A stretch of DNA of 64,000 bases from an uncultured Muribaculaceae bacterium (GTDB taxonomy: Bacteria; Bacillota_I; Bacilli_A; RF39; UBA660). The notes under the pieces are model-generated. The model did not search any database. It was not told the origin of the DNA and saw only the letters and a program-made list of their open reading frames with translations. Positions 1 to 64,000 of the stretch are shown piece after piece. Where the stretch lies: positions 3,498-67,497 of the forward strand of contig CAZJKO010000002.1 in NCBI GenBank assembly GCA_964546995.1, given 5' to 3'. Both the position numbers and the translations under genes were made by a program. Each line of letters starts with the position of its first letter. Position 1 is the first letter of the stretch.

Positions 1-141
1 ATAAGGGTATCTAAAGTAGGAGTTCTTGTACCTTTTTCATAACAACAAATACTAACTTTTGTCACATTAATCATATCACCAAGTTCTTGTTGAGTAAGAC
101 CTCTTTCTTTTCGCAATGCTTTTAATCTTTTACCTAAAATC
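1..141 (-). CDS. XRE-family helix-turn-helix transcriptional regulator (N-terminal part; gene continues beyond window start)
   Basis: Reverse translation from ATG at 141 gives MILGKRLKALRKERGLTQQELGDMINVTKVSICCYEKGTRTPTLDTL, a typical XRE HTH. RBS GAGGTGGAAACA-ATG. Truncated by the window edge. Confidence 0.6.
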
Positions 142-269
142 ATTGTTTCCACCTCGTTTTACTTCATTATAAAGAAATAAAACTTTAAAGTCTTAGAAAT
201 TAACTAATAATAAACAAGTAAAAAAAGGGAAAAAATAGAACAAAAGACGAAAAATAGAGAAAGGCTATC

Positions 270-1169
270 TTAATGTAAGATGTTGTTTAAACAGTATTCA
301 TCAGGATGATCGTTAACACAATTTCGGTAACGCTCTTCTATTCCATCGAAGTTAATTTGGGAAGTATCACCACCATTTGTTAAAAGAACATCTAACAATA
401 AGTTATCTTTAAAACCAAACGGATAAGATTCAACATCCCGAAAAACATAGTATTTTCCTTCCACTTCGATGATTTCAACAGAAAAAGCAACGGTAAAATC
501 GAATACTTGCTTAGAATCTACCATTTTACAAGTATTAAAAGAACAATAATTCATATAAACTTCATAAGTACGAAAAGGATACTTTCCTAAATACATCTTT
601 TGCTCTTTATTTTTATTGATGTGATAATCTCCTTCAGCGGGCATAGGAAATAGTCCACTATGATATTTAAAAAGTTTATGTTCTAAATAGGAAGACCCTT
701 TCATTTCTCCTGAAGCACCAATTTCCATAAAAAGATCTGGATATGTATTTTCTAAAAAGTAACGACTAGCTTCTTGTTCATTTCCCTTTTGTAAAGCATC
801 GACATAAGAAAGAGCAACGTCAAAAAAAGATTCGTTTTCATTATGGTTGTCACCTGTATCATGAGCAAGGATGCTAGGTCTTTCCGTAACAGGATGAATA
901 TAGGATGTATCATTGGAAATAGCATGAGTAATAAAAGATGCTCCTGTTAAAATAACAGAACAAGTCAATAAAAATCCATATAAATGACTTTTTATATAGT
1001 GTTTTAAAAACGTAAAAGCGGTATCTTCTATTTCACCGTACCCTTGCTTTAACAAATATTCTTTAACAGGTTGATTTTTAGGATCCAACGACCGTAAACA
1101 CTTTTTACAACGTTTATCTAAGGTAGAATGAACAGTCCCACAATAGACGCAATATTTCTTATTTTTCAT
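270..1169 (-). CDS. membrane protein with N-terminal cytoplasmic zinc-ribbon (CxxC..CxxC), one TM helix and an extracytoplasmic domain of unknown function
   Basis: ORF track 270..1193. Start placed at MKNKKYCVYCG... (ATG at 1169), preceded by strong RBS AAGGAGG. CVYCG...CKKC zinc ribbon, then a hydrophobic helix LYGFLLTCSVILTGASFI. Confidence 0.5.
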   Translation of the reverse strand: MKNKKYCVYCGTVHSTLDKRCKKCLRSLDPKNQPVKEYLLKQGYGEIEDTAFTFLKHYIKSHLYGFLLTCSVILTGASFITHAISNDTSYIHPVTERPSILAHDTGDNHNENESFFDVALSYVDALQKGNEQEASRYFLENTYPDLFMEIGASGEMKGSSYLEHKLFKYHSGLFPMPAEGDYHINKNKEQKMYLGKYPFRTYEVYMNYCSFNTCKMVDSKQVFDFTVAFSVEIIEVEGKYYVFRDVESYPFGFKDNLLLDVLLTNGGDTSQINFDGIEERYRNCVNDHPDEYCLNNILH

Positions 1170-1749
1170 TTGGAGCAACCTCCTTAAAAACATAGAGTTT
1201 CATCTGATCGATGTTGTTATGATCGTACGATGCTTCAAGCAAATAGTAATCGCCCTTTCCCTGACTAGAAAGCACAATACTTTGCTTTTCATCCCAAGAA
1301 AACGTATCTAACACTTGATTGTTTTCATCCATATATTGAACAGATACATGTTTAGCACGATTAGGAACGTACAAATGGAGTTCAATTTGATCTTGCTCCG
1401 TATAAAGATAATATTCCGATAACTCTGTATGATAATCAATTTGATAAAAAGGACTCTCTTCTAATTTTAAATGGACTCCTTTCGTCATAAAAAAATAAAG
1501 ACCAACCAATAAAATAAAAACAATACTACCTACTTTGTAAATCTTACTTCCTGTAATAAAACCAAATTTAGGAATTCCCTTAATGGTATCGATTCCCTCT
1601 AAAAACCAAACAAGTGTCCATCTCTTTGCTGCCTTCTGTTCTCCTTTTGAAAAATGATACCCACAATTTTTACAATAGTTTGCACTAATGATATTATCCG
1701 TCGTACACTTGATGCACTTTAAACTCTTTTTAAAATGAAAAAATCTCAT
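1159..1749 (-). CDS. membrane protein with N-terminal zinc-ribbon and TM helix (paralogous in architecture to the downstream gene)
   Basis: ORF track 1159..1758 begins at a GTG. ATG at 1749 (MRFFHFKK...) has RBS AAGGTGA 5 nt upstream. CIKC...CKNC zinc ribbon, TM segment VGSIVFILLVGLYFFM. Overlaps the next gene by 11 nt, suggesting an operon. Confidence 0.5.
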   Translation of the reverse strand: MRFFHFKKSLKCIKCTTDNIISANYCKNCGYHFSKGEQKAAKRWTLVWFLEGIDTIKGIPKFGFITGSKIYKVGSIVFILLVGLYFFMTKGVHLKLEESPFYQIDYHTELSEYYLYTEQDQIELHLYVPNRAKHVSVQYMDENNQVLDTFSWDEKQSIVLSSQGKGDYYLLEASYDHNNIDQMKLYVFKEVAPNEK

Positions 1750-1816
1750 ACTTCTCACCTTCTTATCTCATTATATACGTTTCATCTTTATTTATCAACA
1801 AAGAAAAAGAAGAGAA

Positions 1817-2173
1817 TTATGATTCTTCCTCTTCTTCCTGAATAGGACTATCTTTCCCTTTAGACGTCAAAAATGTGACTTTTTCTCCTACAACTTCTAA
1901 AATAGTAATCTTTTTATCACCAATCGTTGTATCACGAGATTGAATCCTTCCCTTAATCCCTAAGATATCCCCTTTATGACAATAAGTAGCAGTCGATTCC
2001 GCCGTTTTATCCCATAAAATACACTCAATAAAATCCGTATCGTACTCCCCATTCATATTTTTAAAACTTCTTGGAACAGCTAACGTAATATAACTCATTT
2101 TCTTTCCCTGTTCCGTCGTTTTAAGAGCAACTTCTCTTACCAAACGACCAACTAAAACAACTTGATTTAACAT
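1817..2173 (-). CDS. ssb: single-stranded DNA-binding protein (standalone ssb, not in the rpsF-ssb-rpsR context)
   Basis: MLNQVVLVGRLVREVALKTTEQGKKMSYITLAVPRSFKN...ILWDKTAE...GRIQSR OB-fold SSB signature. Acidic C-terminal tail EEEEES. RBS AAAGGAGAA upstream of the ATG at 2173. The ORF-track N-terminal extension (MQTIFFFYMMVSKGENF) is probably not translated. Confidence 0.85.
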   Translation of the reverse strand: MLNQVVLVGRLVREVALKTTEQGKKMSYITLAVPRSFKNMNGEYDTDFIECILWDKTAESTATYCHKGDILGIKGRIQSRDTTIGDKKITILEVVGEKVTFLTSKGKDSPIQEEEEES

Positions 2174-2328
2174 AAAATTTTCTCCTTTCGAAACCATCAT
2201 ATAAAAAAAGAAAATGGTTTGCAAAAGACCAAAAGAAAAGAAAAGAGAAAAAAAGAAAGAAAAAAAAGACTTTTTCCATATACAATATAGAAAAAGTGTT
2301 CATTAAACGAACCCAATTTACCAAAACA

Positions 2329-3639
2329 TCATAAATTGCGTTTTAATAACTGATTTAATTCTACAGCATATTCCATGGGAAGTTCACGTCTAAAATCATC
2401 TAAAAAACCTAAAATGATAAGTTCCATCGCTTCCTCTTTAGAAACACCTCGACTCATCAGATAAAAAAGATTATCTTCGCTAATTTTAGAAACAAAAGCT
2501 TCATGTTCCAACCGACTAGAATCGTTTCGTACGATATTGACAGGAAACGTATCACTCTTACTCATAGAATCCAAAATAAGCGTATCACATTTAACCATTG
2601 CTTCACTAAAAAGAGCTTCTTCCTTGATGTCAACTTTTCCACGATAAGTGGCATTTCCTCCCGATTTTGCAATGCTTTTAGAAACGATATGACTCTTAGT
2701 ATGACGACCTAAATGAATCATTCTAGCACCACTATCAATTTCTTGATGATGACTAGCAACACTAATCGTAATACAAGTTCCCTTTGAATGATCCCCTTTT
2801 AAAACACAACAAGGGTACTTCATTGTCTTATAACTACCGACATTACCATCGATCCATTCCATCGTCCCATTTTCCATCACAAGTGCCCGTTTCGTAACGA
2901 GATTATACACATTATGAGCCCAGTTTTGAATGGTCGAATAACGACACTTACTGTTTTTTCCAACAAAGATTTCGACGACGGCTGCATGTAGACTCGACTC
3001 ACTATAACTAGGTGCCGTACATCCTTCCACATAGTGAAGTTCACTATCGTGATCGACGACAATTAACGTCCGTTCAAATTGTCCCATTTTCTCACTACCA
3101 ATGCGAAAATAGTTTTGTAATGGTCGATCCAGTTTCGTATAAGGAGGAATATAAATAAAACTTCCTCCACTAAACACAGCGCCATTTAGTGCTGCAAACT
3201 TATTCTCACTACTTTTGACAATCGTTCCAAAATATGTCTTTACAAGATCGGGATACTTTTTCATAGCCTCTTCAATCGAAGTAAAGATAACATGTTTTTC
3301 TTCTAATTCCTGAATCATATTATGGTAGATAACTTCACTTTCGTACTGTACCCCCATCCCATCCAAATGCTTTTCACTTTCTAAAACACCTAAATGAGAA
3401 AGTTCCGAAACAACCGAATCATCGATTTTATCCCAATCGTGAACAACCTTTCTACTAGAACCTTTATAATAAATGATTTGATCGAAATCAAGTTGAATGG
3501 TAGGACCAAAAGATGGAAGAGGCATCTTAGAAAACGTTTCAAAACTAGCAAGACGAAATTTTTGTACCCATTCTTCTTCCTTTTTATAAAGGGATAATTC
3601 TTTTACTTTATCTTTATCGATACCGACAATTTCCATCAT
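2329..3639 (-). CDS. sufB: Fe-S cluster assembly protein SufB
   Basis: 436 aa, strong SufB/SufD family similarity throughout (e.g. ...GSFIYIPPYTKLDRPLQ...HLGRHTKSHIVSKSIA...). Last gene of a sufC-D-S-U-B operon. Confidence 0.9.
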   Translation of the reverse strand: MMEIVGIDKDKVKELSLYKKEEEWVQKFRLASFETFSKMPLPSFGPTIQLDFDQIIYYKGSSRKVVHDWDKIDDSVVSELSHLGVLESEKHLDGMGVQYESEVIYHNMIQELEEKHVIFTSIEEAMKKYPDLVKTYFGTIVKSSENKFAALNGAVFSGGSFIYIPPYTKLDRPLQNYFRIGSEKMGQFERTLIVVDHDSELHYVEGCTAPSYSESSLHAAVVEIFVGKNSKCRYSTIQNWAHNVYNLVTKRALVMENGTMEWIDGNVGSYKTMKYPCCVLKGDHSKGTCITISVASHHQEIDSGARMIHLGRHTKSHIVSKSIAKSGGNATYRGKVDIKEEALFSEAMVKCDTLILDSMSKSDTFPVNIVRNDSSRLEHEAFVSKISEDNLFYLMSRGVSKEEAMELIILGFLDDFRRELPMEYAVELNQLLKRNL

Positions 3640-3656
3640 TTATCCACCATTCTTTC

Positions 3657-4097
3657 TTACAAATTACTTTGATCTTTTTCGTAACGAGCGATAATCTTCT
3701 TTAACGATTTAAAAGGAAGAAGGGCACACTTTTTACGATTTGGCTGTAAATAGACTTCATCGTATACGACCAGTTCTTTCAATAAATCCTTTTGATATTC
3801 TCTTTCGTCGATCATATTTTCGTACTCAGAAATAATTCTCTTAGCATCAGCAATCGTCTTTCCCAAAAGAAGAGAAATCATAATCGATGTCGCTGATGTC
3901 GACATAGCACACGCTTCTCCATCAAAGCGAATATCCGAAATCTTTCCTTCTGAAAATTTCACCATCACATCTAAATTATCGATACAAGATTCATTATTCG
4001 TATTTTCTAAATAGTAAGTATCATCTTGAATTAAACCACGATGAACGGGATGTTGATAATGTTCTAAAATAATTTCTCTACGTAAATTGGGATCCAT
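3657..4097 (-). CDS. sufU: Fe-S cluster scaffold protein SufU (IscU/NifU-like)
   Basis: 146 aa with IscU-like cysteine motifs (NESCIDNL, GEACAMSTS, KCALLP). Position between sufS and sufB as in Bacillus. Confidence 0.85.
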   Translation of the reverse strand: MDPNLRREIILEHYQHPVHRGLIQDDTYYLENTNNESCIDNLDVMVKFSEGKISDIRFDGEACAMSTSATSIMISLLLGKTIADAKRIISEYENMIDEREYQKDLLKELVVYDEVYLQPNRKKCALLPFKSLKKIIARYEKDQSNL

Positions 4098-4107
4098 AAA
4101 AAACCTC

Positions 4108-5307
4108 CTAAATGATTACTTTAAAAATAGCTTCACTGTTTTTTAGTACGCGAATAAGTTCATCAACTTCTTCTTTCGTGTTGTATGGTCCGAAACTAAC
4201 CCGACAAGTATTTTTTATTTTAAACTCATCTTTTAAAATCTTAGCACAATGGTTGCCTGCTCGAACACAAATGTGATAATGATTCAAGTAAACAGCAGTA
4301 TCCTGACTAAAAACATCCTTAATATTAAAGGCGACAATGCCACCTACTGTATTTCGATTGTAGACCAAAATATGAGGAAGTTGATCCAATTCTTTCATCA
4401 AATACTGTTGTAAAGAAACTTCATGATCGTGAATTTTCTCAACACCAATCGATTGAACATATAAAATTGCTTCTCCTAACCCAATCACTTCGGCAATCGG
4501 TGGTGTCCCCGCTTCAAAGCAAGTAGGAACTTCTTTAAAATCATACGATCCATCGGCTTCAAAGTAGGCATTCATTCCCCCACCAAAACTAATAGGATGC
4601 ATTTCTTTAAGTAAATCCATTCTAGCATAGAGAACACCTACACCAGTAGGGCCTAACATTTTATGAGAAGAAAAGGCGAAAAAATCGATGTGATTTTTTA
4701 CAACATCTGTCGGGATGTGAAGAACACTCTGTGCACCATCGACTACAAAGTAAATTCCTTTTTCATGACAAAGTTCACCAATCTCAAAAACAGGCCGTGT
4801 ATCTCCTACCACATTGGTAACATGAGCAATAGAAATCACTTTTGTCTTTGGCGTAATACTTTTTAGAACGGCATCCATAGTCAAATGATGATCACTATCG
4901 AGATCCATATAACGAATCACAATACCAATCTCTTTTGCAAGAGCCAACCACGGAAGAACATTTGATGCATGCTCTGCCTTCGTAAGAAGAACTTCATCCC
5001 CTTCTTGAAGATGATACTTCATAAACCCAAAAACAACCATATTCAAAGAATCAGTAGTACCTCTCGTAAACACAACTTCACGTGAAGAAGAAGCATGAAT
5101 AAAGTTTTTAACAATATCCCGTACACCTTCGTACTGAATATCCACTTTTAACGATGTATCGTAATCGCCACGATGACAATTTGCCGTATAATTAGAATAA
5201 TAATCGACCATTTTATCGATAACACATTTTGGTTTAAATGTCGTTGCGCCATTGTCAAAATAAAGAATACGATCCCCCTCTAACATAGGAAAATCTGATC
5301 GATTCAT
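4108..5307 (-). CDS. sufS: cysteine desulfurase SufS (class V aminotransferase)
   Basis: 399 aa. PLP-lysine motif SSHKMLGPTGVGVLY. Catalytic Cys region RAGNHCA near the C-terminus. Confidence 0.9.
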   Translation of the reverse strand: MNRSDFPMLEGDRILYFDNGATTFKPKCVIDKMVDYYSNYTANCHRGDYDTSLKVDIQYEGVRDIVKNFIHASSSREVVFTRGTTDSLNMVVFGFMKYHLQEGDEVLLTKAEHASNVLPWLALAKEIGIVIRYMDLDSDHHLTMDAVLKSITPKTKVISIAHVTNVVGDTRPVFEIGELCHEKGIYFVVDGAQSVLHIPTDVVKNHIDFFAFSSHKMLGPTGVGVLYARMDLLKEMHPISFGGGMNAYFEADGSYDFKEVPTCFEAGTPPIAEVIGLGEAILYVQSIGVEKIHDHEVSLQQYLMKELDQLPHILVYNRNTVGGIVAFNIKDVFSQDTAVYLNHYHICVRAGNHCAKILKDEFKIKNTCRVSFGPYNTKEEVDELIRVLKNSEAIFKVII

Positions 5308-5318
5308 ATACTCACCTC

Positions 5319-6017
5319 CTAAAATTGATAATACTTACGAATCAAATCAATATCACCTTGACCACAAGGTAGATTGGCAAGAAGAAATCCTTTCAAAAGC
5401 AACCGATAACTTTCGTCAAGTGAAATACCACGAGATGTCAAATAAAACAACTCATCTTGTGTAAACTTACCAATATGAGCCGAATGGTTAGCAACAACTT
5501 GAAATGAATCAACTTGCAAGTTTGGAAGAATAGTAGAAACACCATTTTTCATTTCGATAATCCGATTATTCTGCTCTGAAACACAATCTATTGTACATTT
5601 ATTTATAAAACTATTAATGTAAAATTTCATCGATTTATTTTGTAAATTGACACCGTGGTTTTGTAAAGAGCTAACTGTGCGATCAGCAAGATGATGAACC
5701 GATATCTCATGGGAAATAGCATCCTTCGAAAGCGAAACATAATAATACTGAAGCGAAGCTTCTTCCCCCTCTAAAAACACTTCCGTTTTATCACTACTAT
5801 CACACCCTACATAGATAAATATCAAAGAACTCATCTTTCCTAAATGACAAGTAATGTTCTGCAAAGAACCAGACGAAGCAAACAAAATAATCTTTTTCTC
5901 TTCTCCTTCCTGAAGGAAAAATTCAAACGTATCGTCCTTTGAAGAAGTAAGAGACAAAAAAGAATCTAACGCCTGTTTCTCTTTTACATTTTCTTGTCCT
6001 AATTCTATCTTATGCAT
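5319..6017 (-). CDS. sufD: Fe-S assembly protein SufD (short form, 232 aa)
   Basis: C-terminal SufBD motif ...FYLTSRGISLDESYRLLLKGFL. Placed between sufC and sufS. Much shorter than typical SufD (about 420 aa). Confidence 0.7.
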   Translation of the reverse strand: MHKIELGQENVKEKQALDSFLSLTSSKDDTFEFFLQEGEEKKIILFASSGSLQNITCHLGKMSSLIFIYVGCDSSDKTEVFLEGEEASLQYYYVSLSKDAISHEISVHHLADRTVSSLQNHGVNLQNKSMKFYINSFINKCTIDCVSEQNNRIIEMKNGVSTILPNLQVDSFQVVANHSAHIGKFTQDELFYLTSRGISLDESYRLLLKGFLLANLPCGQGDIDLIRKYYQF

Positions 6018-6780
6018 TTTGATTCAACTCGCTTATAGTATTCATCCCTACTTGATAACCCTCTTTCTCAAGTGTATGAGCAAGAGAAAGATCACCCGTT
6101 TTAACAATCTTACCATCCATCATCACATGGACCTGATCTGGAACCAAGTATTCTAAAATACGTGGATAATGAGTAATAATAAGTAACGAAGTATTAGGAT
6201 ACTCCTTTAAATACTGATTAATATTATCGCAAACGACTTTTAAACTATCGATATCGAGTCCTGAATCTACTTCATCCAAAATAATAAACTGTGGTTTCAA
6301 AAGCTTCATTTGCAAAATCTCATTTTTCTTTTTTTCACCGCCAGAAAAGCCTTGATTTAAAGAACGATAAAGCATATCGTGAGGCATATGTAGATCATCG
6401 AGCGCTTTTGATGCTCCATTCACAAATTGGAAAACAGTTTGATGCTCTCCTCTAGAAGAAAGAGCTGTTCGCAAAAACTCACTCACTTTAACACCGTCGA
6501 TACTAATAGGATTTTGCATCGATAAAAAAATACCAAGTCGTGCCCGCTCATCCGTAGAAAGAGATAGAATACTTTTCCCATCAACCAAAATATCCCCATG
6601 TTGAACAACGTAAGAAGGGCTACCTAAAATCACCTTAGAAAGTGTACTCTTACCTGTACCATTTGGTCCCATAATGGCATGCACTTGTGAGGGACCTATC
6701 GTAAGCGAAAAATCATTCAAAACTAGCTTTTCTGAAACTTGAACCGTCACATTTTTAATTTCTATTGTCATCGAATTCAC
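6010..6780 (-). CDS. sufC: Fe-S cluster assembly ATPase SufC (ABC-type)
   Basis: Walker A GPNGTGKST, ABC signature LSGGEKKK, Walker B ILDEVDSGLD, H-loop ITHY. Confidence 0.9.
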   Translation of the reverse strand: MNSMTIEIKNVTVQVSEKLVLNDFSLTIGPSQVHAIMGPNGTGKSTLSKVILGSPSYVVQHGDILVDGKSILSLSTDERARLGIFLSMQNPISIDGVKVSEFLRTALSSRGEHQTVFQFVNGASKALDDLHMPHDMLYRSLNQGFSGGEKKKNEILQMKLLKPQFIILDEVDSGLDIDSLKVVCDNINQYLKEYPNTSLLIITHYPRILEYLVPDQVHVMMDGKIVKTGDLSLAHTLEKEGYQVGMNTISELNQNA

Positions 6781-7011
6781 CCTCCAAATACCTCTATATT
6801 TAAAAATCTAATAACATTATAACAGAATTCTCAAAAAAAATTTGTCACTTTCAAAGAAATGTAATTATTTTAACATAAAATGTATAAAAAAGAAAGAATT
6901 CTTCCAAGATGATAGTGAATATTCGCTGTATTCACCAAAATGGACAAAACTTGTTCATTTTTTCTTTTTCGAGAAAACATCTTATGATAAAATAAAGAAA
7001 GAGGTGGTAAC

Positions 7012-7365
7012 ATGACCAAACGAAAACCAACAACACTTCTCTTTGGAATGGCAAGTCTTTTTCTATTTACGTTCGTCTTTTTTGGTTACCTGATTATCTC
7101 TAGCAACGGAAACCCTATTAAAGAAAGTATCGTAAAAAGAAAAATAGAAACGTATCAAAACGAAAATTTTCCCCTAATTGAAGAGGAGTTTAAAAAAGAA
7201 AACATGACCTATGACAAAAAAAATAGGTCTTATCAAGTCACCTATACCATGAAAGAAAACAGTAACCTTTCCTTTCAAATCATCTATGATAAAGACGAAA
7301 ACATCAAAGATACCTATCAAACAAATATCGAAGAAAGAAAAGAATTACTAGAAAAAAAGAAATAA
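7012..7365 (+). CDS. small membrane-anchored/secreted hypothetical protein
   Basis: 117 aa. N-terminal hydrophobic segment LLFGMASLFLFTFVFFGYLII followed by a K/E-rich domain. RBS GAGGTGG upstream. No family recognised with confidence. Confidence 0.45.
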   Translation: MTKRKPTTLLFGMASLFLFTFVFFGYLIISSNGNPIKESIVKRKIETYQNENFPLIEEEFKKENMTYDKKNRSYQVTYTMKENSNLSFQIIYDKDENIKDTYQTNIEERKELLEKKK

Positions 7366-7386
7366 GACAAAGAAAGGATGAGAAAC

Positions 7387-7782
7387 ATGGACTGTATTTT
7401 CTGTAAAATTATCAAAGGAGAAATTCCTTCCTATAAAATATACGAAGATGAATTCGTATTCGCATTTTTAGATATTAATCCAAGTACCAATGGTGATTTA
7501 TTATTAATCCCCAAAGAACATAGAGAAACGATTTTAGACCTCGATACCAACGTATGGTGCCACATGCAAAAAATCATAAACCAACTCTACCCTATCTTAA
7601 AAGAGAGATTATCGTGTGATGGCTTAACCCTCGTTCAAAATAATGAGTATGGGCAAGAGGTAAAACACTTTCATTTACACTTAACCCCACGTTACAAAGA
7701 AGACAATTTAACACACACCTTCAAGAAAGAAAATCTAGCTCCTCTTGAAGAAATCTATGACCAATTAACCAATCCGAGATAA
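7387..7782 (+). CDS. HIT-family (histidine triad) nucleotide hydrolase
   Basis: MDCIFCKII...GEIPSYKIYEDEFVFAFLDINP... and the histidine triad HFHLHLTPR. RBS AAAGGATGAG upstream of the ATG at 7387. Confidence 0.85.
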   Translation: MDCIFCKIIKGEIPSYKIYEDEFVFAFLDINPSTNGDLLLIPKEHRETILDLDTNVWCHMQKIINQLYPILKERLSCDGLTLVQNNEYGQEVKHFHLHLTPRYKEDNLTHTFKKENLAPLEEIYDQLTNPR

Positions 7783-7795
7783 AATATCTCAGATT

Positions 7796-8329
7796 TTATT
7801 TTATCTTAAAAATCAAAGTAAAAAGAACATCGATCGCAAACAAAGTCGTCAAAAGACAAGTCATAACGTAGGGAATCTTATGGATAATATAGTCCATCCA
7901 CGGTTTAATAAGCGAAATAAATAAAATAGACAAACCTCCCCATACAAGAGTCATCTCTAAAGAAATGTATTTTCCAAAAGAAAAACGATGAGAACGATAA
8001 TCCCAAAATACAGTATGAAAAAATCGTTCAATAAGTGTTCCTCCCAACCACTCAAAAAAGGAAAGTATCACCATAACAAGCACCAAAAAAGAACAAAACC
8101 GAAACACAAAGTGGTCCGTTCGATCTTGAATCAAAAGATGATAAAAATAAGTAATAACAACTGCCCCAATCCCATAGACAGGCGTCCAAAATCCATATAG
8201 AATTCCACTTTGAAAAGACCAATCATTTATCATTCCACAAACAGTCTCTAATAGATGTCCCAAAATAGAATAAACAAAAAACACATTAAAATAGTAATAC
8301 ATGTTCTTCACCAGTATTAACATAACCAA
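7796..8329 (-). CDS. polytopic membrane protein of unknown function (about 5 TM helices)
   Basis: 177 aa, highly hydrophobic with several predicted TM segments. No catalytic motif recognised. Confidence 0.5.
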   Translation of the reverse strand: MVMLILVKNMYYYFNVFFVYSILGHLLETVCGMINDWSFQSGILYGFWTPVYGIGAVVITYFYHLLIQDRTDHFVFRFCSFLVLVMVILSFFEWLGGTLIERFFHTVFWDYRSHRFSFGKYISLEMTLVWGGLSILFISLIKPWMDYIIHKIPYVMTCLLTTLFAIDVLFTLIFKIK

Positions 8330-8380
8330 AACAAGAAAAAATATGTAACCCCAAAAGAAAAAGAGGGAAAACCTCTTTCT

Positions 8381-8506
8381 TTAACAAGCAATGGCAGCGC
8401 CTAAAATAATAGCTAATAAAATGTATAAAACAATAATGATGATATATCCGCCATTAGAAGAACAAGTATTGCCACAACCTGTATTCACTGTATTTTGACA
8501 AGACAT
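8381..8506 (-). CDS. YjcZ-like sporulation microprotein (41 aa), below the ORF-track size cutoff
   Basis: Hand-translated: MSCQNTVNTGCGNTCSSNGGYIIIIVLYILLAIILGAAIAC. Strong RBS TAAGGAGGT 8 nt upstream. Gly/Ser-rich N-terminus plus a hydrophobic IIVLYILLAIILGAA tail, typical of Bacillus YjcZ-family sporulation peptides. Confidence 0.55.
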   Translation of the reverse strand: MSCQNTVNTGCGNTCSSNGGYIIIIVLYILLAIILGAAIAC

Positions 8507-8532
8507 TTAAATTACCTCCTTACAATAATAAA

Positions 8533-8613
8533 TTAGATATAAGCACCAACAATGATGACTAATAAAATAAATAATACTAAAACGATAGCTGAAGATGATA
8601 CATAATTACCCAT
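8533..8613 (-). CDS. second YjcZ-like microprotein (26 aa)
   Basis: Hand-translated: MGNYVSSSAIVLVLFILLVIIVGAYI. RBS AAAAAGGAGGTATTC upstream. Tandem with the 41-aa paralog. Confidence 0.45.
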   Translation of the reverse strand: MGNYVSSSAIVLVLFILLVIIVGAYI

Positions 8614-8763
8614 AGTGAATACCTCCTTTTTTTAATATTCACATTATTTTATGGCTCTTCCCCTTTTTGTGTGAATGCTTCCTACTAAATTTTGATAAAT
8701 TATTGTCTTTTACCTTGTTTTTTGTTATGATAATCACATACGGATTAAAGGAGGAAAACACAA

Positions 8764-9744
8764 ATGAAAAAATTATTCATTACATTATGTATGGTATTAT
8801 TATTCACCACAGGTTGTGGAAAAGTACCCAAGTTAGAAAATGGAGAAGATGCTGTCGTTAGCTTAAAAAATGGTAAAATCTCGGTAGATGCGCTTTACGA
8901 AGAAGTAAAAAACAAATATGCCGTAAATGTACTAATCGATATGATCGATAAACAAATTCTAAATGAAAAGTATAAAACGACAGACGAAGAAACCAAAAAA
9001 ATAGAAAGTCAAATCGAACAGATGAGAGCACAATTTAATACGGAAGCAGAATACTTACAAGCAATACAATCTTACTTCTCTGTAAAAGATGAAAACGAAT
9101 TAAAAGAACTATTATCTCTAGATTATAAAAGAGGTTTAGCTGTCGAAGAATATAGCAAAAGCTTAGTAACAGAAAAAGAAATTGAAGAGTATTACAACAA
9201 CAAAACAGTTGGAGATATGGAAGCAAGTCACATTCTAATTAAACCAAAAACGACAGATGGAATGACGAGTGAAGAAAAAACCAAAGCTGAAGAAGAAGCA
9301 TTACAAAAAGCAAAAGAAGTAATCACAAGACTAAATAACGGAGAAGATTTTGCGACATTAGCCAAAGAACTATCCGATGATGAAGGAAGTAAAGAAGATG
9401 GTGGTAAAGTTGGTAAATTCAACCGAAATTCAAACTTCGTCACAGAATTCATCGAAGGAGCCATTAGCTTGGAAGAAGGAAAATACTCAACGGAACCAGT
9501 TAAATCAAGCTTTGGATACCACATCATCTTAAAAACATCCCAAAAAGAAAAACCATCACTCGACAAAGTCAAAGATGACATCATTGCTACCCTAGCAGAA
9601 GAGAAAGAAACAAATGATACCAAACTTCAATATAAAGCGTTAATCGACCTAAGAGAAAAAAGTGGTATAAAAATCGAAGATAGCGAATTAGAATCACAAT
9701 ACAATAAATTGATGAATTCACTATTAACACAAGAAACAAAATAA
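8764..9744 (+). CDS. prsA: foldase lipoprotein PrsA (parvulin-type peptidyl-prolyl isomerase)
   Basis: Lipoprotein signal MKKLFITLCMVLLFTTGC (lipobox LFTTGC). Parvulin PPIase core SHILIKP...FGYHIILK. RBS AAAGGAGGAAAAC. Rho-independent terminator at 9745..9773. Confidence 0.85.
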   Translation: MKKLFITLCMVLLFTTGCGKVPKLENGEDAVVSLKNGKISVDALYEEVKNKYAVNVLIDMIDKQILNEKYKTTDEETKKIESQIEQMRAQFNTEAEYLQAIQSYFSVKDENELKELLSLDYKRGLAVEEYSKSLVTEKEIEEYYNNKTVGDMEASHILIKPKTTDGMTSEEKTKAEEEALQKAKEVITRLNNGEDFATLAKELSDDEGSKEDGGKVGKFNRNSNFVTEFIEGAISLEEGKYSTEPVKSSFGYHIILKTSQKEKPSLDKVKDDIIATLAEEKETNDTKLQYKALIDLREKSGIKIEDSELESQYNKLMNSLLTQETK

Positions 9745-9793
9745 ACATCGAATAAAGATGTTTTTTCTTTTTGATTATAGGCAAAGCAAATAG

Positions 9794-9820
9794 ACCCTTT
9801 TTCCTAGTAGTCATATGATA
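9794..9820 (+). promoter_or_regulatory. candidate sigma-K-type sporulation promoter (AC-N16-CATATGATA) upstream of the cotD-like gene
   Basis: AC at 9794-9795, 16-nt spacer, CATATGATA at 9812-9820 matching the CATA---TA -10 consensus. ATG lies 24 nt downstream. Pattern match only. Confidence 0.3.
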
Positions 9821-9844
9821 GACTAGATAGGAGGAAAGAATAAC

Positions 9845-10189
9845 ATGTTTAGAAATCAAGATTATTTAAACAACAACGAAATGAACGCTACGTTCATTGG
9901 TAACAACAACACCATCGAAAACGAAATGAATATGAATGTAACTTCAAGTGGAATGGGAATGAATATGGGAGGTTGTACTTGTAGCCATATGCACAAACCA
10001 ATCTGCTGCCCACCTCAAGAAAGATGCATTCATAAAACATTCGTTCACGAAATACCACATATTTGCCCAATACGTACTCGCGTAATTAATCATCATGTAT
10101 ATAAACATACATATCGCCCTGAATTTAGTTGCCAAGAAGAAAATGTGGTAAGTAATATTCAATGTGGCTCTTGCAACCAATTCCGTTAA
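9845..10189 (+). CDS. cotD: CotD-family inner spore coat protein
   Basis: 114 aa, Cys/His-rich: CTCSHMHKPICCPP...PIRTRVINHHVYKHTYRPEF. The NHHxYxHxYxP motif resembles Bacillus CotD. RBS GGAGGAAAG. Confidence 0.65.
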   Translation: MFRNQDYLNNNEMNATFIGNNNTIENEMNMNVTSSGMGMNMGGCTCSHMHKPICCPPQERCIHKTFVHEIPHICPIRTRVINHHVYKHTYRPEFSCQEENVVSNIQCGSCNQFR

Positions 10190-10214
10190 AAGTCTTTTTA
10201 AGACTTTTTTCTTT
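10127..10214 (+). repeat. direct repeat copy 1 (about 88 bp): 3' end of cotD-like gene plus its terminator hairpin
   Basis: agttgccaagaagaaaatgtggtaagtaatattcaatgtggctcttgcaaccaattccgttaaaagtctttttaagacttttttcttt. Near-identical copy at 10915..11002 with about 6 mismatches. Contains hairpin AAAAGTCTT-TTT-AAGACTTTT plus T-run (10187..10214). Confidence 0.8.
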
Positions 10215-10275
10215 GCAACAAAGGAATTTACTTTATAAAAAAGAAGAATTATTACATAATAATAGTAAAATGCAA

Positions 10276-10304
10276 TTGACAAATGTATAAACTTTGTATA
10301 TACT
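10276..10304 (+). promoter_or_regulatory. sigma-A-type promoter TTGACA-N17-TATACT for mazEF
   Basis: TTGACA at 10276-10281, 17-nt spacer, TATACT at 10299-10304, about 22 nt upstream of the mazE ATG. Confidence 0.5.
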
Positions 10305-10326
10305 GTAAATGAATGGAGATGATACC

Positions 10327-10569
10327 ATGGAAGCAAGACTTCAAAAATGGGGTAATTCCACTGGAATAAGAATCCCAAGTAGTATTTTAAAATCTTTAAA
10401 TATTAAGACTAACGACATATTAAATATTGAACAAAAGGAAGATAAAATAATTATCAGTATTCCAAAGAAAAAAAAGATATCTTTAGAAGAAAGGTTTAAA
10501 AATTATCACGGTGAAAATTTAGCGAAAGATTTTTCTTGGGATGAACCCGTTGGGAGAGAAATATGGTAA
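10327..10569 (+). CDS. mazE: MazE/PemI-type antitoxin (AbrB/SpoVT swapped-hairpin fold)
   Basis: MEARLQKWGNSTGIRIPSSILKSLNIK... is the canonical MazE/AbrB-type motif. RBS GGAGATGA. Stop overlaps the mazF start by 7 nt. Confidence 0.8.
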   Translation: MEARLQKWGNSTGIRIPSSILKSLNIKTNDILNIEQKEDKIIISIPKKKKISLEERFKNYHGENLAKDFSWDEPVGREIW

Positions 10570-10904
10570 AAAAATATATTCCAAAGCAAGGAGACATTGT
10601 TTTTTTAGATTTTAATCCGACAAAAGGACATGAACAGACAGGAATTAGACCAGCAGTTGTTGTAAGCACTAATATTTTTAATCAAAATACTAAAATGGCT
10701 ATTGTATGCCCTATTACATCGAATAATAAAGAATTTCCAACACATTACAAGTTAGAAAATAGTCAAAACGTACATGGCTCAGTTCTATGTGAACATATTA
10801 GAAGCATAGACTATGAAACTAGAAACCTAAAATTTGTAGAAAAAACAAGTGATAATGACTTTATAAGTATAATAACATTATTAAATGCATGTATAGAAGA
10901 ATAA
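10563..10904 (+). CDS. mazF: MazF/PemK-type endoribonuclease toxin
   Basis: IPKQGDIVFLDFNPTKGHEQTGIRPAVVVS...AIVCPITS, full-length PemK/MazF signature (113 aa). Confidence 0.85.
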   Translation: MVKKYIPKQGDIVFLDFNPTKGHEQTGIRPAVVVSTNIFNQNTKMAIVCPITSNNKEFPTHYKLENSQNVHGSVLCEHIRSIDYETRNLKFVEKTSDNDFISIITLLNACIEE

Positions 10905-10914
10905 ATCTATCATA

Positions 10915-11002
10915 GTTACCAAGAAGAAAACGTGGTAAGTAATATTCAATGTAGCTCTTGCAACCAATTTCATTAAAAGTCTTTTTAAGACTTTTTTCTT
11001 TA
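10915..11002 (+). repeat. direct repeat copy 2: remnant of a cotD-like 3' end (encodes ...QEENVVSNIQCSSCNQFH*) plus terminator hairpin
   Basis: Aligns to 10127..10214 with a few substitutions. Hairpin AAAAGTCTTTTTAAGACTTTT + T-run at 10975..11002. Confidence 0.8.
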
Positions 11003-11096
11003 AAAAAGAAACTTCTGTCAAAGAGTGTCTAATTTTTGGTAATCACTTGCACTATTTACTATTTCGATATATTCTTAAAATAGGGAGTGTGATAAA

Positions 11097-11300
11097 GTGA
11101 TCTTTCCATCGATTGACAAATTGTTGAACGTTGTAGATTCCAAATACAAACTCGTTCACATTGCGGCAAGAAGAAGTAAAGAAATGGCCAAAACAAATCA
11201 TTACCAAATGCCTCTAAACAAATACCAAAGTGGAAAAAACATTGGTAGAGCTTTAGAAGAAGTAGCAGAGGGCCAAATCAAAGTCAAAGAAAAAGAATAA
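11097..11300 (+). CDS. rpoZ: DNA-directed RNA polymerase subunit omega
   Basis: 67 aa. SIDKLLNVVDSKYKLVHIAARRSKEM is the RpoZ signature. Probable GTG start with RBS GGGAG. Confidence 0.8.
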   Translation: MIFPSIDKLLNVVDSKYKLVHIAARRSKEMAKTNHYQMPLNKYQSGKNIGRALEEVAEGQIKVKEKE

Positions 11301-11360
11301 AAAGAGGAAAAAAGAATACTTTTTTCTTTTTTTTCGTTATAATAAAAGAAAGGTGATAAT

Positions 11361-12113
11361 ATGAAAGTACGCTCATTTAAAAAGAAAGCCAATGGATTCT
11401 ATCAAGTATTATTAGAAGAAACAGAACCCCTACTCATCCATGAAGATTTAATACTAAAATACGACATCTTAAAAAAACAAAAACTAGAAGAAGAAACCAT
11501 TAGACAAATAGAAGAAGAAAACAAAAAATACGTAGTATATCAAGATGCTCTTGCATCACTAAAAACAAGACTAAGAAGTACCAAAGAATTAAAAGAACGA
11601 CTCACAAAAAAAGAATATCCCAAAAAGGAAATCGAAGAAGTAATCGCTACTTTAACAAAGCAAGGCTATCTAAACGATAAAATTTATGCTGACTCGTTTG
11701 TCCATGATAAAATTTCTTTTTCTAAAGATGGACCAGAAAAAATAAAAGAAGAGTTATTACGCCTTGGGATAAAAACAGAATACATAGAACAGGCCCTTTG
11801 TTGTTTTACAAGCGACATAGAACAGATGAGAATCAAAAAAATCATCGACAAAGAAACAAAGACCAATCGAACTAAATCGGAAGTCATATTAAAAAGAAAA
11901 CTATTAGAAAATCTAGTGAGAAACGGTTACCATAAAGAATATATCACTCCCCTACTAGAAAAAGCAAAAAATCAAAATGAAAAATCAATCTACCAAAAAG
12001 AGTACGAAAAACAAAAAAAGAAATTAGAAAAAAAATATCAAGGAAAAGAACTAGAATACAAACTAAAAGAGAAAATGTACCAAAAAGGATTTCACTATGA
12101 AAGCATGGATTAA
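11361..12113 (+). CDS. recX: recombination regulator RecX
   Basis: 250 aa with three-repeat helical RecX architecture (...YLNDKIYADSFVHDKI...LLENLVRNGYHKEYI...). RBS AAAGGTGA. Not adjacent to recA here, as in Bacillus. Confidence 0.75.
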   Translation: MKVRSFKKKANGFYQVLLEETEPLLIHEDLILKYDILKKQKLEEETIRQIEEENKKYVVYQDALASLKTRLRSTKELKERLTKKEYPKKEIEEVIATLTKQGYLNDKIYADSFVHDKISFSKDGPEKIKEELLRLGIKTEYIEQALCCFTSDIEQMRIKKIIDKETKTNRTKSEVILKRKLLENLVRNGYHKEYITPLLEKAKNQNEKSIYQKEYEKQKKKLEKKYQGKELEYKLKEKMYQKGFHYESMD

Positions 12114-13521
12114 AAATCATCAAAAAGAAATATCTCTAGGCCTCTATCTCTTAGGATTCACTACTCTAATACTCTTGTTTACTCACACTGGATTCGACTA
12201 TTTTTGGCATAAAAAAGCAGGAGAAATCATGATGAACGAAAAAAGAATTCTAACAGTAGACCTTTTCAGTTGGACTGCCTATCAGAAACCGTGGATTTCT
12301 CATGAATGGCTAAGTGAAATAATCTTATATTTGTACCATATCATATTTAAAGGTCATAGCATCACTCTATACTGTGGAACCTTTTTACTAATACTCTATT
12401 TCTTTCTTTATATGACGAATAAAAAAGCAATGTTAAAAAACGTTCGTTTCACTATCATTTGGTTCTTCTTAAGTACTTTTATGATCGGAGGAAGCATCGC
12501 CCCAAGACCACAGATGATCAGTTATGTATTGCTTGCTATCACACTCTTTTTACTCTATCAAAAAAAGAACGATGAAAACAACAAAACCATTTATCTTCTA
12601 CCAATCGTTTCAATCATTTGGGCAAACGTCCATGGTGGCTCATCGAACCTTCCCTACCTATTAAGTCTCATTTTCTTTTTAAGTAGCATGATTTCCATTA
12701 ATCAAGAAAAAATAGAAAGCAAGTCACAAACAAAAAAACAAACCATTTCTTTTTTAATCGTTACAATTCTATCATTTCTTGCAATAACAATAAATCCACA
12801 TGGAATAAAATTACTAACGTACCCTTATGAAAATATGCAAGATAGCTTCATGCTAAATACTATCCAAGAATGGCGTCATTTAAATATCAACAACATAAGC
12901 GACCTAATCATACTAATCATGCCACTAATAACCATAACAATCTTAATCAAAACCAACAAAAAACACGACATTCTAGATTTAATCGTGCTCTTGCTATTCA
13001 CTTACCTACTTTTCAAAAGTGTAAGATTTGCCCCACTCTTCTTCATTGCAAGCACCTATATTGTATTTAAGTACATCAAAGAAAAACCTTACCACACCAA
13101 CCTAAATATCCTACTTCCCATCTTTGGACTAATATTTATCACATTCTTTCTAACCAAAGAAAAAGAACTCCAACTTAGAATAAATGAACCAGTAGTAAGT
13201 AACGAAATGATCGAAACCATAAAAGAACATCATCCAGAACATCTCTATAATTATTATGATTACGGAGGATATTTAATCGATAAAAACATAAAAGTATTTA
13301 TCGATGGTCGTGCCGACCTTTATTCCAAATATAATTACAAAGACTTCTATCACCTAACCTTTCTAAATCAAAACTATTTAGAAATATTAGAAGAATACAA
13401 CTTCGATTATCTCTTAGTCAAAAACCAAACACCACTAGCATATTACTTAAAAAACAATCAAGAATACCAGATCATAAAAGAAGAAAAATCTATAACTCTA
13501 TACAAAAAAGCTTTAGAATAA
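12097..13521 (+). CDS. polytopic membrane protein (about 12 TM) with C-terminal soluble domain; possible GT-C-type glycosyltransferase (YfhO/ArnT/PMT-like), low confidence
   Basis: 474 aa, hydrophobic N-terminal 350 aa with many TM helices, then a soluble C-terminal domain (...KVFIDGRADLYSKYNYKDFYHL...). Overlaps recX by 17 nt. A bidirectional terminator follows at about 13505..13540. Confidence 0.45.
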   Translation: MKAWIKNHQKEISLGLYLLGFTTLILLFTHTGFDYFWHKKAGEIMMNEKRILTVDLFSWTAYQKPWISHEWLSEIILYLYHIIFKGHSITLYCGTFLLILYFFLYMTNKKAMLKNVRFTIIWFFLSTFMIGGSIAPRPQMISYVLLAITLFLLYQKKNDENNKTIYLLPIVSIIWANVHGGSSNLPYLLSLIFFLSSMISINQEKIESKSQTKKQTISFLIVTILSFLAITINPHGIKLLTYPYENMQDSFMLNTIQEWRHLNINNISDLIILIMPLITITILIKTNKKHDILDLIVLLLFTYLLFKSVRFAPLFFIASTYIVFKYIKEKPYHTNLNILLPIFGLIFITFFLTKEKELQLRINEPVVSNEMIETIKEHHPEHLYNYYDYGGYLIDKNIKVFIDGRADLYSKYNYKDFYHLTFLNQNYLEILEEYNFDYLLVKNQTPLAYYLKNNQEYQIIKEEKSITLYKKALE

Positions 13522-13542
13522 ACCCTAAAGCCTTTTTTATTG

Positions 13543-15990
13543 CTATTTATCAATCACGACGACAGCACGAGCACCAAAGCTTGTACCCGTCGTGTTGAAG
13601 TTACTATTCACGCGACCGCCATAATTCACAAACAATGCAATCGACGACGTACTAGAAGAATATGCCGACATGGTCCAATATCCATAATTGTTTCCGTATT
13701 CTCCTCCAGTTACAGTTACTGTTCCCCCATAACTTGTTGAATTATATAAATAATTATTCATCCATGTGGGACAACTTTGAATAGAACTTGTACATCCTAA
13801 TCCTCCTGCTTCTTGCGCTGTAATCATCCGCGCCTTCCCTGTACGCTGTGATAATGTATACAGATTCGCTGTACAACTAACTCCTGAACTATCATATGTA
13901 CATCCTGTAAAAGCATTTGTCTTGAATGTGGTACTCCCAAGCGTATAGGTTTGATCTTTTACATTGGTCCAAGAAGATGTTGCACTCTCCAAAGCTGGTA
14001 ATACCGTTAATGGTCCCTTACTATTATCGGATGCCGCTTCGTACCATGCCGTTTTATAAATCGTATTCTCCCTTTGTTGCATCACTAAAGTATCTCCTTC
14101 ATCAAACATAACATGGAAGTATTTTATTTCACTTGCATTGACTTTGTATTTGATAATGGTTCCTGCTGTATACGTTGTCTGTGGTCCAATTTCTACACAA
14201 GTACTCTCCTCACCTGTTTGACAACTACTTGTATTATATCGATAAACTGCTACAATGTTAGAATTAGCAGGTAAAAGAACTTTAATATTTCCATTTGGAT
14301 GAGATACGGTTCCTCCTACAAATGTTGCACTACTACTTCCTCCTGTAATACTCTTCCAATCGAAACTTCTTCCTGTTTTATTATCGATAGTAACTAATCC
14401 CTTGTTACTTGTTGCACTTTTATAGAACGCATTCGTTCCAATTGATGTAACTGTCGTTGGAATAATAATACTAGTTAGATTATTATTTAGGAACACTTCA
14501 TTTCCTATGGTTGTTGTACCACTAGGTATCACCACACTAACTAAATTGTTATATGCCATCGATTTTGATCCAAGTGTTTTAACACTAGTTGGAATAATGA
14601 CATTTGTCGTTTTTGCTCCTCCATAACTAACTAACACACTCGTATTGTTACTTCCATCACTATTCTTTTGATAGAAGAAAGCATTACTATCAGGGAGTTT
14701 ATTGTTATTGAAAGCAGCATTCCCTAAATAAGTTAATGAGCTTGGTACTTCAACATTCATTAAATTGTTATTAGCAAATGCTTGAGTACCAATTGATGTA
14801 ACTGTCTCCGGGATAACGACACTCGTTATCTTTTTATTTTCAAAAGCATTATTTCCAATCGCTAATACTTCCGTTCCGCCAATTGTATTGGGTATCGTAA
14901 CATCACGAATCGTTTGATAGCCTTCACTATTTCCTTCATAACATAAATAATTACTTATCGTTCCAGTACTTGAATCAAATACAAAACAACTTTCTCTTAC
15001 TGCCGATTCTTTCATTTGTGCTCTTAAACTAGCTTGTAGTGAATAACTATTTGCTTCTTCCTCACTTACACTCTCATCGATCCATAGTCTTAGTTCATAT
15101 TCATTTGTTGTCCCTGCTTCGATCTTTCCTGTATCTAACACTCGTTCTCCTTCTACTAGAGTATTAGATAACGTATCAATGGGCATAGCTTCCTGATTCT
15201 TAACGAGTTGGTATTTTACTTTATCTGAAGGTGCTCCCACACTTCGCATTCTAAACGTACTAACATCATCTAATGTTACAGTATAATTACTTACATCACT
15301 TGATGTATTCTTTAATGAAAAGCGATATGGTTCTAGTTTCACACCTTCTTCATCAGTAGTTGGTACATTTCCATCTTCACTAAAACCAATCTCATTCGTT
15401 CCTAAAATATTCATGTTCAAGTTTTCTTCATTTAATACTGTCTCTGTTACTTGTGTTCCTACTACTCTTAGTTTTCCTCTTAATACTTGGCCCATCACTT
15501 CATTAGAGGCATTTTTATCAATCCATAGTCTTAGATCATAAGTAATCGTTTGTCCACCTTTAATGGTACCATGATCTAAGATTCGATTTGGATTTACCCC
15601 TAAAGCAGAAAGTAAAGCAGTTTTTGTTCTTGTGTCTTTCACGAGATTGTACTTTACCTTATTATCCGCCATTCTTGTTTCATTTTCTTCTAAAGCGATA
15701 TCATCAAAGTAGATTGTATACTCTACATACTCACTTCCTTCATTAATTAAAGTGAAGTGATAGGGATCTAACTTCTCTCCATCTTCGTCCAACATCGGAA
15801 CTGCTTTATCTTCATTGATTCCAATACTATTTTCTTCATCTAATCTTAACGAAAGTGTTCCTGATTTTAATACATTTACTTTGGTTCCATTTAAGGTAAG
15901 TGTGAACCATGCGTAGCTTCCTCCGATCAATAAAACAACTACTAGTAACACACTCATGCAGGTCATGAATATTTTCTTATTCTTTTCCAT
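13543..15990 (-). CDS. large surface protein: SipW-cognate-type signal peptide + two TasA/camelysin-like (M73-like) repeats + BspA-type leucine-rich repeats + Gly/Ser/Thr/Tyr-rich C-terminal domain
   Basis: 815 aa. N-terminus MEKNKKIFMTCMSVLLVVVLLIGGSYAWFTLTLNGTKVNVLKSGTLSL resembles TasA-type signals (..VGGGTWAAFND....ASGTLDL). Two internal repeats share ...KLDPYHFTL.NEGSE...KVKY.LVK...LRLWID.... LRR_5/BspA-like units (IP.TVTSIG..AF..N.L) fill residues about 370-520. RBS GAGGTG. Confidence 0.7.
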   Translation of the reverse strand: MEKNKKIFMTCMSVLLVVVLLIGGSYAWFTLTLNGTKVNVLKSGTLSLRLDEENSIGINEDKAVPMLDEDGEKLDPYHFTLINEGSEYVEYTIYFDDIALEENETRMADNKVKYNLVKDTRTKTALLSALGVNPNRILDHGTIKGGQTITYDLRLWIDKNASNEVMGQVLRGKLRVVGTQVTETVLNEENLNMNILGTNEIGFSEDGNVPTTDEEGVKLEPYRFSLKNTSSDVSNYTVTLDDVSTFRMRSVGAPSDKVKYQLVKNQEAMPIDTLSNTLVEGERVLDTGKIEAGTTNEYELRLWIDESVSEEEANSYSLQASLRAQMKESAVRESCFVFDSSTGTISNYLCYEGNSEGYQTIRDVTIPNTIGGTEVLAIGNNAFENKKITSVVIPETVTSIGTQAFANNNLMNVEVPSSLTYLGNAAFNNNKLPDSNAFFYQKNSDGSNNTSVLVSYGGAKTTNVIIPTSVKTLGSKSMAYNNLVSVVIPSGTTTIGNEVFLNNNLTSIIIPTTVTSIGTNAFYKSATSNKGLVTIDNKTGRSFDWKSITGGSSSATFVGGTVSHPNGNIKVLLPANSNIVAVYRYNTSSCQTGEESTCVEIGPQTTYTAGTIIKYKVNASEIKYFHVMFDEGDTLVMQQRENTIYKTAWYEAASDNSKGPLTVLPALESATSSWTNVKDQTYTLGSTTFKTNAFTGCTYDSSGVSCTANLYTLSQRTGKARMITAQEAGGLGCTSSIQSCPTWMNNYLYNSTSYGGTVTVTGGEYGNNYGYWTMSAYSSSTSSIALFVNYGGRVNSNFNTTGTSFGARAVVVIDK

Positions 15991-16151
15991 TTCTTACACC
16001 TCTACTCTAATACTCATTATAGTATAACTTCTTTTCTTTTTATTATTTTGTCTAATTTTTAGATATTTATGACACGAAAAATACAGAGTACATTCTACCC
16101 TGTATTTTTGCATATTAAAGAAGTGTGAGTCTTTACTTGTCTAGTAAGTTG

Positions 16152-16160
16152 CCCCCCCCC
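16152..16160. repeat. homopolymeric C9 (G9 on minus strand) tract in the 5' region of the large surface-protein gene
   Basis: gccccccccc at 16151-16160 in a roughly 30% GC genome, about 160 nt upstream of the ATG at 15990. Confidence 0.8.
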
Positions 16161-16246
16161 AAGTACGAATTTCTTGACAATTTTTCATCCCGTTCACTCC
16201 TCATATTTTTTACTAAAAGAATACCACAACTGTTAACAAAAGTAAA

Positions 16247-17554
16247 TTAGAATGGCATCTTCATTTTTCCATTAGAAAACTGCTTCATCATTTTTTTCAT
16301 GTTCTCAAACTGAATCAATAGTTGATTGACTTCTTGAACACTAAGACCACACCCTTTAGCAATTCTCGTTTTTCGACTTGCCTTGATAATATCGGGATTG
16401 CGTCTTTCCTTAGGCGTCATCGATAAAATAATCGCTTCAATATGCCCTAATTTTTTAGGATCGATCGAAACATTGTTTAAACCCATCTTAGAAGCACCTG
16501 GCAACATCTTAAGCAAATTTTCAAGAGGTCCTAATTTGCGAATTTGTTTCATGTTAGTAAGAAAATCTTCTAAATCAAATTTTCCACTTTGCATTTTTCT
16601 TGCTGATTTTTCTGCTTCTTTTTCGTCGATGACTTCCGTTGCTTTTTCCACAAGGGAAACGATATCACCCATACCTAAAATTCTTCCAGCCATACGTTCA
16701 GGATCGAACGGTTCCAATCCATCTAACTTTTCACTAACACCTATCATTTTGATCGGTACATCCGTCAAATGACGAACCGAAAGAGCAACTCCACCTCTCG
16801 TATCTCCATCTAACTTAGTTAAAATAACACCCGTTAATGGTAATTTATCATGAAAACCCGTAATGACATGAATGGCATCTTGCCCCATCATCGAATCGAT
16901 AACAAGCAATACTTCGTGTGGATGAAGAGCTTCGTTCATCTGTTCCAATTCATCCATCAAGGCATCATCGATATGGAGTCTTCCTGCTGTATCGATTAAT
17001 ATATAATCGTATCCGTTTTCTTTTGCTTCCTCGATCGCATGGCGAGCAATCGTAACAGGATCCCCATTTCCTTCCTCGTATACCGGAATTCCAAGCTGAG
17101 ACCCAATCTGCTTCAATTGATCGATTGCAGCGGGACGATAGACATCACACGCGACCAAAAGTGGCTTTTTAGCATGCTTCTTCCGCAAGAAATTCGCAAG
17201 CTTCCCGATCGTTGTCGTCTTTCCACTTCCCTGCAATCCCACTAACATGAGAATAGAAGGTTTAGACGACGTGTGAAGAGGACTCGCTTCCCCACCCAAA
17301 AGATTGGTGAGTTCATCTTTCACAATCTTAACAAACAAATCGCCTGGTCGAATACTCGTCCTAACTTCTTCCCCAAGGGCTTTTTCTTTCACTGTATTCG
17401 TAAATTCTTTTACTACTTTATAGTTGACATCCGCTTCCAAAAGAGCAAGACGAATTTCTCTCATCATATCGGAAATATTTTCTTCCGTAATTTTTCCATA
17501 TCCCTTGATTTTATGAATCGCATTTTGGAGCCGCTCTCCTAAACTTTCAAACAT
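16247..17554 (-). CDS. ffh: signal recognition particle protein Ffh
   Basis: 435 aa. GTPase motifs GLQGSGKTT, DTAGR, TKLDGD. M-domain with a Met-rich C-terminus. Confidence 0.95.
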   Translation of the reverse strand: MFESLGERLQNAIHKIKGYGKITEENISDMMREIRLALLEADVNYKVVKEFTNTVKEKALGEEVRTSIRPGDLFVKIVKDELTNLLGGEASPLHTSSKPSILMLVGLQGSGKTTTIGKLANFLRKKHAKKPLLVACDVYRPAAIDQLKQIGSQLGIPVYEEGNGDPVTIARHAIEEAKENGYDYILIDTAGRLHIDDALMDELEQMNEALHPHEVLLVIDSMMGQDAIHVITGFHDKLPLTGVILTKLDGDTRGGVALSVRHLTDVPIKMIGVSEKLDGLEPFDPERMAGRILGMGDIVSLVEKATEVIDEKEAEKSARKMQSGKFDLEDFLTNMKQIRKLGPLENLLKMLPGASKMGLNNVSIDPKKLGHIEAIILSMTPKERRNPDIIKASRKTRIAKGCGLSVQEVNQLLIQFENMKKMMKQFSNGKMKMPF

Positions 17555-17578
17555 AACCTTTCCCTCCTCAAAATATCA

Positions 17579-19342
17579 TCACGAATGAGTCGTTGTATTC
17601 CAATTTTTCACAACATCACAATTGCCACTCTTAGGTTCTGGTGATGGCATTGCTAACTTTACAATTAAAGGAATCTTAAATGCTCGACCAAAAGCAAGAC
17701 AAGTACCAGATTGTAAACTTTTCTGTTTTTCCACAATCTCTTCTGAAATATTAGGAACCATTTTTTTAATGTATTCGACATCCGTTGGATGGTTCATCTT
17801 AAAAATAAGAAAATTAGAACATTGCGAAATAACTGTATCCGAAAGCTCCACTGGTCTTTGAGAAATAAGTCCTAAAATGAGCCCGTACTTACGTCCTTCT
17901 TTTGCTACTCGATCAAAAATATTGTATCCAATTAAATATTGATCCCGATCATTTTGAATGTAACGATGTGCTTCCTCTACCAAAATATGAAATGGAATCG
18001 AAGCTCGATTAGGAAGTGCCTTCGTAAATTCAAAAAGTAATCTCGTATAAATTTTCGTAATAACTTTCGCAAAATCATCATCGACATCATCTAAATTAAT
18101 ATTGACAATCTGATATTTTTTCCCATCGGTAATAAGTAATGAGGTAAGGTACTGTTCCAACGTAATGTACTGTTTTACCTCAAAGTATTTCGCATAACTT
18201 CCTGTAATCAAAGAATGAAGACGAACCTTAATCGTAACAGCATCCCCATACGTATTTTCATTGCGAAGCCATCCCTCACTAATCAACGTAAAATTGAGTG
18301 CTTTTTCTAAATCAGGTAACGTATAAAAAGATTCCCCTTTTGGTTCGTAATTATCGAATTCTGGTTTAATGAACCCAGAAACATATTCGGTCAAAAGAAC
18401 ACTTTCGGTAAATTGACCAGCAGAATCGATTAAAAAACATTCCCGGAATTTTCGAACGTAACCAATTCCCTGTACCGGTGCTTCTAAATTAAATTCCGGT
18501 GTCGAACAACTAGCTAAAATAGAAAAAACATCGTTACGCTTGTTAGGAGACGTCTGATTAGTATATAAAATGGTCATAATTGCCTTAGCAATTAAATGAT
18601 TCTTATAAAGGTTGGAATCACTTCCCGTTTCCGCAAAAATGCGAGCCAACTTAAGCATTCTTTCGATAATGGGAAGTTGGGAATGCTCTGTTGCAGAAAG
18701 AAGAAGGGCCAAATCACTAGAATTAAGTAACCAAATAGGTAGACGTAATGCTTCTCCAATCCCATCTGTCTCATTCGTTGTATAAAATTTATAATGATAA
18801 TTTGGATTCATTTCGCTAATACTTTGAAAAGCATGATAGTATTCCCCAGAAGAATCGAATAACAACAAATTCGATTTATAAGGAAAGAGTCTCTTATCCA
18901 AAAACATATTTTGAATAATTCTGGCAATGCCACAACTCTTCCCGCTACCACTATTACCAAAAATAGCAAAGTGATTACTAAAGAAAGCATTCACATCCAT
19001 ATAAATAGGGTGATCATTGTAAAATGGACTAACACCCAAAAGCATATTACCCGGCTTGTTCTCCCCAACAATAAGAGGAATTTCTTCTTCTTTAATCACC
19101 CGAATAGAAGCATCGAGTGAAGGTTTACGAATGACTCCTCCAAAAAGAACTCCATTGATAAGTTCTCCTAAAAAACGGACCCTTACAATTCCTTCATTCA
19201 AATCGTCCACTTCTCCTAGTATCTTTTTATCAGAATCCTCAAAAATAACATGTAAATTCATAAGATTGATGGTAAGTGGCACATCGGGATTCAACTTTAC
19301 ATGTGCCAAATGATCACTAATATAAACAATTTTATCAAACAT
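17579..19342 (-). CDS. HerA-like ATPase (HAS-barrel + FtsK/HerA-clade P-loop NTPase, DUF87)
   Basis: 587 aa. N-terminal HAS-barrel-like region, Walker A FGNSGSGKS, Walker B HILVEEAH (DEAH-like), arginine-finger region SQRP. ATG is 3 nt from the upstream GNAT stop. Lies 24 nt upstream of ffh. Confidence 0.7.
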   Translation of the reverse strand: MFDKIVYISDHLAHVKLNPDVPLTINLMNLHVIFEDSDKKILGEVDDLNEGIVRVRFLGELINGVLFGGVIRKPSLDASIRVIKEEEIPLIVGENKPGNMLLGVSPFYNDHPIYMDVNAFFSNHFAIFGNSGSGKSCGIARIIQNMFLDKRLFPYKSNLLLFDSSGEYYHAFQSISEMNPNYHYKFYTTNETDGIGEALRLPIWLLNSSDLALLLSATEHSQLPIIERMLKLARIFAETGSDSNLYKNHLIAKAIMTILYTNQTSPNKRNDVFSILASCSTPEFNLEAPVQGIGYVRKFRECFLIDSAGQFTESVLLTEYVSGFIKPEFDNYEPKGESFYTLPDLEKALNFTLISEGWLRNENTYGDAVTIKVRLHSLITGSYAKYFEVKQYITLEQYLTSLLITDGKKYQIVNINLDDVDDDFAKVITKIYTRLLFEFTKALPNRASIPFHILVEEAHRYIQNDRDQYLIGYNIFDRVAKEGRKYGLILGLISQRPVELSDTVISQCSNFLIFKMNHPTDVEYIKKMVPNISEEIVEKQKSLQSGTCLAFGRAFKIPLIVKLAMPSPEPKSGNCDVVKNWNTTTHS

Positions 19343-19345
19343 AAT

Positions 19346-19858
19346 TTATCTCCCCTTTTTACGTTTATTTTCATAATTTAAATTAAACTTTTCAAAACAA
19401 ATTCGCCCAACACCATTTAACCCTTGAACATACTCATCGGTATCGTAAGTAAATCCCGCTGCCATCGCCGTCTTCATACTAGGATAATTTCCTTGATCGA
19501 TATCGAGTAAAACTTTTTCCACAGGATAAGTGGAAAACAAGTAATCGCTAATTTCTTCTAGTAGTTTACTTGCATACCCTTTCTTTCTTTTTGAAGGAAC
19601 AATCAAGTACTCGAGATAAATCGAATCTCTCTTAAGTCCACCAAGATAAAGATAGCCAATCAATTCATCGTGGAAAGAAACCAAATAAGCCCTTTCAAAA
19701 AAAGAATTGTTTTGATAACTCGATCGATGAAGTCGCTCAGGAATCTGTTTGACAAATCCCTCTTCATTTCCAAGTGATAATTTCTCAAGAAAAGAACGAT
19801 GGTTTTGATTTTCTTGATCAAATACGACTAATTCAAAGGAACCTCCAGGATAGACCAT
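19346..19858 (-). CDS. GNAT-family N-acetyltransferase
   Basis: 170 aa. Acetyl-CoA motif A-like ...LEYLIVPSKRKKGYASKLLEEI.... Starts 16 nt downstream of ylxM. Confidence 0.7.
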   Translation of the reverse strand: MVYPGGSFELVVFDQENQNHRSFLEKLSLGNEEGFVKQIPERLHRSSYQNNSFFERAYLVSFHDELIGYLYLGGLKRDSIYLEYLIVPSKRKKGYASKLLEEISDYLFSTYPVEKVLLDIDQGNYPSMKTAMAAGFTYDTDEYVQGLNGVGRICFEKFNLNYENKRKKGR

Positions 19859-19873
19859 AACACTCCTCCTATA

Positions 19874-20173
19874 TCATAAAATATCCTCGATCGCATCTTT
19901 CAAAGCATCGTCTTTCACAAGTGCTAAAACTTGACAACGCTTCTTGTAACACTTTAACTTTTCTTCATAAAACAAAAGCTTTTCAATCGTAAGTTTTAAC
20001 TGATGATGAATCGCATTGCGACTAACGGCATACTTTTCACTTAACTCACCAAAAGAAAGATTCAAAAAATAGTATCCTTCAAAATACTGACGTTGCTTTT
20101 CCGTCAACAATTCTTGGTAGTAGTCATACAAAGTACCATAGTAAATTGTATCTTCCATTACATACCTCCCCAC
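19874..20173 (-). CDS. ylxM: YlxM/UPF0122 family putative DNA-binding protein (SRP operon protein)
   Basis: 99 aa, ...YFEGYYFLNLSFGELSEKYAVSRNAIHHQLK..., a sigma-70 region-4-like HTH typical of YlxM upstream of ffh. Confidence 0.8.
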   Translation of the reverse strand: MGRYVMEDTIYYGTLYDYYQELLTEKQRQYFEGYYFLNLSFGELSEKYAVSRNAIHHQLKLTIEKLLFYEEKLKCYKKRCQVLALVKDDALKDAIEDIL

Positions 20174-20409
20174 AAACGAGAAAGAAGAACCAAAGCAAGA
20201 ATAATCCCAACTCCACCATATAAATAAGTAAAGACTTTTCTTTTATAAACACGATAGTTGTTGTACGCCATCAAAAACATTGTAACCATAAAACTAGCTT
20301 CCACATAAATAAGAACAGTAGAATCAAAGCAAGACCATCCAAATAAAATCAGGGAACTAACCGTTAAAACGAACTGTAACAATAACCAAATATCCCATTT
20401 TTTCTTCAT
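20158..20409 (-). CDS. small two-TM membrane protein (hypothetical)
   Basis: 83 aa, two hydrophobic helices. Overlaps the ftsY stop (4 nt) and ylxM start (16 nt). Could be spurious. Confidence 0.3.
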   Translation of the reverse strand: MKKKWDIWLLLQFVLTVSSLILFGWSCFDSTVLIYVEASFMVTMFLMAYNNYRVYKRKVFTYLYGGVGIILALVLLSRLWGGM

Positions 20410-21413
20410 AACATCATATCCTTAAACAATCCATAAATGTAGGTCTCGATATCGAACGTTTGCAAATCGTCCTTCCCTTCCCCTAAACCAATGTACTTAA
20501 CAGGAATAGAAACTTCCTCTTTAATCGCCAAAACGATACCTCCCTTAGCAGTACCATCTAACTTGGTAAGAACAATTCCCGTAATATTCGTAATTTCTTT
20601 AAAACTCTTCGCTTGACTAATTCCGTTTTGTCCCGTTGTCGCATCGATCACCAAAAGTGTCTCGTGTGGTGCCCCATCGATCAAGGAAGAAATCACTTTA
20701 TTCATCTTTTCTAACTCTTTCATAAGATTAACTTTATTTTGAAGTCTTCCTGCTGTATCGACCAAAACGACATCAAATTCTTCTTTCAGTGCCATTTGAA
20801 GTCCATCAAAAATAACGCTGGAAGGATCGACCCCTTCTTCTTTACCATAGTAAGAAACACCAACGCGTTCACTCCACTTTTGTAACTGACTCGAAGCACC
20901 TGCTCGAAACGTATCTCCTGCGATCAAAAGAACCCGCTTTCCTTCCTCTTTCATCTTGTAAGCAAGTTTCCCAATAGTCGTCGTTTTTCCAACACCATTG
21001 ACCCCCACAAACAAAATCACCGTAGGACCACTCGCAGCATAATTGATCTTATCGACCAACACCCCATCATCGACATAGATAATAAAAAGTTCATCGACAA
21101 TGATCTCTTGAAGGAAAGAAGGATCATCGATCTTTTCACTCTTAACTCGAGCCCTCAATCGTTCCATAAACTTCATTACCGTAGAAACGCCAATGTCAGC
21201 CATAATCAAAATTTCTTCTAATTCTTCAAAGTATTCTTCTGTAATATGGTGATACCGATCTGTAAGATGACTAAGACGTGATACAAAAGACTCTCTCGTC
21301 TTGGTAAGTCCCTTTTCATACACGGCTACTTCTTTTACTTTTTCTTCATCCAACGCATCCTCTTCTTTTTGAAACATCGTCTTAATCTTATGAAATATTC
21401 CCATCATCATCAC
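20406..21413 (-). CDS. ftsY: signal recognition particle receptor FtsY
   Basis: 335 aa. NG-domain motifs GVNGVGKTTT, DTAGR, TKLDGTAKGG. Confidence 0.9.
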   Translation of the reverse strand: MMMMGIFHKIKTMFQKEEDALDEEKVKEVAVYEKGLTKTRESFVSRLSHLTDRYHHITEEYFEELEEILIMADIGVSTVMKFMERLRARVKSEKIDDPSFLQEIIVDELFIIYVDDGVLVDKINYAASGPTVILFVGVNGVGKTTTIGKLAYKMKEEGKRVLLIAGDTFRAGASSQLQKWSERVGVSYYGKEEGVDPSSVIFDGLQMALKEEFDVVLVDTAGRLQNKVNLMKELEKMNKVISSLIDGAPHETLLVIDATTGQNGISQAKSFKEITNITGIVLTKLDGTAKGGIVLAIKEEVSIPVKYIGLGEGKDDLQTFDIETYIYGLFKDMML

Positions 21414-21546
21414 CTAACTAATATTATAACAAAAAAACAAGGAAGAAGAAAAGAAAAACAAAAGAATAGACAAAAGAAAATATTTATAGTATAATTTTAG
21501 AGGTTAGTTCTTGATTATACAAAACGAACTTAAGAAAGGAGTTATC

Positions 21547-23238
21547 ATGAAAGAATCAAAACCAAATGAAACAAAAATCATTGTTTTAGGTGGTTTAGGA
21601 GAAGTCGGAAAAAACATGTATTGTGTAATGCATGACGACGAATTAATTATTATTGATGCGGGTGTTAGTTTTCCAGAGGGAGAACTTTTAGGAATTGATT
21701 ATGTCTTACCAGACTATACTTTTTTAAAACAAAATCAAGATAAAGTTAAAGCGTTAATTATTACGCACGGTCATGAGGATCATATAGGAGGAATTCCCTT
21801 TTTATTACAAACAGTAAATATTCCTGCTATTTATGCACCAAACCAAGCAAAAGAGTTAATTGCCTTAAAATTAGAAGATAGAAACATTCGTTACGATAAT
21901 TTATTTGTATATACCGATGAAACTAAACTAACATTTAAACACATCGAAGTGGAATTTTTCAAAACGACCCACTCGATTCCCGATTCACACGGAATTTCGA
22001 TCAAAACACCGAATGGAAGGGTTGTTACAACAGGAGACTTCAAATTTGACTTAACGCCAATTGGACCGATGGCAGATCTTCATCGAATGGCCGAAATTGG
22101 AAAAAAAGGAGTCACACTACTACTGAGTGATAGTACCAATGCCCTAAATGAAGGTATGAGTATCAGTGAATCCAAAGTAGATGGTGCCCTAGCGGATATT
22201 TTTTCAAAATATAAATATCATCGTATTATTATTGCAACGTTTGCATCGAACATCTATCGTTTAAAACATATCGTAGAAACCTGCAGTAAAAACAATCGTA
22301 AAATTTGTATTTTCGGCCGAAGCATGGAAAATAACATCGATATTTCCATTAAAGGGGGCTACATCGATCATAAAGAACTATTTGTAACCCCAGAAGAAGC
22401 CAACAACTTAAAACCAGGCGAAGTATGTATTTTATGTACCGGAAGCCAAGGGGAACCTTTAGCAGCACTATCTAGAATTGCCGAAGGAACCCACAAACAA
22501 ATCAAATTAAGACCAGATGATATCGTTGTCTTTTCATCAAGTGCCATTCCAGGAAATGCCCTAAGTATTTCGAAAACAATCAATAAACTATACCTAAAAG
22601 GAGTCAAAGTATTTACCAATACTTCTCTTTCCGAACTACATACATCAGGGCACGCCAACCAAGAAGAATTGAAATTGATGATAAGACTATTAATGCCAAA
22701 ATACTTAATGCCATTCCATGGGGATTATAGAATGCTCCAAAGACATGCCCAAGTAGGAATAGAATGTGATATTCCCAAAGAAAATACGTTTGTGTTACAA
22801 AATGGAGATATCTTAACCATGATCGATGAAAAAATCGAAAAAACAGATCACATCCCAGCACCAGACGTCTATGTCGATGGAAATAGAATTGGCGAAATTG
22901 GAGGAGCTGTTTTACGTGATCGTAAAATCATGGCTAGTGATGGTATTCTAGTAGTAATTGCCAATATCGATATGAAAAAAAGAACACTTCTCATCAAACC
23001 GAACATCACCACAAGAGGCTTCATCCTAATCAATGAAAACGAAGACTTAATTCATAAAATCGAAAATATCGCAAGTACCATCATCAAAGAAAAACTAAAA
23101 GAACCAAATGTAACCTTCCAAGAAATTAAAAATCAAATCACCCAAGATTTAATACCAGAAATATACGAATTAACAGGAAGAAGACCGATCATTTTACCGA
23201 TCATTTTAGATATTAAAAAAACAGTAAATGTAAAATAA
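21547..23238 (+). CDS. rnj: ribonuclease J (metallo-beta-lactamase/beta-CASP)
   Basis: HGHEDHIGG motif, beta-CASP region, about 560 aa. ATG at 21547 with RBS AAAGGAG (the ORF track starts 12 codons earlier). Bidirectional terminator AAATCAAGA-tttc-TCTTGATTT at 23247..23270. Confidence 0.9.
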   Translation: MKESKPNETKIIVLGGLGEVGKNMYCVMHDDELIIIDAGVSFPEGELLGIDYVLPDYTFLKQNQDKVKALIITHGHEDHIGGIPFLLQTVNIPAIYAPNQAKELIALKLEDRNIRYDNLFVYTDETKLTFKHIEVEFFKTTHSIPDSHGISIKTPNGRVVTTGDFKFDLTPIGPMADLHRMAEIGKKGVTLLLSDSTNALNEGMSISESKVDGALADIFSKYKYHRIIIATFASNIYRLKHIVETCSKNNRKICIFGRSMENNIDISIKGGYIDHKELFVTPEEANNLKPGEVCILCTGSQGEPLAALSRIAEGTHKQIKLRPDDIVVFSSSAIPGNALSISKTINKLYLKGVKVFTNTSLSELHTSGHANQEELKLMIRLLMPKYLMPFHGDYRMLQRHAQVGIECDIPKENTFVLQNGDILTMIDEKIEKTDHIPAPDVYVDGNRIGEIGGAVLRDRKIMASDGILVVIANIDMKKRTLLIKPNITTRGFILINENEDLIHKIENIASTIIKEKLKEPNVTFQEIKNQITQDLIPEIYELTGRRPIILPIILDIKKTVNVK

Positions 23239-23280
23239 GTTCAAAAAAAATCAAGATTTCTCTTGATTTTTCTTTTATTT

Positions 23281-24180
23281 CTATTTATAACGAGTAAATA
23301 TTTTCATCATACCTGTCTCTTTATCGTAATCGTCGATTTTCTTTTGAATAGGATCAAACGATAAATCGAGAGATTGAACATACTGATTCACAGCTTCAGA
23401 CAAGCGATCTGTATCACAAACCAAATAATCGCGAACCTCATCATAACACGAAGATGTTTCAATCTTTTTAATAATATCGTGGTTCATCGGATCGAGCATC
23501 TCAGGAAAAATGTGATCCATTCCTTTCGCAAAGCGATAGTATTTGTCGATGAAGCGATGCCAAAAATGATCGTTCGATAACGGAAAAGTTGTCCCCGTAG
23601 CCAAATTGTAAGCAAGAGCATCACAACACTTAAAGTAATCTTTCAACTCACTAGCATAAACGAGATAATCGTCGTAGAACTCTTCTTCCATAACCTCTTC
23701 GCTAGAAGTAGGTTCATTTGCTTTATAAATCTGAACATCCATATGATAGAAAGGATGAAATCTAGCATAGATCGATTCGTACCCAAGGGCAATAATCTCA
23801 TGTCCCATCTCGTAACGTCCCTCAATAGGATAATCAGAAATTTCCCAAGTAGAATCCATAAGTTCTTCGAGAATAGACGGATCGTCGATCACAATTCGCT
23901 CAACGTCATCCAAACTCATATCGTGAACAAGACCATAAAGAAGAACATCCTCTTCCTCCACATCACCAAAATATCCATTAGAAAGCTTAAACTCACAGGT
24001 GAAAAAATCGATCGCCATTACGCCCATCATAAAATCGAAATGTTCCGAATTCTTTTGCATTCTATTGAGAATATCGTTAAAAACCTCTGGATCTTTCGCA
24101 TTTTTACGATAATAATTTCGATAACGATTAATGATATGACGGATATGTTGCAAAGATGTTTCAACCTTGTATACCATCAA
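23281..24180 (-). CDS. acidic hypothetical protein (299 aa), no recognised domain
   Basis: Long ORF rich in D/E/Y/F, no TM and no known motifs, between rnj and rny. Confidence 0.5.
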   Translation of the reverse strand: MMVYKVETSLQHIRHIINRYRNYYRKNAKDPEVFNDILNRMQKNSEHFDFMMGVMAIDFFTCEFKLSNGYFGDVEEEDVLLYGLVHDMSLDDVERIVIDDPSILEELMDSTWEISDYPIEGRYEMGHEIIALGYESIYARFHPFYHMDVQIYKANEPTSSEEVMEEEFYDDYLVYASELKDYFKCCDALAYNLATGTTFPLSNDHFWHRFIDKYYRFAKGMDHIFPEMLDPMNHDIIKKIETSSCYDEVRDYLVCDTDRLSEAVNQYVQSLDLSFDPIQKKIDDYDKETGMMKIFTRYK

Positions 24181-24245
24181 AATTCCCCCTCACTAAATGT
24201 GTCATCATTATAACACAAAACAAAGAAAAAAGCAAGAAAAAGAGA

Positions 24246-25796
24246 CTAGCGTGCCTCTTCTTGTGCTCTAGTCTCACGAATGACAGTAACCTTAATCGTT
24301 CCAGGATACTGCATCGTATTTTCAATTTTTTCTTTAATATCTCGAGCAATTTTATAACTCGTCAAATCATCGACTTCTTCAGGTTTCACAATGACCCGTA
24401 ACTCTCGTCCTGCTTGAACAGCAAATGTCTTTTCGACACCTTTCATATCGAGAGCCACTTGCTCTAACTGTTCTAAACGCTTAATGTAGTTTTCTAGTGA
24501 ATCATTACGAGCTCCTGGACGAGAAGCACTAAGAGCATCAGCAACAGCCACAATAACAGAAATAATGCTCGCAGCCTCTGTATCACCATGATGACTGTGA
24601 ATCGCATTGATCACCACATCGCTTTCGTGGAACTTTTTCGCAAGATCGACCCCGATTTCTACGTGACTTCCTTCAACTTCGTGATCGATAGCCTTTCCAA
24701 TATCATGTAACAGTCCTGCCCGCTTAGCAAGATTGACATTTTCGGAAAGCTCCGATGCAAGTAGTCCAGACAAATGCGCAACTTCAAGTGAATGCTGTAA
24801 GGCATTTTGACCATAACTCGTACGGAAATGAAGTTTACCGACAAGTTCAACAAGCTCAGGATCAAATTTCGTAAGACCAAGCTCGAAAAGAGCCTCATTT
24901 CCATATTCGATGATCTTCGCCTTCATCTCCTGGCTAACCTTATCGTATAACTCCTCAATACGAGTTGGATGAATTCGTCCATCTTTAATTAACGTTTCTA
25001 ACGTAATGCGAGCAATTTCACGACGCAACGGATCAAAACTAGACAATACGACCGCTTCTGGTGTATCATCGATAATTAAATCGACACCTGTAATCGCTTC
25101 GATCGTGCGAATATTTCGCCCCTCACGTCCAATAATACGACCTTTCATTTCGTCATTTGGAAGATCGACAACCGTCACCGTTTGATCACTAGCAATATCA
25201 GCTGCATACTTCTGCATTGACGTAACAAGCAAATCCTTTGCTTTCTTATCGACCTCTAACTTTGCTTCATTCTCTTTCTCTTTAATGTAAGAAGCGATCT
25301 CAATACTCATCTCTTCTTCCACTTTACTCATAACCATATTACGAGCTTTTTCCTTAGTAAACCCAGATATTTCCTGCAACAAATCGAGCTGTTGCTGCTT
25401 AAGTTCTTCCACTTTACTCTGTTCTTCTTGGATTTTACTCTGTCTTAAAGATAATTTTTCCTCACGTTCGTCCAAAGCTGTTTCACGTTTCTGATAAAGC
25501 TCATCACGCTTATCCATATTGTTTTCTCTTTGCAACAAACGATCTTCTGATCCCTTTAACTCTGCTTTCTTCTCTTTAATTTGTTTCTCTACTTCTAATT
25601 TTAATTTATGTGCTTCTTCCTTCGCTTCCAATAACGAATCACGTTTCGTTTTATCTGCTTCTTTTTTCGCTTTTTCAAGCATCTCTTCAATCTTTTTAGA
25701 AGTATTACTCTCTTTTAAATAATTCATAAAAAAAGTAATACATACTCCAGTAGCTAATCCAAATACAACAAGTAAAATGGAGATCCATAAATTCAT
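24246..25796 (-). CDS. rny: ribonuclease Y (N-terminal TM, coiled coil, KH and HD domains)
   Basis: 516 aa. N-terminal [21 protein letters not shown] motif [12 protein letters not shown] motif LLHDIGK. Confidence 0.9.
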
Positions 25797-25951
25797 ATTA
25801 CTACCTCCATTCTAGATTTATGTTAATGACTATTAAATCATAATATCCATCTCTAATATAACTTTATCTATAAAACTTGTCAAGATAAGACCAAACAAAA
25901 AGAGGAGAATATCCCCTAAACAATAGCAAAATAATCGATAAAAATTATTTA

Positions 25952-27388
25952 TCAATCACACCGTTTCTCTTCGAAATATGATGCAATCACATCGTAATCA
26001 TTATAAGGAACATTTCCCTCTTTAAGAGCCATGTACCCATCTCTACCTTTTCCTAAAATACAGACAATATCATTTTCTTCCGCCATATCAAAAGCATGAT
26101 AAATTGCTTCCTTACGATCGAGAATACGTTCATAGTGAGTGAAATTAGTCTCACTTACCATATCGTCAATAATCGAATTAACATCTTCGCATCTAGGATC
26201 ATCCATCGTAAAAATAACATGATCCGATAACGATAACGCTTCTTGCCCCATCTTACCACGCTTTTCTTTTTCACGCCCTCCAGCACTACCTAAAACAGTG
26301 ATAATTCTCCCCGTTTTATTCGTAGAAACACAAGTTAAAATTTGATGAATCGCATTAGCTGTATGAGCATAATCTAAAAGGATCGTATAATCTTGCCCAA
26401 AGGAAAGTCTCTCTCCTCTTCCTAAAACAGGATGAAGCAAGGAAACTTTAGATATAACATCGGATAAAGAGTACCCTAAACAACAAAGACAGGCAATCGA
26501 AGCAACCAAATTATAAACATTGTATGTTCCTAAAAAAGGACTCTCTACTTGATAAGTGATTCCTTGATAAACGAGAGAAAGCGTCGTTTTTAAAGCAGTT
26601 TGATTAATAGAGGAAAATTGAAACATAGCATTCTCCCCCATACCATAAGTAACGACCTTGCCCTTAGAATGAGAAAGCATATAAGAATAGTATGGATCAT
26701 CGATATTCAAAACACAATATCCATCTTCTTTCGTTTGTTCAAATAACTTTGCTTTCATCGAAACGTAGTTTTCGATCGTTTTATGAACATTCAAATGATC
26801 CTCTGTAAGATTCGTAAAGACACTAACTGTAAAGGGAACTCTCGCAACACGTCCTGCTAAAATTGCCTCACTCGATACTTCCATACTAAGCATTTTACAT
26901 CCCCGATCGACGAGATGTTTTAAACAAGGATAAAACTCTTCAGGAATAGGTGTAGTATTGTTTGTTTTTTCAAAAAAGTCCCCAAAATAACATCCATTAG
27001 TTCCCAAATATCCAACAGGTAAATAGGAAGACAACAACTGATAAATCATCGTCGACGTCGTCGTCTTTCCATCTGTCCCCGTCACCCCAATCATAGTTAA
27101 AGAAGAAACAGGATCATCATAAAACGCTTCACAACACTGAATCAACGCTTCCTTAGTCGAAGAAACCCGAATAGAAGGAACAGAAGAAGAAACCTCTTTT
27201 TCCACCAAGACAGCACTAGCACCTTTTTGAATGACTTCGTCAATAAACTGATGCCCATCAAACGTCTTACCGGAAATAGCCACAAATAAATCACCTGGAC
27301 CAACTTGCTTCGAATTTGCAGTAATCCCATGAATCATCACATCATATGGACAATCGATAATATCACATAGTTTTTTCATAATACTCAC
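25952..27388 (-). CDS. murE: UDP-N-acetylmuramoyl-tripeptide synthetase MurE
   Basis: 478 aa Mur ligase. P-loop GVTGTDGKTTT, central and C-terminal Mur-ligase domains. Confidence 0.85.
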   Translation of the reverse strand: MSIMKKLCDIIDCPYDVMIHGITANSKQVGPGDLFVAISGKTFDGHQFIDEVIQKGASAVLVEKEVSSSVPSIRVSSTKEALIQCCEAFYDDPVSSLTMIGVTGTDGKTTTSTMIYQLLSSYLPVGYLGTNGCYFGDFFEKTNNTTPIPEEFYPCLKHLVDRGCKMLSMEVSSEAILAGRVARVPFTVSVFTNLTEDHLNVHKTIENYVSMKAKLFEQTKEDGYCVLNIDDPYYSYMLSHSKGKVVTYGMGENAMFQFSSINQTALKTTLSLVYQGITYQVESPFLGTYNVYNLVASIACLCCLGYSLSDVISKVSLLHPVLGRGERLSFGQDYTILLDYAHTANAIHQILTCVSTNKTGRIITVLGSAGGREKEKRGKMGQEALSLSDHVIFTMDDPRCEDVNSIIDDMVSETNFTHYERILDRKEAIYHAFDMAEENDIVCILGKGRDGYMALKEGNVPYNDYDVIASYFEEKRCD

Positions 27389-27464
27389 CCTTACTCAAAT
27401 TATAAAAAAGACCATCAAAAAAAGCAATAGAATCCCTAAACTATTCTATGAAAAAAGAAGAAAA

Positions 27465-28484
27465 TTATTTACTTTCTTCCTTCTTTTTAAGAGAAATACC
27501 GTAGTACTCCCGAACTTGATTTTCAATTTCTTCCCGCAAATCATCGTGATCTTTAAGGAGCAGCTTCACGTTTTCTTTCCCTTGTCCTAACTTTTCTCCT
27601 TTATAAGAATACCATGCTCCACTCTTCTCCATAATACCACAAGTAGAAGCCAAATCGACAATCTCTCCAGTACGACTAATTCCCTCTCCGTACATAATAT
27701 CGACTGTCGCAGTCTTAAATGGTGGTGCTACTTTATTTTTAACCACTTTAACATTCGTACGATTTCCAATAATACTATCTCCTATTTTTAAAGCTTCCCC
27801 ACGACGAATGTCCAAACGAACGGATGCGTAAAATTTAAGTGCTCGTCCACCAGGCGTCGTCTCTGGATTACCAAACATAACTCCGACTTTTTCACGTAAC
27901 TGATTGATAAAAATAGCCGTCGTCTTCGTTTTATTGATCGTACCAGATAATTTACGAAGAGCTTGACTCATAAGCCTTGCTTGAAGCCCCACATGACTAT
28001 CGCCCATTTCCCCATCGATTTCTGCTTGAGGTACCAAGGCTGCTACAGAATCGATAACGACAATATTAACTGCCTCACTACGAACAAGTGCTTCACAAAT
28101 TTCTAACGCTTGTTCTCCTGTATCAGGTTGAGATAACAAAAGTTCATTGATGTTTACCCCTAAGTTTTTAGCATAAACAGGATCGAGCGCATGCTCGGCA
28201 TCAATAAAAGCAGCACGTCCTCCCGCCTTTTGAATTTCGGCAATCGCATGAAGAGCAAACGTCGTTTTACCACTCGATTCAGGACCGTAAATCTCAATAA
28301 TTCGTCCTTTAGGAAATCCTCCTACTCCAAGAGCAATATCCAAACTGAGACTTCCCGAAGAACAAACATCAATTTCCATATGATGGTTATCTCCTAGCCT
28401 CATAATCGAGCCTTTACCAAATTGTTTTTCAATATCACTTAATACTTGTTCTAATGCTTTATCTTTGTCTGTTGTCTTTACCAT
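27465..28484 (-). CDS. recA: recombinase RecA
   Basis: 339 aa. Walker [11 protein letters not shown]1/L2 regions. Highly conserved RecA sequence. Confidence 0.95.
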
Positions 28485-28553
28485 TTCGTCCTCCTAAAAA
28501 TTACTTACAAATTCATTCTAACCCAACTTATTCAAAAAAGCAAGCATTTTTTG

Positions 28554-28567
28554 CAAACAATTGTTTG
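28554..28567. promoter_or_regulatory. perfect 14-bp palindrome CAAACAATTGTTTG next to the recA -35; candidate SOS (LexA/DinR-like) operator with a non-canonical AAAC half-site
   Basis: Palindrome sits just upstream of a TTGCTT-N17-TAGAAT promoter-like sequence, about 50 nt upstream of the recA ATG. Resembles the Firmicute Cheo box GAAC-N4-GTTC but with AAAC/GTTT half-sites. Confidence 0.35.
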
Positions 28568-28721
28568 TAATTTTTGGATAAAGAAAATGCATCCCTTTTC
28601 CCAAAAGGAATCCTCCAAAAAAACAAATTACCATAGAAAAGAATCGATAAATTAAAATTTTCAAAGAAAAAAATAATGCCAACTTAACCAGTTGGCATGA
28701 ACAAAAGCAAAACAAGATACT

Positions 28722-29324
28722 CTATTTTTCCTCTAATGAATCTTTCAATAACTCTCGATTTAAACGATAGTATTCCACTCCCGATAAAATTGCCATAATA
28801 GAAGCAAAATAAAGAAGAAAATCACTCACTCGCAAATTCCAAAGTTCAAAAGGTAAGTTATAGAAAAAGACAAGAGTAATTCCGATCATGAGACAAGCAG
28901 TCTTAATTTTTCCCGACAGGATAGCTGCAACAACTTTTCCTTTAGTCGATGCTTGCATCTTAATCGCATTGACAATAATATCTCTTACGATAATAACAAC
29001 GGGAACCAAAAGAGAAATAAATCCCTGCCCTGCTAAAATAATTAAAACAGAATCCACTAATACCTTATCGGCAATCGAATCGAGCATTTTTCCAAGATCC
29101 GTCACCATGTGGTTACGCCTTGCTAAATAACCATCCAAAAAATCAGTGAAACTAGCAAAAATGAACAACACTCCTGCAATAACGTATTGACTCTTAATAT
29201 AGACTCCTCCCACTAGATACCTAGGAAAAGAAACGTTGACTAGATCAAATGGAAACAAAAGTAAAAACATAATCACAAACGATAAAATAATTCTCATCCA
29301 AGTAAGTTTAGTAGGTGCATTCAT
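28722..29324 (-). CDS. pgsA: CDP-diacylglycerol--glycerol-3-phosphate 3-phosphatidyltransferase
   Basis: 200 aa. CDP-alcohol phosphotransferase motif DFLDGYLAR...GKMLDSIADK. Confidence 0.85.
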   Translation of the reverse strand: MNAPTKLTWMRIILSFVIMFLLLFPFDLVNVSFPRYLVGGVYIKSQYVIAGVLFIFASFTDFLDGYLARRNHMVTDLGKMLDSIADKVLVDSVLIILAGQGFISLLVPVVIIVRDIIVNAIKMQASTKGKVVAAILSGKIKTACLMIGITLVFFYNLPFELWNLRVSDFLLYFASIMAILSGVEYYRLNRELLKDSLEEK

Positions 29325-29817
29325 AACTTCTCTCCTCTATAAAAATACCGTGTTTCCCCTGCAATTCTGTACTGATACTTTCATCCTGATCGAGACTCCG
29401 AAATAACAAATATAAAATCAAAAGAACCAAAATAACAATCAAACTAGCAAGAACATAAGGAGCAATATTTTTTCTTCTTTTATGAATCTTTGTATAAGGA
29501 GAAGAAACCTTCTTTTTTTCTTCCGAAGTCACACTCTTTCTTTTGGCTTCCAAAATGTCTTCTAACGAAATTTTAGAAGTATGTTCAAATAAAAAATCAT
29601 TAAATTCATCTAACACTTTTTCAGAATCGAGTCCTAAATATTTAGCATAATCACGAACGTATTCTTTTAAAATATAGACATCTTTAAATGCTCTCGTATT
29701 TCCACTTTCAATATTTTCAAGAGAGACGATATCGATCCCTAAATCTTCCGAAGCTTCATCAATACTAACGCCATGATTTCGTCTAACTTCCGCTAGATAC
29801 TCTCCTAACTCCTTCAA
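29308..29817 (-). CDS. RodZ/YmfM-like bitopic membrane protein with N-terminal XRE-type HTH
   Basis: 169 aa: HTH (LGEYLAEVRRNHGVSIDEASEDLGI), K-rich linker, one TM (IAPYVLASLIVILVLLILYLLF). Position upstream of pgsA-recA matches Bacillus ymfM(rodZ)-pgsA-cinA-recA. Confidence 0.6.
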   Translation of the reverse strand: MKELGEYLAEVRRNHGVSIDEASEDLGIDIVSLENIESGNTRAFKDVYILKEYVRDYAKYLGLDSEKVLDEFNDFLFEHTSKISLEDILEAKRKSVTSEEKKKVSSPYTKIHKRRKNIAPYVLASLIVILVLLILYLLFRSLDQDESISTELQGKHGIFIEERSYECTY

Positions 29818-29856
29818 CTCTTCTCACCTCATTTAAAAAACAAAAAATAATATTTT

Positions 29857-30211
29857 ATAAGCCATGTTCTGTTCCTAAAAAATTAGGCGACAAACATTTA
29901 TCTACCAAGCACAATGCTCAGTCTTTGAATCCGTTATCCTTCCTTCATCAAAGCTCCCCTACCAAAATTTGGGTTTCTCGCTCGCGGGGTTTACCACGTT
30001 TCACTTTTTCTTTTCAGAAAACATCGTCACTGCGGCACGTTACGAATGACCACCATATCGAATAGACGTAGGCATCATTTCGCCGTTAGATAATAAATCT
30101 ACCTTAGGTTATGTCTTCCCTAAGCACGAACACTAAGAACATCACAGTTCTTGCGAGTATGGACTTTCCTCTATACCACTAAAGGTGTACAGCGTTTGTC
30201 AAAATATTATT
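29857..30211 (-). ncRNA. rnpB: RNase P RNA, type B (Firmicute type), about 355 nt
   Basis: Minus-strand sequence contains AGAGGAAAGTCCATACTCGCA, TAGTGTTCGTGCTTAGGGAAG, GTGCCGCAGTGACGA, AACGTGGTAAACCCCGCGAGCGAGAAACCCAAATTTTGGTAGGGGA and ACAGAACATGGCTTA, collinear with B. subtilis rnpB. P1 pairs AATAATATTTT (5') with AAAATATTATT (3'). Ends approximate (+/-10 nt). The 5' end abuts or overlaps the gpsB stop codon. Confidence 0.85.
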
Positions 30212-30545
30212 CATCATTTCCATATACAATTTTTTCAAGTTGAGAAAGTCTTCTCATCACATCGACATTGGTGACTTCGCGATCATTACCAGTTTTAGCA
30301 ATTTCCATATTCATTTTCATGTTGCGAATTTCTTGTTTCAATTTCATAATCTCTGCAAGATATTCTTCTTTTTCTTTTTCTAAATCTCTAATAATGCGTT
30401 CAAATTGTTCATAGTCACCAATGATTAAATCTAAATATTGATCGACTTCTTTTAACCGGTACCCTCTTGTATCAATTTTAAATTCTTTTTCCAAGATATC
30501 TTGGGGTGACAAATTTACTTTATTCTGATACATATATTTCACCAA
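30207..30545 (-). CDS. gpsB: cell cycle protein GpsB (DivIVA-domain)
   Basis: 112 aa. N-terminal DivIVA domain LSPQDILEKEFKIDTRGYRLKEVDQYLDLII plus C-terminal coiled coil. Adjacent to rnpB and recU-ponA as in Bacillus. Confidence 0.8.
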   Translation of the reverse strand: MVKYMYQNKVNLSPQDILEKEFKIDTRGYRLKEVDQYLDLIIGDYEQFERIIRDLEKEKEEYLAEIMKLKQEIRNMKMNMEIAKTGNDREVTNVDVMRRLSQLEKIVYGNDE

Positions 30546-30592
30546 TCCCTTTTATATATTTTCGCAAAAAAAAGAGAATTTGTCAATTCCTT

Positions 30593-30642
30593 TTAAAGAA
30601 CGTCACTGCCGATCATTTTAAAGAACGTCACTGCCGATCATT
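30593..30642. repeat. perfect 25-bp tandem direct repeat x2 (TTAAAGAACGTCACTGCCGATCATT)
   Basis: Two identical adjacent units in the intergenic region between gpsB and the XRE gene. A 37-codon minus-strand mini-ORF (MNQYDVIVLLNKMIDQTREIKLLFKHEEIKRMIGSDVL, about 30732..30619) terminates inside the repeat. Confidence 0.8.
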
Positions 30643-30835
30643 CGTTTAATTTCTTCATGCTTAAAAAGAAGTTTAATCTCCCTCGTTTGATCGATCATTT
30701 TATTTAATAAAACGATAACATCATATTGATTCATATCTAATCACCAAAACAAGCGTAGCAGAAAAAAAACACTCCTGCATCTGTTTCGACAAAGAAAGAC
30801 AAAAATAGAACCAACCAAATTCCAAAATCGTAAAA

Positions 30836-31084
30836 CTACAAAGATTCTTCAAACAACGAATCAAAACTAACTTCTAAAACCGTCGCAATTTTATAAAGTG
30901 TTTGAATCGAAAAGCCAATCTTCCCTTTACCAGATTCAATTCTTCTCATAAAGTCGTAAGAAATATCACAAAGATCCGCGAGTTTTTCTTGAGTATACCC
31001 TTTCATCTTACGATACTTTCTGATATTTTTCACAACAACTTCTTTGATGTTGGGATGGAAGTTGTAACATAGATCTTGACACAT
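30836..31084 (-). CDS. XRE-family HTH transcriptional regulator
   Basis: 82 aa. ...KMKGYTQEKLADLCDISYDFMRRIESGKGKIGFSIQTLYKIATVLEVS is a Cro/C1-type HTH. Confidence 0.6.
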   Translation of the reverse strand: MCQDLCYNFHPNIKEVVVKNIRKYRKMKGYTQEKLADLCDISYDFMRRIESGKGKIGFSIQTLYKIATVLEVSFDSLFEESL

Positions 31085-31239
31085 AATATCACCAACTATA
31101 GTTTCCCATGAAATGCCAAAAAAATCCGTGACCCATAATTACCATTTATTGGAATTTTATAATGCACATAATAATAGAAAAAAAGAAAAAAGATGGAAAA
31201 ATGAAAGATTCTATAGTATAATCTATACTAGGTGATGAA

Positions 31240-31818
31240 ATGAAATACCCAAATGGTTTAAAAAAAAGCAACAATCAGACAATCATCTATGGAAACCGTG
31301 GGATGGATCTAGAAAGTGAAATCAACAATACCAATCAATACTATAGAGAAAACCGACGAGCTTACATTTATAAAAAGCCCACTCCAATTAAAATCACCAA
31401 AGTAGATTATCGACAAGGAATCATTAAAGAAGCTTTTTTTGAATGTCCATCGACGACAGATTACAATGGTATTTATAAAGGGTACTATATCGATTTCGAA
31501 GCAAAGGAAACGTTATCCAAAACGTCATTTCCCTTGAAAAATATCCATCTTCACCAAATAGAACATATGAAAAATGTAAAAGAAGAAGGAGGCATATGCT
31601 TCTTAATTGTTCGTTTCAAAACCCTAAATCAAACATTTTTGTTAAAAGCAGAAGATCTCTTTTTAATAGTCGAAGAACAAGAAAGAAAATCGATTCCAAT
31701 CGACTATTTTAGAAAAAAAGGATATCTCATCAAAGATAAATACAGGCCAACCATCGATTATTTAGAAATAATCGATCAACTATATGGAGGTGAAACAAAT
31801 GCCAAGAACAAAAGGTAA
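31240..31818 (+). CDS. recU: Holliday junction resolvase RecU
   Basis: 192 aa, RecU family (..YYIDFEAKET....FLIVRF..). Immediately upstream of and overlapping ponA, as in B. subtilis recU-ponA. Confidence 0.85.
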   Translation: MKYPNGLKKSNNQTIIYGNRGMDLESEINNTNQYYRENRRAYIYKKPTPIKITKVDYRQGIIKEAFFECPSTTDYNGIYKGYYIDFEAKETLSKTSFPLKNIHLHQIEHMKNVKEEGGICFLIVRFKTLNQTFLLKAEDLFLIVEEQERKSIPIDYFRKKGYLIKDKYRPTIDYLEIIDQLYGGETNAKNKR

Positions 31819-34684
31819 ACAAAACGAACCCAAAAAGAAAACAACACAAAAAAAGAAAACAACGAAAACCAAGAAAAACTTCAAACTAGAATGGAACAAT
31901 CCACGAATAATCGTAGGAATCATTTTACTTTTATTCGCAGTCACAAGTTACGTAACGTTAGGACTTATCGTAACCGCTATTTTAGTAATGGGAATTCTCA
32001 TGATTCTAGGGATTGCAAGACTACTCGATAAAACCAAATCGAAAAAAAGACAACGTAAAATCCTAAATATTATCCTAATCACCGGACTAACACTCGGCAT
32101 ATTAGGATGCATGGCTGTAGGAGGATTCTTTGTATACGTCGTCAAACAAGCCCCTAAATTTGAAATAGAACGATTATCTAAAAAAGAATCGACGATTATT
32201 TACGACATCAACGGAAACGAATATGCCAAATTAGGAACAGAAATGCGCGAAAACATTTCGTATGACGATCTTCCTCAAGTCTTAATCGATGCCATCGTTG
32301 CAACCGAAGACTCAAGATTTTTCCAACACAATGGTTTTGATGCTCCTCGTTTCATCAAAGCAAGTTTAGGTCAAGTCGCAGGCCAAGATGCCGGTGGAGC
32401 TTCGACCTTATCGATGCAAGTAATCAAAAACAGTTTTACGGATACGACCGATCAAGGATTCGAAGGTATCGTCCGTAAATTTACCGATATTTATCTAGCC
32501 ATTTTTAAATTAGAAAAAAATTATACCAAAGAACAGATCATCGAATTTTATGTAAACAACCACTTCCTTGGAGGAAACGTATGGGGAGTCGAACAAGCAA
32601 GTCAAACGTACTTCGGCAAAAGTGTCTCTGACCTCAATTTAAGTGAAGCGGCCATAATCGCTGGTATGTTCCAATCACCAAACTATTATCGGCCAGACAC
32701 CAAACCAGAAAATGCAGAAAAAAGAAGAAACACCGTTCTCTATTTAATGAACAAACATGGTTACATTTCGAAAGAAGAATGGGAAATGGCCAAAAGTATT
32801 CCTGTAAGTTCTCTAACGGGAGGAAGAATTCAAACAAATTCAGAATTCCAAGGATACATCGATACCATTGTCGAAGAACTAGACAAAAAGTATGGCGTCA
32901 ACCCTTATGTAACACCTCTACTTATCTATAGCAATATGGACATGGAAAAACAACGAGGAGTAAACCGTGTCCTATCAGGAGAAGTCTTCAACTGGAAAGA
33001 TGATTTAATTCAATCTGGTGCTGCAGTATTAGACGTACATAGTGGTAAAATTTTAGCAGTAGGAACAGGACGGAATAAAGAAGGAAAAGGAGTAAACATC
33101 TGGAACCTTGCAACCCAAATGAAAAAACAACCAGGATCGACTGCCAAGCCACTCTTCGATTATGGTCCTGGTATGGAATTCAATAATTGGTCTACATACA
33201 CCCTCTTTGATGATACACCATATGCTTACTCGACAGGTCAAACACTTAACAACTGGGATGGCTTCTACATGGGAACACTAACATTAAGACAGGCTCTATC
33301 CCTATCACGTAACGTTCCAGCATTAAAAGCATTCCAACAAGTAGATAACAAAAAAATAATATCGTTCGTCGAATCGCTAGGAATCAAACCAGAAGTCGAT
33401 AATGGACGAATTCATGAAGCACATGCAATCGGGGCTTTTACAGGTGTCACACCACTTGAAATGGCCGCAGCATATCAAGCATTCGCCAACGGAGGATATT
33501 ATTACGAACCACTTTCTGTTAGTAAATTCGTCTATCGAGGAACAGGAGAAACCGTCGAACAACACAGTGAAAAAGTAAAAGTCATGAGCGATTCGACCGC
33601 TTACATGATCACAAGCGTTTTACAAGACGTTCCAAACCATAGATCAGATGTCGCAGGAGTCAACATTGCTGCCAAAACAGGAACGACCAACTACGATGCA
33701 AACAAAGCTCAAGCACTAGGACTTTCATGGGATGCCATCAACGACTCTTGGACAGTTGGATATAACCCCGACATCGTCATAGGAATGTGGTATGGATATG
33801 AAGAATTAAATCAAGAATTAGCAAATCAAGGTTACTACAATCACTTAGATGAAGCTGCCATCAACCGCGATTACCTCTTCCATGCCTATGCCAACCAAAT
33901 CTTTCCAAAAGATAACAAAGACTTCACCATGCCAAGTTCTGTCGTAAAAGTCCCTATTGAAAGAGGAACGAACCCAGCTGCTTTAGCAATTGAAGGAGTC
34001 ACGCCACAAGAAGAAATCGTATACGAATACTTCAAAGCAGGAACAGAACCAACTGAAGCATCACCAAAATATCTAAAATTAGAAACGCCAAGTAACATTA
34101 GAGTCACATATCACGAAAAAGAAAATCAAGTATCGATCAGTTGGAATAGTGTTCCTAAAGCAGGATACAAAGAAGAATACGGAAAACTCCTATACGATAT
34201 CTATTTCGATAACAAACACCTAGGATCGACAGATAGAATAACGTATAGCATCGCAAAACCAAAAACACCTTATGGAACTTATAAAATCGTAGCAAGATAC
34301 GAAAAGTATGACGGAAACAAAAGTGGTGAAGGAATATTTGAATTCAAAAAACCAACAGAAGAAAAACCGACGACACCACCAGATAAAGACCCAACGACGC
34401 CAGAGGATAAAGATCAAATTACCAGCGAATTAATCACCAAAGAATTAACCTTAAAAGTAGGAGATATATTTAAAATGCCGATGGGTCGATCTGCAGTTAC
34501 CGTAAAAGAAAATGGTGTTGATGTAACAAATCAAGCAACGATCACAGGACGTCTCGAAGACGGAAATGGAAACAGTATCGCAGAAATAAATACGACCACG
34601 ACTGGCACATACAACATTGCTTACGACATCAAATATAAAACCTATCAAAAAACACTCCACATGAGTGTAAAAGTAACCAACTAA
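31799..34684 (+). CDS. ponA: bifunctional class A penicillin-binding protein PBP1A (glycosyltransferase + transpeptidase) with C-terminal Ig/Fn3-like extension
   Basis: GT51 motifs (EDSRFFQHNGFD, ...TLSMQVIKN...) and TP motifs (STAKP, SRN, KTGT). ATG at 31799 with RBS GGAGGTG (the ORF track starts 5 codons earlier). Bidirectional terminator AAAAAGTTTTCCATA-acttc-TATGGAAAACTTTTT at 34683..34730. Confidence 0.9.
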   Translation: MPRTKGKQNEPKKKTTQKKKTTKTKKNFKLEWNNPRIIVGIILLLFAVTSYVTLGLIVTAILVMGILMILGIARLLDKTKSKKRQRKILNIILITGLTLGILGCMAVGGFFVYVVKQAPKFEIERLSKKESTIIYDINGNEYAKLGTEMRENISYDDLPQVLIDAIVATEDSRFFQHNGFDAPRFIKASLGQVAGQDAGGASTLSMQVIKNSFTDTTDQGFEGIVRKFTDIYLAIFKLEKNYTKEQIIEFYVNNHFLGGNVWGVEQASQTYFGKSVSDLNLSEAAIIAGMFQSPNYYRPDTKPENAEKRRNTVLYLMNKHGYISKEEWEMAKSIPVSSLTGGRIQTNSEFQGYIDTIVEELDKKYGVNPYVTPLLIYSNMDMEKQRGVNRVLSGEVFNWKDDLIQSGAAVLDVHSGKILAVGTGRNKEGKGVNIWNLATQMKKQPGSTAKPLFDYGPGMEFNNWSTYTLFDDTPYAYSTGQTLNNWDGFYMGTLTLRQALSLSRNVPALKAFQQVDNKKIISFVESLGIKPEVDNGRIHEAHAIGAFTGVTPLEMAAAYQAFANGGYYYEPLSVSKFVYRGTGETVEQHSEKVKVMSDSTAYMITSVLQDVPNHRSDVAGVNIAAKTGTTNYDANKAQALGLSWDAINDSWTVGYNPDIVIGMWYGYEELNQELANQGYYNHLDEAAINRDYLFHAYANQIFPKDNKDFTMPSSVVKVPIERGTNPAALAIEGVTPQEEIVYEYFKAGTEPTEASPKYLKLETPSNIRVTYHEKENQVSISWNSVPKAGYKEEYGKLLYDIYFDNKHLGSTDRITYSIAKPKTPYGTYKIVARYEKYDGNKSGEGIFEFKKPTEEKPTTPPDKDPTTPEDKDQITSELITKELTLKVGDIFKMPMGRSAVTVKENGVDVTNQATITGRLEDGNGNSIAEINTTTTGTYNIAYDIKYKTYQKTLHMSVKVTN

Positions 34685-34718
34685 AAAAGTTTTCCATAAC
34701 TTCTATGGAAAACTTTTT

Positions 34719-35345
34719 TTATTTATGTTTCTCTTTACAAATTTCCATTAACGGACACCCATCACAAAGAGGCTTCATTGCCCGACAATGATATCGACCA
34801 AACAAAACCATTTGATGATGTCGTTTACTCCACTCTTCCTTCGGAAACGTTCTTTGAAGTTTCTTTTCTACTACCAAAACAGAATCGGACTTCTTCGCAA
34901 GACCAAGTCGCTTACTAACTCTCTCTACATGCGTATCTACCGCAATCGCAGGAATATCAAACAAATTACTCAACACGACATTAGCCGTTTTCCGACCTAC
35001 ACCAGGTAAAGATTCTAAAAATGCTCGATCAGAAGGAACCTTACCATCACATTCTAATACAAGACGCTTAGCAATCTCTTTAACATAAAGAGCCTTACGT
35101 TGAAACGTCCCAATCGGACGAATAATCTGAACAATAGACGAAAGAGACGCATTCATCAATTCTTCAAGAGAAGGATAAGTAGAAAACAAAACAGGCGTAA
35201 CAGAATTCACTCGTTTATCCGTCGTTTGTGCACTGAGAACAACCGCAATCAACAACTCGTAATCCTTATGATAAATTAGTTCACAAGTAGGATTAGGATA
35301 AAGATCATTCAAATAATCCCCAATCAACGAAACACCCTTCATCAC
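34719..35345 (-). CDS. nth: endonuclease III (DNA glycosylase/AP lyase)
   Basis: HhH-GPD motif and C-terminal [4Fe-4S] Cys cluster CRAMKPLCDGCPLMEIC. Confidence 0.85.
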   Translation of the reverse strand: MMKGVSLIGDYLNDLYPNPTCELIYHKDYELLIAVVLSAQTTDKRVNSVTPVLFSTYPSLEELMNASLSSIVQIIRPIGTFQRKALYVKEIAKRLVLECDGKVPSDRAFLESLPGVGRKTANVVLSNLFDIPAIAVDTHVERVSKRLGLAKKSDSVLVVEKKLQRTFPKEEWSKRHHQMVLFGRYHCRAMKPLCDGCPLMEICKEKHK

Positions 35346-36016
35346 TCACCATCCTCCAACCAATCGTACTCGAACACTTCTTGAGGCTCCTTCTTTTGAT
35401 CTCGATACTGACTTTGATAACGCCGCACATCACTAGCTGTTTTAAGGCCCTTTTTCCCCCACTCATAGAGAATCTTATCGATGTACCTTAAATTAGATAC
35501 CCCATTAAACGTAGCCTCTTTTAAAGCCTCTTTAATAAGCTCCTCGCTAGTGTGATTTTCAAGCCAAGCCTTAATAATTTCGTATTCCATAGGACTAAGC
35601 GTTCTCCCAAATTCACTCTCGATCACTTCAAAAATGTTACTATCGGATACCTCTTCCTCCACCACATCATCAATAAGCAAAAACAAAAGCTTTTGATAAA
35701 AATCATGAAGCGAAACATGCTCCTCCATAATATTCTTATCATTCTTACGAACCTCAAGTTGCACCAAATGCTTCTCAGACAAATCCGAAATAAACGACAT
35801 AACTTGAGAAGAAGAAATAGACAAATCATGCCCTATTTTAGATGGATCAAACACAAAAACTTCTCCCTGATTATATAAATACATCAAAAACAAAAACTCT
35901 TCTAGTGAAACCGATAACTTACGATAATGTTGAAGCAAATAAAGAGGAATCACAAGATTACCCTGTTTTAACATATCAAAAAGTTTCGCATTCTTCAAAC
36001 AAATCGCCTCCTCCAA
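35342..36016 (-). CDS. dnaD: replication initiation/membrane attachment protein DnaD
   Basis: 224 aa. C-terminal DnaD domain ...LSPMEYEIIKAWLENHTSEELIKEALKEA...YIDKILYEWGKKGLKT. Synteny nth-dnaD as in Bacillus. Confidence 0.75.
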   Translation of the reverse strand: MEEAICLKNAKLFDMLKQGNLVIPLYLLQHYRKLSVSLEEFLFLMYLYNQGEVFVFDPSKIGHDLSISSSQVMSFISDLSEKHLVQLEVRKNDKNIMEEHVSLHDFYQKLLFLLIDDVVEEEVSDSNIFEVIESEFGRTLSPMEYEIIKAWLENHTSEELIKEALKEATFNGVSNLRYIDKILYEWGKKGLKTASDVRRYQSQYRDQKKEPQEVFEYDWLEDGE

Positions 36017-36058
36017 AGGTTACGAACTAGTATAACACACGAAAAACAAAAAGAAAAC

Positions 36059-37174
36059 TTACACCCCATAATCGGATCGATGAGAGCGCAAATAAGCAAG
36101 AATATCTTCACGTTTATTTTGTAACTGCCCCCTTAAAATTTGCACTTCTAAATCCTGGTAAACCAAAGAAAGATACGGTCCAGGTGGAAGGTGAAAAAGC
36201 GCCATAATATCAGAAGAAGTGATCAAAATATCTTTTCTAGTATAAATGGGAAGTTGATCGTACGCTTTCACAATATCTCGCTTATCGAATCCCTTCTTCT
36301 CTGCTGCAATCCGGTTCACATAAAGACCATAACGATAAAGAGCAAGAGGATCAAAATTATTCATGTGACTTGCTTCTTCAATCTTCCGTAGTAGTTCTTT
36401 TTCATTGGAAGTAAATGGATATTTATCAGCAACATCTAAACAAGACCATATACCAAGCAAATCGTCCAAAGGAGCAATTTGATGTAAAGGAAGTTCTAGC
36501 GCTTCATCTAATCCTAACGATGTCAAAAGAGCAATTCCTTCTTTCACATGTTTACTTGTAAATATTTTGTCAAGTTCTTCTCTTTTTCGTTGATAAGAAA
36601 GACTAGAAAGATATTTTTTCGTATTTTGAATTGCCTCAATTATCTCTTCACTTAACGTAAAGTCAAGTGTCGTACTAAACCGCACTGCTCTCAAAATGCG
36701 AAGAGCATCTTCCCGAAATTTATCGGAAGCATTCCCGACAGTTCGAATCACTTTATCATGAATATCGCGAATTCCATGAAAATAATCCAAAATTTCCCCC
36801 TCTTTATTCATACAAAGCGTATTCATCGTAAAATCTCTACGTCTTAAATCTTCTACTAAATCAGTAATATATTCGAAATCGAGTGGTCGTCTATGATCGA
36901 CATAATGGGATTCACGACGAAACGTTGTAATTTCAAACCGAATCTGTTTAACCATAACCGTAATAGAACCATATTCTTCATGAGAAAGACACGCATCCAT
37001 AAATAGAGCCTTAATATCCATAGGTGTAGCCGAAGTTGCCACATCGATATCACAAGAAGGAATTCCCAACACGTAATCCCGAACAAAACCTCCCACCAAA
37101 TAAGCAGAAAAACCAGCATCTTCAATTTTTTGTAATAACTTTAGAGCAATTTCTAACATTCGCTTTTTCACCAT
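36059..37174 (-). CDS. cca: CCA-adding tRNA nucleotidyltransferase
   Basis: 371 aa. Pol-beta-like NT motif GGFVRDYVLG..DIDVAT, class II CCA enzyme. Confidence 0.85.
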   Translation of the reverse strand: MVKKRMLEIALKLLQKIEDAGFSAYLVGGFVRDYVLGIPSCDIDVATSATPMDIKALFMDACLSHEEYGSITVMVKQIRFEITTFRRESHYVDHRRPLDFEYITDLVEDLRRRDFTMNTLCMNKEGEILDYFHGIRDIHDKVIRTVGNASDKFREDALRILRAVRFSTTLDFTLSEEIIEAIQNTKKYLSSLSYQRKREELDKIFTSKHVKEGIALLTSLGLDEALELPLHQIAPLDDLLGIWSCLDVADKYPFTSNEKELLRKIEEASHMNNFDPLALYRYGLYVNRIAAEKKGFDKRDIVKAYDQLPIYTRKDILITSSDIMALFHLPPGPYLSLVYQDLEVQILRGQLQNKREDILAYLRSHRSDYGV

Positions 37175-37271
37175 CCAATACTTCTTATCTACTTATCTTT
37201 ATTATACACCAAAAAAACAAACTATTATAGTTTTAGAAAGAAAAAAAGCCATCACGGCTTTATTTCGGATT

Positions 37272-37544
37272 CTAGTTAACAGCGTCTTTTAATGCAGAAC
37301 CAGCTTTAAATGAAACAGCGTTTCTTGCTGCGATTTGAACAGTAGCTCCTGTTTGAGGATTACGTCCAGTACGAGCAGCTCTTTTTGAAACAGCAAATGT
37401 TCCAAATCCAACTAGTGGTACTTTATCTCCACTTTTTAATGCTCCTGTAATTGCTTCGAATGTAGCATCGATAGCTCTTGTAGCATCAGCTTTTGTAAGT
37501 CCTGCCTTTTCAGCAACAGCTTCTACTAATTCAACTTTTTTCAT
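37272..37544 (-). CDS. hup: DNA-binding protein HU
   Basis: [27 protein letters not shown]...[18 protein letters not shown]. Start at ATG 37544 with RBS GGAGGT (the ORF track adds 11 spurious codons). Terminator AAAGCC-atcac-GGCTTT + T-run at 37244..37266. Locally elevated GC. Confidence 0.9.
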
Positions 37545-37805
37545 GTTCCATATACCTCCAATATTTTTCTTAAGCACATGTTATGCTTACATATCAAGAA
37601 TAACACGAAACGAAAGGGAACGCAACAAATTTTACACAAATTGATAGATAAAAGAAGGATTTTCATAAATTTATAAAAAAAAGAACCTAAGGTTCAATGA
37701 TCGCCAAAACAAAAACGAAAAAAAGTATAATTAAGACCGCTCAATACAAACAAAAAAACAATCATAAATAAACCCAATTTTAAAGTAACTTTTTTCATAG
37801 AACAC

Positions 37806-38150
37806 CTATTTCAAATGACGATGAATCGCTTCTAAAAGACTAATGATATGACCTAATCCATAGATGAAAAGAGAAAACAAAAACGTCGAAGCCCATACCA
37901 TTAAGGTTAACCCAAAATTGTACATCTCGCTAGTACAAGTTCCAAAGAAACCAGAAGTCTCACGACAAGCAGGAAACAAATTCCCAATGACGATTCCCAA
38001 AACGATACCGACACACATGACCACAATAGCCACAATCTGATAAAAATTAAGAGCTTTCATACCAAAAAAGTCTTTAGAAAAACCAAATTCTTGAATATCT
38101 TTCTTTTCTTTTTCAATTTCTTCAAACAAATTATTTTTCACGAACTTCAC
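37806..38150 (-). CDS. small membrane protein (hypothetical, 2-3 TM)
   Basis: 114 aa with hydrophobic helices. Overlaps the upstream membrane-protein gene by 20 nt. Confidence 0.4.
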   Translation of the reverse strand: MKFVKNNLFEEIEKEKKDIQEFGFSKDFFGMKALNFYQIVAIVVMCVGIVLGIVIGNLFPACRETSGFFGTCTSEMYNFGLTLMVWASTFLFSLFIYGLGHIISLLEAIHRHLK

Positions 38151-38859
38151 TCTTCTTTCGCACCGTTTTCGTTTTAGTACTAGCCTTCACAGACTTACTG
38201 CTTGCCTTAGGACGACCTCTTTTGATAGGAAGAGATTCGACCATTTCTGCTTGCAAGTCCAGTTCTCTCTCATCTAAGTACTCTTGATATAAATATAAAT
38301 AGCGAACAAAACCAATAAAGAAAATAGTCTGCAAAAGCAATAACACAAAAGTATCAAATGGCGGTTTATCGACAAAAGATAAAACCATACCCAAAATATA
38401 TAGAGCACTAATGCCATAGAAATAATAATCGTTAGTCACTTTATCAAAAGGAATTTTCGAAAAACCAAGTTTAAAATACAAATTCGTATCTTTCCCCATA
38501 ACCTTCACAAAGTAAAAGAACACACATGTATTTTGCAAAAAAGAAAAAATCGTCTCTAATTTAAAAAATTGAATCATCGAAAAAACACTACCAAGTGATA
38601 AAATCGCAAACATACCACCCAAAATAACATTCATAATGACAAAGTAACGTTTCCCCACTTTCGTCTTCAACAAAATAAAGTATGCAAGCAAAATAACATA
38701 GACACTACTATAATTAATCAAAGAACGAATCATATACCAAAGACCCAAATGATTTCTGATTGCATAAGTCTGAGACAAAATCAAAATAAGCCCCAAAATA
38801 AAAAGCATAACTGTCGTTAAAATATTGGGATCATCATACCAATCTTTTTCTCTTTCCAT
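38131..38859 (-). CDS. polytopic membrane protein with Lys/Ser-rich C-terminal tail (hypothetical)
   Basis: 242 aa, about 6 TM helices. C-terminus RGRPKASSKSVKASTKTKTVRKKSEVREK. Confidence 0.45.
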   Translation of the reverse strand: MEREKDWYDDPNILTTVMLFILGLILILSQTYAIRNHLGLWYMIRSLINYSSVYVILLAYFILLKTKVGKRYFVIMNVILGGMFAILSLGSVFSMIQFFKLETIFSFLQNTCVFFYFVKVMGKDTNLYFKLGFSKIPFDKVTNDYYFYGISALYILGMVLSFVDKPPFDTFVLLLLQTIFFIGFVRYLYLYQEYLDERELDLQAEMVESLPIKRGRPKASSKSVKASTKTKTVRKKSEVREK

Positions 38860-39185
38860 ACTACACCTCCATAGACTCTATTATGTTAGTAGTATAGCAC
38901 ACAAAAAAGGAAAAGTAAATTATTAAGAATCCCATCTAACTCACATATTTTAGCAAAGAATATAAAAATTTTGAAAATAACGTTTGCTGGATTTCATTAT
39001 TTTGTAAAATATAAATTGTTATTAACTATTTCTATTTTTACACCAAAATTTCAAAAAAAGATTGACATTTTTAATATATAATTTATTCTTTAGCACAACT
39101 AAAACAACAAAACATAAAAGTTGATTCCAAAGAAATCAAAAGTATGATACAATAACCCTAGAAAATGAACGAAGGAAGGGATAGT

Positions 39186-40490
39186 ATGAAATTACCCACA
39201 GTAGCCTTAGTTGGACGACCAAACGTTGGAAAAAGCACCATCTTCAATAAAATAATAGGAAAAAAAATAGCGATCATTGAAGATACTCCAGGAGTAACAA
39301 GAGATAGACTCTACGGCAAAGCAACGTACAATGGCAAACAATTTAACATCATCGATACGGGAGGAATCGATGTTGGCAAAGAAGCATTTAACGATGAAAT
39401 AAAAATTCAAGCAAGTATTGCCATCGATGAAGCCGATGTCATCGTCTTTATCGTCGATGGAAAAGAAAGTGTAACCCAAAACGACTTAGCCGTCCGTGAT
39501 ATTCTAAGAAAAAGCAACAAAAAAGTAATTGTTGCCATCAATAAAATCGATAATAAAACATCACAAAACAACCTCTACGATTTCTACGAGTTAGGCTTCG
39601 ATACTTATATCCCTTTTAGTGGAATTCACAACATTGGCTATGTCGAACTAATGAATGAAATCACCAAAGATTTCAAAGAAATAGAAGAAGAAAAAGATCA
39701 TAGATTAAAATTCTCTGTCATAGGTAGACCCAATGTCGGTAAAAGCAGCTTGATCAATGCCCTTCTAAATGAAGACCGCTCAATCGTAAGCAATGTAGCA
39801 GGAACAACCCGTGATTCGATCGACACCACATTCACCTACAACAAAGAAGAATTCGTAGTCATCGATACAGCTGGTATGAGAAAAAAAGGAAAAATTTACG
39901 AAGCAATTGAAAAGTACAGTCTCTTAAGATCTCTAAAATCAATAGAACGAAGCGATATCTGTCTTTTAGTCATCAGTGCAGAAGAAGGCATCATGGAACA
40001 CGATAAACATATAGCAGGATACGCCCTCGACCAAGGGAAAGGATTGATTATCGTAGTCAACAAATGGGATACCATAAAAGACATGACCACCAAAGAATAC
40101 GAAAAAATAGTAAGAAGCGAATTTCAATTTGCTACCTTTGCTCCCATTGTCTTCTTATCCGCTTTAACCAAAAAAAGACTCCATACCCTAATGCCAGAAA
40201 TCATCAAAGTCAAAGAAAACATCAATAGAGAGATTAAAACGAGCATCCTAAACGAAGTTATCATAGATGCGTATCAATTGAATCTCCCTCCTACTTACAA
40301 AGGCAATCGCCTAAAAATCTACTTTGCCAATCAATCGGGTACCAAACCACCAAAATTTACATTTCATGTAAACAACAAAGGATTAGTCCACTTTTCCTAC
40401 GAACGATATTTAGAAAACAAACTAAGAGAAAACTTTGATTTCGAAGGAACACCCATCGTATTACAATTTAAAAATAGAGGTGAAGAATAA
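39186..40490 (+). CDS. der: ribosome-associated GTPase Der (EngA), tandem GTPase domains + KH-like domain
   Basis: Two G-domains (GRPNVGKST.., DTGG; GRPNVGKSS.., DTAG, NKWD). ATG at 39186 with RBS GGAAGGGA. Confidence 0.9.
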   Translation: MKLPTVALVGRPNVGKSTIFNKIIGKKIAIIEDTPGVTRDRLYGKATYNGKQFNIIDTGGIDVGKEAFNDEIKIQASIAIDEADVIVFIVDGKESVTQNDLAVRDILRKSNKKVIVAINKIDNKTSQNNLYDFYELGFDTYIPFSGIHNIGYVELMNEITKDFKEIEEEKDHRLKFSVIGRPNVGKSSLINALLNEDRSIVSNVAGTTRDSIDTTFTYNKEEFVVIDTAGMRKKGKIYEAIEKYSLLRSLKSIERSDICLLVISAEEGIMEHDKHIAGYALDQGKGLIIVVNKWDTIKDMTTKEYEKIVRSEFQFATFAPIVFLSALTKKRLHTLMPEIIKVKENINREIKTSILNEVIIDAYQLNLPPTYKGNRLKIYFANQSGTKPPKFTFHVNNKGLVHFSYERYLENKLRENFDFEGTPIVLQFKNRGEE

Positions 40491-40672
40491 TGTTTTTTAA
40501 ACCAAAACAAGATCCAGAAGCATTACTAGAAGGATTAGATCAAGCTCAAAAATTGTTAGATGAACGCTACGAAAAAAAGCAAATTACCCTAGAAACATAC
40601 AAAAAACAAGCATTGGAATTTGGAAAAAAACGAGAAAAGTACCAAAAAATGAAAGACAAACAAAACAAGTAA
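40490..40672 (+). CDS. small charged helical protein (60 aa), hypothetical
   Basis: ATG overlaps the der stop (TAATG). Lys/Glu-rich, no known motif. Coding status uncertain. Confidence 0.3.
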   Translation: MFFKPKQDPEALLEGLDQAQKLLDERYEKKQITLETYKKQALEFGKKREKYQKMKDKQNK

Positions 40673-40715
40673 CCACAATAAGTCCTCCACATATACTAAG
40701 GTAGGAGGAAAAATT

Positions 40716-40955
40716 ATGTTTCAAGATGCTTTCTTTAAACGAGTAGAAAACAAGACAAACGTCAATAAAGACACCATTTTATCACTTGCTTCGAAACTAC
40801 AAAGTTCGAATATGAAAGATGAAAAAGTACTAAGAGATTTAGTAAAAGAAATTAGTACGATAACCGGAAAAGAGGTCACAGAAGAAAAAACAGATAAAAT
40901 TGTAAATGCCATCATGAAAGACAACGTACCTCAAGACATCGATAAAATGTTTTAA
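40716..40955 (+). CDS. SpoVIF-like (stage VI sporulation protein F family) small protein
   Basis: 79 aa, MFQDAFFKRVENKTNVNKDTILSLASKLQSSNMKDEKVLRDLVKEIS...GKEVTEEKTDKIVNAI...VPQDIDKMF. Pattern F.K.iEkKTgV......LA.......kDE..vR.li......g..V..Ek.DkIV matches the Bacillus SpoVIF family. RBS GGAGGAAAAATT. Terminator at 40960..40986 (TCTCGG-ctcc-CGAGA + T-run). Confidence 0.5.
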   Translation: MFQDAFFKRVENKTNVNKDTILSLASKLQSSNMKDEKVLRDLVKEISTITGKEVTEEKTDKIVNAIMKDNVPQDIDKMF

Positions 40956-41063
40956 AATTCTCGGCTCCCGAGAATTTTTTTATGCAAGAAACCACGATTT
41001 TTCATCATAACAAGAAATAGCATCACATAAAGTTAAATGAAATCAAAAGAAAAGGTGAAGAAT

Positions 41064-42539
41064 ATGGAAAAATATGATATTATCAAAAACATCGCAGAAC
41101 GAACAGGAGGAGATATCTACTTAGGCGTCGTCGGTGCTGTTCGCACTGGAAAAAGTACCTTCATAAAAAAAGTGATCGAAACATTAGTCGTTCCAAACAT
41201 CGAAGATGAATACGAACGAAAAAGAGCCCTCGATGAAATTCCTCAAAGTGCCGCAGGAAAAACGATTATGACAACGGAACCAAAATTTGTACCTAACCAA
41301 GCAGCCAAAATCAATATCGACGACTTCTCATGTAACATTAGATTGATCGATTGTGTCGGTTACATGATTGATAATGCCAAAGGAGCAGAAGACGAAAATG
41401 GTCCCCGTATGGTCAAAACACCATGGTATGATGATGAAATACCATTCGTCGAAGCTGCCGAACTAGGAACCGAAAAAGTCATCAAAGATCATTCAACGAT
41501 CGGTATTGTCGTAACGACAGATGGATCAATCGGGGAATTTAATAGAAAAGACTACATCGATTCAGAACAACGAGTCATCGAAGAATTAAAAGAAATAGGA
41601 AAACCATTTATCGTCTTGTTAAACTCAACGCATCCTACCTTACCAGAAACAGAACGCTTAGCAGAATCACTAAAAGAAGAACACAACATCCCAGTCATCC
41701 CGATCAGCATTGAAGCCATGAACGAAAAAGATATGTATAATATCTTAAGAGAAGCTCTCTACGAATTCCCTGTACTAGAAGTAAAAGTGAACATGCCAGA
41801 ATGGATTGCCATTCTAAACCCAACCCATAAAGTAAAAAAAGTCTATATCGATGCCATTAAAGAAAGTGTAACGGAAGTAGATAAATTGAGAGATATCGAA
41901 AATATTACCAAACATTTCTTAAATAACGAATGCATTGAAAAAGCTTATTTATCGGAAGTAAATCCTGCAACAGGAGAAGTCATCGTAACCTTAACAGCAC
42001 CAGCAGATCTATATAACCAAGTCTTAACAGACATCATTAAAATCGATGTCAAAAACAAAGCAGAATTACTATCCCTATTCCAAGAATATAACGAAGCAAA
42101 ACGAGAGTACGATCAAGTAAAATATGCCTTAAAAATGGTCAAACAAACAGGATATGGTGTTGCAACGCCTACCCTATCAGATATGAAATTAGATACACCA
42201 GAAATCACGAAACAAGGCACAAGATATGGAGTAAAACTAAAAGCTGTAGCACCTAGCATCCACATGATTCGAGTCGACGTCCAAAGTACTTTCGAACCGA
42301 TCATTGGAAGCGAATTACAAAGTAAAGAACTAATCAATTATTTAATGAAAGATTATGAAACAGAACCAGACAACATTTGGAAAAGCGAAATTTTTGGTCG
42401 CAGTCTAGATGTCATTGTCCAAGAAGGAATTCAATCGAAAATCAACATGATGCCAGACAACATAAGATATAAATTACAACAAACCCTAACTAAAGTAGTG
42501 AACAAAGGATCAAACAACATGATAGCCATCGTTCTATAA
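41064..42539 (+). CDS. spoIVA: stage IV sporulation protein A (spore coat morphogenetic ATPase)
   Basis: MEKYDIIKNIAERTGGDIYLGVVGAVRTGKSTFIKK... nearly identical to the B. subtilis SpoIVA N-terminus, with Walker A. 492 aa from the ATG at 41064 (RBS AAAGGTGAAG). Terminator GATAGA-gaaa-TCTATC + T7 at 42540..42563. Confidence 0.9.
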   Translation: MEKYDIIKNIAERTGGDIYLGVVGAVRTGKSTFIKKVIETLVVPNIEDEYERKRALDEIPQSAAGKTIMTTEPKFVPNQAAKINIDDFSCNIRLIDCVGYMIDNAKGAEDENGPRMVKTPWYDDEIPFVEAAELGTEKVIKDHSTIGIVVTTDGSIGEFNRKDYIDSEQRVIEELKEIGKPFIVLLNSTHPTLPETERLAESLKEEHNIPVIPISIEAMNEKDMYNILREALYEFPVLEVKVNMPEWIAILNPTHKVKKVYIDAIKESVTEVDKLRDIENITKHFLNNECIEKAYLSEVNPATGEVIVTLTAPADLYNQVLTDIIKIDVKNKAELLSLFQEYNEAKREYDQVKYALKMVKQTGYGVATPTLSDMKLDTPEITKQGTRYGVKLKAVAPSIHMIRVDVQSTFEPIIGSELQSKELINYLMKDYETEPDNIWKSEIFGRSLDVIVQEGIQSKINMMPDNIRYKLQQTLTKVVNKGSNNMIAIVL

Positions 42540-42550
42540 GATAGAGAAAT

Positions 42551-43030
42551 CTATCTTTTTTTATGGATAATGTTCCCCTCTTTCAAAATAGAATCAACTC
42601 GCTCCCCATAAACGACATTTCCCATCTCAAGTAAAGAAGGAGAAAAAGAAATGGAATTCAAATCGACATAGTATTTCCCTTGATAAAACCAAACCACATC
42701 ACATTCTGGAAGAAGAAAAAAATCATCGACACCAAAATAAAAAGGTTTAGTAAGATAAATCGTAATCTTTAAATCTATCGATGAAAAATCGAAATCAAAG
42801 TCATCTTTTTCCAGCTCAATAAAAGTACCAACAAGTGGATGAACATAGACAGTCATCTGATAAAAACCATGAATTTTAATATGGTAGATATCATCCAAAT
42901 AAGAAATCAACTTTTTTACATTTCTAGAAATACTATCCCGATCATCCCAATCGATATCTCTAAAATAACAAGCATTGACAAACAATACCAAAGAATCATG
43001 GGAAAGAGAATCAAGCCTCATCCATATCAC
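42551..43030 (-). CDS. hypothetical protein (159 aa), no recognised domain
   Basis: Continuous ORF, AT-rich, downstream of the COG1373 ATPase gene on the same strand. Confidence 0.4.
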   Translation of the reverse strand: MIWMRLDSLSHDSLVLFVNACYFRDIDWDDRDSISRNVKKLISYLDDIYHIKIHGFYQMTVYVHPLVGTFIELEKDDFDFDFSSIDLKITIYLTKPFYFGVDDFFLLPECDVVWFYQGKYYVDLNSISFSPSLLEMGNVVYGERVDSILKEGNIIHKKR

Positions 43031-43080
43031 CTAATGTATGATATGAAAAAAAACAAAAAAGGAACCACTCACGATTCCTA

Positions 43081-44289
43081 TTACTCGTTATTTAATAACC
43101 AATCCACTACATTAACTTTTGTTATTCCATCATAATCAGTTTCCATGTCCATATCGAAAGTAATTAAATATTTAGGATAATGATCTCCTGTTTTTTGTAG
43201 AGATCTTAATTCTCTTTCTAACACCTCATTATCTCTAACTGTTAATGCCACTTGATAATACTTATAACCATCTCGATTTTCTGCAACAAAATCTATTTCT
43301 AAATCATCAACTTTACCCACATATACTTTATATCCTCTTCTTAGAAGTTCTAAATATACGATATTTTCTAATACATGCCCCATATCACTATCTGCTCTTT
43401 TACCTAGTAAATAACTTCTTAATCCAGGATCAACGACATAGTATTTATAATCTCTTGCCAATAAGTTTTTACCTTTAACATCAAATCGTTCTGCTTTGTA
43501 TATTAAGAAGCTTTCTACAAAAGCAGAGATATAGTTTTCCACAGTATGATTACTAGTAGACATACCCTTACTAGTCAATGTATCACTGATTTTTTTAGTA
43601 GATACAGGACTTCCTATACTATCAAATATAAATTTTAATACACTTTCTAATAACATTTTATCAGATATATTGTTTCTTGTTATAATATCTTTATATACGA
43701 TAGTACTAAATATTCCTTCTAAATATATATCTAAATCATTTGGATTATCTTGAAGAATAGATAGATTCCCTGGCATACCTCCATATCGCATATAATCTAA
43801 AAAAAACTCATATTTACTTTTGCTTTGATTATTGTGAAACGCACGAAAATACTCTTTAAAGGATAAAGGTAACATTTTTATCTCTATATATCTTCCTGAC
43901 AATAGTGTTGCTAATTCTCCAGATAACAAATAAGCATTTGAACCTGTTATATATACATCAACATTTTTTTTGATGTATAAACTATCCACTGCTTTTTGAA
44001 ACATAGGAACATTTTGAACTTCATCTAAGAAGATATAATATTGTTTTTTAGAATCAAGTTGTTTATTTACATAATCGTATAATTCCTTATAACTTTCAAA
44101 ATGATAATCAACATCTTCAAGATTTATCTTTATTATTTGGTCTTCGCCTATTCCGTTTTCTTTTAAATAATGAATAAATAATTCGAATAATGTAGATTTA
44201 CCACATCTCCTTATTCCTGTAACAACCTTGATTAAATCCTTATCTTTGAATCTTTTTAATATGTCGAGATATTCTTTTCTCTCTACCAC
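43081..44289 (-). CDS. AAA+ superfamily ATPase of the COG1373 family (AAA_14 N-domain + C-terminal DUF4143 restriction-endonuclease-like domain)
   Basis: GTG start at 44289 with RBS GAGGTGA: VVERKEYLDILKRFKDKDLIKVVTGIRRCGKSTL (Walker A), Walker B YIFLDEVQ. C-terminal ...YLITFDMD... matches the DUF4143 pattern. Visibly lower GC than its neighbours. Confidence 0.7.
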   Translation of the reverse strand: MVERKEYLDILKRFKDKDLIKVVTGIRRCGKSTLFELFIHYLKENGIGEDQIIKINLEDVDYHFESYKELYDYVNKQLDSKKQYYIFLDEVQNVPMFQKAVDSLYIKKNVDVYITGSNAYLLSGELATLLSGRYIEIKMLPLSFKEYFRAFHNNQSKSKYEFFLDYMRYGGMPGNLSILQDNPNDLDIYLEGIFSTIVYKDIITRNNISDKMLLESVLKFIFDSIGSPVSTKKISDTLTSKGMSTSNHTVENYISAFVESFLIYKAERFDVKGKNLLARDYKYYVVDPGLRSYLLGKRADSDMGHVLENIVYLELLRRGYKVYVGKVDDLEIDFVAENRDGYKYYQVALTVRDNEVLERELRSLQKTGDHYPKYLITFDMDMETDYDGITKVNVVDWLLNNE

Positions 44290-44337
44290 AGTTTTCACCT
44301 CAAATACAAGTATATAGGAATGATAAAGCAAAGTCAA

Positions 44338-44363
44338 GTTTTGGAAGATTTTTTCCAAAACTA
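44338..44363. promoter_or_regulatory. operator-like inverted repeat AGTTTTGGAA-gatttt-TTCCAAAACT overlapping the -35 of a TTGACT-N17-TATACT promoter (minus strand) for the COG1373 ATPase gene
   Basis: The half-site motif CAAGTTTTGGAA recurs as a direct copy at about 44373..44384. Promoter elements read on the minus strand upstream of the GTG at 44289. Confidence 0.4.
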
Positions 44364-44478
44364 ACACAATTCGACAAGTTTTGGAAATAGCACTTTATAG
44401 CTCACATTTCTTAATCAAAAGCATAATAAAAGAGTGATTTTACCACTCTCTATAAATCAATTCATATGTCAAACGTAT

Positions 44479-45072
44479 TTATATCGTCTCTACAATCAAA
44501 TCTTCTATTTTTTGTAAGATTTCGTCTCTTCCCAATTTCGTCATACTAGAGAAAAGAACTAAATCATCTCCCATAACCAAATCGAGCATTTCTTTAGCAA
44601 CTTTCAAGGTCCTATCTCTTTTACTACTAGATACTTTATCTGCTTTCGTTAAAACAACAGTAACAGGAATATTATAATACTTTAGATAATGATACATCAA
44701 AAGATCATCTTCCATCGGTTTATGACGAAAATCGATAAGTAAAAATACTCGTTTTAATTCTTGTCTTTTGGCAAGATACTCTTCGATCATAAGCCCAAAT
44801 TTTTGCTGTTGCTTTTGATCGACTGCCGCATATCCATATCCTGGTACATCCACTAAATAAAAGTCATCATTGACAAGATAAAAATTAAGCGTCTGCGTTT
44901 TCCCTGGTCGTGAAGAAATGCGAGCGAGATTCTTTCGACCAACGAGCGTATTAATAAAACTACTCTTTCCTACATTACTACGTCCTACCAAAAGAAATTC
45001 CGGTAAATCTTCATCAGGATACTGACTTCTTCTAACAGCTGTAATCGGTTGAGCCACACGAACTACTTTCAT
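44479..45072 (-). CDS. engB: ribosome biogenesis GTPase YihA/EngB (YsxC)
   Basis: 197 aa. G1 GRSNVGKSS, DVPGYGYA, TKADK. Terminator GAGAGTGG-taaaat-CACTCT + T-run at about 44421..44449. Confidence 0.85.
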   Translation of the reverse strand: MKVVRVAQPITAVRRSQYPDEDLPEFLLVGRSNVGKSSFINTLVGRKNLARISSRPGKTQTLNFYLVNDDFYLVDVPGYGYAAVDQKQQQKFGLMIEEYLAKRQELKRVFLLIDFRHKPMEDDLLMYHYLKYYNIPVTVVLTKADKVSSSKRDRTLKVAKEMLDLVMGDDLVLFSSMTKLGRDEILQKIEDLIVETI

Positions 45073-45086
45073 CTTTTCACCTTCTT

Positions 45087-46034
45087 CTATAAATTGTTTT
45101 TAATATACTTTTTACAAACTTCATCGAGATCATCAATCAGTAACATCGCTTCTTCAAAAGTACTAACTCTAGCACCTGATGCAAATTTATGTCCACCACC
45201 ACTATACTTTTCAGCAATAAAGTTGATCTCTGGACCTCTAGAACGAATCGCAAGTCTAATAATATTATTCTTAACATCTTCCGTAATTGTCACCCAAACC
45301 AAAACTTCTTCGATGTAATTAAAATGATTAATCATATTGCCAGGTGACGCTGAATCAACTTGAAATTGATTAATAATATCATTCGTAATTTTAATGTACG
45401 CAACACCATTTTCAGTAAGAATCATATTCTCACCAATATATCCTTGAAGCCGAACTTCACTAAACGGTCTCATATAGAGATTTTGATAAGCTGAAGGAAG
45501 TGAAATCGGATAAATAGAAAGCATCTTAGATAGAATTTCAAATGTTTTATTTGTTGTCCCAAACAAGAAACGATTCGTATCCGAAACCATCCCCATATAT
45601 AAATTGCGAACAATTTCTTCGTTCAACTTAAATTTCGTATTAAGAAATAACTCCATAATAATTTGACAAACACTTCCAGAAGTATCATCGATATATTCTA
45701 AATCGCAAAACGTTTCAACATAAGGATGGTGATCAATCTTGATCGAATAATCGAACATATCAAAATGAACCGAATCTACACGTTTTTTATCTGGTGTATC
45801 CAAAACGATAAGTAAAGCATCAGAAAGATCTTCTTCTACTTTATCGAGTTTACCCATATACCGAAATTTAGCACTTCCATTTCCTACCGCATAGACTTTC
45901 TTAGAAGGGAAAGTAAGCGAAATAGCATCGCGTAAGGCAATTTGACTAGCCATCGCATCAGGATCTACCCCAATGTGTCTACTAATCACAATCGTATCGT
46001 ATTTTTTAATCGCTTTATATATTTTTTTAAACAT
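45087..46034 (-). CDS. nrnA: DHH/DHHA1 phosphoesterase (NrnA-like bifunctional oligoribonuclease/pAp phosphatase)
   Basis: DHH motifs (ISRHIGVDPDAMAS, ...DHHP...) and DHHA1 motif GGGH. Start placed at MFKKIYKAIKKYDTIV (ATG 46034). Confidence 0.75.
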   Translation of the reverse strand: MFKKIYKAIKKYDTIVISRHIGVDPDAMASQIALRDAISLTFPSKKVYAVGNGSAKFRYMGKLDKVEEDLSDALLIVLDTPDKKRVDSVHFDMFDYSIKIDHHPYVETFCDLEYIDDTSGSVCQIIMELFLNTKFKLNEEIVRNLYMGMVSDTNRFLFGTTNKTFEILSKMLSIYPISLPSAYQNLYMRPFSEVRLQGYIGENMILTENGVAYIKITNDIINQFQVDSASPGNMINHFNYIEEVLVWVTITEDVKNNIIRLAIRSRGPEINFIAEKYSGGGHKFASGARVSTFEEAMLLIDDLDEVCKKYIKNNL

Positions 46035-46044
46035 ACACGTTATC

Positions 46045-47226
46045 CTAACTATTTTTAATAAGATCCAAAGTATCTCTTGCAATCATCAATTCTTCATCTG
46101 TTGCTAGAACATAACAATCGACCAAAGAATCCTCTGTACTGATCTTTGTCAATTCAGAACCCACTTTGACCGTAGCATCTAACTTAATGCCAAGACAAGC
46201 AAGTTTTTCCATAACTCGCATTCGAATAGGAACACTATTTTCTCCAATTCCCGCTGTAAAGCAAATCACATCAGCGCCACCTAACAACACGTAGTACTGA
46301 GCAATGTAAGAAACGACAGTCTTCACATATTTTTCTAGAGCAATTTCACACTTTTCATCGCCTTCTTGTGCACCAAGAATAATATCTCTTGCATCACTAC
46401 TGCGACAAGAAAGTCCTAAGAAACCGGATTTCTTATTTAAGTCATCGATGACTTCACTTGCATTCTTTCCTTCTTTTTCCATCACATAAGGAATAATAGA
46501 AGGATCGATATCACCAGAACGTGTTCCCATCATAATTCCAGCCAAAGGGGTAAATCCCATCGAAGTATCCACACACTTTCCATCCTTAATTGCCGTAATA
46601 CTACCGCCATTACCCAAGTGACAACTGATAATTTTTAAATCGTTTTTCCCTAGCTTATCTTGAAGCGTAAGTGAAACATATCGGTGACTCGTTCCATGTG
46701 CTCCATACTTTCTCACTTTATAATCTTGATACCAGGAATAAGGAACTGGATAAAGATAAGAAACAGGATCCATCGTCTGATGAAAAGCCGTATCGAACAC
46801 AACGACCATCGGAACAGAAGGAAGAACCTCCTTAAATGCTTTAATTCCTTGCACATGGGCAGGATTATGTAGAGGTGCAAAATCCTTTAAAAGAAGTAAA
46901 TCTTCAATAACTTTATCCGTAACCAAAACAGACTTCTGATAAAGATCCCCCCCATGAACGACACGATGTCCTACTCCTTCAATTTCAGAAAGAGAAGAAA
47001 TCACGGAAAGATCGATTAATTTATCCAAAAGAATCTTTACGGCCTCTTCATGGTTTTCAAGTGGAATTTCTTGTTCAACTTTTTGTCCTTGATATTTAAT
47101 CACATAATTACTACCAGCAATACCAATTCGTTCAAACAAACCACTAGCTAAAACCTCTTCCGTATCCATCTCTAAAAGACGAAATTTTAAAGAACTACTT
47201 CCTGCATTAATAGACATTATTTTCAT
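46045..47226 (-). CDS. ackA: acetate kinase
   Basis: 393 aa. MKIMSINAGSSSLKF... N-terminal acetate/propionate kinase signature and VHLGNGGS-like motif. Confidence 0.9.
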   Translation of the reverse strand: MKIMSINAGSSSLKFRLLEMDTEEVLASGLFERIGIAGSNYVIKYQGQKVEQEIPLENHEEAVKILLDKLIDLSVISSLSEIEGVGHRVVHGGDLYQKSVLVTDKVIEDLLLLKDFAPLHNPAHVQGIKAFKEVLPSVPMVVVFDTAFHQTMDPVSYLYPVPYSWYQDYKVRKYGAHGTSHRYVSLTLQDKLGKNDLKIISCHLGNGGSITAIKDGKCVDTSMGFTPLAGIMMGTRSGDIDPSIIPYVMEKEGKNASEVIDDLNKKSGFLGLSCRSSDARDIILGAQEGDEKCEIALEKYVKTVVSYIAQYYVLLGGADVICFTAGIGENSVPIRMRVMEKLACLGIKLDATVKVGSELTKISTEDSLVDCYVLATDEELMIARDTLDLIKNS

Positions 47227-47306
47227 TATTATTACCTCTTTCTATTACTATTATTATACTATGTATCAAAAGAAAAGCAAAGAAAAAGATTGCTAGCAAA
47301 CGCTTT

Positions 47307-47714
47307 CTACTTTCCAAAAAAACGTGCAATCTCTTCTTCTGCTTTTTCAACGGAATCAGATCCATGAATCAAATTAGCAGACAAATCATTCGCATTAGAA
47401 TAATCTCCTCGGATCGTTCCTGCCAAAGCATCCCACCATTTTGTAGGTCCCATCAAATTGCGCATTCCGAGAACGACTCCCTCACCCTCGACGATCATTC
47501 CAACGACAGGACCAGACATCATAAAAGCTTCTAATTCCGGATAAAAAGGTTTATCAATAAGATGACGATAATGCTCTTTTAACACATCAGCAGTCAAATG
47601 CATCATCTTCATGTCACTAATATTGTACCCTTTTCTCTCAATTCTAGAAATAATCTCTCCCATCAACTCTCTTTTATGAGCATCGGGCTTCAACATAATA
47701 TAAGTTCTTTCCAT
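47307..47714 (-). CDS. ndk: nucleoside diphosphate kinase
   Basis: 135 aa. ERTYIMLKPDA..., active-site His in NLIHGSDS. Confidence 0.9.
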   Translation of the reverse strand: MERTYIMLKPDAHKRELMGEIISRIERKGYNISDMKMMHLTADVLKEHYRHLIDKPFYPELEAFMMSGPVVGMIVEGEGVVLGMRNLMGPTKWWDALAGTIRGDYSNANDLSANLIHGSDSVEKAEEEIARFFGK

Positions 47715-47769
47715 AACGTATCTCCTTTAATCCATTATACTAAAACGAACACCATTTGACAAAAGAATT

Positions 47770-49365
47770 CTAAAAAATACCAACAACTTTTGAATCGACA
47801 AAATCGATTTGTTCATAATTAGGTGACTTAGGTAACCCTGGCATCATAAGTACATTACCTAAAAGAACCGTAACAAAACCCGCACCATGATTAATAAAAA
47901 TATCACTGACATGAATCGTCGTAGAAAGAGGATACCCCAAACGCTTTGCATCATCAGAAATAGAATACTGTGTTTTAGAAACACAAAGAGGTAAATTCAT
48001 AAGTCCAAGTTCCTCTAACTGTTTTAATTTTTCTTTAGCTAAATCCGTGTATTCTATCTTTTCAGCATGATATACTTTTTTAGCAAGAACACGAAGTTTT
48101 TCTGTAATTGGCATATTGATATCGAAAAGAGGAGTAAAATGATGTTCTTTTTGAATTTCATAGCATACGGTTTCAGCAAGACGAATTGCGCCATTTCCCC
48201 CATCGACATAAGCCGTACTTTCTTCACATGGAACATCTTGTTTTTCCACATAGGATTTAACACAGGCAACATCTTCGAAAGAATCATCAGAAAAACGATT
48301 GATACAAACGACAAGTGGTATATGGTATTCCTTTAAATGATCGATATGAGCTTGTAAATTAGAAAGACCTTTTTCTAAATCACCCTCCCCGTGATGTTTT
48401 AAAGCTCGAACAGTGGCCACCAAAACGACAAGATCAGGCGAAAAAGAAGCAATAGGACATACCATATCTAAAAACTTCTCTGCCCCAAGATCAGACCCAA
48501 AACCAGCTTCGGTAATTACATAATCGGATAAAGACAAAGCAAGTGATGTTGCCTGAACACTACTACACCCGTGAGCAATATTAGCAAATGGTCCACCGTG
48601 GATGAGACAAGGTGTTCCCTCTAACGTTTGCACCAAATTAGGAACAAACGCATCTTTTAACAATACCGTTAATGCTCCCTCTATTCTTAAATCTGAAACA
48701 AAAACAGGTTGCTTCAAAGAATTGTATCCCACAATAATTTTAGAAAGACGCATCTTTAAATCAGATAGAGAAGTAGCAAGACAAAAAAGTGCCATCACTT
48801 CACTAGCGGCCGTAATTCGAAACGAATCTCCATATTCTTCCTTATTACAAACAACCTTCACATGTCTTAAACTTCGATCATTCACATCCAAACAACGATG
48901 AAATGTAACAGTCTTAATATCCAAAAGATTTCCCTGTTCAATATGATTATAAATAGCAGCACTGATCAAATTGTTCGCCGCAGTAATCGCATGAAAATCC
49001 CCAGTAAAATGAAGATTGATATCGACCATTGGAACAACTTGACTGTATCCTCCACCTGTCGCTCCTCCCTTTAACCCAAATACAGGTCCAAGCGATGGTT
49101 GCCTAAGAGATAGACAAACACTCTGAGAAAGTTTCGAAAACGCATCAGCAAGCCCAATACTAACTGTCGTTTTCCCTTCTCCATAAGGTGTAGGATTAAT
49201 CGCGGTAACCAAAATAAGCTTACCATTTTTCCCTCTACCTAAACTTTGAACCTTAGCCTTATCCTTCCCATAAAAACAGAGTTCATCTTCACGTAATCCT
49301 AACCTTTGGGAAATTTCTCTAATATCTCTTACGGAAACACTACTAGCAATCTCTAAATCTGTCAT
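47770..49365 (-). CDS. fhs: formate--tetrahydrofolate ligase
   Basis: MTDLEIASS... and P-loop PTPYGEGKTT. Start at ATG 49365 with RBS GAGGTGAAAG (the ORF track adds 17 codons). Confidence 0.9.
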   Translation of the reverse strand: MTDLEIASSVSVRDIREISQRLGLREDELCFYGKDKAKVQSLGRGKNGKLILVTAINPTPYGEGKTTVSIGLADAFSKLSQSVCLSLRQPSLGPVFGLKGGATGGGYSQVVPMVDINLHFTGDFHAITAANNLISAAIYNHIEQGNLLDIKTVTFHRCLDVNDRSLRHVKVVCNKEEYGDSFRITAASEVMALFCLATSLSDLKMRLSKIIVGYNSLKQPVFVSDLRIEGALTVLLKDAFVPNLVQTLEGTPCLIHGGPFANIAHGCSSVQATSLALSLSDYVITEAGFGSDLGAEKFLDMVCPIASFSPDLVVLVATVRALKHHGEGDLEKGLSNLQAHIDHLKEYHIPLVVCINRFSDDSFEDVACVKSYVEKQDVPCEESTAYVDGGNGAIRLAETVCYEIQKEHHFTPLFDINMPITEKLRVLAKKVYHAEKIEYTDLAKEKLKQLEELGLMNLPLCVSKTQYSISDDAKRLGYPLSTTIHVSDIFINHGAGFVTVLLGNVLMMPGLPKSPNYEQIDFVDSKVVGIF

Positions 49366-49450
49366 AGTATCCCTTCTTTCACCTCTATTATATACTAGCC
49401 ACCAAAGAAAAACCACAATTAAATAAAATATATCATTAATTTATATAAAA

Positions 49451-50344
49451 CTAAAAAAGAACAATCTCTTGTATCTTAGAAATCAAGAGATCACACACAT
49501 CTTTATCGCAAATTAAAGTAATAGAAAATGTTTTATGACCGATTCTATTAACACTAGCGCCACAATGATAAACAACATGACTATCTAGTACAAAGTATCG
49601 ATCATGAAAAGAATGATCATATACAACTTTTAAATTATGATACTGTTGATTATATTTTAGAATATCCTGACTCGTTAATAAACAATCTTTTCTCGTTATA
49701 ATTGTTACATTGACATTTAATCTTTTTATAATATTTAATAAAGTATAATCGGCATAAGCATCAATGATTGTAATTTGTTTTTTTGCTTCAGCAAATATTT
49801 CTTGTATTTTAGAATAGGCATCAAAAATTTGACCATCAAAATATATCTCATTTACTTTTCTTTTTTCATCTAATTTTTGAAACGTTTCTTTTAAAAAATG
49901 AATACTATTATCGTGTTCTAATATTTTTGTTTCAATATTAGATAATCGATATTCATTATTTCCAATATAACGTTTCATAGTAACAAAAGCACGCATAATG
50001 TCTACACTTACTGAAGATGCTACGCTTGTTTTAAGAACACTTGAAAGCATAGCAACACCTTGTTCTGTAAAAACATATGGCAATTTTCTGACACCACCAT
50101 GATTATTAAATCTTGAAGTTCCAAATTGGAACTTCAAGTTATCATACTCTTCTTTAGTCAATTGAAAATAAAAATCTTTAGGAAATCGTTCAATGTTTCT
50201 ATTAACTGCTTTATTAACATCTTTTGTTCCATTTGTACATTCATAAAGTTTTGCCAAATCACGATCAAGCATCACTTGCTTTCCTCTTATCTCATATATC
50301 ATATCTTCTATTTTTTCATTCTCTTTTATTATTAAACCATTCAT
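49451..50344 (-). CDS. ORF6N-domain protein with C-terminal single PLD/HKD-like domain (HxR(x)4D...GxSxN variant), paralog 1
   Basis: N-terminus IEDMIYEIRGKQVMLDRDLAKLYECTNGTKDVNKAVNRNIERFPKDFYFQLTKEE matches the ORF6N (KilA-N-related) pattern. C-terminus ...ITIIDAYADYTLLNIIKRLNVNVTIITRK...LKVVYDHSFHDRYFVLDSHVVYHCGASVNRIG has PLD-like topology and motif. Start placed at MNGLII (ATG 50344). Confidence 0.6.
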   Translation of the reverse strand: MNGLIIKENEKIEDMIYEIRGKQVMLDRDLAKLYECTNGTKDVNKAVNRNIERFPKDFYFQLTKEEYDNLKFQFGTSRFNNHGGVRKLPYVFTEQGVAMLSSVLKTSVASSVSVDIMRAFVTMKRYIGNNEYRLSNIETKILEHDNSIHFLKETFQKLDEKRKVNEIYFDGQIFDAYSKIQEIFAEAKKQITIIDAYADYTLLNIIKRLNVNVTIITRKDCLLTSQDILKYNQQYHNLKVVYDHSFHDRYFVLDSHVVYHCGASVNRIGHKTFSITLICDKDVCDLLISKIQEIVLF

Positions 50345-50475
50345 TGTATCACCATCTTTCTTCACAACAATGTATTAAAATTTCAAAATATCTATATAAT
50401 ATTAACTAATCTTTCACTTAATACATTTAACATATTCATAAAAATGCTTTTATATTTTTCGACAAAACTTCTAAA

Positions 50476-51369
50476 CTAAAAAAGAACAATCTCTTGTATC
50501 TTAGAAACCAACAGATCACACACATCTTTATCGCAAATTAAAGTAATAGAAAATGTCTTATATCCGATTCTATTAATACTCGCTCCACAATGATAAACAA
50601 CATGATTGTCTAGTACAAAGTATCGATCATGAAAAGAATGATCATATACAACTTTCAAATTATGATACTGCTTATTGTATTTTAAAATATCCTGACTCGT
50701 TAATAAACAATCTTTTCTCGTTATAATTATTATTTTTACATTTAATCTTTTTATAATATCCAATAAAGTATAATCGGCATAAGCATCAATAATTGTAATT
50801 TGTTTTTTTGCTTCAGCAAATATTTCTTGTATTTTAGAATAGGCATCAAAAATTTGACCATCAAAATATATCTCACTCACTTTTCTTTTTTCATCAAACC
50901 TCTTAAAAGATTCTTGCAACAACTTAATATCTTCTGTATTTTTCATCACTTGATTATTTATGAATTTTTGTTCTAACAAGTTTGAAGATATATATTTTCG
51001 CATTGTTACAAAAGCATCCATTATAGCTATGCTTACTTCTGTTGCAATTTTCGACTTTATTATAGTAGCAAGCATTGCAACACCTTGCTCAGTAAACACT
51101 CTTGGATTTTTGTATTTACCTCCACGTGTTTCAATTTTTTGGTCAAAAATTTTGACCAAAAAATTCTGACTTTCCAAATCGGATAATCTCCAAGAAAATC
51201 TTTCAGGAAACTTATCAATATTATTTCTTACAGCCTGATTTATTTCTTTCGTACCATTCTTGCATCCATAAAGTTTTGCCAAATCACTATCGAGCATCAC
51301 TTGCTTTCCTCTTATTTCATATATCATATCTTCTATTTTTTCATTCTCTTTTATTGTTAAACCATTCAT
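50476..51369 (-). CDS. ORF6N-domain protein with C-terminal PLD/HKD-like domain, paralog 2 (tandem duplicate)
   Basis: Same architecture. First about 45 aa and last about 140 aa nearly identical to paralog 1; central about 120 aa strongly diverged. The 3' flank (AAAAAAGAACAATCTCTTGTATCTTAGAAA...) is duplicated along with the gene. Confidence 0.6.
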   Translation of the reverse strand: MNGLTIKENEKIEDMIYEIRGKQVMLDSDLAKLYGCKNGTKEINQAVRNNIDKFPERFSWRLSDLESQNFLVKIFDQKIETRGGKYKNPRVFTEQGVAMLATIIKSKIATEVSIAIMDAFVTMRKYISSNLLEQKFINNQVMKNTEDIKLLQESFKRFDEKRKVSEIYFDGQIFDAYSKIQEIFAEAKKQITIIDAYADYTLLDIIKRLNVKIIIITRKDCLLTSQDILKYNKQYHNLKVVYDHSFHDRYFVLDNHVVYHCGASINRIGYKTFSITLICDKDVCDLLVSKIQEIVLF

Positions 51370-51532
51370 TAAATCACCATCTTTCTCCCACCAATAAAAG
51401 ATCTTGTTCATTTCACAAATCAACATTATAATACGAACATATATTTGTCAATTTGTTTTTGCACTTTTGATAATTTTTTTAAACATCAAAAAAAGATAGG
51501 AAAATCCTATCTTTTAAGTTATAAAGAACTAA

Positions 51533-51745
51533 TTACTTAGTTTGGTTGTTATAACTTCCACTGATTTGGTTTAATCCGTTTTGAACTAAACGTTTTGTAA
51601 TTTCACCACCAACACTACCGTTAGCACGTGAAGTAGCATCAGGTCCTAAATTAACACCGAATTCGTTAGCGATTTCATATTTCATACGATCGATAGCTTG
51701 TTTAGCACCAGGTACTCTCATTTTAGAGTTTGAATTGTTATTCAT
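51533..51745 (-). CDS. alpha/beta-type small acid-soluble spore protein (SASP)
   Basis: [54 protein letters not shown] is the canonical alpha/beta SASP signature. ATG at 51745 with RBS GGAGGTG. Upstream GTATG-N17-CATTCTA (51769..51798, minus strand) resembles a sigma-G/F forespore promoter. Confidence 0.8.
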
Positions 51746-51825
51746 TTGTTTCACCTCCTATACACTAATAGAATGTGAAAAAATGAATTTTTCATACACA
51801 AAACAGTGTGGTAATTTTTACCGTT

Positions 51826-53010
51826 TTATAAATAAGATTGATAAGTCGAATCGTCTTTTTCATCAATCGTTAAAACCTCAATTTTTGAAATTGTTTTTTG
51901 AATCAAATTCAAATAGTCAAAACGATTCTCATTTAAAACACAACAATCAAGTGTTGGATTAATCACAGGATGTTTGGGAACAAAAACAGTACAACAGTCT
52001 TCATAAGGCAAAATGCTAATATCGTAAGTATCAATTCGTTTTGCAATATCGATAATTTCAAGTTTATCAAGACAACAAACGGGTCGAAGAACAGGATAAT
52101 TCGTCACCTGATTAATCACATTCATACTAGTTAATGTTTGACTAGCAACTTGTCCGATACTTTCACCATTGATAATAGCAAGTGCTTTATTCTTTTTACA
52201 AAGCTCCTCCATAATACGATACATCATCCTACGCATAATGGTAATCATATAATCAGGATCACAATTTTGATAAATTGCTTCTTGAATCTCGGTAAAAGGA
52301 ACAAGGTGCAGTTTCACACGATTCGTATATTTCGAAAGCTTCCGACAAAGAGAAATAACCTTATTACGCGCTTCAATCGACGTATGAGGAATTGCCTCAA
52401 AATAGACAGCTTCCACTCTAATACCACGCTTTAAAGCAAGATAAAACGCAACAGGAGAATCGATTCCACCACTAAGCATAAGCATCCCTTTAGATTGAGT
52501 ACCTACAGGATAACCACCAATTCCATAATGACAATTCGTATAAATGTAAGTATAAAATGGCCGAATTTCCACATGAAGCAAAACATCAGGATGATGAACA
52601 TCGACAGAACAATCAAAATGGTTTAAAACGACGCCACCTAACAAACGATTCATCTCCATACTAGGAATAGAAAAAGTCTTATCGCTACGCTTCGTCTCTA
52701 CTTTAAATGTCTTAAAATTCTCCCGTTTCATAATATCGACAACGGTTTCTTGAATTTCTTCAAGATCTGTTTTAATCTTATAAGCAACATGGTAAGTATG
52801 AATTCCAAAAACGTGATTGATCACATCCAAAACAGAATCGAGTTCCCTTTCATCAAAAGTAAGATACATCCTAGAAATATCTTTCGTAATGGAAACGTGA
52901 TAAGAAGCTAATTTCTGTTTCATATTATCGTAAAGTGTTTTAACAAAAAAATTACGATTTCCCTTTTTCGTTGTCAACTCTCCATATTTAATCAAAATGA
53001 CTCTTTCCAT
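51826..53010 (-). CDS. thiI: tRNA 4-thiouridine(8) synthase ThiI
   Basis: 394 aa. THUMP N-domain and PP-loop SGGIDSPVA. Start overlaps the nifZ stop (ATGA). Confidence 0.9.
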   Translation of the reverse strand: MERVILIKYGELTTKKGNRNFFVKTLYDNMKQKLASYHVSITKDISRMYLTFDERELDSVLDVINHVFGIHTYHVAYKIKTDLEEIQETVVDIMKRENFKTFKVETKRSDKTFSIPSMEMNRLLGGVVLNHFDCSVDVHHPDVLLHVEIRPFYTYIYTNCHYGIGGYPVGTQSKGMLMLSGGIDSPVAFYLALKRGIRVEAVYFEAIPHTSIEARNKVISLCRKLSKYTNRVKLHLVPFTEIQEAIYQNCDPDYMITIMRRMMYRIMEELCKKNKALAIINGESIGQVASQTLTSMNVINQVTNYPVLRPVCCLDKLEIIDIAKRIDTYDISILPYEDCCTVFVPKHPVINPTLDCCVLNENRFDYLNLIQKTISKIEVLTIDEKDDSTYQSYL

Positions 53011-54152
53011 TAGGATTCCCTCTTTTCCAAATTTAATTCATGATAATGTTCTTCTAACTTTTTTAAAAAAAATAAAACTTCTTCCCTTGTCGTTAAATGA
53101 GACAAACTGATACGAATCGAATGTCCACTAATCGATGGAGCTTTTCCCAAAGCAAATAGTGTCGGAGAAACACTAGAATGATTACTACAAGCAGTCTGCG
53201 TTGAGACATAAATTTCATCTTGTTCCAAAGCATGAATCAGTGTTTCTGGTTTAATCGAAGAAAGAGAAATATTGACGATATGCGGAATAGAAGCACGATT
53301 GCTATTCATAATAACAAAGGGAAGTGAACCAAGTCCTTCTACAAGCAAATCATAGTTTTCTTGTACTGTTTTTAAACGAATCGACAAGTTTTCCACAGCA
53401 AGACGAAGCGCTTTTGCCAAACTGACCATCAGTGCCAAAGATGGTGTTCCACTACGATAAATCGTCTGACTTTTTCCCCCGTGGATTAAAGGTGTAAGTT
53501 GAATAGGACTCTTTTTAATAAGACAAGCAATTCCCTTTAATCCATAAAACTTATGAGCACTAAAACTAAAGAGATCAACATGATCTAAAGAAACAGGAAT
53601 TTTACCCACAGCTTGTGTCCCATCGACGTGAAAAATCGTTCTAGGATACTCTTCTAGAATTTTACCAATCTCGGAAATAGGTTGCAAAATTCCAACCTCA
53701 CTATTCACGTAACCAATACTAACCAAAACCGTATCTTTTTCCAAAAGTTTCTTCAAAGAATCAAGATCGACCGTTCCATCTTCCAATAGAGAAACATAGG
53801 AAACTTCGTACCCTAATTCAGAAGAAGCATACAAAATCGTTTCCAAAACACTAGCATGTTCTAAAGGTGTCGTAATAATCTGTTTTCCTCTATTCTTATA
53901 GTAAGATAAAACACCCAAAATAGAAAGATTATTCGATTCACTACTAGAAGAAGTAAAGATAACCTCTTCTTTTTTCACATTTAAAAGATCGGCAACCTGC
54001 TCTGTTGCCATATCCATCATCTTTTTGCTTTCTACACCTAGTGCATGAATCGAATTCGCATTACCGACAAAATCTAAAGACACACGATTAAACGTATCCA
54101 AAACCTCTCTATCGACTGGCGTTGTCGCACTATAATCCAAATAAACCATCAT
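53010..54152 (-). CDS. nifZ: cysteine desulfurase (NifZ/IscS-like, partner of ThiI)
   Basis: 380 aa class V aminotransferase. PLP lysine motif SAHKFYGLKG, catalytic Cys TACSN. Confidence 0.85.
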   Translation of the reverse strand: MMVYLDYSATTPVDREVLDTFNRVSLDFVGNANSIHALGVESKKMMDMATEQVADLLNVKKEEVIFTSSSSESNNLSILGVLSYYKNRGKQIITTPLEHASVLETILYASSELGYEVSYVSLLEDGTVDLDSLKKLLEKDTVLVSIGYVNSEVGILQPISEIGKILEEYPRTIFHVDGTQAVGKIPVSLDHVDLFSFSAHKFYGLKGIACLIKKSPIQLTPLIHGGKSQTIYRSGTPSLALMVSLAKALRLAVENLSIRLKTVQENYDLLVEGLGSLPFVIMNSNRASIPHIVNISLSSIKPETLIHALEQDEIYVSTQTACSNHSSVSPTLFALGKAPSISGHSIRISLSHLTTREEVLFFLKKLEEHYHELNLEKRES

Positions 54153-54224
54153 ATCACCTCAAACCAGGTATAGTATAACATGAATAAATGAAAAAAGAAA
54201 CGAAAGAGCGTTTCTTTTAGAATA

Positions 54225-54893
54225 TTAAAAAGCAGAAATTGTTTTTACAAGTACCCGACTGCGATAAAACGTCTTCTTATCGATGTGATACGTCGAAGGA
54301 ATTGCTTGAACCGAATCATACTCAGTATGATTTCTCTCATTAAAAAGTCTCACAAAGAGTGCATCACTATAATACTGTGAAAAAGCCAAATGATCCCCTT
54401 CCATGTAATTGTACCGAATCTCGATATCCACTTTTTCACGAGAAGATTCCTTCATAGGATCAAGTTGCCAACTACTCGCTTTATAAATATAATAATAGCG
54501 ATCACTACTACGTTGCTTATAGATAACATAATCTCCACACTGTAATGTAAAAAGATGATTGTTTGTTAAATCGTCAAGTAAAACCATTGTTTCATAACGA
54601 TTACACTGTTCCCGATTCAAAAAAGGATTTTCAAGATCGTCGAGAACTTGATGTTGAAACAATTCATGTAAATAGACAATATTGTCGACTGCCGGATTCG
54701 TAAGTTCATAAGTACTGGCGTTAAATAGTAACGTCGATACATGATACTTCAACAGATGAAACTTCTCATCTTGACTATGATTGACCGCAATCTTCAAAAT
54801 GATCGCTGTCAAAATAATCAACACGACCATAATAGACAAAAATTCACTAGCACTGTATCCAAAACGCCCCATTCTCTTCTTTTTATTTTTCAT
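54225..54893 (-). CDS. hypothetical protein with prepilin-type (type IV pilin-like) N-terminal leader and hydrophobic segment
   Basis: MKNKKKRMGRFG|YSASEFLSIMVVLIILTAIIL: basic leader, Gly at -1, aromatic +1, Glu at +5, then a 20-aa hydrophobic helix, followed by a 180-aa soluble domain. Overlaps the ezrA stop by 11 nt. Confidence 0.45.
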   Translation of the reverse strand: MKNKKKRMGRFGYSASEFLSIMVVLIILTAIILKIAVNHSQDEKFHLLKYHVSTLLFNASTYELTNPAVDNIVYLHELFQHQVLDDLENPFLNREQCNRYETMVLLDDLTNNHLFTLQCGDYVIYKQRSSDRYYYIYKASSWQLDPMKESSREKVDIEIRYNYMEGDHLAFSQYYSDALFVRLFNERNHTEYDSVQAIPSTYHIDKKTFYRSRVLVKTISAF

Positions 54894-56595
54894 ACGCTTC
54901 TAATAACCTCTTATATACACCAGGTTCTACTAAATCAACTGCCCCAATCGACATCTCAAGAGCCTTTTGATAGTTCCCTTTAAAAAATAGAATCTGTGCC
55001 TGATCGAGTTTCTTATCCACTTCATCCATATAACTACGATATCGATTGCCATAAACCATCATCTTCTCTGCCATTTCAGCCGTTCGAATCATCTCATTCG
55101 TCGTATTAAAAAGTTTTAACACCAAATCTCTTGCTGTATCAACACGAGTATTCAAAATACGAATCACAATAGGCTTTTTCGATAATTCTTTGATAATCTC
55201 TAAAATTGCATCGTTAGCTTCCGATAATTGGACAAAATAATTATCGGTAATAATAGGAAGTTTATAAGAACGAATACGCATCTTACATTGTTTTAATAGT
55301 TCTTGAATTTCTTCTAATTGTTCCCTAGCCCGAACTTCATCATCGTACATACTACCTAAAGATCTTAACGATTGATCGAGTTCTTCTTCTAATTCTTTAA
55401 GCCTAGTAGATAATTCCTCAATCGCCTGATGAGACTTCGAATAAGGCATTTCCTTCTCCTTAACTTGTTTGGTAAGAGACTTATAATCGAGATTAATTTT
55501 AAGAAGGGATCCATTGACTGTATCGATCACCTTTACATCTTCATCAGTCAGATCGTACATATTTTTAATATCATCCAATTGTTTATAAATATCTTCGACA
55601 ATTTTATTAATCTTCTTGATTTTCTTCTCAAAATCACCTCGAATTTCTTCGTACACTTTACGAGCAAGACGCTCTTTTTCAAAATCGTGAAACAAAGAAT
55701 CTAAATAATCGAGCATCGTCTTAAGTTCGAACATCGCTTCTTCCAAATTGAGAACTTTCACCCGGTCCATAATATCATTGACATGTTTACGAGACTCTTC
55801 TAAATTGTAATCGATTTTCAAATAATCGAGAGGATAACCATCCTTCACCATTTCTTGATATACTTCCTGAATTTGTTCCATACGCTTAGGAATTAATTGT
55901 AACGACATCAACACCAAATTAGGAACCTCATCAACAACAATCGTAATGTGATCGATCATTGCATCCAGTGCCTTCACAATATGCACGACTTCACTATATT
56001 CATTTTGATCCATAGCAACTTCAAAATCCATAAACCGTTTCTCAATATTTTCAAACTGCAATTCAATCGTTTCCGTCACAGGATCGTATTCTGCTTTCTT
56101 CTCTTGAAAAGTACTCATCAATTCTCGATATTTTGCTTTTAACTTCGTAATGATACTACGGTACTTTTCATCACTACGAGTAACTTCACGAATTTCTTCT
56201 AACAAATGATCTGCAGCAGAACGAGCTTTGTAAAGTTCCATTTCTGCTTTAGCTATTTTATAACGACTATTTTTATAATCTTTCTTCTCAAGATACACAT
56301 CCAAATCGATAATCATATCGTTGACCTTCATCAAACGATCTTCTTTAATCCACTCAAATCGCTCTTGCCAAGCCCGATACTTTTCTTCCATTTTATCGTT
56401 CTTAATAATGGCTTCTACTTTCGATAATTCACTCATAACAGGGGTACTAGCGACAAGATTCTTCTCGGTCTCCAAAGATTCGACTTCCCTCTTCATTCTT
56501 TTTAGTCGAGCACCCTGAATCAAATTGAGCGTAACTGCGATCAGTGCCACGGCTAAAATAAAAAACGTAATCACAAGTAACGTAACACCTTGCAT
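54883..56595 (-). CDS. ezrA: septation ring formation regulator EzrA
   Basis: 570 aa. N-terminal TM LLVITFFILAVALIAVTL followed by long spectrin-like coiled-coil repeats. Good match to EzrA family length and architecture. Confidence 0.85.
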   Translation of the reverse strand: MQGVTLLVITFFILAVALIAVTLNLIQGARLKRMKREVESLETEKNLVASTPVMSELSKVEAIIKNDKMEEKYRAWQERFEWIKEDRLMKVNDMIIDLDVYLEKKDYKNSRYKIAKAEMELYKARSAADHLLEEIREVTRSDEKYRSIITKLKAKYRELMSTFQEKKAEYDPVTETIELQFENIEKRFMDFEVAMDQNEYSEVVHIVKALDAMIDHITIVVDEVPNLVLMSLQLIPKRMEQIQEVYQEMVKDGYPLDYLKIDYNLEESRKHVNDIMDRVKVLNLEEAMFELKTMLDYLDSLFHDFEKERLARKVYEEIRGDFEKKIKKINKIVEDIYKQLDDIKNMYDLTDEDVKVIDTVNGSLLKINLDYKSLTKQVKEKEMPYSKSHQAIEELSTRLKELEEELDQSLRSLGSMYDDEVRAREQLEEIQELLKQCKMRIRSYKLPIITDNYFVQLSEANDAILEIIKELSKKPIVIRILNTRVDTARDLVLKLFNTTNEMIRTAEMAEKMMVYGNRYRSYMDEVDKKLDQAQILFFKGNYQKALEMSIGAVDLVEPGVYKRLLEAYEK

Positions 56596-56706
56596 ACATA
56601 CACCTTCCTTTGATTCTTTACTAACATAATAATATCATATTTTAAACATTTTTTTACTATTTTTTTTAAATTTCAATAAAAAGAAGGAAAATAACGCATG
56701 TTTTCC

Positions 56707-56735
56707 TTGACGTAACATACATTTTTTTATATAAT
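56707..56735 (+). promoter_or_regulatory. sigma-A promoter TTGACG-N17-TATAAT for rpsD, followed by a roughly 170-nt structured leader (probable S4 autoregulatory site)
   Basis: TTGACG at 56707-56712, TATAAT at 56730-56735. The long 5' UTR before the rpsD RBS GAAAGGATG parallels B. subtilis rpsD autoregulation. Confidence 0.5.
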
Positions 56736-56913
56736 TGTTCTTGCATATTGACTTGATGCAGCAGATTTTGAAACGATTAATGTGTTTTGAAAATGTAAGT
56801 AACGTAAGTCATAGAGTGACAAGCTGCTAAACGCGAAAACATGAGACAACAACTCCCTAATCGTTGGCAAAATCACTACTTAAGTAATATGAAAGAAGAA
56901 AGGATGTGTAAAA

Positions 56914-57516
56914 ATGGCTAGATATACTGGTCCAAGTTACAAACAAGCACGTCGTGTTGGTTTCTCTATCAGCGAAACAGGAAAAGAACTTGCCAAAAGA
57001 CCTTATGGTCCTGGACAACACGGAAATGCTCGCAAGGGCAAATTATCAAACTACGGAGTACAATTAAAAGAAAAACAAAAAGTACGTTTTATGTACGGAT
57101 TAACTGAAAGACAATTCCGTAAGACTTTCGATGAAGCAGCAAAACTAAAAGGAATTCATGGTGAAGATTTCTTAAAATTACTAGAATCAAGATTAGATAA
57201 CTTAGTATACCGTTTAGGATTTGCTTCAACTCGTCGTGGAGCAAGACAACTGGTAAACCATGGACACATTACTGTCAATGGTAAAAAGGTAGATATTCCT
57301 TCTTATCGTGTAAAAGTAGGATCAACCATTGCCTTAAAAGAAAACTCAAAAGATCATAAAGCAGTAAAAGATTCACTTGAAAAAGTAACGAGCCGTGTCG
57401 AATTCGTAACTTTCGATGAAAACAAATTAGAAGGAAAGTTCGTTCGTTTACCAGAACGAAATGAATTAAATGCCGACATCAATGAATCATTAATCGTTGA
57501 ATTCTATAATAAGTAA
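56914..57516 (+). CDS. rpsD: 30S ribosomal protein S4
   Basis: [19 protein letters not shown]...S4 domain [39 protein letters not shown]. Terminator hairpin + T-run at about 57522..57552. Confidence 0.95.
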
Positions 57517-57626
57517 AAAAAGATCTAGTTTTAAAAACTAGGTCCTTTTTATTTGTCGATCATGATAGTTAAAATGATGTACAATGTTTAAAATTTTATC
57601 CACAAGTTTTGTAAAAAAAAGAAGGT

Positions 57627-58898
57627 CTACCAAACCTTCACTAATTTATCATCTCGAAAAAGATATCTTCTAGAGTAAAAATCTTTTCCATTACCTTTTA
57701 AAATCTTTAAATCTTTATCACAGGAATTACTATACCCAAACACCAAGTAATCTTGGTTGTCTTTAACAAGACCCATCATATAATCGTCCATACTGCCTCC
57801 AAACTCCTGCTTAGAAAGAAGATTACCTTCCATATCGTAAGTAAAAAACAAACCATGATAACGGAAAACATTCAACTGATCCGTTGACGCTTTCTTATCA
57901 AGAACAGCAGAGTGTCCTACCATGACAAGATGGTCGCGATCGATGATAAGATCGTTAAATCGCTCCATACCATCCCCTTGATAAGTCACAGCAAAACGAA
58001 TATTACCATCAAAATCATAACCCAACAAAATCGCATCGGTATCAAAATCATTTTCATCATCGCTTACTTTTGTCGATCCAACAACATAGAGCATCTCTCC
58101 ATTAGAAACAATAGAACTAAATCCAATCTGATCCGTATAATTGTAATTTTTCACAAATTGCCGTTCCAAATTCAAATCGTATTTCACCAAAAGTCCTGTC
58201 TTCATCGCATCTTTTCCCACAACATAAAGAAAGTCATCGACCAAGACAAAAGAAGAAAACATACCTGACTTTTCGCCACCAAAGAAACTTTTTCCAAGTA
58301 ATTCTCCCGAAGAAGAGTAACGGGCAATAACTCCACCACCAGTATCACGGAAACCGATCTCTGTAGGTGGAAAGATACTTTGTCCAATCACATAATACTG
58401 ATCATGGATAACAAGGGCTTGTACAAATTTAGAGTCTCCCAACTCTTGAAACTGTTTCTCCCATACGATATTACCATCAAAATCATATTTAACGATGAGA
58501 GCATCTCTCGTATCATTCTTTATTTGATCATCGCTAAAAGCACCACTACCAACAGCCAAAATGCCATCGTCAAGAAAAAGTCCAGAATAGAAAGTTGAAG
58601 CCTTTGCACGCTCGTACTGAAGCTCCATACTCATAGTTCTATGTTTATCATAACGAACCATTTTTGCTTTCTCAAACCCTCCAGTATAATCGTACTTTTT
58701 ACTATCGTGAAAATCACTACTACCAAAAGAAAGATAACCATCATCCAAAACGACCATATCGTTAGTGATATCGTAATACACTTGACGATGATCTTTCTCA
58801 TACTTTTGATAGATCAAAAAGATCACTTCGCAAGATAAGATAAAAATCAAAACAAACGAAAGAAATTTCAAAACACCTTTAAGCGTAACTGGCTTCAC
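57627..58898 (-). CDS. membrane-anchored protein with repeated beta-propeller-like blades (hypothetical)
   Basis: 423 aa. N-terminal TM LKFLSFVLIFILSC. At least four repeats of the form a(L/I)(V/L)(K/G)YD(F/L)(D/N)GN..(F/W)...(F/Y) typical of PQQ/YVTN-like beta-propeller blades. Confidence 0.5.
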   Translation of the reverse strand: MKPVTLKGVLKFLSFVLIFILSCEVIFLIYQKYEKDHRQVYYDITNDMVVLDDGYLSFGSSDFHDSKKYDYTGGFEKAKMVRYDKHRTMSMELQYERAKASTFYSGLFLDDGILAVGSGAFSDDQIKNDTRDALIVKYDFDGNIVWEKQFQELGDSKFVQALVIHDQYYVIGQSIFPPTEIGFRDTGGGVIARYSSSGELLGKSFFGGEKSGMFSSFVLVDDFLYVVGKDAMKTGLLVKYDLNLERQFVKNYNYTDQIGFSSIVSNGEMLYVVGSTKVSDDENDFDTDAILLGYDFDGNIRFAVTYQGDGMERFNDLIIDRDHLVMVGHSAVLDKKASTDQLNVFRYHGLFFTYDMEGNLLSKQEFGGSMDDYMMGLVKDNQDYLVFGYSNSCDKDLKILKGNGKDFYSRRYLFRDDKLVKVW

Positions 58899-58924
58899 CT
58901 TATCACTCCCTCTCCAACTAAAAA

Positions 58925-60148
58925 TTAATAATGAAATACAAAATACTTCTTCTTTCCTCGCCTTAAAATGATGTATTTAGAATGAAGAGCTTGATCTTTA
59001 CAAATAACAAAATCTTCATCCGTGACTTTATTCCCATTGATCGTAATAGAACCATTGCGAATAAATTCTCTCGCTTCGCGCTTGCTACTACAAATATGTT
59101 GTTCAGTAAGCAAATCGATAAGTGGAATAGAAGAAGAAAGAGAACAGCTAGGAAGCCCTTTAAACGCTTCTTCTACTTGTGATAAACTAAGATGTTGAAT
59201 ATCGCCTGTAAATAGAGATTTACTAATAGCTACAGCCTCTAAATAAGCATCTTCCCCATGTAAAAATACAATCACATCTTTAGCTAAAGCTTTATGAGCC
59301 TCTCTTCCCTCTGGAAAAAGCTTATGCTCTTCTTCCAACGCCTTAATCTCATCGACCGATAAAAAAGTCAAATACTTCAAATAATCGATAACCTTCTCAT
59401 CTTCGACATTTAAAAAGAATTGATATAACTCATATGGAGAAGTCTTCTCGCGATCTAGCCAAATAGCTCCTCCCTCACTTTTCCCAAATTTAGTTCCATC
59501 GGCCTTCGTCAAAAGAGGCATCGTAAGTCCATACGCTTCTCCCCCTACCTTTTTACGAATAAGTTCAATACCAGAAGTAATATTTCCCCATTGATCTTGT
59601 CCCCCAAGTTGTAACACACAATTGTGATTCAAATACAAATGAAGAAAATCCAAAGCCTGTAAAATCATATACGAAAACTCAGTATAAGTAATACCGATAT
59701 CGAGTCTACTCTTAACCGTTTCTTTATTAAGCATATAATTAAGATTAAAATATTTTCCGTAATCTCTTAGATAATCCAAAAAATGAATCTCTTTACTCCA
59801 ATCGTAATTATTAACGACCGTAAATCCAAAAATTTCCTCCACTTGCTTTCTCAATTTTTGATAATTGTAATCGAGTTGTTCTTTGGTAATCATCGGCCGT
59901 TCTGCATTAGGTTTAGGATCCCCAATTAACCCTGTCGCTCCACCAACCAACAAAATGGGATGATGTCCTGCCTCTTTAAGCCTACGTGCCATCGAAAACG
60001 TCGAATAATGCCCAATATGCATACTATCTCCTGTTGGATCTGTCCCAATATAAAAAGTAAGCCCCCCTTTGTTTAACTTTTCAATCAAATCAGGACTACT
60101 AATATCATTAATGAGCCCTCTCCATTTCAATTCTTCAAATAATGTCAT
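58925..60148 (-). CDS. tyrS: tyrosine--tRNA ligase
   Basis: 407 aa. Class I HIGH (HIGH at ...SMHIGHYSTF), KMSKS-like KFGKS, C-terminal S4 domain. Confidence 0.9.
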   Translation of the reverse strand: MTLFEELKWRGLINDISSPDLIEKLNKGGLTFYIGTDPTGDSMHIGHYSTFSMARRLKEAGHHPILLVGGATGLIGDPKPNAERPMITKEQLDYNYQKLRKQVEEIFGFTVVNNYDWSKEIHFLDYLRDYGKYFNLNYMLNKETVKSRLDIGITYTEFSYMILQALDFLHLYLNHNCVLQLGGQDQWGNITSGIELIRKKVGGEAYGLTMPLLTKADGTKFGKSEGGAIWLDREKTSPYELYQFFLNVEDEKVIDYLKYLTFLSVDEIKALEEEHKLFPEGREAHKALAKDVIVFLHGEDAYLEAVAISKSLFTGDIQHLSLSQVEEAFKGLPSCSLSSSIPLIDLLTEQHICSSKREAREFIRNGSITINGNKVTDEDFVICKDQALHSKYIILRRGKKKYFVFHY

Positions 60149-60151
60149 GAT

Positions 60152-60416
60152 AATTCTCCTTTCAATAAAAAACGCCCTTATCCAAAAGATAAGGACGAAA
60201 AATTCCGTGGTACCACCTTAATTCATAAGTAACACTTATGCACTCGAACTAGATAACGGAAGTAACCCGCTTTTCTCCAATTTGGTAATTCATAACAATC
60301 GTTTTCTTAGTTTTCACCACCACTAAGTCTCTTTCTAAAACATATTGCTACTACTTTCAAATCTTCATAGAAAATCTATCGGATTCAGTATAACATATTC
60401 GCTAATTTATTGTCAA
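60152..60416 (-). promoter_or_regulatory. T-box riboswitch leader of tyrS with promoter (TTGACA-N18-TATACT) and terminator/antiterminator
   Basis: Minus strand: promoter -35 at 60411-60416 and -10 at 60387-60392. T-box sequence AATTAAGGTGGTACCACGGAA (60213..60232). Terminator CGTCCTTATC-ttttg-GATAAGGGCG + T-run (60173..60197) immediately before the tyrS RBS. Confidence 0.8.
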
Positions 60417-60524
60417 ACCTATTTTTAATGCTTTTCTAACAACCAATCGATTATAATTTTATCGGTTTTGTACAATATATTCATTAGAACAACATAAAAC
60501 ACATCATAAATGTGTTTGATAAAA

Positions 60525-61106
60525 CTACTTCTTAATATAAGGATTTGCCTTTTCTTCTTCCTTGTCATCCAAATGCTTTTTAAAATCTTGAATCTCCTGT
60601 TTCAACGCTTTTAACTGTTCTAATTGTTTTTCATTCGAACTTAGAGTGCGTTCCTCCTCTTCTGAATTTCTTTCAAAAGCAACGTCCCGATCACGACTAT
60701 CTTTATGAAGTTTTATTGTTGAAGCATCCTCTTTTCGCATTTCCGACTTTGCAAAAATGGAAAGAGCATGAAACCCAGTAGGACGTTTTTGATATTCCTT
60801 CTTCTCTTCTTCCGTCATTTCTTCCAGTGCGTCTATACAAGAAAATTGATCGATAAAAACAGGACGATTGTTACTGTAATCCATAGCATGTTTCATTGCA
60901 GCTATAATATTTAAAAAGGGAATAAATAGACAAGTAATCGCCATCCGCGAAATATCCGAATTCATTTGATCTGTAAACTCTGAAATGCGCTTCATATCGA
61001 TCTTATAACCAGAATCGGCAACATCTTTCATCACCTGAAAACTAGTAGTAACTTCCATAACACCACTAGAAACAACAGTAGTAAACCATAATAATAAAAA
61101 TCCCAT
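60525..61106 (-). CDS. hypothetical membrane protein with charged coiled-coil C-terminus
   Basis: 193 aa. Hydrophobic N-terminus and internal TM (ITCLFIPFLNIIAAM). K/E-rich C-terminus. Confidence 0.4.
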   Translation of the reverse strand: MGFLLLWFTTVVSSGVMEVTTSFQVMKDVADSGYKIDMKRISEFTDQMNSDISRMAITCLFIPFLNIIAAMKHAMDYSNNRPVFIDQFSCIDALEEMTEEEKKEYQKRPTGFHALSIFAKSEMRKEDASTIKLHKDSRDRDVAFERNSEEEERTLSSNEKQLEQLKALKQEIQDFKKHLDDKEEEKANPYIKK

Positions 61107-61228
61107 AACGTACCTCCATTAATGATGAACTAGTATAACATAGGAGAAAAAGGAAATCAATAAAATGTTCACATTTACAAAAAAACGGTATGTATCTAAT
61201 ACGAGATATCATACCGTTCCAAAACTCA

Positions 61229-61660
61229 TTATTTCTCTTTTTTCTCTAATTTAGCAAGTACTTCACTTACGACATCGATTGCCTTCATGCGAACTTCTTC
61301 AGCAGCATCTCTTAAAATAGGAGTTCCCTTTTCAATCGCCATACTGACAAGTTCATCACATTTCGCTTTAATCTGTTTTCCCTTTTGTTTAGCAATCTTC
61401 AATACTTTTTCTTTATCTAAATCTTCGAGTTCTGTTTTGATTTCATCGATCTTATCTTCCAAAGCAATCTTTACTTCATCGATATCGATATCTTTAACTT
61501 TTCCAATAAGCTCATCGATCTTTTGCTTAAGTTGCCGTCTTGTTTCACTACCCTTATTTGGTGCAAATAAAATGCCAAGTCCTGCACCTACTGCTGCACC
61601 CAATAAAAACTTACCAGCACCACTTTTTTTCTTTGTACTTGTTTTTTCTTTACTCATCAT
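61229..61660 (-). CDS. ytxH: YtxH-like protein (DUF948-associated general stress family)
   Basis: MSKEKTSTKKKSGAGKFLLGAAVGAGLGILFAPNKGSETRRQLKQKIDEL matches the YtxH-domain N-terminus. Start placed at the MMSKEK internal ATG. Synteny with ytxG and tyrS as in Bacillus. Confidence 0.6.
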   Translation of the reverse strand: MMSKEKTSTKKKSGAGKFLLGAAVGAGLGILFAPNKGSETRRQLKQKIDELIGKVKDIDIDEVKIALEDKIDEIKTELEDLDKEKVLKIAKQKGKQIKAKCDELVSMAIEKGTPILRDAAEEVRMKAIDVVSEVLAKLEKKEK

Positions 61661-61937
61661 AATCCTCCTCTTTCTTTTTCCGATGAAATAATCTAGAAAC
61701 GACACTACTAATGGTATCGACAATACGATCAGATAAAAGTGCTAATTTATCTGTAATGGCATCAACCATATGAAAAGCATTATCCAAAGAATGAACCTTT
61801 GTCTCAACATCACGAACAACCCGGTTCACAGAATCCAACGTATAGATAAGTTTAATGCCCAAAATAATTAATACCACTAATAATATAATACCCAAAACGT
61901 ACAACATTATTGATAAAAACAACATAAATTCGTCCAT
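61650..61937 (-). CDS. ytxG: YtxG-like DUF948 membrane-anchored protein
   Basis: 95 aa. N-terminal TM (LSIMLYVLGIILLVVLIILGIKLI) followed by the DUF948 helical region (TLDSVNRVVRDVETKVHSLD...). Confidence 0.6.
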   Translation of the reverse strand: MDEFMLFLSIMLYVLGIILLVVLIILGIKLIYTLDSVNRVVRDVETKVHSLDNAFHMVDAITDKLALLSDRIVDTISSVVSRLFHRKKKEEDYDE

Positions 61938-61940
61938 AAA

Positions 61941-62867
61941 TTACCCCTTATCCTCATACATAGAATCAATTAAATCAAATAAATTATCTTCAAGTGCCTC
62001 TTTTTTATTGTCTTCCTCATCAGAATCGAGATCTTTATTCTTATAAACTCGTCTTCCTGTCGCTTTTTCTTTTGATGCATCTTTATAATCGATATTGTAT
62101 TCGAGACCTAAATCTTGGAAGTACTCTTCTGCATCGCCAACAGTGACTTTACTAACGGCAGGAGTATCATCATCCCTCATATTAAACAAAAGATTATCGT
62201 CTTCTTCAATGGCATTATACTCTTCGTGGTAACGTTCCTTTTTCTTCTCCTCTGCATCCATAGCAAGTCCAATTTCACTCGTCAAATCACCATAAGCTTT
62301 CTCCCGAACAGCATCGATATCCATCTTACCCTTATATCCACTAATGCGAACATCTCTCTTAGAAGACACTTCATCCTTCGTATAATTACGATCTAACACT
62401 CCATAAATAGGAGAAATAATAGGAGAAGGTCGAAACATCTTTACTTCCTCCTTCTTTTCATAAGCACCATATTCAGGGATTTGATAATCCCGTTTCTTTT
62501 GATACAAATCAACTTTCTTTTCTTCTTTTCTCTGATAAAGAGGGGTAGATTTCGGTTTTGTAACAACGGGAGGCTCAGGTTTAAAATCTTCATCCTCAAA
62601 CGTCATAGGAAACTTAAAAGACCCATCTGGCTTCAATAGTTCCCGATCCGAAACCACATCATCTTTAGGTAATTCTTTTTTTTCTTCGATAGAAGAATTT
62701 CTAACTTCTCTACTAGAATTAGAACTAGAAGTAGAAGAAAGATCGATCTTCTTTGCAATCGGAGCTTTCTCTTTTCTCTTAACAGGAGTTCTCTCTTCTT
62801 CAATCTCAACGTACTCTTCTTCAAAAAGAGCATTTTTAAGTTTATCAAACAATTTCATACGAATCAC
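61941..62867 (-). CDS. highly charged (K/E/D-rich) hypothetical protein with SepF-like N-terminal motif
   Basis: 308 aa. N-terminus MKLFDKLKNALFEEEYVEIEEE resembles the SepF N-terminal FtsZ/membrane-binding peptide. Central region low-complexity (SSTSSSNSS, many K/E). No SepF core domain recognised. Confidence 0.45.
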   Translation of the reverse strand: MIRMKLFDKLKNALFEEEYVEIEEERTPVKRKEKAPIAKKIDLSSTSSSNSSREVRNSSIEEKKELPKDDVVSDRELLKPDGSFKFPMTFEDEDFKPEPPVVTKPKSTPLYQRKEEKKVDLYQKKRDYQIPEYGAYEKKEEVKMFRPSPIISPIYGVLDRNYTKDEVSSKRDVRISGYKGKMDIDAVREKAYGDLTSEIGLAMDAEEKKKERYHEEYNAIEEDDNLLFNMRDDDTPAVSKVTVGDAEEYFQDLGLEYNIDYKDASKEKATGRRVYKNKDLDSDEEDNKKEALEDNLFDLIDSMYEDKG

Positions 62868-62869
62868 CT

Positions 62870-63535
62870 CTATTCTTGTATCTCTGTATCAAGATGGTCT
62901 TCATCATGAACATCATCTTCATCTTTTGTATAATTATCGTATTCTTTTACATAATCTAGGAAATCGCCCACTTCACGTTTTGGTTTAAAAATATTAAACG
63001 ATTCCTCTTTGTAGTTCAGTGCATTATCCCCAATCAAGGATTCGATTACTTGATCATTAAATTGAACAGAAGACAACACATAACTAATGGTAATCAAAGC
63101 ATCTTGAAGCTTTGCTTTAGGAACATAAGCTTCAATCTTAGCATAATGGTACATTGCCTCAACAAAATAAGCATTCTTTGCTTCATTAATTTCCAAATAC
63201 CCATCATGCCCACGATAGGAAAGAGCTTTAGAATAATAAGCATCTTTATTTTCTTTATAAGATTCTTTTATTTTATGATAGTAAGAAATAACATCCACAT
63301 AGAGATAATAAGATTCTCCCTGATAACGAAGATGCACATTATAATCGGTTTTACTAAGCTTACTCATCCCTTTAGGAAGATAATACTTATAACCTTCTGC
63401 AACTTGATTCACCAAATGAGACGAAGAAGACAAAACCGTATCTAAAATGCGATCGATTGTTTGATCTTCAATTTTAACAACCGTACAACCACTAAATAAC
63501 ATAGTAACAGAGAGTAAAATAAGTACTTTTTTCAT
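62870..63535 (-). CDS. lipoprotein (hypothetical)
   Basis: Signal plus lipobox MKKVLILLSVTMLFSGC, 221 aa, Tyr-rich, acidic C-terminus. Confidence 0.55.
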   Translation of the reverse strand: MKKVLILLSVTMLFSGCTVVKIEDQTIDRILDTVLSSSSHLVNQVAEGYKYYLPKGMSKLSKTDYNVHLRYQGESYYLYVDVISYYHKIKESYKENKDAYYSKALSYRGHDGYLEINEAKNAYFVEAMYHYAKIEAYVPKAKLQDALITISYVLSSVQFNDQVIESLIGDNALNYKEESFNIFKPKREVGDFLDYVKEYDNYTKDEDDVHDEDHLDTEIQE

Positions 63536-63591
63536 GTTTCACCTACTCTAAATCTATTATAACAAATTTTTTATAAAATACCTATCTTTTT

Positions 63592-64000
63592 TTAAGATTT
63601 TTCATGGTTTAACACTTTAGTTGCCACAACATAATAGATTTTCATTCCCATCTTAACAAATTTATCTTCGTATTCTGTCGTAATATTGGGAATAGAGGTA
63701 TCTTTATGCAAATCCAAAGAAAGATCCAAAAAAGTATAACCATTTTGACTAAAAGAAAGAAGAGAATAAGAAAATAAATCTTCGTTATCGGTCTTCATAA
63801 CAACAAGAGGATCACCCCGAAATAAGGAATCGTACTTTGCTAAAAATAAAGGACTACTAAGACGTCTTAAAGCATGACGTTTCTTGGGCCATGGATCAGA
63901 AAAATTTAAATAGATCGTATCGATTTCATGATCGAAGACCGAATCGATCGATAAAGCATTCATTCGAATGATGTACAAGTTAGATAATCCATCAGGAATC
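63592..64000 (-). CDS. trmB: tRNA (guanine46-N7)-methyltransferase TrmB (C-terminal part; continues past window end)
   Basis: ...IYLNFSDPWPKKRHALRRL... is the TrmB signature (FPDPWPKKRH). The ORF runs to the window edge. Confidence 0.75.
   Translation of the reverse strand, partial: IPDGLSNLYIIRMNALSIDSVFDHEIDTIYLNFSDPWPKKRHALRRLSSPLFLAKYDSLFRGDPLVVMKTDNEDLFSYSLLSFSQNGYTFLDLSLDLHKDTSIPNITTEYEDKFVKMGMKIYYVVATKVLNHEKS

Follow-up and report, generated by a model that had tools for sequence, protein, structure and literature searches.

Elements that are excised by large serine recombinases (LSRs) are known from several sporulation genes. They include skin in sigK, which depends on SpoIVCA, and SPβ in spsM, which depends on SprA/SprB, as well as gin in gerE (GirC/GirX) and yin in yabG (PMC5595907, PMC4191935, PMC5499854, PMC5025042, PMC10747680). 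Toxin-antitoxin (TA) systems, for their part, are known to stabilise integrated elements, as described for the type I TA of C. difficile prophages (PMC7699646) and for SezAT/AbiE of ICESa2603 (PMC11062541). In the window analysed here, by which we mean the whole 64-kb stretch of DNA, a mazEF pair follows a cotD-like gene and is bracketed by two copies of the 3' end of that gene; the parts of this locus all lie on the forward strand. On balance, and with moderate confidence, we read this locus as the scar of a skin/gin-like, LSR-using gene-intervening element at codon 71/72 of cotD.

The elements themselves are found in relatives of the window's host. In at least 10 related species, all of them uncultured, spore-forming gut Bacilli, an LSR element of 2.6 to 5.3 kb interrupts a cotD-like gene at codon 71/72 (split loci L011 to L013, L016, L017, L020, L023, L025, L029, L036, L042, and L043). 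The 5' part of cotD is followed by cargo, a 58-aa ORF, the LSR gene, mazE, and mazF, and then by cotD codons 72 to 114 with the terminator. After this 3' part comes rpoZ in L011 to L013, L016, L017, L025, L036, and L042, a feature scored only where the fetched sequence reaches that far and tblastn detects the gene. The recombinase, present, for example, in L012 and L016, carries Resolvase, Recombinase, and Zn_ribbon domains. The last gene of the element is mazF, whose stop codon lies 0 to 1 nt from the right attachment arm. Both junctions are conserved: at attL, …CCACA(A/T)GTG is joined to TGATAATTTATGATAGAC, and at attR, (G)TCTATCAAAAAAGGGCAAGGA is joined to CATGTTTGTCC, while the arms of the element form inverted repeats (GTCTATCA…TGATAGAC). 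In L078, an intact cotD gene joins the two halves of the split L025 gene precisely, at identities of 98.7% and 98.4%, which lends indirect support to precise excision. In these relatives, it is the cotD-like gene that the LSR element targets.

A metagenome scan with the left-arm sequence returned 13 matching stretches, namely, four attL junctions, one degenerate locus, and eight unrelated contexts, and it contained no attP circle junctions. This negative result counts against the scar reading, and we refer to the splitting elements as putative mobile units. We also considered a surrogate 3' end of the icd/phage 21 type, brought in by the element itself. This model was rejected, as the reading frame across attL in the split loci meets a stop codon two codons past the crossover, after …VPQV.

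In the window, the cotD-like gene (9845..10189) is an intact ORF encoding 114 aa, with a conserved, His/Cys-rich C-terminal half. Against PF11122, its product scores 17.8 bits (E = 0.0047), and the gathering score, at 22, is not reached; among 25 members of the family, 19 match the same profile at E <= 0.1, the best of them at 2.6e-5, and 469 homologues were found. The label CotD-like is therefore a tentative one, to be taken as a lead rather than as membership in PF11122. Comparison with the attL and attR sequences of 11 split loci and with the intact attB of L032, L027, and L078 places a putative, unoccupied attB-equivalent site within the gene at 10040..10080 (…GAAATACCACA/TATTTGCCCAATACG…), with the crossover predicted near 10059/10060, at codon 71/72 of the window's cotD. 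A gene for SpoIVA at 41037-42539 marks the host as a spore former; it came to light in a second NCBIfam scan, the first, which covered ten large ORFs of the window, having returned no sporulation genes. This bears out the earlier note, which had placed the TA module in a sporulation locus, insofar as the module adjoins a gene of a spore former. Upstream of cotD, the motif AC-N16-CATATGATA at 9794-9820 agrees with the sigma-K consensus, and nothing more is read into it.

The locus contains a single 89-nt direct repeat (10126-10214 and 10913-11001), the copies of which are 94% identical, differ by five substitutions, and lie 787 nt apart from start to start. The earlier note had described about 88 bp with about six substitutions; the repeat is real, and its size and substitution count are corrected here. 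Neither repeat half occurs again in the 64-kb window, and 0 of 100 shuffles gave a match. Copy 1 (10126..10214) comprises the last 20 codons of the functional cotD, its stop codon, and a terminator hairpin (10188-10208) with a T-run. Copy 2 (10913..11001) is a displaced, non-functional 3' remnant comprising codons 95 to 114, the stop codon, and the terminator; it does encode a CotD-like C-terminal peptide, SYQEENVVSNIQCSSCNQFH followed by a stop, as had been noted, but lacks its own start codon and ribosome-binding site. Three of the five changes in copy 2 are non-synonymous, and two of these, C96Y and G108S, fall on residues that are invariant in the family alignment. Copy 2 is thus an untranslated duplicate in decay, and it evolves like a pseudogene.

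Both copies retain a hairpin. Their folding energies are -7.6 and -6.5 kcal/mol (z = -4.0 and -3.3), better than 200 of 200 shuffles, and the two hairpins are identical; a simple terminator scan overlooks both because the stem holds only two G-C pairs. The hairpin of copy 2 now probably serves as the terminator of mazEF, ahead of rpoZ. An assembly artefact was ruled out, as the copies differ at five sites and recur in an independent assembly, that of strain L002, whose architecture is identical with both copies present. Since three of the differences between copies are fixed in both the window and L002, the duplication is slightly older than the split of these strains and far younger than the species. 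The suggestion that the locus bears the footprint of a local rearrangement is thus supported.

Between the copies lies a complete mazE-mazF operon, as the earlier note had proposed. Its promoter (10276..10304) reads TTGACA-17-TATACT and matches at 11 of 12 positions; it overlaps conserved GTATAAAC/GTATATAC repeats, presumed to be the MazE operator, and its sequence is near-invariant over about 60 loci. The 80-aa antitoxin MazE is encoded at 10327..10569 (PF04014, 45.6 bits versus a cut-off of 24.7), directly upstream of the 113-aa toxin of the MazF/PemK family (10563..10904; PF02452, 95.2 bits versus a gathering score of 23.1), and the mazE stop overlaps the mazF start at 10563-10569, placing both genes in one operon. 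The window's MazF matches solved MazF structures with E values of 1e-17 to 3e-24. At E <= 1e-20 it has more than 1,500 homologue clusters, with identities of 81 to 100% among the 120 matches listed, and an exact-protein look-up found no identical protein on record. Both proteins missed the NCBIfam equivalog cut-offs (MazF, NF007386, 89.1 versus 120; MazE, NF007312, 47.2 versus 113), and by these scores the pair is a member of the MazEF/PemIK family and not the orthologue of the E. coli pair.

The operon is under strong purifying selection, with dN/dS values of about 0.06 to 0.08 for mazE and about 0.08 for mazF, which is indirect evidence for a toxin that its antitoxin neutralises. mazEF alleles move between hosts: within the window's species, dS is 0.86 for mazF versus 0.21 for cotD and 0.39 for rpoZ, and across species the identity at third codon positions is higher for mazEF than for ffh. 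A very recent horizontal insertion was rejected as the reason for the close similarity of the repeats, as the alleles are never near-identical across species (dS 0.56 to 0.86). The module is now most probably a chromosomal TA pair that maintains itself.

The sequences next to the operon differ in how far they can be traced. To its right, an 8-nt stretch, ATCTATCA (10905..10912), corresponds to the outermost bases of the LSR element's right attachment arm (class-B consensus (G)TCTATCAAAAAAGGGCAAGGACA) and is taken as a vestige of that arm. The same bases also trail the mazF stop codon in every split-gene locus and in many LSR-free loci, and the vestige taken alone is weak evidence. The right flank beyond copy 2 (11002..11300) begins with AAAAAAGAAAC…, contains rpoZ (11097-11300; TIGR00690, 50.5 bits), and is common to L001, L002, L073, and L071. 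In sequence, copy 2 together with this flank resembles an unoccupied site, and the flank looks like the original right flank. On the left, a junction segment (10215..10275) separates the cotD terminator from the -35 box of mazEF. Its promoter-proximal part, ATAATAATAGTAAAAT, is common to other mazEF cassettes; an nhmmer profile of the LSR 3' end, built from eight split loci, had no match in the window, and blastn-short of 10215-10275 against all fetched loci gave chance matches only. No LSR gene was detected by tblastn anywhere in the window, attL is absent from it, and cotD is unsplit there. On our reading, the window shows a derivative or scar and not itself a gene-intervening element.

What connects the window with the split loci is a decay series, that is, a set of loci in which cotD is intact, mazEF is kept, and the LSR gene has been lost. 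cotD and mazEF are neighbours in dozens of species, so that this is not the unusual arrangement that it had first been taken for. At one end of the series stands L027, with the full arm, cotD 3' part, and terminator in 199-nt repeats of 96% identity. L037 has a full but degenerate remnant, and some nine terminal codons of the LSR gene survive upstream of its mazEF promoter, where 38 of 42 nt agree with L020 (nhmmer E = 0.019). L030 follows, with the arm and an internally deleted remnant, then the window, with 8 nt of the arm and codons 95 to 114, and finally the loci in which the remnant is the terminator only (L032, L024, L038, L039, L041, L052, and L053). The length of the repeat ranges across species from 24 to 199 nt, its 5' limit being variable. 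Flanking duplicates were found in 11 of 18 haplotypes with an intact cotD upstream, versus none of 10 split loci and one of ~20 loci in other contexts (Fisher p = 3e-4 and 1.6e-3). In L073 and L077, which belong to the window's species, mazEF sits at the same spot and the second cotD copy is absent.

In the scenario that we propose, mazEF would have been the addiction module of the element. After excision, the non-replicating circle would be lost from a vegetative cell, labile MazE would be lost with it, and MazF would poison the cell; loss of the element would be survived only by cells retaining a copy of mazEF, so that addiction would force its retention. In the lineage of the window, recombinase and cargo would have been lost and cotD made whole again, with mazEF and the cotD 3' end of the right junction left behind. 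As mazEF and the displaced 3' end stayed, the cotD 3' end and terminator would have come to form a direct repeat on either side of mazEF. For the restoration of cotD, we propose duplication followed by excision: a tandem duplication of the segment …mazEF-attR-cotD3'-terminator may have occurred first, and the LSR may then have excised, in the ordinary way, what lay between attL and the proximal attR, which would yield exactly the arrangement of the window. An equivalent route would be unequal exchange between two sister chromosomes of which only one had undergone excision. The remnant would then have eroded by deletion of the attachment arm and of codons 72 to 94 and by gathering point mutations, while the hairpin persisted. 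A crossover between the 89-nt copies would delete mazEF and should be counter-selected.

Several observations count against reading the locus as a scar. The window lacks both an LSR gene and attL, and it retains just 8 nt of the arm; the segment at 10215-10275 can be traced neither to the LSR gene nor to any fetched locus. Searches within the window's own species found no strain with a split cotD, which likewise speaks against a scar, and no strain with an empty site. A natural intermediate carrying two copies of mazEF was not seen among the loci. In L040, L028, and L044, mazEF lies upstream of cotD, a position that the scar model does not explain.

A different account, which we consider unlikely, makes the mazEF cassette itself (promoter to stop, about 630 nt) a mobile unit that lands duplicatively at boundaries between stop codon and terminator, the local terminator being copied to both sides and the association with cotD and the LSR being secondary. 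This might proceed through replication template switching at hairpins via microhomology such as GAATAA or through a trans-acting integrase cutting on both sides of the hairpin. Such mobility would fit L059, where mazEF stands between a 551-aa TGS/udk-like gene and the gene gap and is flanked by a 29- to 35-nt duplicate that takes in the stop codon and terminator of the TGS/udk-like gene; this duplication, at a site that is neither cotD nor LSR, also counts against the scar reading. It would likewise fit L054, with the cassette exactly between the host stop codon and its terminator, and the minimal forms in L038, L052, and L053, whose repeats start no more than 1 nt from the mazF stop and end no more than 5 nt from the -35 box. 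The repeat sequence is species-specific in each case, and mazEF was found in four different positions relative to cotD. However, duplicates seldom occur in contexts other than cotD (1 of ~20 loci), and split-gene loci hold the cassette without any flanking repeat. A defined staggered cut would not yield repeats that spread from 24 to 199 nt with a variable 5' limit, and in the longest of them (L027 and L037) the attachment arm is included and the start coincides exactly with the LSR crossover. Nor does the cassette show the hallmarks of a transposon or IS: it travels with no transposase ORF, integrase, or terminal inverted repeats, and the length of the duplication is not fixed. Still more doubtful is the variant in which mazEF is an autonomous hitch-hiker that duplicates the whole terminator hairpin (24 to 45 nt), the LSR element being just one landing site. 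It would best explain L059 and the minimal cassettes of L038, L052, and L053, and it would require an insertion process, as yet undescribed, that acts in trans on hairpins by staggered cuts or template switching.

That the cotD 3' end and terminator were duplicated long ago and have been kept alike within genomes by gene conversion seems improbable to us. Selection may help to maintain such an arrangement, with two terminators insulating mazEF from cotD and rpoZ from mazEF, and the toxin would counter-select deletion by crossover. The copies are ~94% alike within genomes and the terminators completely different between species; both hairpins of the window are not only identical but fold well, and the copy-2 base found at repeat position 19 of copy 1 in L002 could be a conversion tract. 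Against this stand the three differences fixed in both strains, the decay of the coding part of copy 2, and the same-species haplotypes from which copy 2 is missing altogether. The attachment-arm vestiges and LSR remnants are left unexplained, and repeats of 24 to 30 nt are barely long enough for homologous recombination.

The earlier note had proposed, as one option, two tandem cotD paralogs, a TA cassette having replaced all but the end of the second, and it had looked to relatives for a decision. The second piece of cotD downstream of mazEF and the three cotD 3' copies of L027 are compatible with this history, which is largely refuted by comparison among the loci and to which we assign a very low probability. 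Two full-length tandem cotD genes occur in 0 of about 70 loci, the mazEF-free loci (L079 and L082) have one cotD and no remnant, and strains of the same species, L073 and L077, have mazEF and no second cotD copy, an arrangement that the note itself had named as refuting. The complete remnants (L027 and L037) begin at crossover codon 72, preceded by the element arm and never by cotD 5' sequence, which makes them the displaced 3' end of a single cotD and not a paralog. The other option then raised, insertion by recombination at the gene end, was right in spirit and omitted the serine-recombinase element that targets the coding sequence of cotD.

Direct repeats that duplicate the 3' end of a gene are the classic look of CIME-like islands. 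The least probable reading, that mazEF is a tiny integrase-less island of this type, with the 89-nt repeats as attL and attR of a tyrosine-recombinase element of the cotD 3' end that restores cotD, can call on TA cargo in the SXT/ICE literature (PMC11062541) but is contradicted by the lack of a tyrosine integrase in any locus examined, by repeats of 24 to 199 nt between species where a fixed core would not vary, and by a recombinase that is an LSR acting at codon 71/72 and not at the 3' end. Tyrosine recombinases, which an integron would need in the form of IntI, were not seen among the called genes around the loci, and each flanking hairpin is simply a usual terminator of the gene upstream.

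If the scar reading is true, the split loci would represent a new family of serine-recombinase elements, very small (2.6 to 5.3 kb) and interrupting a spore-coat-like gene of uncultured gut Bacilli, and the list of skin, SPβ, gin, and yin would gain both a new target and a new clade. In its smallest form, consisting of a small ORF, a recombinase, and a TA pair, such an element would be near the minimum imaginable. The loci would also constitute a natural decay series of an addiction module outliving its mobile element, in which the host regains its gene, recombinase and cargo vanish, the TA pair cannot be shed, and the duplicated end of the target is the scar. This would be direct comparative evidence on the origin of "orphan" chromosomal TA loci. 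For annotation, TA pairs bracketed by copies of an upstream terminator could be read as former attachment sites.

Compared with known systems, the window recalls the integration of phage 21 and e14 into icd, which duplicates the 3' end of that target gene in an alternative form. In both cases, the element stands behind an intact target gene and has a displaced 3' end of that gene behind it in turn. In icd, the replacement 3' end comes with the phage, next to its att site, whereas the split-gene elements bring no surrogate end. Close parallels exist with skin, SPβ, gin, and yin, as the putative spore-coat-like gene of the relatives is split within its coding sequence by an LSR element. Like skin/gin-type elements, those of the relatives have the LSR gene adjoining one end and imperfect inverted repeats as arms, and a near-identical strain has a precise intact gene (L078 versus L025). 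By analogy with the 42-aa GirX of gin, the 58-aa ORF upstream of the LSR gene could be a directionality factor. In contrast to gin, with its 28.6 kb (PMC5595907), the elements are tiny (2.6 to 5.3 kb). A cotD-like target did not turn up in our literature searches, the term cotD itself having been checked within PMC5595907 only. Their host clade, uncultured gut Bacilli, and the type II mazEF flush against attR also set them apart from skin, SPβ, gin, and yin. By analogy with the skin/gin type, the relatives' elements may be excised at the time of sporulation; the window differs from that type in having no recombinase and an unsplit gene.

As for the TA pair, it resembles E. coli MazEF/ChpBIK and B. 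subtilis EndoA in its PemK fold family, in the overlapping MazE/AbrB-type antitoxin gene upstream, and in having its own sigma-70-type promoter; unlike E. coli MazEF, the window proteins fall under the NCBIfam equivalog cut-offs. By analogy with the TA systems of C. difficile prophages and ICESa2603, the pair would have resided inside an excisable, non-replicating element, with killing or arrest expected upon loss. In contrast to those systems, the module in the window has apparently outlived its element, and the trace left by that element is the duplication of its target gene.

A repeat search of the 64 kb confirmed the earlier note's observation that the mazEF toxin-antitoxin (TA) pair lies between two copies of a direct repeat, with slight corrections to its coordinates and mismatch count. 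The repeat is 89 nt long (copy 1, 10126-10214; copy 2, 10913-11001), with 5 substitutions (94% identity) and a start-to-start distance of 787 nt. Either half of the repeat occurs singly in the window, and shuffled sequence gave no match to it. Copy 1 comprises the final 20 codons, stop codon, and terminator hairpin of a 114-aa open reading frame (9845-10189), the cotD-like gene (here cotD); copy 2 still translates to SYQEENVVSNIQCSSCNQFH followed by a stop. Both hairpins have a 9-bp A/U-rich stem followed by a U-run and fold better than 200 of 200 shuffles; a simple terminator scan misses them because it demands three G-C pairs. Between the copies lie a promoter, TTGACA-17-TATACT (10276-10304; 11 of 12 positions match), mazE (10327-10569; PF04014, 45.6 bits), and the overlapping mazF (10563-10904; PF02452, 95.2 bits). 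The gene order is prsA-like, cotD-like, mazEF, rpoZ, recX, and a 474-aa membrane protein, and the identical structure, with both repeat copies, is present in the independent assembly of a second strain (L002; L numbers denote loci or contigs from related genomes or metagenomes).

The window also encodes SpoIVA (41037-42539; TIGR02836, 712 bits against a cutoff of 460), MurE, and PBP1A, which identifies the organism as a walled endospore former. Its relatives are MAGs, many of them of gut or rumen origin, that carry the labels Bacilli, Tenericutes, Mollicutes, or Erysipelotrichaceae. The 114-aa protein scores 17.8 bits against PF11122 (CotD), under the gathering score of 22; 19 of 25 homologues match this family at E <= 0.1, and their C-terminal half is His/Cys-rich and invariant in alignment. 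Judged by these similarities, the label CotD-like is reasonable, if unproven. Upstream of cotD, AC-N16-CATATGATA (9794-9820) is a candidate promoter that we take to be like the mother-cell sigma-K type; the leader following it, ATAGACTAGATAGGAGGAAAG, is conserved in L003 and L078.

A comparison of window positions 8764-19342 with L003, L012, and L032 shows the block from cotD through mazEF, rpoZ, and recX to the 474-aa gene to be inverted relative to its neighbors. The relatives' order is a DUF87/HerA-like gene, ffh, a 178-aa gene, cotD through to a 468-aa gene, and finally an oppositely oriented prsA. In the window, prsA comes first, and cotD through to the 474-aa gene is followed by minus-strand genes for an 815-aa LRR protein, ffh (16247-17554), and a HerA-like protein (17579-19342). 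Two tandem tiny ORFs at 8381-8640 (minus), with a Cys/Gly/Asn-rich head and a hydrophobic tail (e.g., MSCQNTVNTGCGNTCSSNGGYIIIIVLYILLAIILGAAIAC), are mutually related (repeat D4, 73%) and adjoin a CmpB-like membrane protein; relatives carry 39- to 42-aa genes at the equivalent position.

MazF homologues are unusually conserved (81 to 90% identity among the roughly 120 clusters listed), and CotD-like orthologues share only 55 to 67% identity. About 70 loci, collected by contig look-up for two MazF clusters and a MazF scan with one genome per species, were assigned to classes from their tblastn layout. In class A, the window's type (18 haplotypes), an intact cotD is followed by mazEF and usually rpoZ, and mazEF is typically bracketed by direct repeats of the terminator of the local cotD, whose sequence is species-specific, in some cases together with further cotD sequence. 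These repeats measure 199 nt in L027 (96% identity), 98 nt in L037 (87%), 89 nt in the window (94%), 45 nt in L032, 42 nt in L041, 41 nt in L024, 33 nt in L039, 30 nt in L030, 26 nt in L038, 25 nt in L052, and 24 nt in L053. They always end just past the terminator T-run and vary at their 5' limit only. Flanking duplicates are tied to the class A context: 11 of its 18 haplotypes have them, against none of 10 class B loci and 1 of about 20 loci elsewhere (P = 3e-4 and 1.6e-3). No duplicate was found in two species that have cotD and rpoZ without mazEF.

In class B, found in at least 10 species, cotD is split by an element of 2.6 to 5.3 kb. The 5' part of the gene terminates in FVHEVPQV and a stop codon; variable cargo (Peptidase_MA_2, Fic, PHP), a 58-aa ORF, a 519-aa large serine recombinase (Resolvase, Recombinase, and Zn_ribbon domains), and mazE-mazF follow, and beyond the element come cotD codons 72 to 114 (HVCPIHTR…CCQFR, then stop), the terminator, and rpoZ. 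The smallest element (L029, 2.6 kb) holds only a small ORF, the recombinase, and mazEF. Both junctions are conserved between species, attL as …CCACA(A/T)GTG/TGATAATTTATGATAGAC and attR as (G)TCTATCAAAAAAGGGCAAGGA/CATGTTTGTCC, where the slash marks the boundary. The element arms are inverted repeats, GTCTATCA…TGATAGAC, as would be expected of a serine-recombinase attP. The intact cotD of L078 matches the halves in the near-identical strain L025 at 98.7% and 98.4%, joined precisely. The mazF stop codon lies 0 to 1 nt from the right arm, which makes mazEF, at attR, the outermost and final cargo of the element.

In L042 (7009-9703), a full recombinase gene and a 301-aa gene precede a foreign fragment, from the 3' end of another recombinase allele (…IEIFEDKTINIKVSF), which immediately adjoins mazEF on its upstream side. 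Elements seem to exchange a right-end module made up of the recombinase 3' end, mazEF, and the attachment arm. The left-arm sequence GTGTGATAATTTTTGATAGAC also occurs beside two unrelated sequences without cotD on metagenome contigs (L085, L088, and L091; L086, L087, L089, L090, and L094), which may represent other target genes of the same recombinase family.

Class A loci carry remnants of this element in a series of decay. The longest repeats (L027 and L037) are diagnostic. The downstream copy in L027 starts with the right arm (ATATATCAAAAAAGAATAAGGACA) and continues with cotD from codon 72. A degenerate form of this arrangement occurs in L037, where the recombinase gene has also left its final ~9 codons immediately before the mazEF promoter (a match to L020 at 38 of 42 nt; nhmmer E = 0.019). 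In L030, the arm is followed by a remnant with an internal deletion, and in L032 by the terminator, the arm itself being vestigial. The window keeps the arm's outer 8 nt, ATCTATCA (10905-10912), and passes straight to codon 95, a deletion of ~85 nt relative to class B. Three of the five differences between the copies are common to L002; the duplication is therefore only slightly older than the split of these strains and far younger than the species. Three of the five are nonsynonymous, two of them at family-invariant residues (C96Y and G108S), and copy 2 has neither start codon nor ribosome-binding site. It is a pseudo-remnant, of which the hairpin alone is likely still useful, as the terminator of mazEF.

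We propose that mazEF was the element's addiction module and that class A arose when the element was lost from the chromosome while a second mazEF-attR-cotD3'-terminator segment was kept. In the simplest route, this segment would first be duplicated in tandem, and normal excision between attL and the proximal attR would follow, leaving an intact cotD, its terminator, a novel joint, and then a mazEF-attR-cotD3'-terminator unit, with or without a recombinase 3' stub. The layout of L037 and L027 is exactly this predicted product. The same product would arise if a sister chromosome that had lost the element exchanged unequally with one that still carried it. Toxin addiction would account for two constants, the retention of mazEF by the survivors and the position of the novel joint, upstream of the mazEF promoter; subsequent deletions would shorten the remnant and spare the hairpin. 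The earlier note's interpretation is supported in part: the repeat does mark a local rearrangement, but its proposal that a TA cassette had replaced most of a second, tandem cotD paralog is not supported, and the remnant behind mazEF would stem from the 3' part of the split gene.

Alternatively, the ~630-nt mazEF cassette may insert by itself at terminators through a duplicative process. We consider this unlikely for the window, yet it stays alive because several observations do not fit the excision route. In L059 (9687-10371), mazEF lies between a udk-like gene and gap, with 29 to 35 nt of the host stop codon and terminator duplicated; the L054 cassette (around 6600-7050) separates a host stop codon from its terminator and has no duplicate; and in L040, L028, and L044, mazEF is upstream of cotD. 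The window's left junction segment (10215-10275) could not be traced by nhmmer against recombinase 3' ends or in the fetched loci; no split-cotD strain of the window's species was found, no attP junction in a metagenome scan for the left-arm sequence, and no double-mazEF intermediate among the loci examined. The L059 pair is more distant (~70% amino acid identity), its neighbors being a 551-aa TGS/uridine-kinase-like gene and gap-pgk. In L040 (9765-14770), cotD is split and the recombinase directly abuts attR; in L028 and L044, cotD is intact. L062 carries a mazEF of 59% identity, placed ~900 nt downstream of the 3' part of cotD.

Contigs with cotD ~94.5% identical to the window's carry two further haplotypes at the same site. 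L073 and L077 read cotD-terminator-mazEF-rpoZ, with a distinct mazEF allele (86% nucleotide identity) and a degenerate arm (ATCAATGAAAGAAAGCACACA…) after mazF; copy 2 is absent from both. L071, L072, L074, L075, and L076 have an extra TA-like pair between the cotD terminator and a decayed mazEF (L071 3491-4784; compare L027 2407-3699). One member of the pair is a ~109-aa ORF, which is split in L071; the other is a 316-aa HTH/MqsA-like protein that contains a SocA_Panacea domain. The decayed mazEF has suffered frameshifts, an internal deletion, and a change of TGG to TGA. It looks as if addiction modules had succeeded one another at a single hot spot. For mazF, dS between the window and L073 is 0.86, against 0.21 for cotD and 0.39 for rpoZ; each of the two mazEF alleles therefore has a history of its own. 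Between species, third-position identity is higher in mazEF than in ffh, with only a loose correlation (rho = 0.41), and the dN/dS of ~0.08 indicates strong purifying selection on mazEF. Judging from the dS and third-position values, the cassette, or an element end bearing mazEF, moves horizontally.

The class B elements share the architecture of the sporulation gene-intervening elements skin, SPβ, gin, and yin (PMC5595907, PMC4191935, PMC5499854, PMC5025042, PMC10747680), and by analogy they probably work like those of the skin/gin type. They differ in having a new target and in being much smaller (2.6 to 5.3 kb; gin is 28.6 kb [PMC5595907]). The window itself, with no recombinase and an unsplit gene, lacks what defines that type and should be filed as a derivative scar of an intervening element rather than as a member. 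Its TA pair has the domains of the MazEF/PemIK family, of which it is an ordinary member, and is not an equivalog of E. coli MazF/MazE. TA modules that stabilize integrated elements are well known (PMC7699646, PMC11062541). It is less usual that mazEF sits flush with the attachment site, that the elements are very small, and that a natural series shows the TA pair outliving its element and leaving a duplication of the target gene.

What the first reader, a model, noticed from the sequence alone, without database searches (positions are those of the whole stretch)
13543..16160. C9/G9 homopolymer in the leader of a large surface protein with TasA-type signal, camelysin-like repeats and BspA-type LRRs: candidate phase-variable surface or matrix protein
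An 815-aa exported protein has an N-terminus (….LLVVVLLIGGSYAWFTLTLNGTKVNVLKSGTLSL…) that closely follows the SipW-cognate signal-peptide pattern of TasA/CalY. It is followed by two TasA/camelysin-like repeats, a block of BspA-type leucine-rich repeats and a G/S/T/Y-rich C-terminal domain. About 160 nt upstream of its start there is a run of nine C (gccccccccc, 16151-16160), which is striking in a genome of about 30% GC. Such tracts cause slipped-strand length variation and ON/OFF or level switching of surface antigens. No sipW gene is present in this window. The combination of a TasA-like domain, LRR adhesin module and a possible contingency-locus tract appears undescribed.
Basis: partly seen in the sequence, partly recalled or inferred. 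Interest (0 to 1): 0.6.

Follow-up and report, generated by a model that had tools for sequence, protein, structure and literature searches.

The report
Poly-G leader-peptide switch before surface-protein gene
The run of nine G's lies inside a tiny upstream reading frame followed by a transcription stop signal. Dozens of related secreted-protein genes in uncultured gut Bacilli share this layout, which probably makes each gene switch on or off heritably when the G-run gains or loses one base.

Summary
There is a G9 run (C9 on the + strand) at 16152-16160, 161 nt upstream of the 815-aa gene (13543-15990, minus strand). It is the only run longer than 7 in the window.

It is not a bare leader tract. 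It lies inside a 15-codon leader ORF with a good ribosome-binding site (ATG at 16188). The ORF follows an extended -10 promoter and precedes a hairpin plus T-run terminator (16111-16076).
- With G9 or G10 the leader stops 35 or 27 nt before the hairpin (off).
- With G8 or G11 it runs on to a TAG in the hairpin loop (on).

In about 955 kb of related loci from uncultured gut Bacilli:
- All 43 runs of G8 or longer are on the sense strand, upstream of genes for secreted proteins with the same signal type.
- Twenty-one distinct cassettes show the same two-class pattern of leader stops.
- The hairpin shows compensatory base changes.

This layout matches the leader-peptide attenuation switch shown experimentally for Streptococcus gallolyticus pil1/pil3 (GCAGA repeats). 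Here it uses a homopolymer and is spread over a multigene family.

Not shown: tract-length variation in reads, and the size of the effect, because a conserved TATAAT downstream of the terminator may give basal expression.

On the protein, the BspA-type LRR block is confirmed. The TasA likeness covers only about the first 60-80 residues. The C-terminal part is a conserved C-type-lectin-like domain, not a low-complexity tail.

The parts
16247..17554 (-). ffh (signal recognition particle protein), the gene directly upstream. Its stop codon is at 16249-16247.
   Evidence: ORF and translation; coordinates.
16218..16246 (-). Candidate promoter P1 for the leader: -35-like TTTACT (16246-16241), 17-nt spacer, extended -10 TGgTATTCT (16226-16218). 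The -10 ends 29 nt before the leader ATG.
   Evidence: An extended -10 (TGnTAnnnT) lies 24-33 nt before the leader ATG in many cassettes; a score of 6 or more occurs in 45% of 38 cassettes against 8.9% of random windows. Sequence-level inference only. The consensus scan did not list it.
16195..16202 (-). Shine-Dalgarno sequence GAGGAGTG of the leader ORF, 6 nt before the ATG.
   Evidence: Among related tracts of G8 or longer, 20 of 37 have an SD match of 5 nt or more plus an ATG open to the tract, against 6.7% at random positions.
16141..16188 (-). Leader ORF as assembled (G9): MKNCQEIRTWGGATY*, with stop TAG at 16143-16141, 35 nt before the hairpin (predicted off state).
16152..16160 (-). G9 homopolymer (C9 on the + strand), codons 10-12 of the leader ORF. 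This is the presumed slipped-strand site.
16095..16097 (-). TAG that ends the leader ORF in the G8/G11 frame (30-31 aa, ...QLTRQVKTHTSLICKNTG*). It lies in the loop of the terminator hairpin (predicted on state). The G7/G10 frame stops at TAA 16135-16133.
   Evidence: There is a stop at the same loop position in L079 (TAG) and L080 (TAA).
16076..16111 (-). Intrinsic-terminator-like hairpin. Core stem ATACAGGGTA/TACTCTGTAT at 16105-16081 (dG -10.8). It is extended by A-run/U-run pairing to dG -15.9. T-run at 16080-16076.
   Evidence: In an alignment of 21 homologous hairpins, 10 pairs are predicted and 7 have compensatory double changes, followed by an invariant T-run. The consensus scan missed it, probably because the A-run pairs with the T-run.
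16016..16021 (-). TATAAT, a candidate second promoter (P2) -10 box downstream of the terminator, 25 nt before the main ATG. No good -35 at 17 nt.
   Evidence: It is conserved together with the 5' UTR in L076 (TGaTATAAT, an extended -10) and L080, but absent in L079 and in many other cassettes.
15997..16002 (-). Shine-Dalgarno sequence GAGGTG of the 815-aa gene.
13543..15990 (-). 815-aa secreted protein. Signal peptide about residues 1-27 (...LLIGGSYA|WF). Two beta-sandwich repeats at about 35-188 and 178-333 (nt 15888-14992). BspA-type LRR block at about 340-575 (nt 14973-14266). Conserved C-type-lectin-like C-terminal domain at 571-815 (nt 14280-13546).

Best explanation
The G9 run is the variable element of a leader-peptide attenuator that controls read-through into the 815-aa surface-protein gene.

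Proposed mechanism:
1. Transcripts come from a promoter just after ffh, and probably also from ffh itself. They carry a 15-codon leader ORF that contains the G-run, followed 46 nt later by an intrinsic terminator.
2. With G9 or G10 the ribosome stops 35 or 27 nt before the hairpin. The hairpin forms and transcription ends (off or low).
3. Loss or gain of G's by replication slippage to G8 or G11 shifts the leader into the one frame that stays open for 30-31 codons. That frame ends at a TAG in the hairpin loop.
4. A ribosome reading that frame covers the 5' arm of the hairpin, prevents termination, and lets RNA polymerase run into the gene (on or high).

What is shown:
- The anatomy of the cassette.
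- Its recurrence and conservation across a multigene family.
- Covariation in the hairpin.
- The two-class distribution of leader stop positions.

What is inferred:
- That the tract length actually varies.
- That the leader is translated.
- That the ribosome suppresses the terminator.
- That this matters for expression, given a possible second promoter (TATAAT at 16021-16016) that would make the switch a level change rather than strictly on/off.
For: Anatomy in the window:
- Extended -10, SD GAGGAGTG, ATG at 16188, G9, hairpin plus T-run.
- G9 stops 35 nt before the hairpin and G10 stops 27 nt before it. G8/G11 stop inside the loop.

Recurrence in related loci:
- 38 of 38 G/C runs of 7 or more in the first 75 loci, and all 10 in 48 further loci, are G on the sense strand.
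- There are 43 tracts of G8-G12 (13, 19, 9 and 2 tracts of 9, 10, 11 and 12).
- 23 of 40 tracts have a hairpin plus T-run starting 20-50 nt downstream, against 1.3% of random windows. 20 of 37 have an SD plus ATG leader, against 6.7%.

Frame pattern in 21 distinct cassettes:
- Off-frame stops end 15-41 nt before the hairpin.
- The on-frame stops 7-86 nt past the hairpin start.
- Nothing falls in between.
- In 16 of 20 non-redundant cassettes exactly one frame reaches the hairpin, against 9.4 expected from shuffles.

Closest relatives of the window's cassette:
- L079 (G10, off) and L080 (G6, on) put the on-frame stop at the same loop position and give a similar on-frame peptide.

Other support:
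- Hairpin covariation: 7 of 10 pairs have compensatory double changes.
- In many cassettes the main SD and ATG follow the T-run by only 10-30 nt, leaving no room for a separate promoter. Expression there must pass through the terminator.
- Every complete gene found downstream of a G8+ tract but one encodes a secreted protein with the same xYAxF-type signal.

Precedent:
- In S. gallolyticus pil1/pil3, out-of-frame changes in GCAGA repeats lengthen a leader peptide so that its stop lies within or after a terminator hairpin, giving high expression. Leaders that stop 28-39 nt upstream give low expression (PMC3894217).
- Terminator efficiency falls when a stop codon lies close to the terminator (PMC4824070 abstract).
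Against: - No read-level or strain-level variation in tract length could be examined. No identical copy of the 815-aa protein or of Ffh exists in the searchable assemblies.
- The only near-orthologous pairs differ at the base adjoining the tract, not clearly in length: L007 G10+T against L083 G11, and L029 G11+T against L089 G11+A. Such differences could be sequencing error.
- A conserved TATAAT lies downstream of the terminator in the window, L076 and L080. It could express the gene independently of the switch.
- In L076 the leader and tract are absent while the hairpin and this promoter remain.
- The cassettes are homologous to one another, so the statistics are not independent.
- Tight coupling of translation to transcription is thought to be weak in some Firmicutes (my own knowledge). 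However, ribosome-mediated attenuation has been reported in B. subtilis (PMC4191407) and S. gallolyticus.
- The consensus scan did not call the promoter or the terminator.
Confidence: 0.6

Rival explanations
1. The cassette is a relic or passenger in the window. The hairpin simply terminates ffh, the 815-aa gene is transcribed from its own TATAAT promoter (16021-16016), and the G9 run has no effect on it.
For: - The TATAAT and 5' UTR are conserved in the window, L076 (TGaTATAAT) and L080.
- L076 has lost the leader and tract but keeps the hairpin, this promoter and an intact gene.
- Some family genes have no cassette at all, for example L010 and L022.
Against: - The window's leader is intact: SD, ATG, a long G9, and an on-frame that stays open to the loop stop exactly as in L079 and L080.
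- Decayed cassettes look different. L070 has a stop before the tract, and L037 and L026 have broken tracts.
- Long G-runs are otherwise absent from these AT-rich genomes.
- The TATAAT has no -35 or TG extension in the window.
Confidence: 0.17
2. The G-run is slippery for RNA polymerase or the ribosome, not mainly for DNA replication. A fixed fraction of leader transcripts or translations then falls into the long frame. This gives constant partial read-through instead of a heritable switch.
For: - The anatomy is the same as in the best explanation.
- Homopolymers of 9 or more are known sites of transcriptional slippage (my own knowledge).
- Near-orthologous pairs do not show clear differences in tract length.
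Against: - Paralogous cassettes with very similar flanks carry G9, G10, G11 and G12, so the DNA length does change over time.
- Short G6 versions sit in the long frame in 4 of 8 cases, against 2 of 13 for long tracts. This is as expected if the DNA frame matters.
Confidence: 0.1
3. The tract sits in the spacer of a sigma-70-type promoter, and its length sets the -35/-10 distance. This is the classical mechanism for homopolymer switches.
For: - In other lineages of the same family the tract clearly lies between a TTGACA-like -35 and a TATAAT -10 with an 18-19 nt spacer. Examples are L034 (three copies), L040, L056, L099 and L119.
- In the CASRZP cassettes, TTAACT and TAAAAT-like hexamers flank the tract.
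Against: - In the window the flanking hexamers are poor: CGTACT and TAGACA.
- Such a promoter would start transcription just upstream of the terminator.
- Spacers would range from 14 to 19 nt once the G6 versions are counted.
- The model does not explain the conserved SD plus ATG or the two-class stop pattern.
Confidence: 0.04
4. The G-run is a target in the mRNA leader for a C/U-rich small RNA or another factor, and its length tunes that pairing. This would resemble RepG and tlpB in Helicobacter pylori.
For: - A variable G-repeat in an mRNA leader is regulated by the small RNA RepG (PMC8295292 abstract).
- In the Hadza-type cassettes the tract lies in the loop of a hairpin.
Against: - No small RNA partner is known and the genome is not available.
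- Rfam finds nothing in the region.
- The model does not need or explain the leader ORF and its frame pattern.
Confidence: 0.04

Closest known systems
Streptococcus gallolyticus pil1/pil3 phase variation by leader-peptide attenuation (Danne et al. 2014, PMC3894217)
   Same: - The order is promoter, short leader ORF containing a simple repeat, intrinsic terminator, then surface-structure gene.
- Repeat changes shift the leader frame.
- Short leaders stop about 28-39 nt before the hairpin and give low expression.
- Long leaders stop within or after the hairpin and give high expression.
- The window gives 35 and 27 nt for the off frames and a stop in the loop for the on frame.
   Different: - The repeat is a G homopolymer, not 13-22 GCAGA units.
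- The genes are unrelated: LRR and C-type-lectin-like secreted proteins, not sortase pili.
- The cassette is spread over dozens of paralogues per genome in uncultured Bacilli.
- Nothing has been tested experimentally here.
- The window's copy may also have a second promoter.
Classical homopolymer contingency loci (my own knowledge): promoter-spacer tracts such as Mycoplasma hyorhinis vlp poly-A and Neisseria opc/porA, and in-frame tracts such as Neisseria pilC poly-G and Campylobacter
   Same: - A G/C run of 9-12 next to a surface-protein gene.
- Expected slipped-strand length changes.
- Other members of this family use exactly these two layouts: a promoter-spacer tract in L034, L056 and L119, and an in-frame tract in L048 and L049.
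   Different: In the window the tract is neither in the promoter spacer nor in the structural gene. It acts, if at all, through a separate leader ORF and a terminator.
Ribosome-mediated transcription attenuation (pyrBI and trp leaders, my own knowledge; B. subtilis bmrCD, PMC4191407)
   Same: The position of a ribosome on a leader ORF decides whether a downstream terminator hairpin forms.
   Different: The input here would be a heritable frame change in the DNA, not a metabolite or an antibiotic. No alternative antiterminator hairpin is needed.
TasA/camelysin (Pfam Peptidase_M73) and SipW-dependent signal peptides
   Same: The N-terminus (K-rich, hydrophobic, GGSYA|WF, then ...SGTLSL...) resembles the TasA signal peptide and first strand. 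Pfam matches residues 4-62.
   Different: There is no match beyond about residue 62-80. No SipW-cognate NCBIfam hit was reported. No sipW gene is in the window. The fold search gives generic beta-sandwiches.
N-terminal C-type-lectin-like domain of the Thomasclavelia ramosa IgA peptidase (PDB 9qa6; PMC12237041)
   Same: It is the best structural match of the conserved C-terminal domain: Foldseek E 6.7e-3, probability 0.98, TM 0.45 over 284 columns. Weak hits to CD23 and mannose-binding-protein lectin domains follow. The paper describes that domain as an enlarged C-type-lectin-like core similar to the Legionella Lcl C-terminal domain.
   Different: Sequence identity is 11% and the similarity is at fold level only. 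The function of that domain is itself unknown.

Membership tests
Leader-peptide simple-repeat attenuation switch (pil1 type) | Short ORF with a ribosome-binding site that contains the repeat, downstream of a promoter | tested here: met
   - SD GAGGAGTG, ATG at 16188, and G9 in codons 10-12.
- Extended -10 TGgTATTCT 29 nt upstream.
- Sequence level only.
Leader-peptide simple-repeat attenuation switch (pil1 type) | Intrinsic terminator between the leader ORF and the structural gene | tested here: met
   Hairpin at 16105-16081 (dG -10.8) plus TTTTT. Seven of 10 pairs covary across 21 homologous cassettes.
Leader-peptide simple-repeat attenuation switch (pil1 type) | Some repeat lengths stop the leader well upstream of the hairpin; others stop it within or after the hairpin | tested here: met
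   - Window: G9 leaves 35 nt, G10 leaves 27 nt, and G8/G11 stop in the loop.
- Family: gaps of 15-41 nt against -7 to -86 nt, with no overlap.
Leader-peptide simple-repeat attenuation switch (pil1 type) | Expression depends on translation of the leader and on the terminator | not testable with these tools
   This needs ATG and terminator mutants or transcript mapping.
Slipped-strand contingency locus | Repeat long enough to be hypermutable, placed where its length changes expression | tested here: met
   - G9, and G9-G12 in 43 related tracts.
- The position lies inside the leader ORF.
- Hypermutability is assumed from general knowledge.
Slipped-strand contingency locus | Tract length differs between cells, strains or reads | tested here: inconclusive
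   - Paralogues with similar flanks carry G6 to G12.
- Two near-orthologous pairs differ only at the boundary base.
- Several contigs end at tracts.
TasA/camelysin (Peptidase_M73) | Profile match over the mature domain | tested here: not met
   - PF12389 matches only residues 4-62 (profile positions 3-59 of 196), at 23.0 bits against a cut-off of 22.5.
- hhalign against TasA covers the signal plus about 50 residues at 5.8% probability.
TasA/camelysin (Peptidase_M73) | SipW-cognate signal peptide and a sipW gene nearby | tested here: inconclusive
   - The motif GGSYA|WF resembles TasA GGTWA|AF.
- No NCBIfam signal model was reported at E up to 1.
- No S26 peptidase was found in 20 window ORFs or by motif scan of the window and all loci.
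- The rest of the genome was not seen.
BspA-type leucine-rich repeat proteins (LRR_5) | Pfam PF13306 match above the cut-off | tested here: met
   E 1.7e-28 and 99.5 bits against a cut-off of 27.7, in two stretches. There are partial matches to the HupY/LrrG and Gli349 models.
C-type-lectin-like domains (IgA peptidase N-terminal domain / Lcl C-terminal type) | Fold similarity of the C-terminal domain | tested here: inconclusive
   - The model has pLDDT 95.9.
- Foldseek against 9qa6 gives E 6.7e-3 and TM 0.45. Lectin hits have E above 3.

The most novel reading that the evidence does not exclude
Uncultured small-genome gut Bacilli carry a multigene family of dozens of secreted proteins per genome. 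The members share a TasA-like signal peptide and often the same C-type-lectin-like C-terminal domain. Many members are governed by poly-G contingency switches built in at least three, perhaps four, different ways:
- a leader-ORF transcription attenuator;
- a leader-ORF that unmasks the ribosome-binding site;
- an in-frame tract in the 5' coding region;
- a promoter-spacer tract.

This would be a large combinatorial surface-variation system in commensal Firmicutes, comparable in scale to the variable lipoprotein families of mycoplasmas. It would also be the first homopolymer version of the pil1-type attenuation switch.
Probability: 0.45. Interest if true: 0.8.

Novelty: new variant of a known kind. 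Interest (0 to 1): 0.66.

Why it matters
- The leader-peptide attenuation switch has been shown for two loci in one streptococcal species (PMC3894217), and my literature searches found no other case. Finding the same logic with a G homopolymer, repeated over a whole gene family in unrelated uncultured gut bacteria, would make it a general strategy.
- It would point to extensive heritable surface variation in commensal gut Bacilli known only from metagenomes. This bears on immune (IgA) evasion, phage resistance and strain persistence.
- The hypothesis is directly testable with read-level tract counts in existing metagenomes and with simple reporter constructs.
- The tracts and repeated cassettes coincide with contig ends, so they probably fragment assemblies of these organisms.
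- The conserved C-terminal domain is an unannotated family of at least 319 proteins.

Tried and rejected
- **First reading, replaced.** I first took the hairpin as just the ffh terminator, which would make the tract irrelevant. The related loci changed this view.
- **Promoter-spacer model.** I considered it for the window and rejected it: the hexamers are poor and the start would lie upstream of the terminator. It does hold for other lineages.
- **Exact look-ups failed.** The 815-aa protein, Ffh and P0001 are not on record, nor is P0016. Strain comparison was therefore impossible.
- **Metagenome DNA-pattern scan.** The scan for window-type cassettes found nothing, although L080 should match. 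That collection evidently lacks those contigs.
- **Shuffle test is weak.** The chance that at least one frame reaches the hairpin is 0.75-0.98 for a single cassette. Only the 'exactly one frame' count (16 of 20 against 9.4 expected) and the two-class distribution of gaps carry information.
- **No RNA family match.** Rfam in E-value mode found no family in the region.
- **PDB sequence searches** of the N- and C-terminal parts found nothing.
- **N-terminal model only moderate.** Overall pLDDT was 64.5, with the first repeat at 75-90. Its fold matches are generic beta-sandwiches with TM about 0.2.
- **No organism name.** Cluster look-up gave none.
- **Failed helper.** My regular expression for the signal motif failed, so I read the N-termini by eye.
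Full report
**1. The observation**

The gene is on the minus strand at 13543-15990 and encodes 815 aa. In its sense direction the upstream sequence reads ...cgtactt-G9-caactt..., with the nine G's at 16160-16152. The tract ends 161 nt before the ATG.

The window is 34% GC. This is its only G/C run longer than 7. The next longest, C7 at 46947 and C6 at 60062, lie inside coding regions. From the base composition I calculate about 0.03 such runs expected by chance.

**2. Local anatomy**

ffh ends at 16247. Reading downstream on the minus strand:
- -35-like TTTACT (16246-16241) and extended -10 TGgTATTCT (16226-16218);
- Shine-Dalgarno GAGGAGTG (16202-16195);
- ATG at 16188, opening a 15-codon ORF (MKNCQEIRTWGGATY*) that contains the G-run;
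- a hairpin with a 10-bp core, ATACAGGGTA/TACTCTGTAT, at 16105-16081 (dG -10.8; -15.9 with the flanking A/U pairs), followed by TTTTT;
- a TATAAT at 16021-16016;
- SD GAGGTG (16002-15997) and the main ATG at 15990.

The tract is therefore separated from the gene by a terminator-like hairpin and lies inside a small ORF with a good ribosome-binding site. The consensus scan called neither the promoter nor the terminator. Rfam finds nothing.

| Tract length | Leader stop | Position relative to hairpin |
|---|---|---|
| G9 | TAG 16143-16141 | 35 nt before |
| G7 / G10 | TAA 16135-16133 | 27 nt before |
| G8 / G11 | TAG 16097-16095 (30-31 codons) | in the hairpin loop |

**3. Related loci change the picture**

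Homologues form a modular family, as follows.
- All members have a signal peptide.
- It is followed by one or two copies of an N-terminal beta domain.
- Some members carry an LRR_5 block or other repeats.
- The protein ends in a conserved C-terminal domain of about 245 aa.

A scan of species-representative genomes found 75 loci. Nearly all are in a handful of uncultured Bacilli, 'Tenericutes' or Clostridia-labelled MAGs. More than 35 come from one MAG (CASRZP01), about 14 from CAOKBR01 and about 12 from a Hadza gut MAG (CAKPLP01). A metagenome scan added 43 loci, many labelled human gut.

- In the first 700 kb (29% GC) there are 38 G/C runs of 7 or more, and all are G on the sense strand of the family gene.
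- In 48 further loci (255 kb) all 10 such runs are G on the oriented + strand. One of them (L120) is in an unrelated, higher-GC context.
- In total there are 43 tracts of G8-G12, and I saw no C run of 7 or more.
- Every complete gene found downstream of such a tract but one encodes a protein with a K-rich, hydrophobic N-terminus ending in an xYAxF motif. The exception is a prepilin-like gene in L040.

**4. The cassette**

The window, its closest relatives (L079, L080) and the CASRZP/CAOKBR/OOIH loci share the same order of parts: an extended -10, SD, ATG, a leader ORF of 8-20 codons with the G-run near its 3' end, a hairpin plus T-run, then the SD and ATG of the family gene.

Enrichment over background:
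- 23 of 40 tracts have a hairpin plus T-run starting 20-50 nt downstream, against 1.3% of random windows.
- 20 of 37 have an SD match of 5 nt or more plus an ATG open to the tract, against 6.7%.
- An extended -10 (TGnTAnnnT) lies 24-33 nt before the leader ATG. A score of 6 or more occurs in 45% of cassettes against 8.9% of random windows.

The hairpins align across subfamilies. Of 10 predicted pairs, 7 show compensatory double changes, and an invariant T-run follows.

In 21 distinct cassettes the three possible leader frames fall into two classes with nothing in between. Off-frames stop 15-41 nt before the hairpin. One frame per cassette stops 7-86 nt past the hairpin start. In 16 of 20 non-redundant cassettes exactly one frame reaches the hairpin, against 9.4 expected from shuffles. 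The chance that at least one frame reaches it is high in any case, so that weaker statistic carries little information, and the cassettes are homologous and not independent.

In the window's subfamily the long frame ends at the same loop position in all three members: TAG in the window, TAG in L079, TAA in L080. The long-frame peptides are also alike (QLTRQVKTHTSLICKNTG and QFTRHVNVSTSFLCFHTG).

In many cassettes the main SD and ATG follow the T-run by only 10-30 nt. Examples are L014, L019, L029, L024, L011, L018 and L079. Transcription of those genes must pass through the terminator.

At the assembled lengths, 2 of 13 long tracts are in the long frame, against 4 of 8 short (G6-G7) versions.

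**5. Mechanism and precedent**

This layout matches a mechanism shown experimentally for Streptococcus gallolyticus pil1 and pil3.
- Addition or loss of GCAGA repeats in a leader-peptide gene changes the leader's length.
- Leaders that stop 39 nt (at least 28 nt) before a stem-loop terminator give low expression.
- Leaders whose stop lies within or after the hairpin prevent its formation and give high expression (PMC3894217).
- A study in E. coli reports that terminator efficiency falls when the terminator is close to a stop codon (PMC4824070 abstract).

For the window I therefore propose the following:
- G9 and G10 are off or low.
- G8 and G11 are on or high.
- Switching is by replication slippage in the G-run.

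Shown: the anatomy, its recurrence, hairpin covariation and the frame pattern. Inferred: hypermutability, leader translation, ribosome-mediated antitermination, and the size of the effect.

**6. Caveats for the window's copy**

- A TATAAT with its downstream 5' UTR is conserved in the window, L076 (as TGaTATAAT) and L080. The gene may thus have basal expression independent of the terminator, which would make this a level switch.
- In L076 the leader ORF and tract are missing while the SD-like GGAGTG, the hairpin and this promoter remain.
- Two near-orthologous pairs differ only at the base next to the tract: L007 G10+T against L083 G11, and L029 G11+T against L089 G11+A. This could be true boundary mutation or homopolymer sequencing error.
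- Paralogues with very similar flanks do carry G9, G10, G11 and G12.
- Several contigs begin or end at tracts (L064, L088, L019, L040, L011, L026, L034).

**7. Other switch layouts in the same family**

- **Promoter spacer.** L034 (three copies), L099, L119, L056 and L040 have the tract between a TTGACA-like -35 and a TATAAT or TATACT -10, with 18-19 nt spacers.
- **In-frame.** In L048 and L049 of the Hadza MAG, the leader ATG plus G-run is continuous in one frame with the signal peptide of the main ORF, which has no other start.
- **Possible unmasking of the ribosome-binding site.** In L033, L042, L052 and L058 there is no terminator.
  - A predicted hairpin sequesters the main SD instead.
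  - The longest leader frame stops inside the 5' arm of that hairpin, at TAA or TGA 36-37 nt after the tract.
  - The other two frames stop at about +6/+8 and +16/+17.
  - This case rests on folding prediction only.

**8. The protein**

- **LRR block.** LRR_5 is solid at E 1.7e-28.
- **TasA/camelysin likeness.** It is confined to the N-terminus.
  - Peptidase_M73 matches residues 4-62 at 23.0 bits against a cut-off of 22.5.
  - No SipW-cognate model was reported by NCBIfam.
- **N-terminal domain.**
  - It is duplicated at 38% identity.
  - It is predicted as a beta-sandwich: overall pLDDT 64.5, first repeat 75-90.
  - PDB matches are generic, such as RbmA and FimH, with TM about 0.2. TasA is not in the top 50.
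- **C-terminal domain (residues 571-815).** It is not low-complexity.
  - It is shared by at least 319 unannotated proteins without Pfam domains.
  - It is predicted with pLDDT 95.9.
  - It is most similar to the T. ramosa IgA peptidase structure 9qa6 (E 6.7e-3, TM 0.45), followed by weak C-type lectin hits.
  - The paper on that enzyme describes its N-terminal domain as an enlarged C-type-lectin-like core related to the Legionella Lcl C-terminal domain.
  - I infer a ligand- or cell-wall-binding role, but this is untested.
- **Signal peptidase.** None was found among 20 window ORFs or by a motif scan.

**9. Context**

The window carries ordinary Firmicutes housekeeping genes: a class A penicillin-binding protein, RecU, DnaD, Nth, RecX, S4 and NDK. 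The organism therefore has a cell wall. NCBI labels for the related MAGs are Bacilli, Tenericutes or Clostridia.

**10. Verdict**

- The phase-variation idea is supported by strong comparative evidence, but it works through a specific and already described kind of mechanism, and it has not been verified at read level.
- The protein annotation is only partly right.
- Novelty: a new variant of a known kind. It uses a homopolymer instead of a pentanucleotide repeat, a multigene family instead of two loci, and a different lineage.
- Literature searches found only the S. gallolyticus case for this mechanism.

Noticed in passing
L033:5711, L042:5719, L052:5724, L058:5749 (Hadza gut MAG CAKPLP01): These cassettes have no terminator. 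A predicted hairpin sequesters the main gene's Shine-Dalgarno sequence, and the longest of the three leader frames stops (TAA or TGA) inside that hairpin's 5' arm. The other two frames stop about 20-30 nt earlier. This may be a translational-unmasking version of the same poly-G switch. The G-run itself sits in the loop of a first hairpin (GTTCTAGT...ACTAGAAC).
   Followed up: partly
L048:5774 and L049:5775: The leader ATG plus G-run is continuous in one frame with the signal peptide of the main ORF (...NIFKKNYKFLIGL...), which has no other start codon. This is a classical in-frame poly-G switch. Both copies are assembled in an off length (G11 and G9).
   Followed up: partly
L034:1445, 2250, 9210; L099:77; L119:2963; L056:5695; L040:20: In these lineages the G9-G10 run lies between a TTGACA-like -35 and a TATAAT or TATACT -10 (spacers 18-19 nt). 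In L034 and L099 it directly follows a terminator hairpin. This is the classical promoter-spacer layout. The L040 tract precedes a prepilin-like gene (MIKKIEEKDGFTLIELL...).
   Followed up: partly
L064:1, L088:1, L019:38, L040:20, L011:7926, L026:3181, L034:9210: Contigs of several independent assemblies begin or end at or within about 50 nt of a poly-G tract. The tracts or repeated cassettes probably break the assemblies of these organisms.
   Followed up: no
L076:3800-4000: In the closest relative (P0002, 72% identity in the N-terminal part) the leader ORF and G-run are missing between the SD-like GGAGTG and TAGATAAGTAAA. The hairpin, a perfect extended -10 (TGaTATAAT) and the 5' UTR are kept.
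   Followed up: partly
L083:4113 compared with L007:3386: These are near-identical cassettes from two assemblies. L083 lacks the leader ATG (gtggaaaaaagaaaaaaaacc in place of gtgcgaatatggaaattaacc) and has G11 where L007 has G10+T. It may be a locked-off variant or an assembly error.
   Followed up: no
window 13546-14280 (-): The C-terminal 245 aa form an unannotated conserved domain: at least 319 proteins, none listed with a Pfam family covering this domain, and invariant Cys, Trp and Arg positions. The predicted structure has very high confidence and a C-type-lectin-like fold.
   Followed up: partly
window 16247-19858 (-): ffh is preceded by a DUF87/HerA-like ATPase (17579-19342) and a GNAT acetyltransferase (19346-19858). 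It is followed by the switch cassette, not by rpsP, which often follows ffh in Firmicutes (my own knowledge).
   Followed up: no
window 46947-46953 and 60062-60067: These are the only other G/C runs of 6 or more (G7 and G6 in the sense of the minus-strand genes). Both lie inside long ORFs (46045-47226 and 58925-60148), coding ...VVHGGDLYQ... and ...NKGGLTF.... I treated them as ordinary glycine codons.
   Followed up: partly
homologues listed (for example P0028, P0041-P0043, P0065): Many proteins with the same BspA-type LRR block carry a prepilin-type N-terminal methylation domain (PF07963) instead of the TasA-like signal. The LRR module is therefore combined with different export signals.
   Followed up: no
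window 12097-13531 (+): A 474-aa multi-pass membrane protein without any Pfam match converges on the 815-aa gene. A hairpin plus T-run at 13510-13531 between the two stop codons may act as a terminator in both directions.
   Followed up: no

Follow-up and report, generated by a model that had tools for sequence, protein, structure and literature searches.

Organization of the locus

The canonical SRP operon of Firmicutes has the gene order ftsY-ylxM-ffh. In the window, i.e. the whole 64-kb stretch of DNA that was analysed, an ORF check unveiled a non-canonical arrangement on the minus strand: ftsY, an 83-aa membrane ORF, ylxM, a 170-aa GNAT acetyltransferase, a 587-aa HerA-like ATPase and ffh. 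All genes given in the following lie on this strand. SRP54 and SRP54_N domains are found in ftsY (20406–21413), SRP54_N, SRP54 and SRP_SPB domains in ffh (16247–17554), and ylxM (19874–20173) was identified by PF04297 (76 bits) and by the NCBIfam YlxM model (80 bits, at its cut-off). The GNAT gene (19346–19858) and the HerA gene (17579–19342) separate ylxM from ffh. The two extra genes that the preliminary description had placed there are real, their ORFs match its account, and the canonical operon is indeed interrupted, ylxM not lying directly before ffh. Between ftsY and ylxM the ORF list contains the predicted 83-aa membrane ORF (20158–20409), which had gone unmentioned before. By tblastn, 23 of the first 80 loci gave a match at the equivalent site, 15 of these matches being full-length with 28–42% identity; no family was matched among the Pfam and NCBIfam profiles.

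The genes are tightly packed. The 3-nt gap separating GNAT from HerA and the 24-nt gap separating HerA from ffh agree exactly with the first account, whereas the gap between ylxM and GNAT amounts to 15 nt and not 16 nt. Shine-Dalgarno sites precede the starts of GNAT, HerA and ffh (AGGAGG, AAGGGGAGA and GAGGAGG, respectively). On the minus strand from ftsY to ffh, neither a consensus promoter scoring above 9 of 12 nor an intergenic terminator-like site was found; the sole terminator-like match on this strand is located within the GNAT ORF, and the numbers of promoter and terminator matches were not above those in shuffled sequences. With such short gaps, the co-transcription proposed earlier is likely for the window. 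In some species (L035, L017) a promoter-like sequence is located immediately 5' of HerA, which would decouple HerA from ftsY-ylxM there. Rfam and tRNA scans gave no match in or near the locus. A comparison of GC content with the neighbour genes, which had been suggested as a check, revealed no deviation for the GNAT and HerA genes (0.34–0.37).

Identity and fold of the HerA-type ATPase

Profile, sequence and fold evidence agree that the 587-aa protein is a HerA-type P-loop ATPase. The DUF87/HerA central domain PF01935 was matched at 4e-19 (70 bits versus a cut-off of 23.2), the best PADLOC match was the HerA model PDLC04102 (5e-109, 364 bits, residues 93–584), and ten PADLOC HerA models matched at E < 1e-37. 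PDB HerA chains were matched by sequence with E-values down to 1.6e-45 (phmmer). The AF2 model (pLDDT 88, pTM 0.86) was matched by Foldseek to DUF4297-HerA, SIR2-HerA and Sulfolobus HerA with E-values of 1e-29 to 1e-22 and TM scores of 0.55–0.71. The alignments comprised 593–684 columns for the 587-aa query, a length that suggests near-full-length coverage, the output giving no query start or end. The earlier domain calls, a GNAT and a HerA/FtsK-clade ATPase with an N-terminal beta-barrel and a DUF87 core, thus hold, and the profile searches recommended at that time returned both DUF87 and GNAT models above their gathering scores. Pfam FtsK_SpoIIIE remained sub-threshold on the P-loop region (19 bits versus a cut-off of 24), and a weak TrwB match was observed around it.

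In the AF2 model, the predicted fold is composed of an N-terminal HAS-type beta-barrel, a RecA-like core and a helical insertion, the barrel being judged within the whole model. The HAS-barrel-like part (residues 1–82, 19097–19342) is modelled with seven strands, and the first 50–90 residues are outside the match to the SIR2-type HerA profile, which covers the remainder. Anti-phage HerA structures carry a helical insert; from the long fold matches, the helical domain of residues ~208–400 (18143–18721), as delimited by the secondary structure of the model, would be its counterpart. Translation verified the positions of the motifs described before. Walker A (GNSGSGKS, residues 129–136, 18935–18958) contains G129, G132, G134 and K135, which are invariant in 20 family members. 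In Walker B (HILVEEAH, residues 452–459, 17966–17989) A458 and H459 are invariant and E456 is nearly invariant in the same set. The sensor or arginine-finger region is formed by GRKYG (483–487) and SQRP (494–497; together 17852–17896), with G483, K485, G487, Q495 and P497 invariant and R484 nearly invariant; by analogy with HerA/FtsK it is a putative arginine finger. Walker A, Walker B with its catalytic glutamate and the arginine-finger region are therefore all intact in the window, and they are also retained in the most diverged operon orthologues checked. In one operon orthologue, P0126/P0275, Walker B is degenerate (IDNAH) and SQRP has been lost, so that ATP hydrolysis is probably dispensable at least there.

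Most HerA orthologues possess a long low-complexity or disordered C-terminal tail ending in a short conserved peptide that reads PIPEIN.. or PLVSITP.., and the HerA of the window is the tail-less form of the subfamily. A fusion of GNAT to HerA in the longer orthologues (714–794 aa) was considered and ruled out, the extra length being this low-complexity tail.

Position and inheritance of HerA in relatives

The neighbourhood of HerA was compared in two samples, namely 80 species-level genome loci picked by HerA similarity and 80 metagenome loci anchored on ffh, which are unbiased with respect to HerA. In the former, ylxM is located immediately 5' of HerA in 57 loci, with a gap of at most 254 nt in 53 of these 57. 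In the latter, 55 loci carry HerA 5' of ffh and in the same orientation, most of the others being too short to tell. The synteny comparison proposed in the preliminary description consequently showed most relatives, a wide range of uncultured gut Bacilli, to have HerA in the position between ylxM and ffh. HerA is not universal: at least nine ffh-anchored loci show the canonical form with ylxM abutting ffh. Nine such loci are nested among HerA-bearing lineages in a crude Ffh tree (all trees are neighbour-joining trees without bootstrap), and HerA can therefore be lost or relocated, which makes strict essentiality unlikely.

The gaps on both sides of HerA are variable. HD-domain, HIT-like and membrane proteins as well as an opposite-strand 285-aa ORF were found between ylxM and HerA in other lineages, and a ~410-aa protein, fmt and a membrane protein between HerA and ffh in relatives. 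A conserved partner in these gaps was rejected, as no candidate was consistent across lineages and none had a homologue in the window. More distant members of the subfamily occur in the context PP2C-HerA-sepF-divIVA...ileS, between rpmH and dnaA (oriC) and after rmuC, and a further subfamily member adjoins an LtaS-like gene; all of these other contexts of the solo HerA subfamily are core-genome. No homologues of SIR2, RmuC, PP2C, SepF or DivIVA were detected within the 64-kb window. The literature search yielded nothing relevant on a solo HerA in an SRP operon, in Mollicutes, or on orphan HerA.

Pairwise distances of HerA correlate with those of Ffh (Mantel r 0.86, with none of 2000 permutations as high) at a rate ratio of 1.1. 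Between the window and L085, dN/dS was 0.024 for HerA, 0.026 for ffh and 0.032 for rny, and 0.084, 0.093 and 0.158 for ftsY, ylxM and GNAT, respectively. HerA is thus vertically inherited, an old resident of the SRP operon, and under purifying selection comparable to that on Ffh and FtsY. Conservation equal to that of Ffh throughout the group was rejected: in the ffh-anchored sample the identity to the window is 53–79% for HerA (median 70.5%) and 77–83% for Ffh (80.7%). The selection of loci by HerA similarity had biased a first estimate (78.5% versus 80%). Judged from these identities, the constraint on HerA across the whole group is FtsY-like and not Ffh-like; by dN/dS, HerA is conserved like Ffh only inside the window's own clade. 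No full-length HerA relative was found in phage records, the best plasmid relatives are only ~30% identical, and the Listeria plasmid neighbourhood that was inspected contains a SIR2+DUF87 pair.

The GNAT acetyltransferase

The 170-aa protein matched Pfam Acetyltransf_3, _4 and _1, all above gathering scores, and its AF2 model (pLDDT 77) gave SpeG, PseH and RimL as best Foldseek matches (TM 0.57–0.64). The acetyl-CoA motif RKKGYA (residues 91–96, 19571–19588) fits R/Q-x-x-G-x-G/A, and R91 and G94 are invariant in 6 homologues. A specific function was not assigned by NCBIfam, since no score reached equivalog level (rimI 17.5 versus 86.4 bits, spermidine acetyltransferase 14.2 versus 218), and no PADLOC model was matched.

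A set of 5.8e9 proteins yielded no more than three close and three distant clusters of GNAT homologues. The three close clusters are all arranged ylxM-GNAT-HerA-ffh, and the three GNAT-bearing lineages form one clade in the crude Ffh tree. The close clusters show GNAT identities of 76% and 49% where the adjoining HerA is 97% and 86% identical. The relatives at 37–38% identity reside in a HAD-hydrolase-GNAT context lacking HerA, and the 907-aa and 278-aa proteins 3' of distant relatives are not HerA-like. GNAT was found in none of the 160 related loci sampled (80 species-level and 80 ffh-anchored). It is restricted to one small group of lineages. The gene is under purifying selection (dN/dS 0.16–0.24) with a dN/dS ~5–7 times that of HerA, and it is a recent, fast-evolving addition in the window's own small clade.

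The junction with HerA is informative in this respect. The 3' end of GNAT (KKGR plus stop, 19343–19365, clade-specific insertion) overlaps the HerA Shine-Dalgarno site and reads AAAAAGGGGAGATAAATTATG in the window, and in the GNAT-less L001 and L002 the sequence TAAAAAGGGAGA..ATTATG follows straight after the ylxM stop. The ribosome-binding site of HerA is common to both arrangements and was thus retained, with GNAT inserted upstream of it.

Interpretation

We regard it as probable that the 587-aa protein is a solo, vertically inherited HerA-type ATPase with a housekeeping role in DNA transactions, and that the GNAT is a separate, later insertion. HerA would have become fixed between ylxM and ffh in an ancestor shared by a wide range of uncultured gut Bacilli. 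By analogy with its family, it would assemble into a hexameric ring that spends ATP on translocation along nucleic acid or on its remodelling, with dsDNA as the most likely substrate. It may act without an adjacent effector in housekeeping processes, e.g. the handling of the chromosome during replication, division or recombination, and the disordered C-terminal tail with the conserved peptide of most orthologues could dock the ring to a partner. In the common ancestor of the window's small clade, GNAT would have been inserted once, just 5' of the ribosome-binding site that HerA retained; it would be functional under loose purifying selection and co-transcribed with HerA only because of its insertion site. 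The DNA-translocase role of HerA is proposed by analogy to its family, and its closest sequence relatives of known role are defence proteins.

These relatives raise the question whether the solo HerA is still an anti-phage protein, either as a self-contained sensor or effector or as an ATPase with an effector encoded elsewhere, a reading that we consider unlikely. The best HerA profile match, PDLC04102, is a model that the SIR2-linked P0138 matches in full length, the SIR2-linked group is the sister clade in the neighbour-joining tree, relatives with 30–34% identity immediately follow SIR2 within a defence island and on plasmids of Listeria, and HerA was lost repeatedly in one sub-lineage. However, the fixed position, the vertical descent and a dN/dS equal to that of ffh are unlike defence genes. 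The patchy, mobile, defence-island distribution was not seen; instead, synteny is fixed and close plasmid or phage copies are lacking. Neither SIR2, DUF4297, NurA nor other effectors were present in ~170 neighbourhoods or in the 64-kb window. The N-terminal part of HerA holds the partners in published structures of HerA complexes, and it is the N-terminal 50–90 residues that do not match the SIR2-type profile here. The members at oriC and beside sepF-divIVA also speak against this reading. The sole defence island encountered surrounds P0138, which is 34% identical and has SIR2 adjacent. The defence or toxin function proposed in the preliminary description found no counterpart in the core-genome neighbourhoods examined for the subfamily, which contained no defence island and no toxin.

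The preliminary description had further proposed that GNAT and HerA constitute a functional two-gene module (defence, toxin-like or an acetylation-coupled translocase) inserted as a cassette. This, too, we hold to be improbable, and its cassette form is largely refuted. In all three GNAT lineages the GNAT stop and the HerA start are separated by 0–3 nt, so co-transcription is likely and translational coupling possible; GNAT is under purifying selection, and the adjacency has been maintained since the clade ancestor. Yet more than 100 loci hold HerA in the same slot without GNAT, and so the insertion was not a joint one: HerA was in place before GNAT was added upstream of a pre-existing ribosome-binding site. 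Moreover, GNAT evolves under the several-fold higher dN/dS given above, its relatives elsewhere do not adjoin HerA, it has no PADLOC match, and unrelated cargo (HD-domain, HIT-like and membrane proteins) occupies the ylxM-HerA slot of other lineages. The co-occurrence comparison showed GNAT beside HerA only in three close lineages, with the next relatives located elsewhere. Essentially, HerA is a conserved lineage protein beside ffh and GNAT rarely accompanies it, which are the two findings that the preliminary description had itself named as speaking against a system. The outcome is negative yet useful, as the GNAT-HerA pairing appears as a local accident of insertion.

VirD4, VirB4 and EssC are secretion or translocation motors of the FtsK clade. 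That HerA works as such a motor with the SRP/membrane-targeting machinery, which would account for its location between ylxM and ffh, is very improbable: the operon membership with ftsY, ylxM and ffh across a broad clade, the small membrane ORF and the weak FtsK_SpoIIIE and TrwB matches at the P-loop are consistent with it, but the HerA locus shows no transmembrane segment and no nearby secretion-system gene, the subfamily occupies non-SRP contexts in other lineages (sepF-divIVA, oriC, rmuC), a promoter-like sequence lies right upstream of HerA in L035 and L017, and the fold matches are DNA-acting HerAs.

Returning to the housekeeping reading, bacterial HerA has been seen in two ways, as the partner of NurA in DNA end resection and as the scaffolding ATPase in systems of abortive infection (SIR2-HerA, DUF4297-HerA). 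A HerA that lacks an adjacent partner, is fixed in housekeeping operons and shows, within the window's clade, a rate of evolution as low as that of Ffh suggests a third use of this motor, in cell biology; the uncultured gut Bacilli that carry it are a large and abundant group. As a tentative scenario, a SIR2-associated anti-phage HerA might have lost its effector, remodelled its N-terminal face and become domesticated as a core, vertically inherited motor for chromosome maintenance or division in several lineages of uncultured gut Bacilli with small genomes. Such a motor would be located within the SRP operon, next to sepF-divIVA or at oriC, and would carry an FtsK-like disordered linker and a docking peptide in most species. 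If true, no partner-less HerA subfamily with a housekeeping function would have been described in Bacillota before, and cell biology would have recruited a component of immunity, unless the recruitment ran in the reverse direction. The locus also provides a warning, because defence-finder profiles match this HerA strongly (PADLOC, 5e-109) though the gene behaves as core.

Comparison with known systems

The closest sequence family is SIR2-HerA (Gao system 19/Nezha), which has the three-part architecture and the catalytic motifs in common with the HerA of the window (Foldseek E around 1e-24 to 1e-26) and is its sister group on a crude, unbootstrapped neighbour-joining tree. By profile and alignment, the solo HerA is a relative of SIR2-linked HerA. 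The two differ in that P0138 matches PDLC04102 over residues 3–623 (576 bits) and the window HerA only over 93–584 (364 bits), and in short N-terminal insertions of the SIR2-linked sequences that the window HerA lacks. The solo HerA is chromosomal and syntenic, shares ~30–34% identity with SIR2-linked members and has no adjacent SIR2 gene; the NCBIfam HerA_antiphage models gave 145–165 bits versus cut-offs of 800–850. The best structural and PDB sequence matches were obtained for DUF4297-HerA (PDB 9c1m, 8xau, 8ziq; Foldseek 1.8e-29, phmmer 1.6e-45), which differs by ~21% identity and by its adjacent DUF4297/Cap4-like nuclease, absent here. For the GNAT, the small acetyltransferases SpeG, RimL and PseH show the same fold, size and acetyl-CoA motif at 15–20% identity.

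Archaeal and bacterial HerA-NurA complexes (PDB 4d2i, 9x1l) exhibit the fold and motifs of the window HerA and have a housekeeping DNA-repair role like that proposed; the Deinococcus NurA-HerA complex acts in DNA end resection (PMC9960219). Here the identity is only ~17%, NurA, Mre11 and Rad50 were absent from every neighbourhood examined, and the NCBIfam HerA repair equivalogs reached 111 and 92 bits versus cut-offs of 800 and 970. TdtA of Thermus thermophilus is described as a HerA-like ATPase in transjugation/DNA donation and would so be another bacterial HerA-family member with a non-defence role (PMC5365140). Likened by description only, it is linked to cell-to-cell DNA transfer, in contrast to the fixed core-operon gene of the window.

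FtsK, SpoIIIE and SftA belong with HerA to the ASCE ring-translocase superfamily. Unlike them, the window HerA has neither a membrane anchor nor a gamma domain. As to a possible replacement of FtsK by HerA, the organism of the window encodes SpoIVA, EzrA, a class A PBP and a Mur ligase, so it would be a walled spore-former that is expected to retain SpoIIIE. The contexts of solo HerA at sepF-divIVA and oriC, together with the long linker and terminal peptide of most orthologues, nevertheless recall division-site DNA pumps.

Results

On the minus strand of the window, the SRP operon comprises ftsY (20406-21413), a hydrophobic 83-aa ORF (20158-20409), ylxM (19874-20173), the 170-aa ORF of the GNAT acetyltransferase (19346-19858), the 587-aa ORF of the HerA-like ATPase (17579-19342, hereafter HerA) and ffh (16247-17554), whereby FtsY, YlxM and Ffh were confirmed by Pfam and NCBIfam. 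The ylxM-GNAT, GNAT-HerA and HerA-ffh spacers measure 15, 3 and 24 nt, and a Shine-Dalgarno sequence precedes each downstream start (GNAT, HerA and ffh). The ORFs, spacers and Shine-Dalgarno sites thus bear out that two extra genes are tightly packed between ylxM and ffh, as claimed in the preliminary description, in which the spacer after ylxM had been given as 16 nt and the 83-aa ORF went unmentioned. In a consensus scan of the ftsY-ffh block, no promoter match on the minus strand exceeded 9 of 12, and terminator-like sites were absent from the intergenic stretches of that strand; the sole minus-strand terminator-like match in the block lies inside the GNAT ORF, and the match counts were no higher than in shuffles. 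The GC content of the GNAT and HerA genes is the same as that of their neighbours.

With the 83-aa ORF, the SRP operon has a second lineage-specific addition. No family matched this ORF, and tblastn gave matches at the equivalent position for 23 of the 80 related loci examined first (15 matches full-length, 28-42% identity). The ORF overlaps both ftsY and ylxM by a few bases. The gene directly after ffh, a place usually taken by rpsP in Firmicutes, encodes an 815-aa protein (13543-15990, minus strand). This protein has a camelysin-like N-terminal region and leucine-rich repeats of the BspA type, and weak homologues of it occur near the operon in several relatives. A 299-aa protein between rnj and rny (23281-24180, minus strand) has no Pfam match, and the closest relatives keep it (L081 and L085, 296-303 aa).

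Both domain calls were confirmed by profile, motif and fold matches. The GNAT scored above the gathering thresholds of three Pfam GNAT models and carries the acetyl-CoA motif R-x-x-G-x-A as RKKGYA (residues 91-96), and its structure model (pLDDT 77) matched SpeG, PseH and RimL at a TM of about 0.6. NCBIfam gave it no equivalog-level match that would assign a substrate. For HerA, Pfam gave a DUF87 match at 4e-19 and the PADLOC HerA models were matched down to 5e-109, while sequence comparison with the PDB returned HerA chains at 1e-45 to 1e-21 and a weaker TdpA match at 4e-9. The AlphaFold model (pLDDT 88, pTM 0.86) has the HerA fold, with an N-terminal barrel of seven strands (residues 1-82), a RecA-like core and a helical insert (residues ~208-400); Foldseek aligned it over 593-684 columns to DUF4297-HerA, SIR2-HerA, Sulfolobus HerA and Thermococcus HerA-NurA. 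The active site is intact: Walker A (residues 129-136), Walker B (HILVEEAH, 452-459), GRKYG (483-487) and SQRP (494-497) are invariant or near-invariant in 20 HerA family members.

With respect to the proposed two-gene system, one genome per species was scanned, which gave 172 relatives; the 80 best of these were analyzed (HerA 75-86% identical to that of the window). These 80 are MAGs of uncultured gut 'Bacilli' or 'Tenericutes' and include Mycoplasma sp. CAG:877, Clostridium sp. CAG:451, Ca. Onthousia and Ca. Faecimonas, the latter two being classed as Bacilli incertae sedis. Upstream of HerA, ylxM was visible in 57 of the 80 loci (gap ≤254 nt in 53), and ffh lay downstream in at least 46; no GNAT match was found in any of the 80. 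As these loci had been picked by HerA similarity, a second, ffh-anchored sample of 80 metagenome loci was drawn (Ffh 77-83% identical). Here, HerA preceded ffh in the same orientation in 55 loci, ylxM abutted ffh as in the canonical operon in 9, and 16 loci with ≤1.3 kb upstream and no visible ylxM were too short to decide; GNAT was again found in 0 of the 80. The GNAT-HerA pairing is consequently not conserved, and the suggested two-gene system is not supported: what is conserved is HerA alone.

The GNAT was inserted late and only once. A search of 5.8 billion proteins gave three clusters close to it, at 99, 76 and 49% identity, all in the order ylxM-GNAT-HerA-ffh; next to the 76% and 49% identical GNATs, HerA is 97% and 86% identical, respectively. 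The GNAT-bearing lineages (window, L085 and L084) cluster together in a crude Ffh neighbour-joining tree. A profile search added only three clusters at 37-38% identity; in these, a HAD hydrolase precedes the GNAT, mscL and recD2 are close by, and the proteins that follow are unrelated to HerA. Furthermore, the final GNAT codons (KKGR and stop) run through AAAGGGGAGA, the equivalent of which in the GNAT-less loci L001 and L002 is the HerA ribosome-binding site right after the ylxM stop, indicating that the GNAT was inserted upstream of a pre-existing HerA start. The ylxM-HerA slot tolerates insertions, as a few other species carry HD-domain, HIT-like and membrane proteins there as unrelated cargo. 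Between the window and L085, dN/dS was 0.158 for GNAT versus 0.024 for HerA, hence the GNAT is a functional gene under much looser constraint; the other genes gave 0.026 (ffh), 0.032 (rny), 0.084 (ftsY) and 0.093 (ylxM).

HerA has descended vertically and behaves like a core gene, with reservations. Over 50 loci, HerA and Ffh pairwise distances correlated with r 0.86 (reached by 0 of 2000 Mantel permutations) at a rate ratio of 1.1. In the ffh-anchored sample the median identity to the window was 70.5% for HerA (range 53-79), 80.7 for Ffh, 71.1 for FtsY, 74.2 for RNase J, 75.0 for RNase Y and 48.4 for YlxM; the 78.5% obtained for HerA in the first sample is inflated by locus selection. All catalytic motifs are kept in the diverged orthologues. 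A 46% identical HerA (P0126/P0275) occupies the equivalent position, ftsY-x-ylxM-HerA-ffh; its Walker B reads IDNAH and SQRP is lost. At least 9 loci are without HerA at the ylxM-ffh site; those with the canonical ylxM-ffh junction are L136, L146, L150, L152-L154, L157, L159 and L166 (Ffh 80-82% identical). In the crude Ffh tree, loci without HerA branch among those that bear it, within the sub-lineage whose HerA is most diverged, which suggests repeated loss or relocation. HerA is therefore strongly constrained in most lineages and not indispensable everywhere.

Several variants of the locus were noted. L185 (8001-10832) has retained, in the ftsY-x-ylxM-HerA-ffh position, a 943-aa orthologue whose tail is very long, although its Walker B is degenerate (IDNAH) and GEVS replaces SQRP; it may be an ATPase-dead structural form. 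One sub-lineage (L007 8095-10966, L009, L035, L060 and L065) has extra genes between HerA and ffh, in the order HerA, a ~410-aa protein with a C-terminal membrane anchor, fmt, a ~240-aa membrane protein and ffh. In species with a ~70-nt ylxM-HerA gap (L035 ~5940-6000; L017 ~290-340) a consensus-like promoter (TTGTCA, 17 nt, TATAAT, or an extended -10) lies directly upstream of HerA, which may thus have its own promoter there.

Most orthologues reach 650-940 aa owing to a low-complexity C-terminal extension of 60-360 aa (e.g. L013 6001-8250, L035 6001-8166; L003-L080 and others), with either of two short conserved peptides at its end, ..PIPEIN..ETL or ..G(T/S)PL(V/I)(S/T)(I/L)TP... This tail may be a flexible tether whose terminal peptide serves for docking. 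It is missing from HerA of the window and its GNAT-bearing relatives and likewise from the GNAT-less lineages L001, L002, L008, L105, L137 and others, hence tail loss is not linked to the GNAT.

Discussion

HerA family members are hexameric ring translocases, and by this kinship the window protein would act on dsDNA in an ATP-driven manner in a housekeeping process. No effector gene was found in the HerA neighbourhoods. The window encodes SpoIVA (41037-42539, plus strand), a class A penicillin-binding protein (31784-34684, plus), EzrA (54883-56595, minus), a Mur ligase (25952-27388, minus), RecA and RecX, together with a class B RNase P RNA (29853-30207, minus, 276 bits) and a T-box leader (60188-60377, minus, 111 bits). 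The organism is a walled, probably spore-forming member of the Bacillota, and given this gene set HerA is not assumed to replace FtsK or SpoIIIE. Public records label its relatives 'Tenericutes' or 'Mycoplasma sp.'.

Full-length relatives at 41-46% identity also reside in core-genome contexts: PP2C-HerA-sepF-divIVA...ileS (L089 6070-9057, also L088, L090 and L091; 44-46% identical), the replication origin between rpmH-rnpA-yidC-jag and dnaA-dnaN (L186 3214-4965, 41%), a site 44 nt downstream of rmuC (L097 4331-7172, also L098 and L099; 41%) and a site adjoining an LtaS-like gene. The first, upstream of ileS, closes the classical division gene cluster. The rmuC product is a predicted recombination nuclease, and this neighbourhood may, by analogy, represent a HerA-nuclease pairing comparable to HerA-NurA. 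These recurrent neighbours (division genes, oriC and rmuC) are the only functional hints for the solo HerA subfamily, that is, the window protein and its relatives with no adjoining effector gene. The remaining interest lies in this subfamily, which is 'defence' by profile tools and a core gene by behaviour.

Beside the relative P0138 (34% identity) lies a SIR2 gene, within a defence island. On plasmids, the best relatives reach about 30% identity, the inspected one (Listeria plasmid) being a SIR2 + DUF87 pair, and the phage collection contained no full-length relative. All solo members form one clade, sister to the SIR2-linked group; as the neighbour-joining tree is without bootstrap support, this placement is provisional. 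The SIR2-linked P0138 matches the PADLOC HerA model PDLC04102 over its full length (576 bits), whereas the window HerA and the other solo members match it only from residue about 50-90 onward and lack the short N-terminal insertions of the SIR2-linked sequences.
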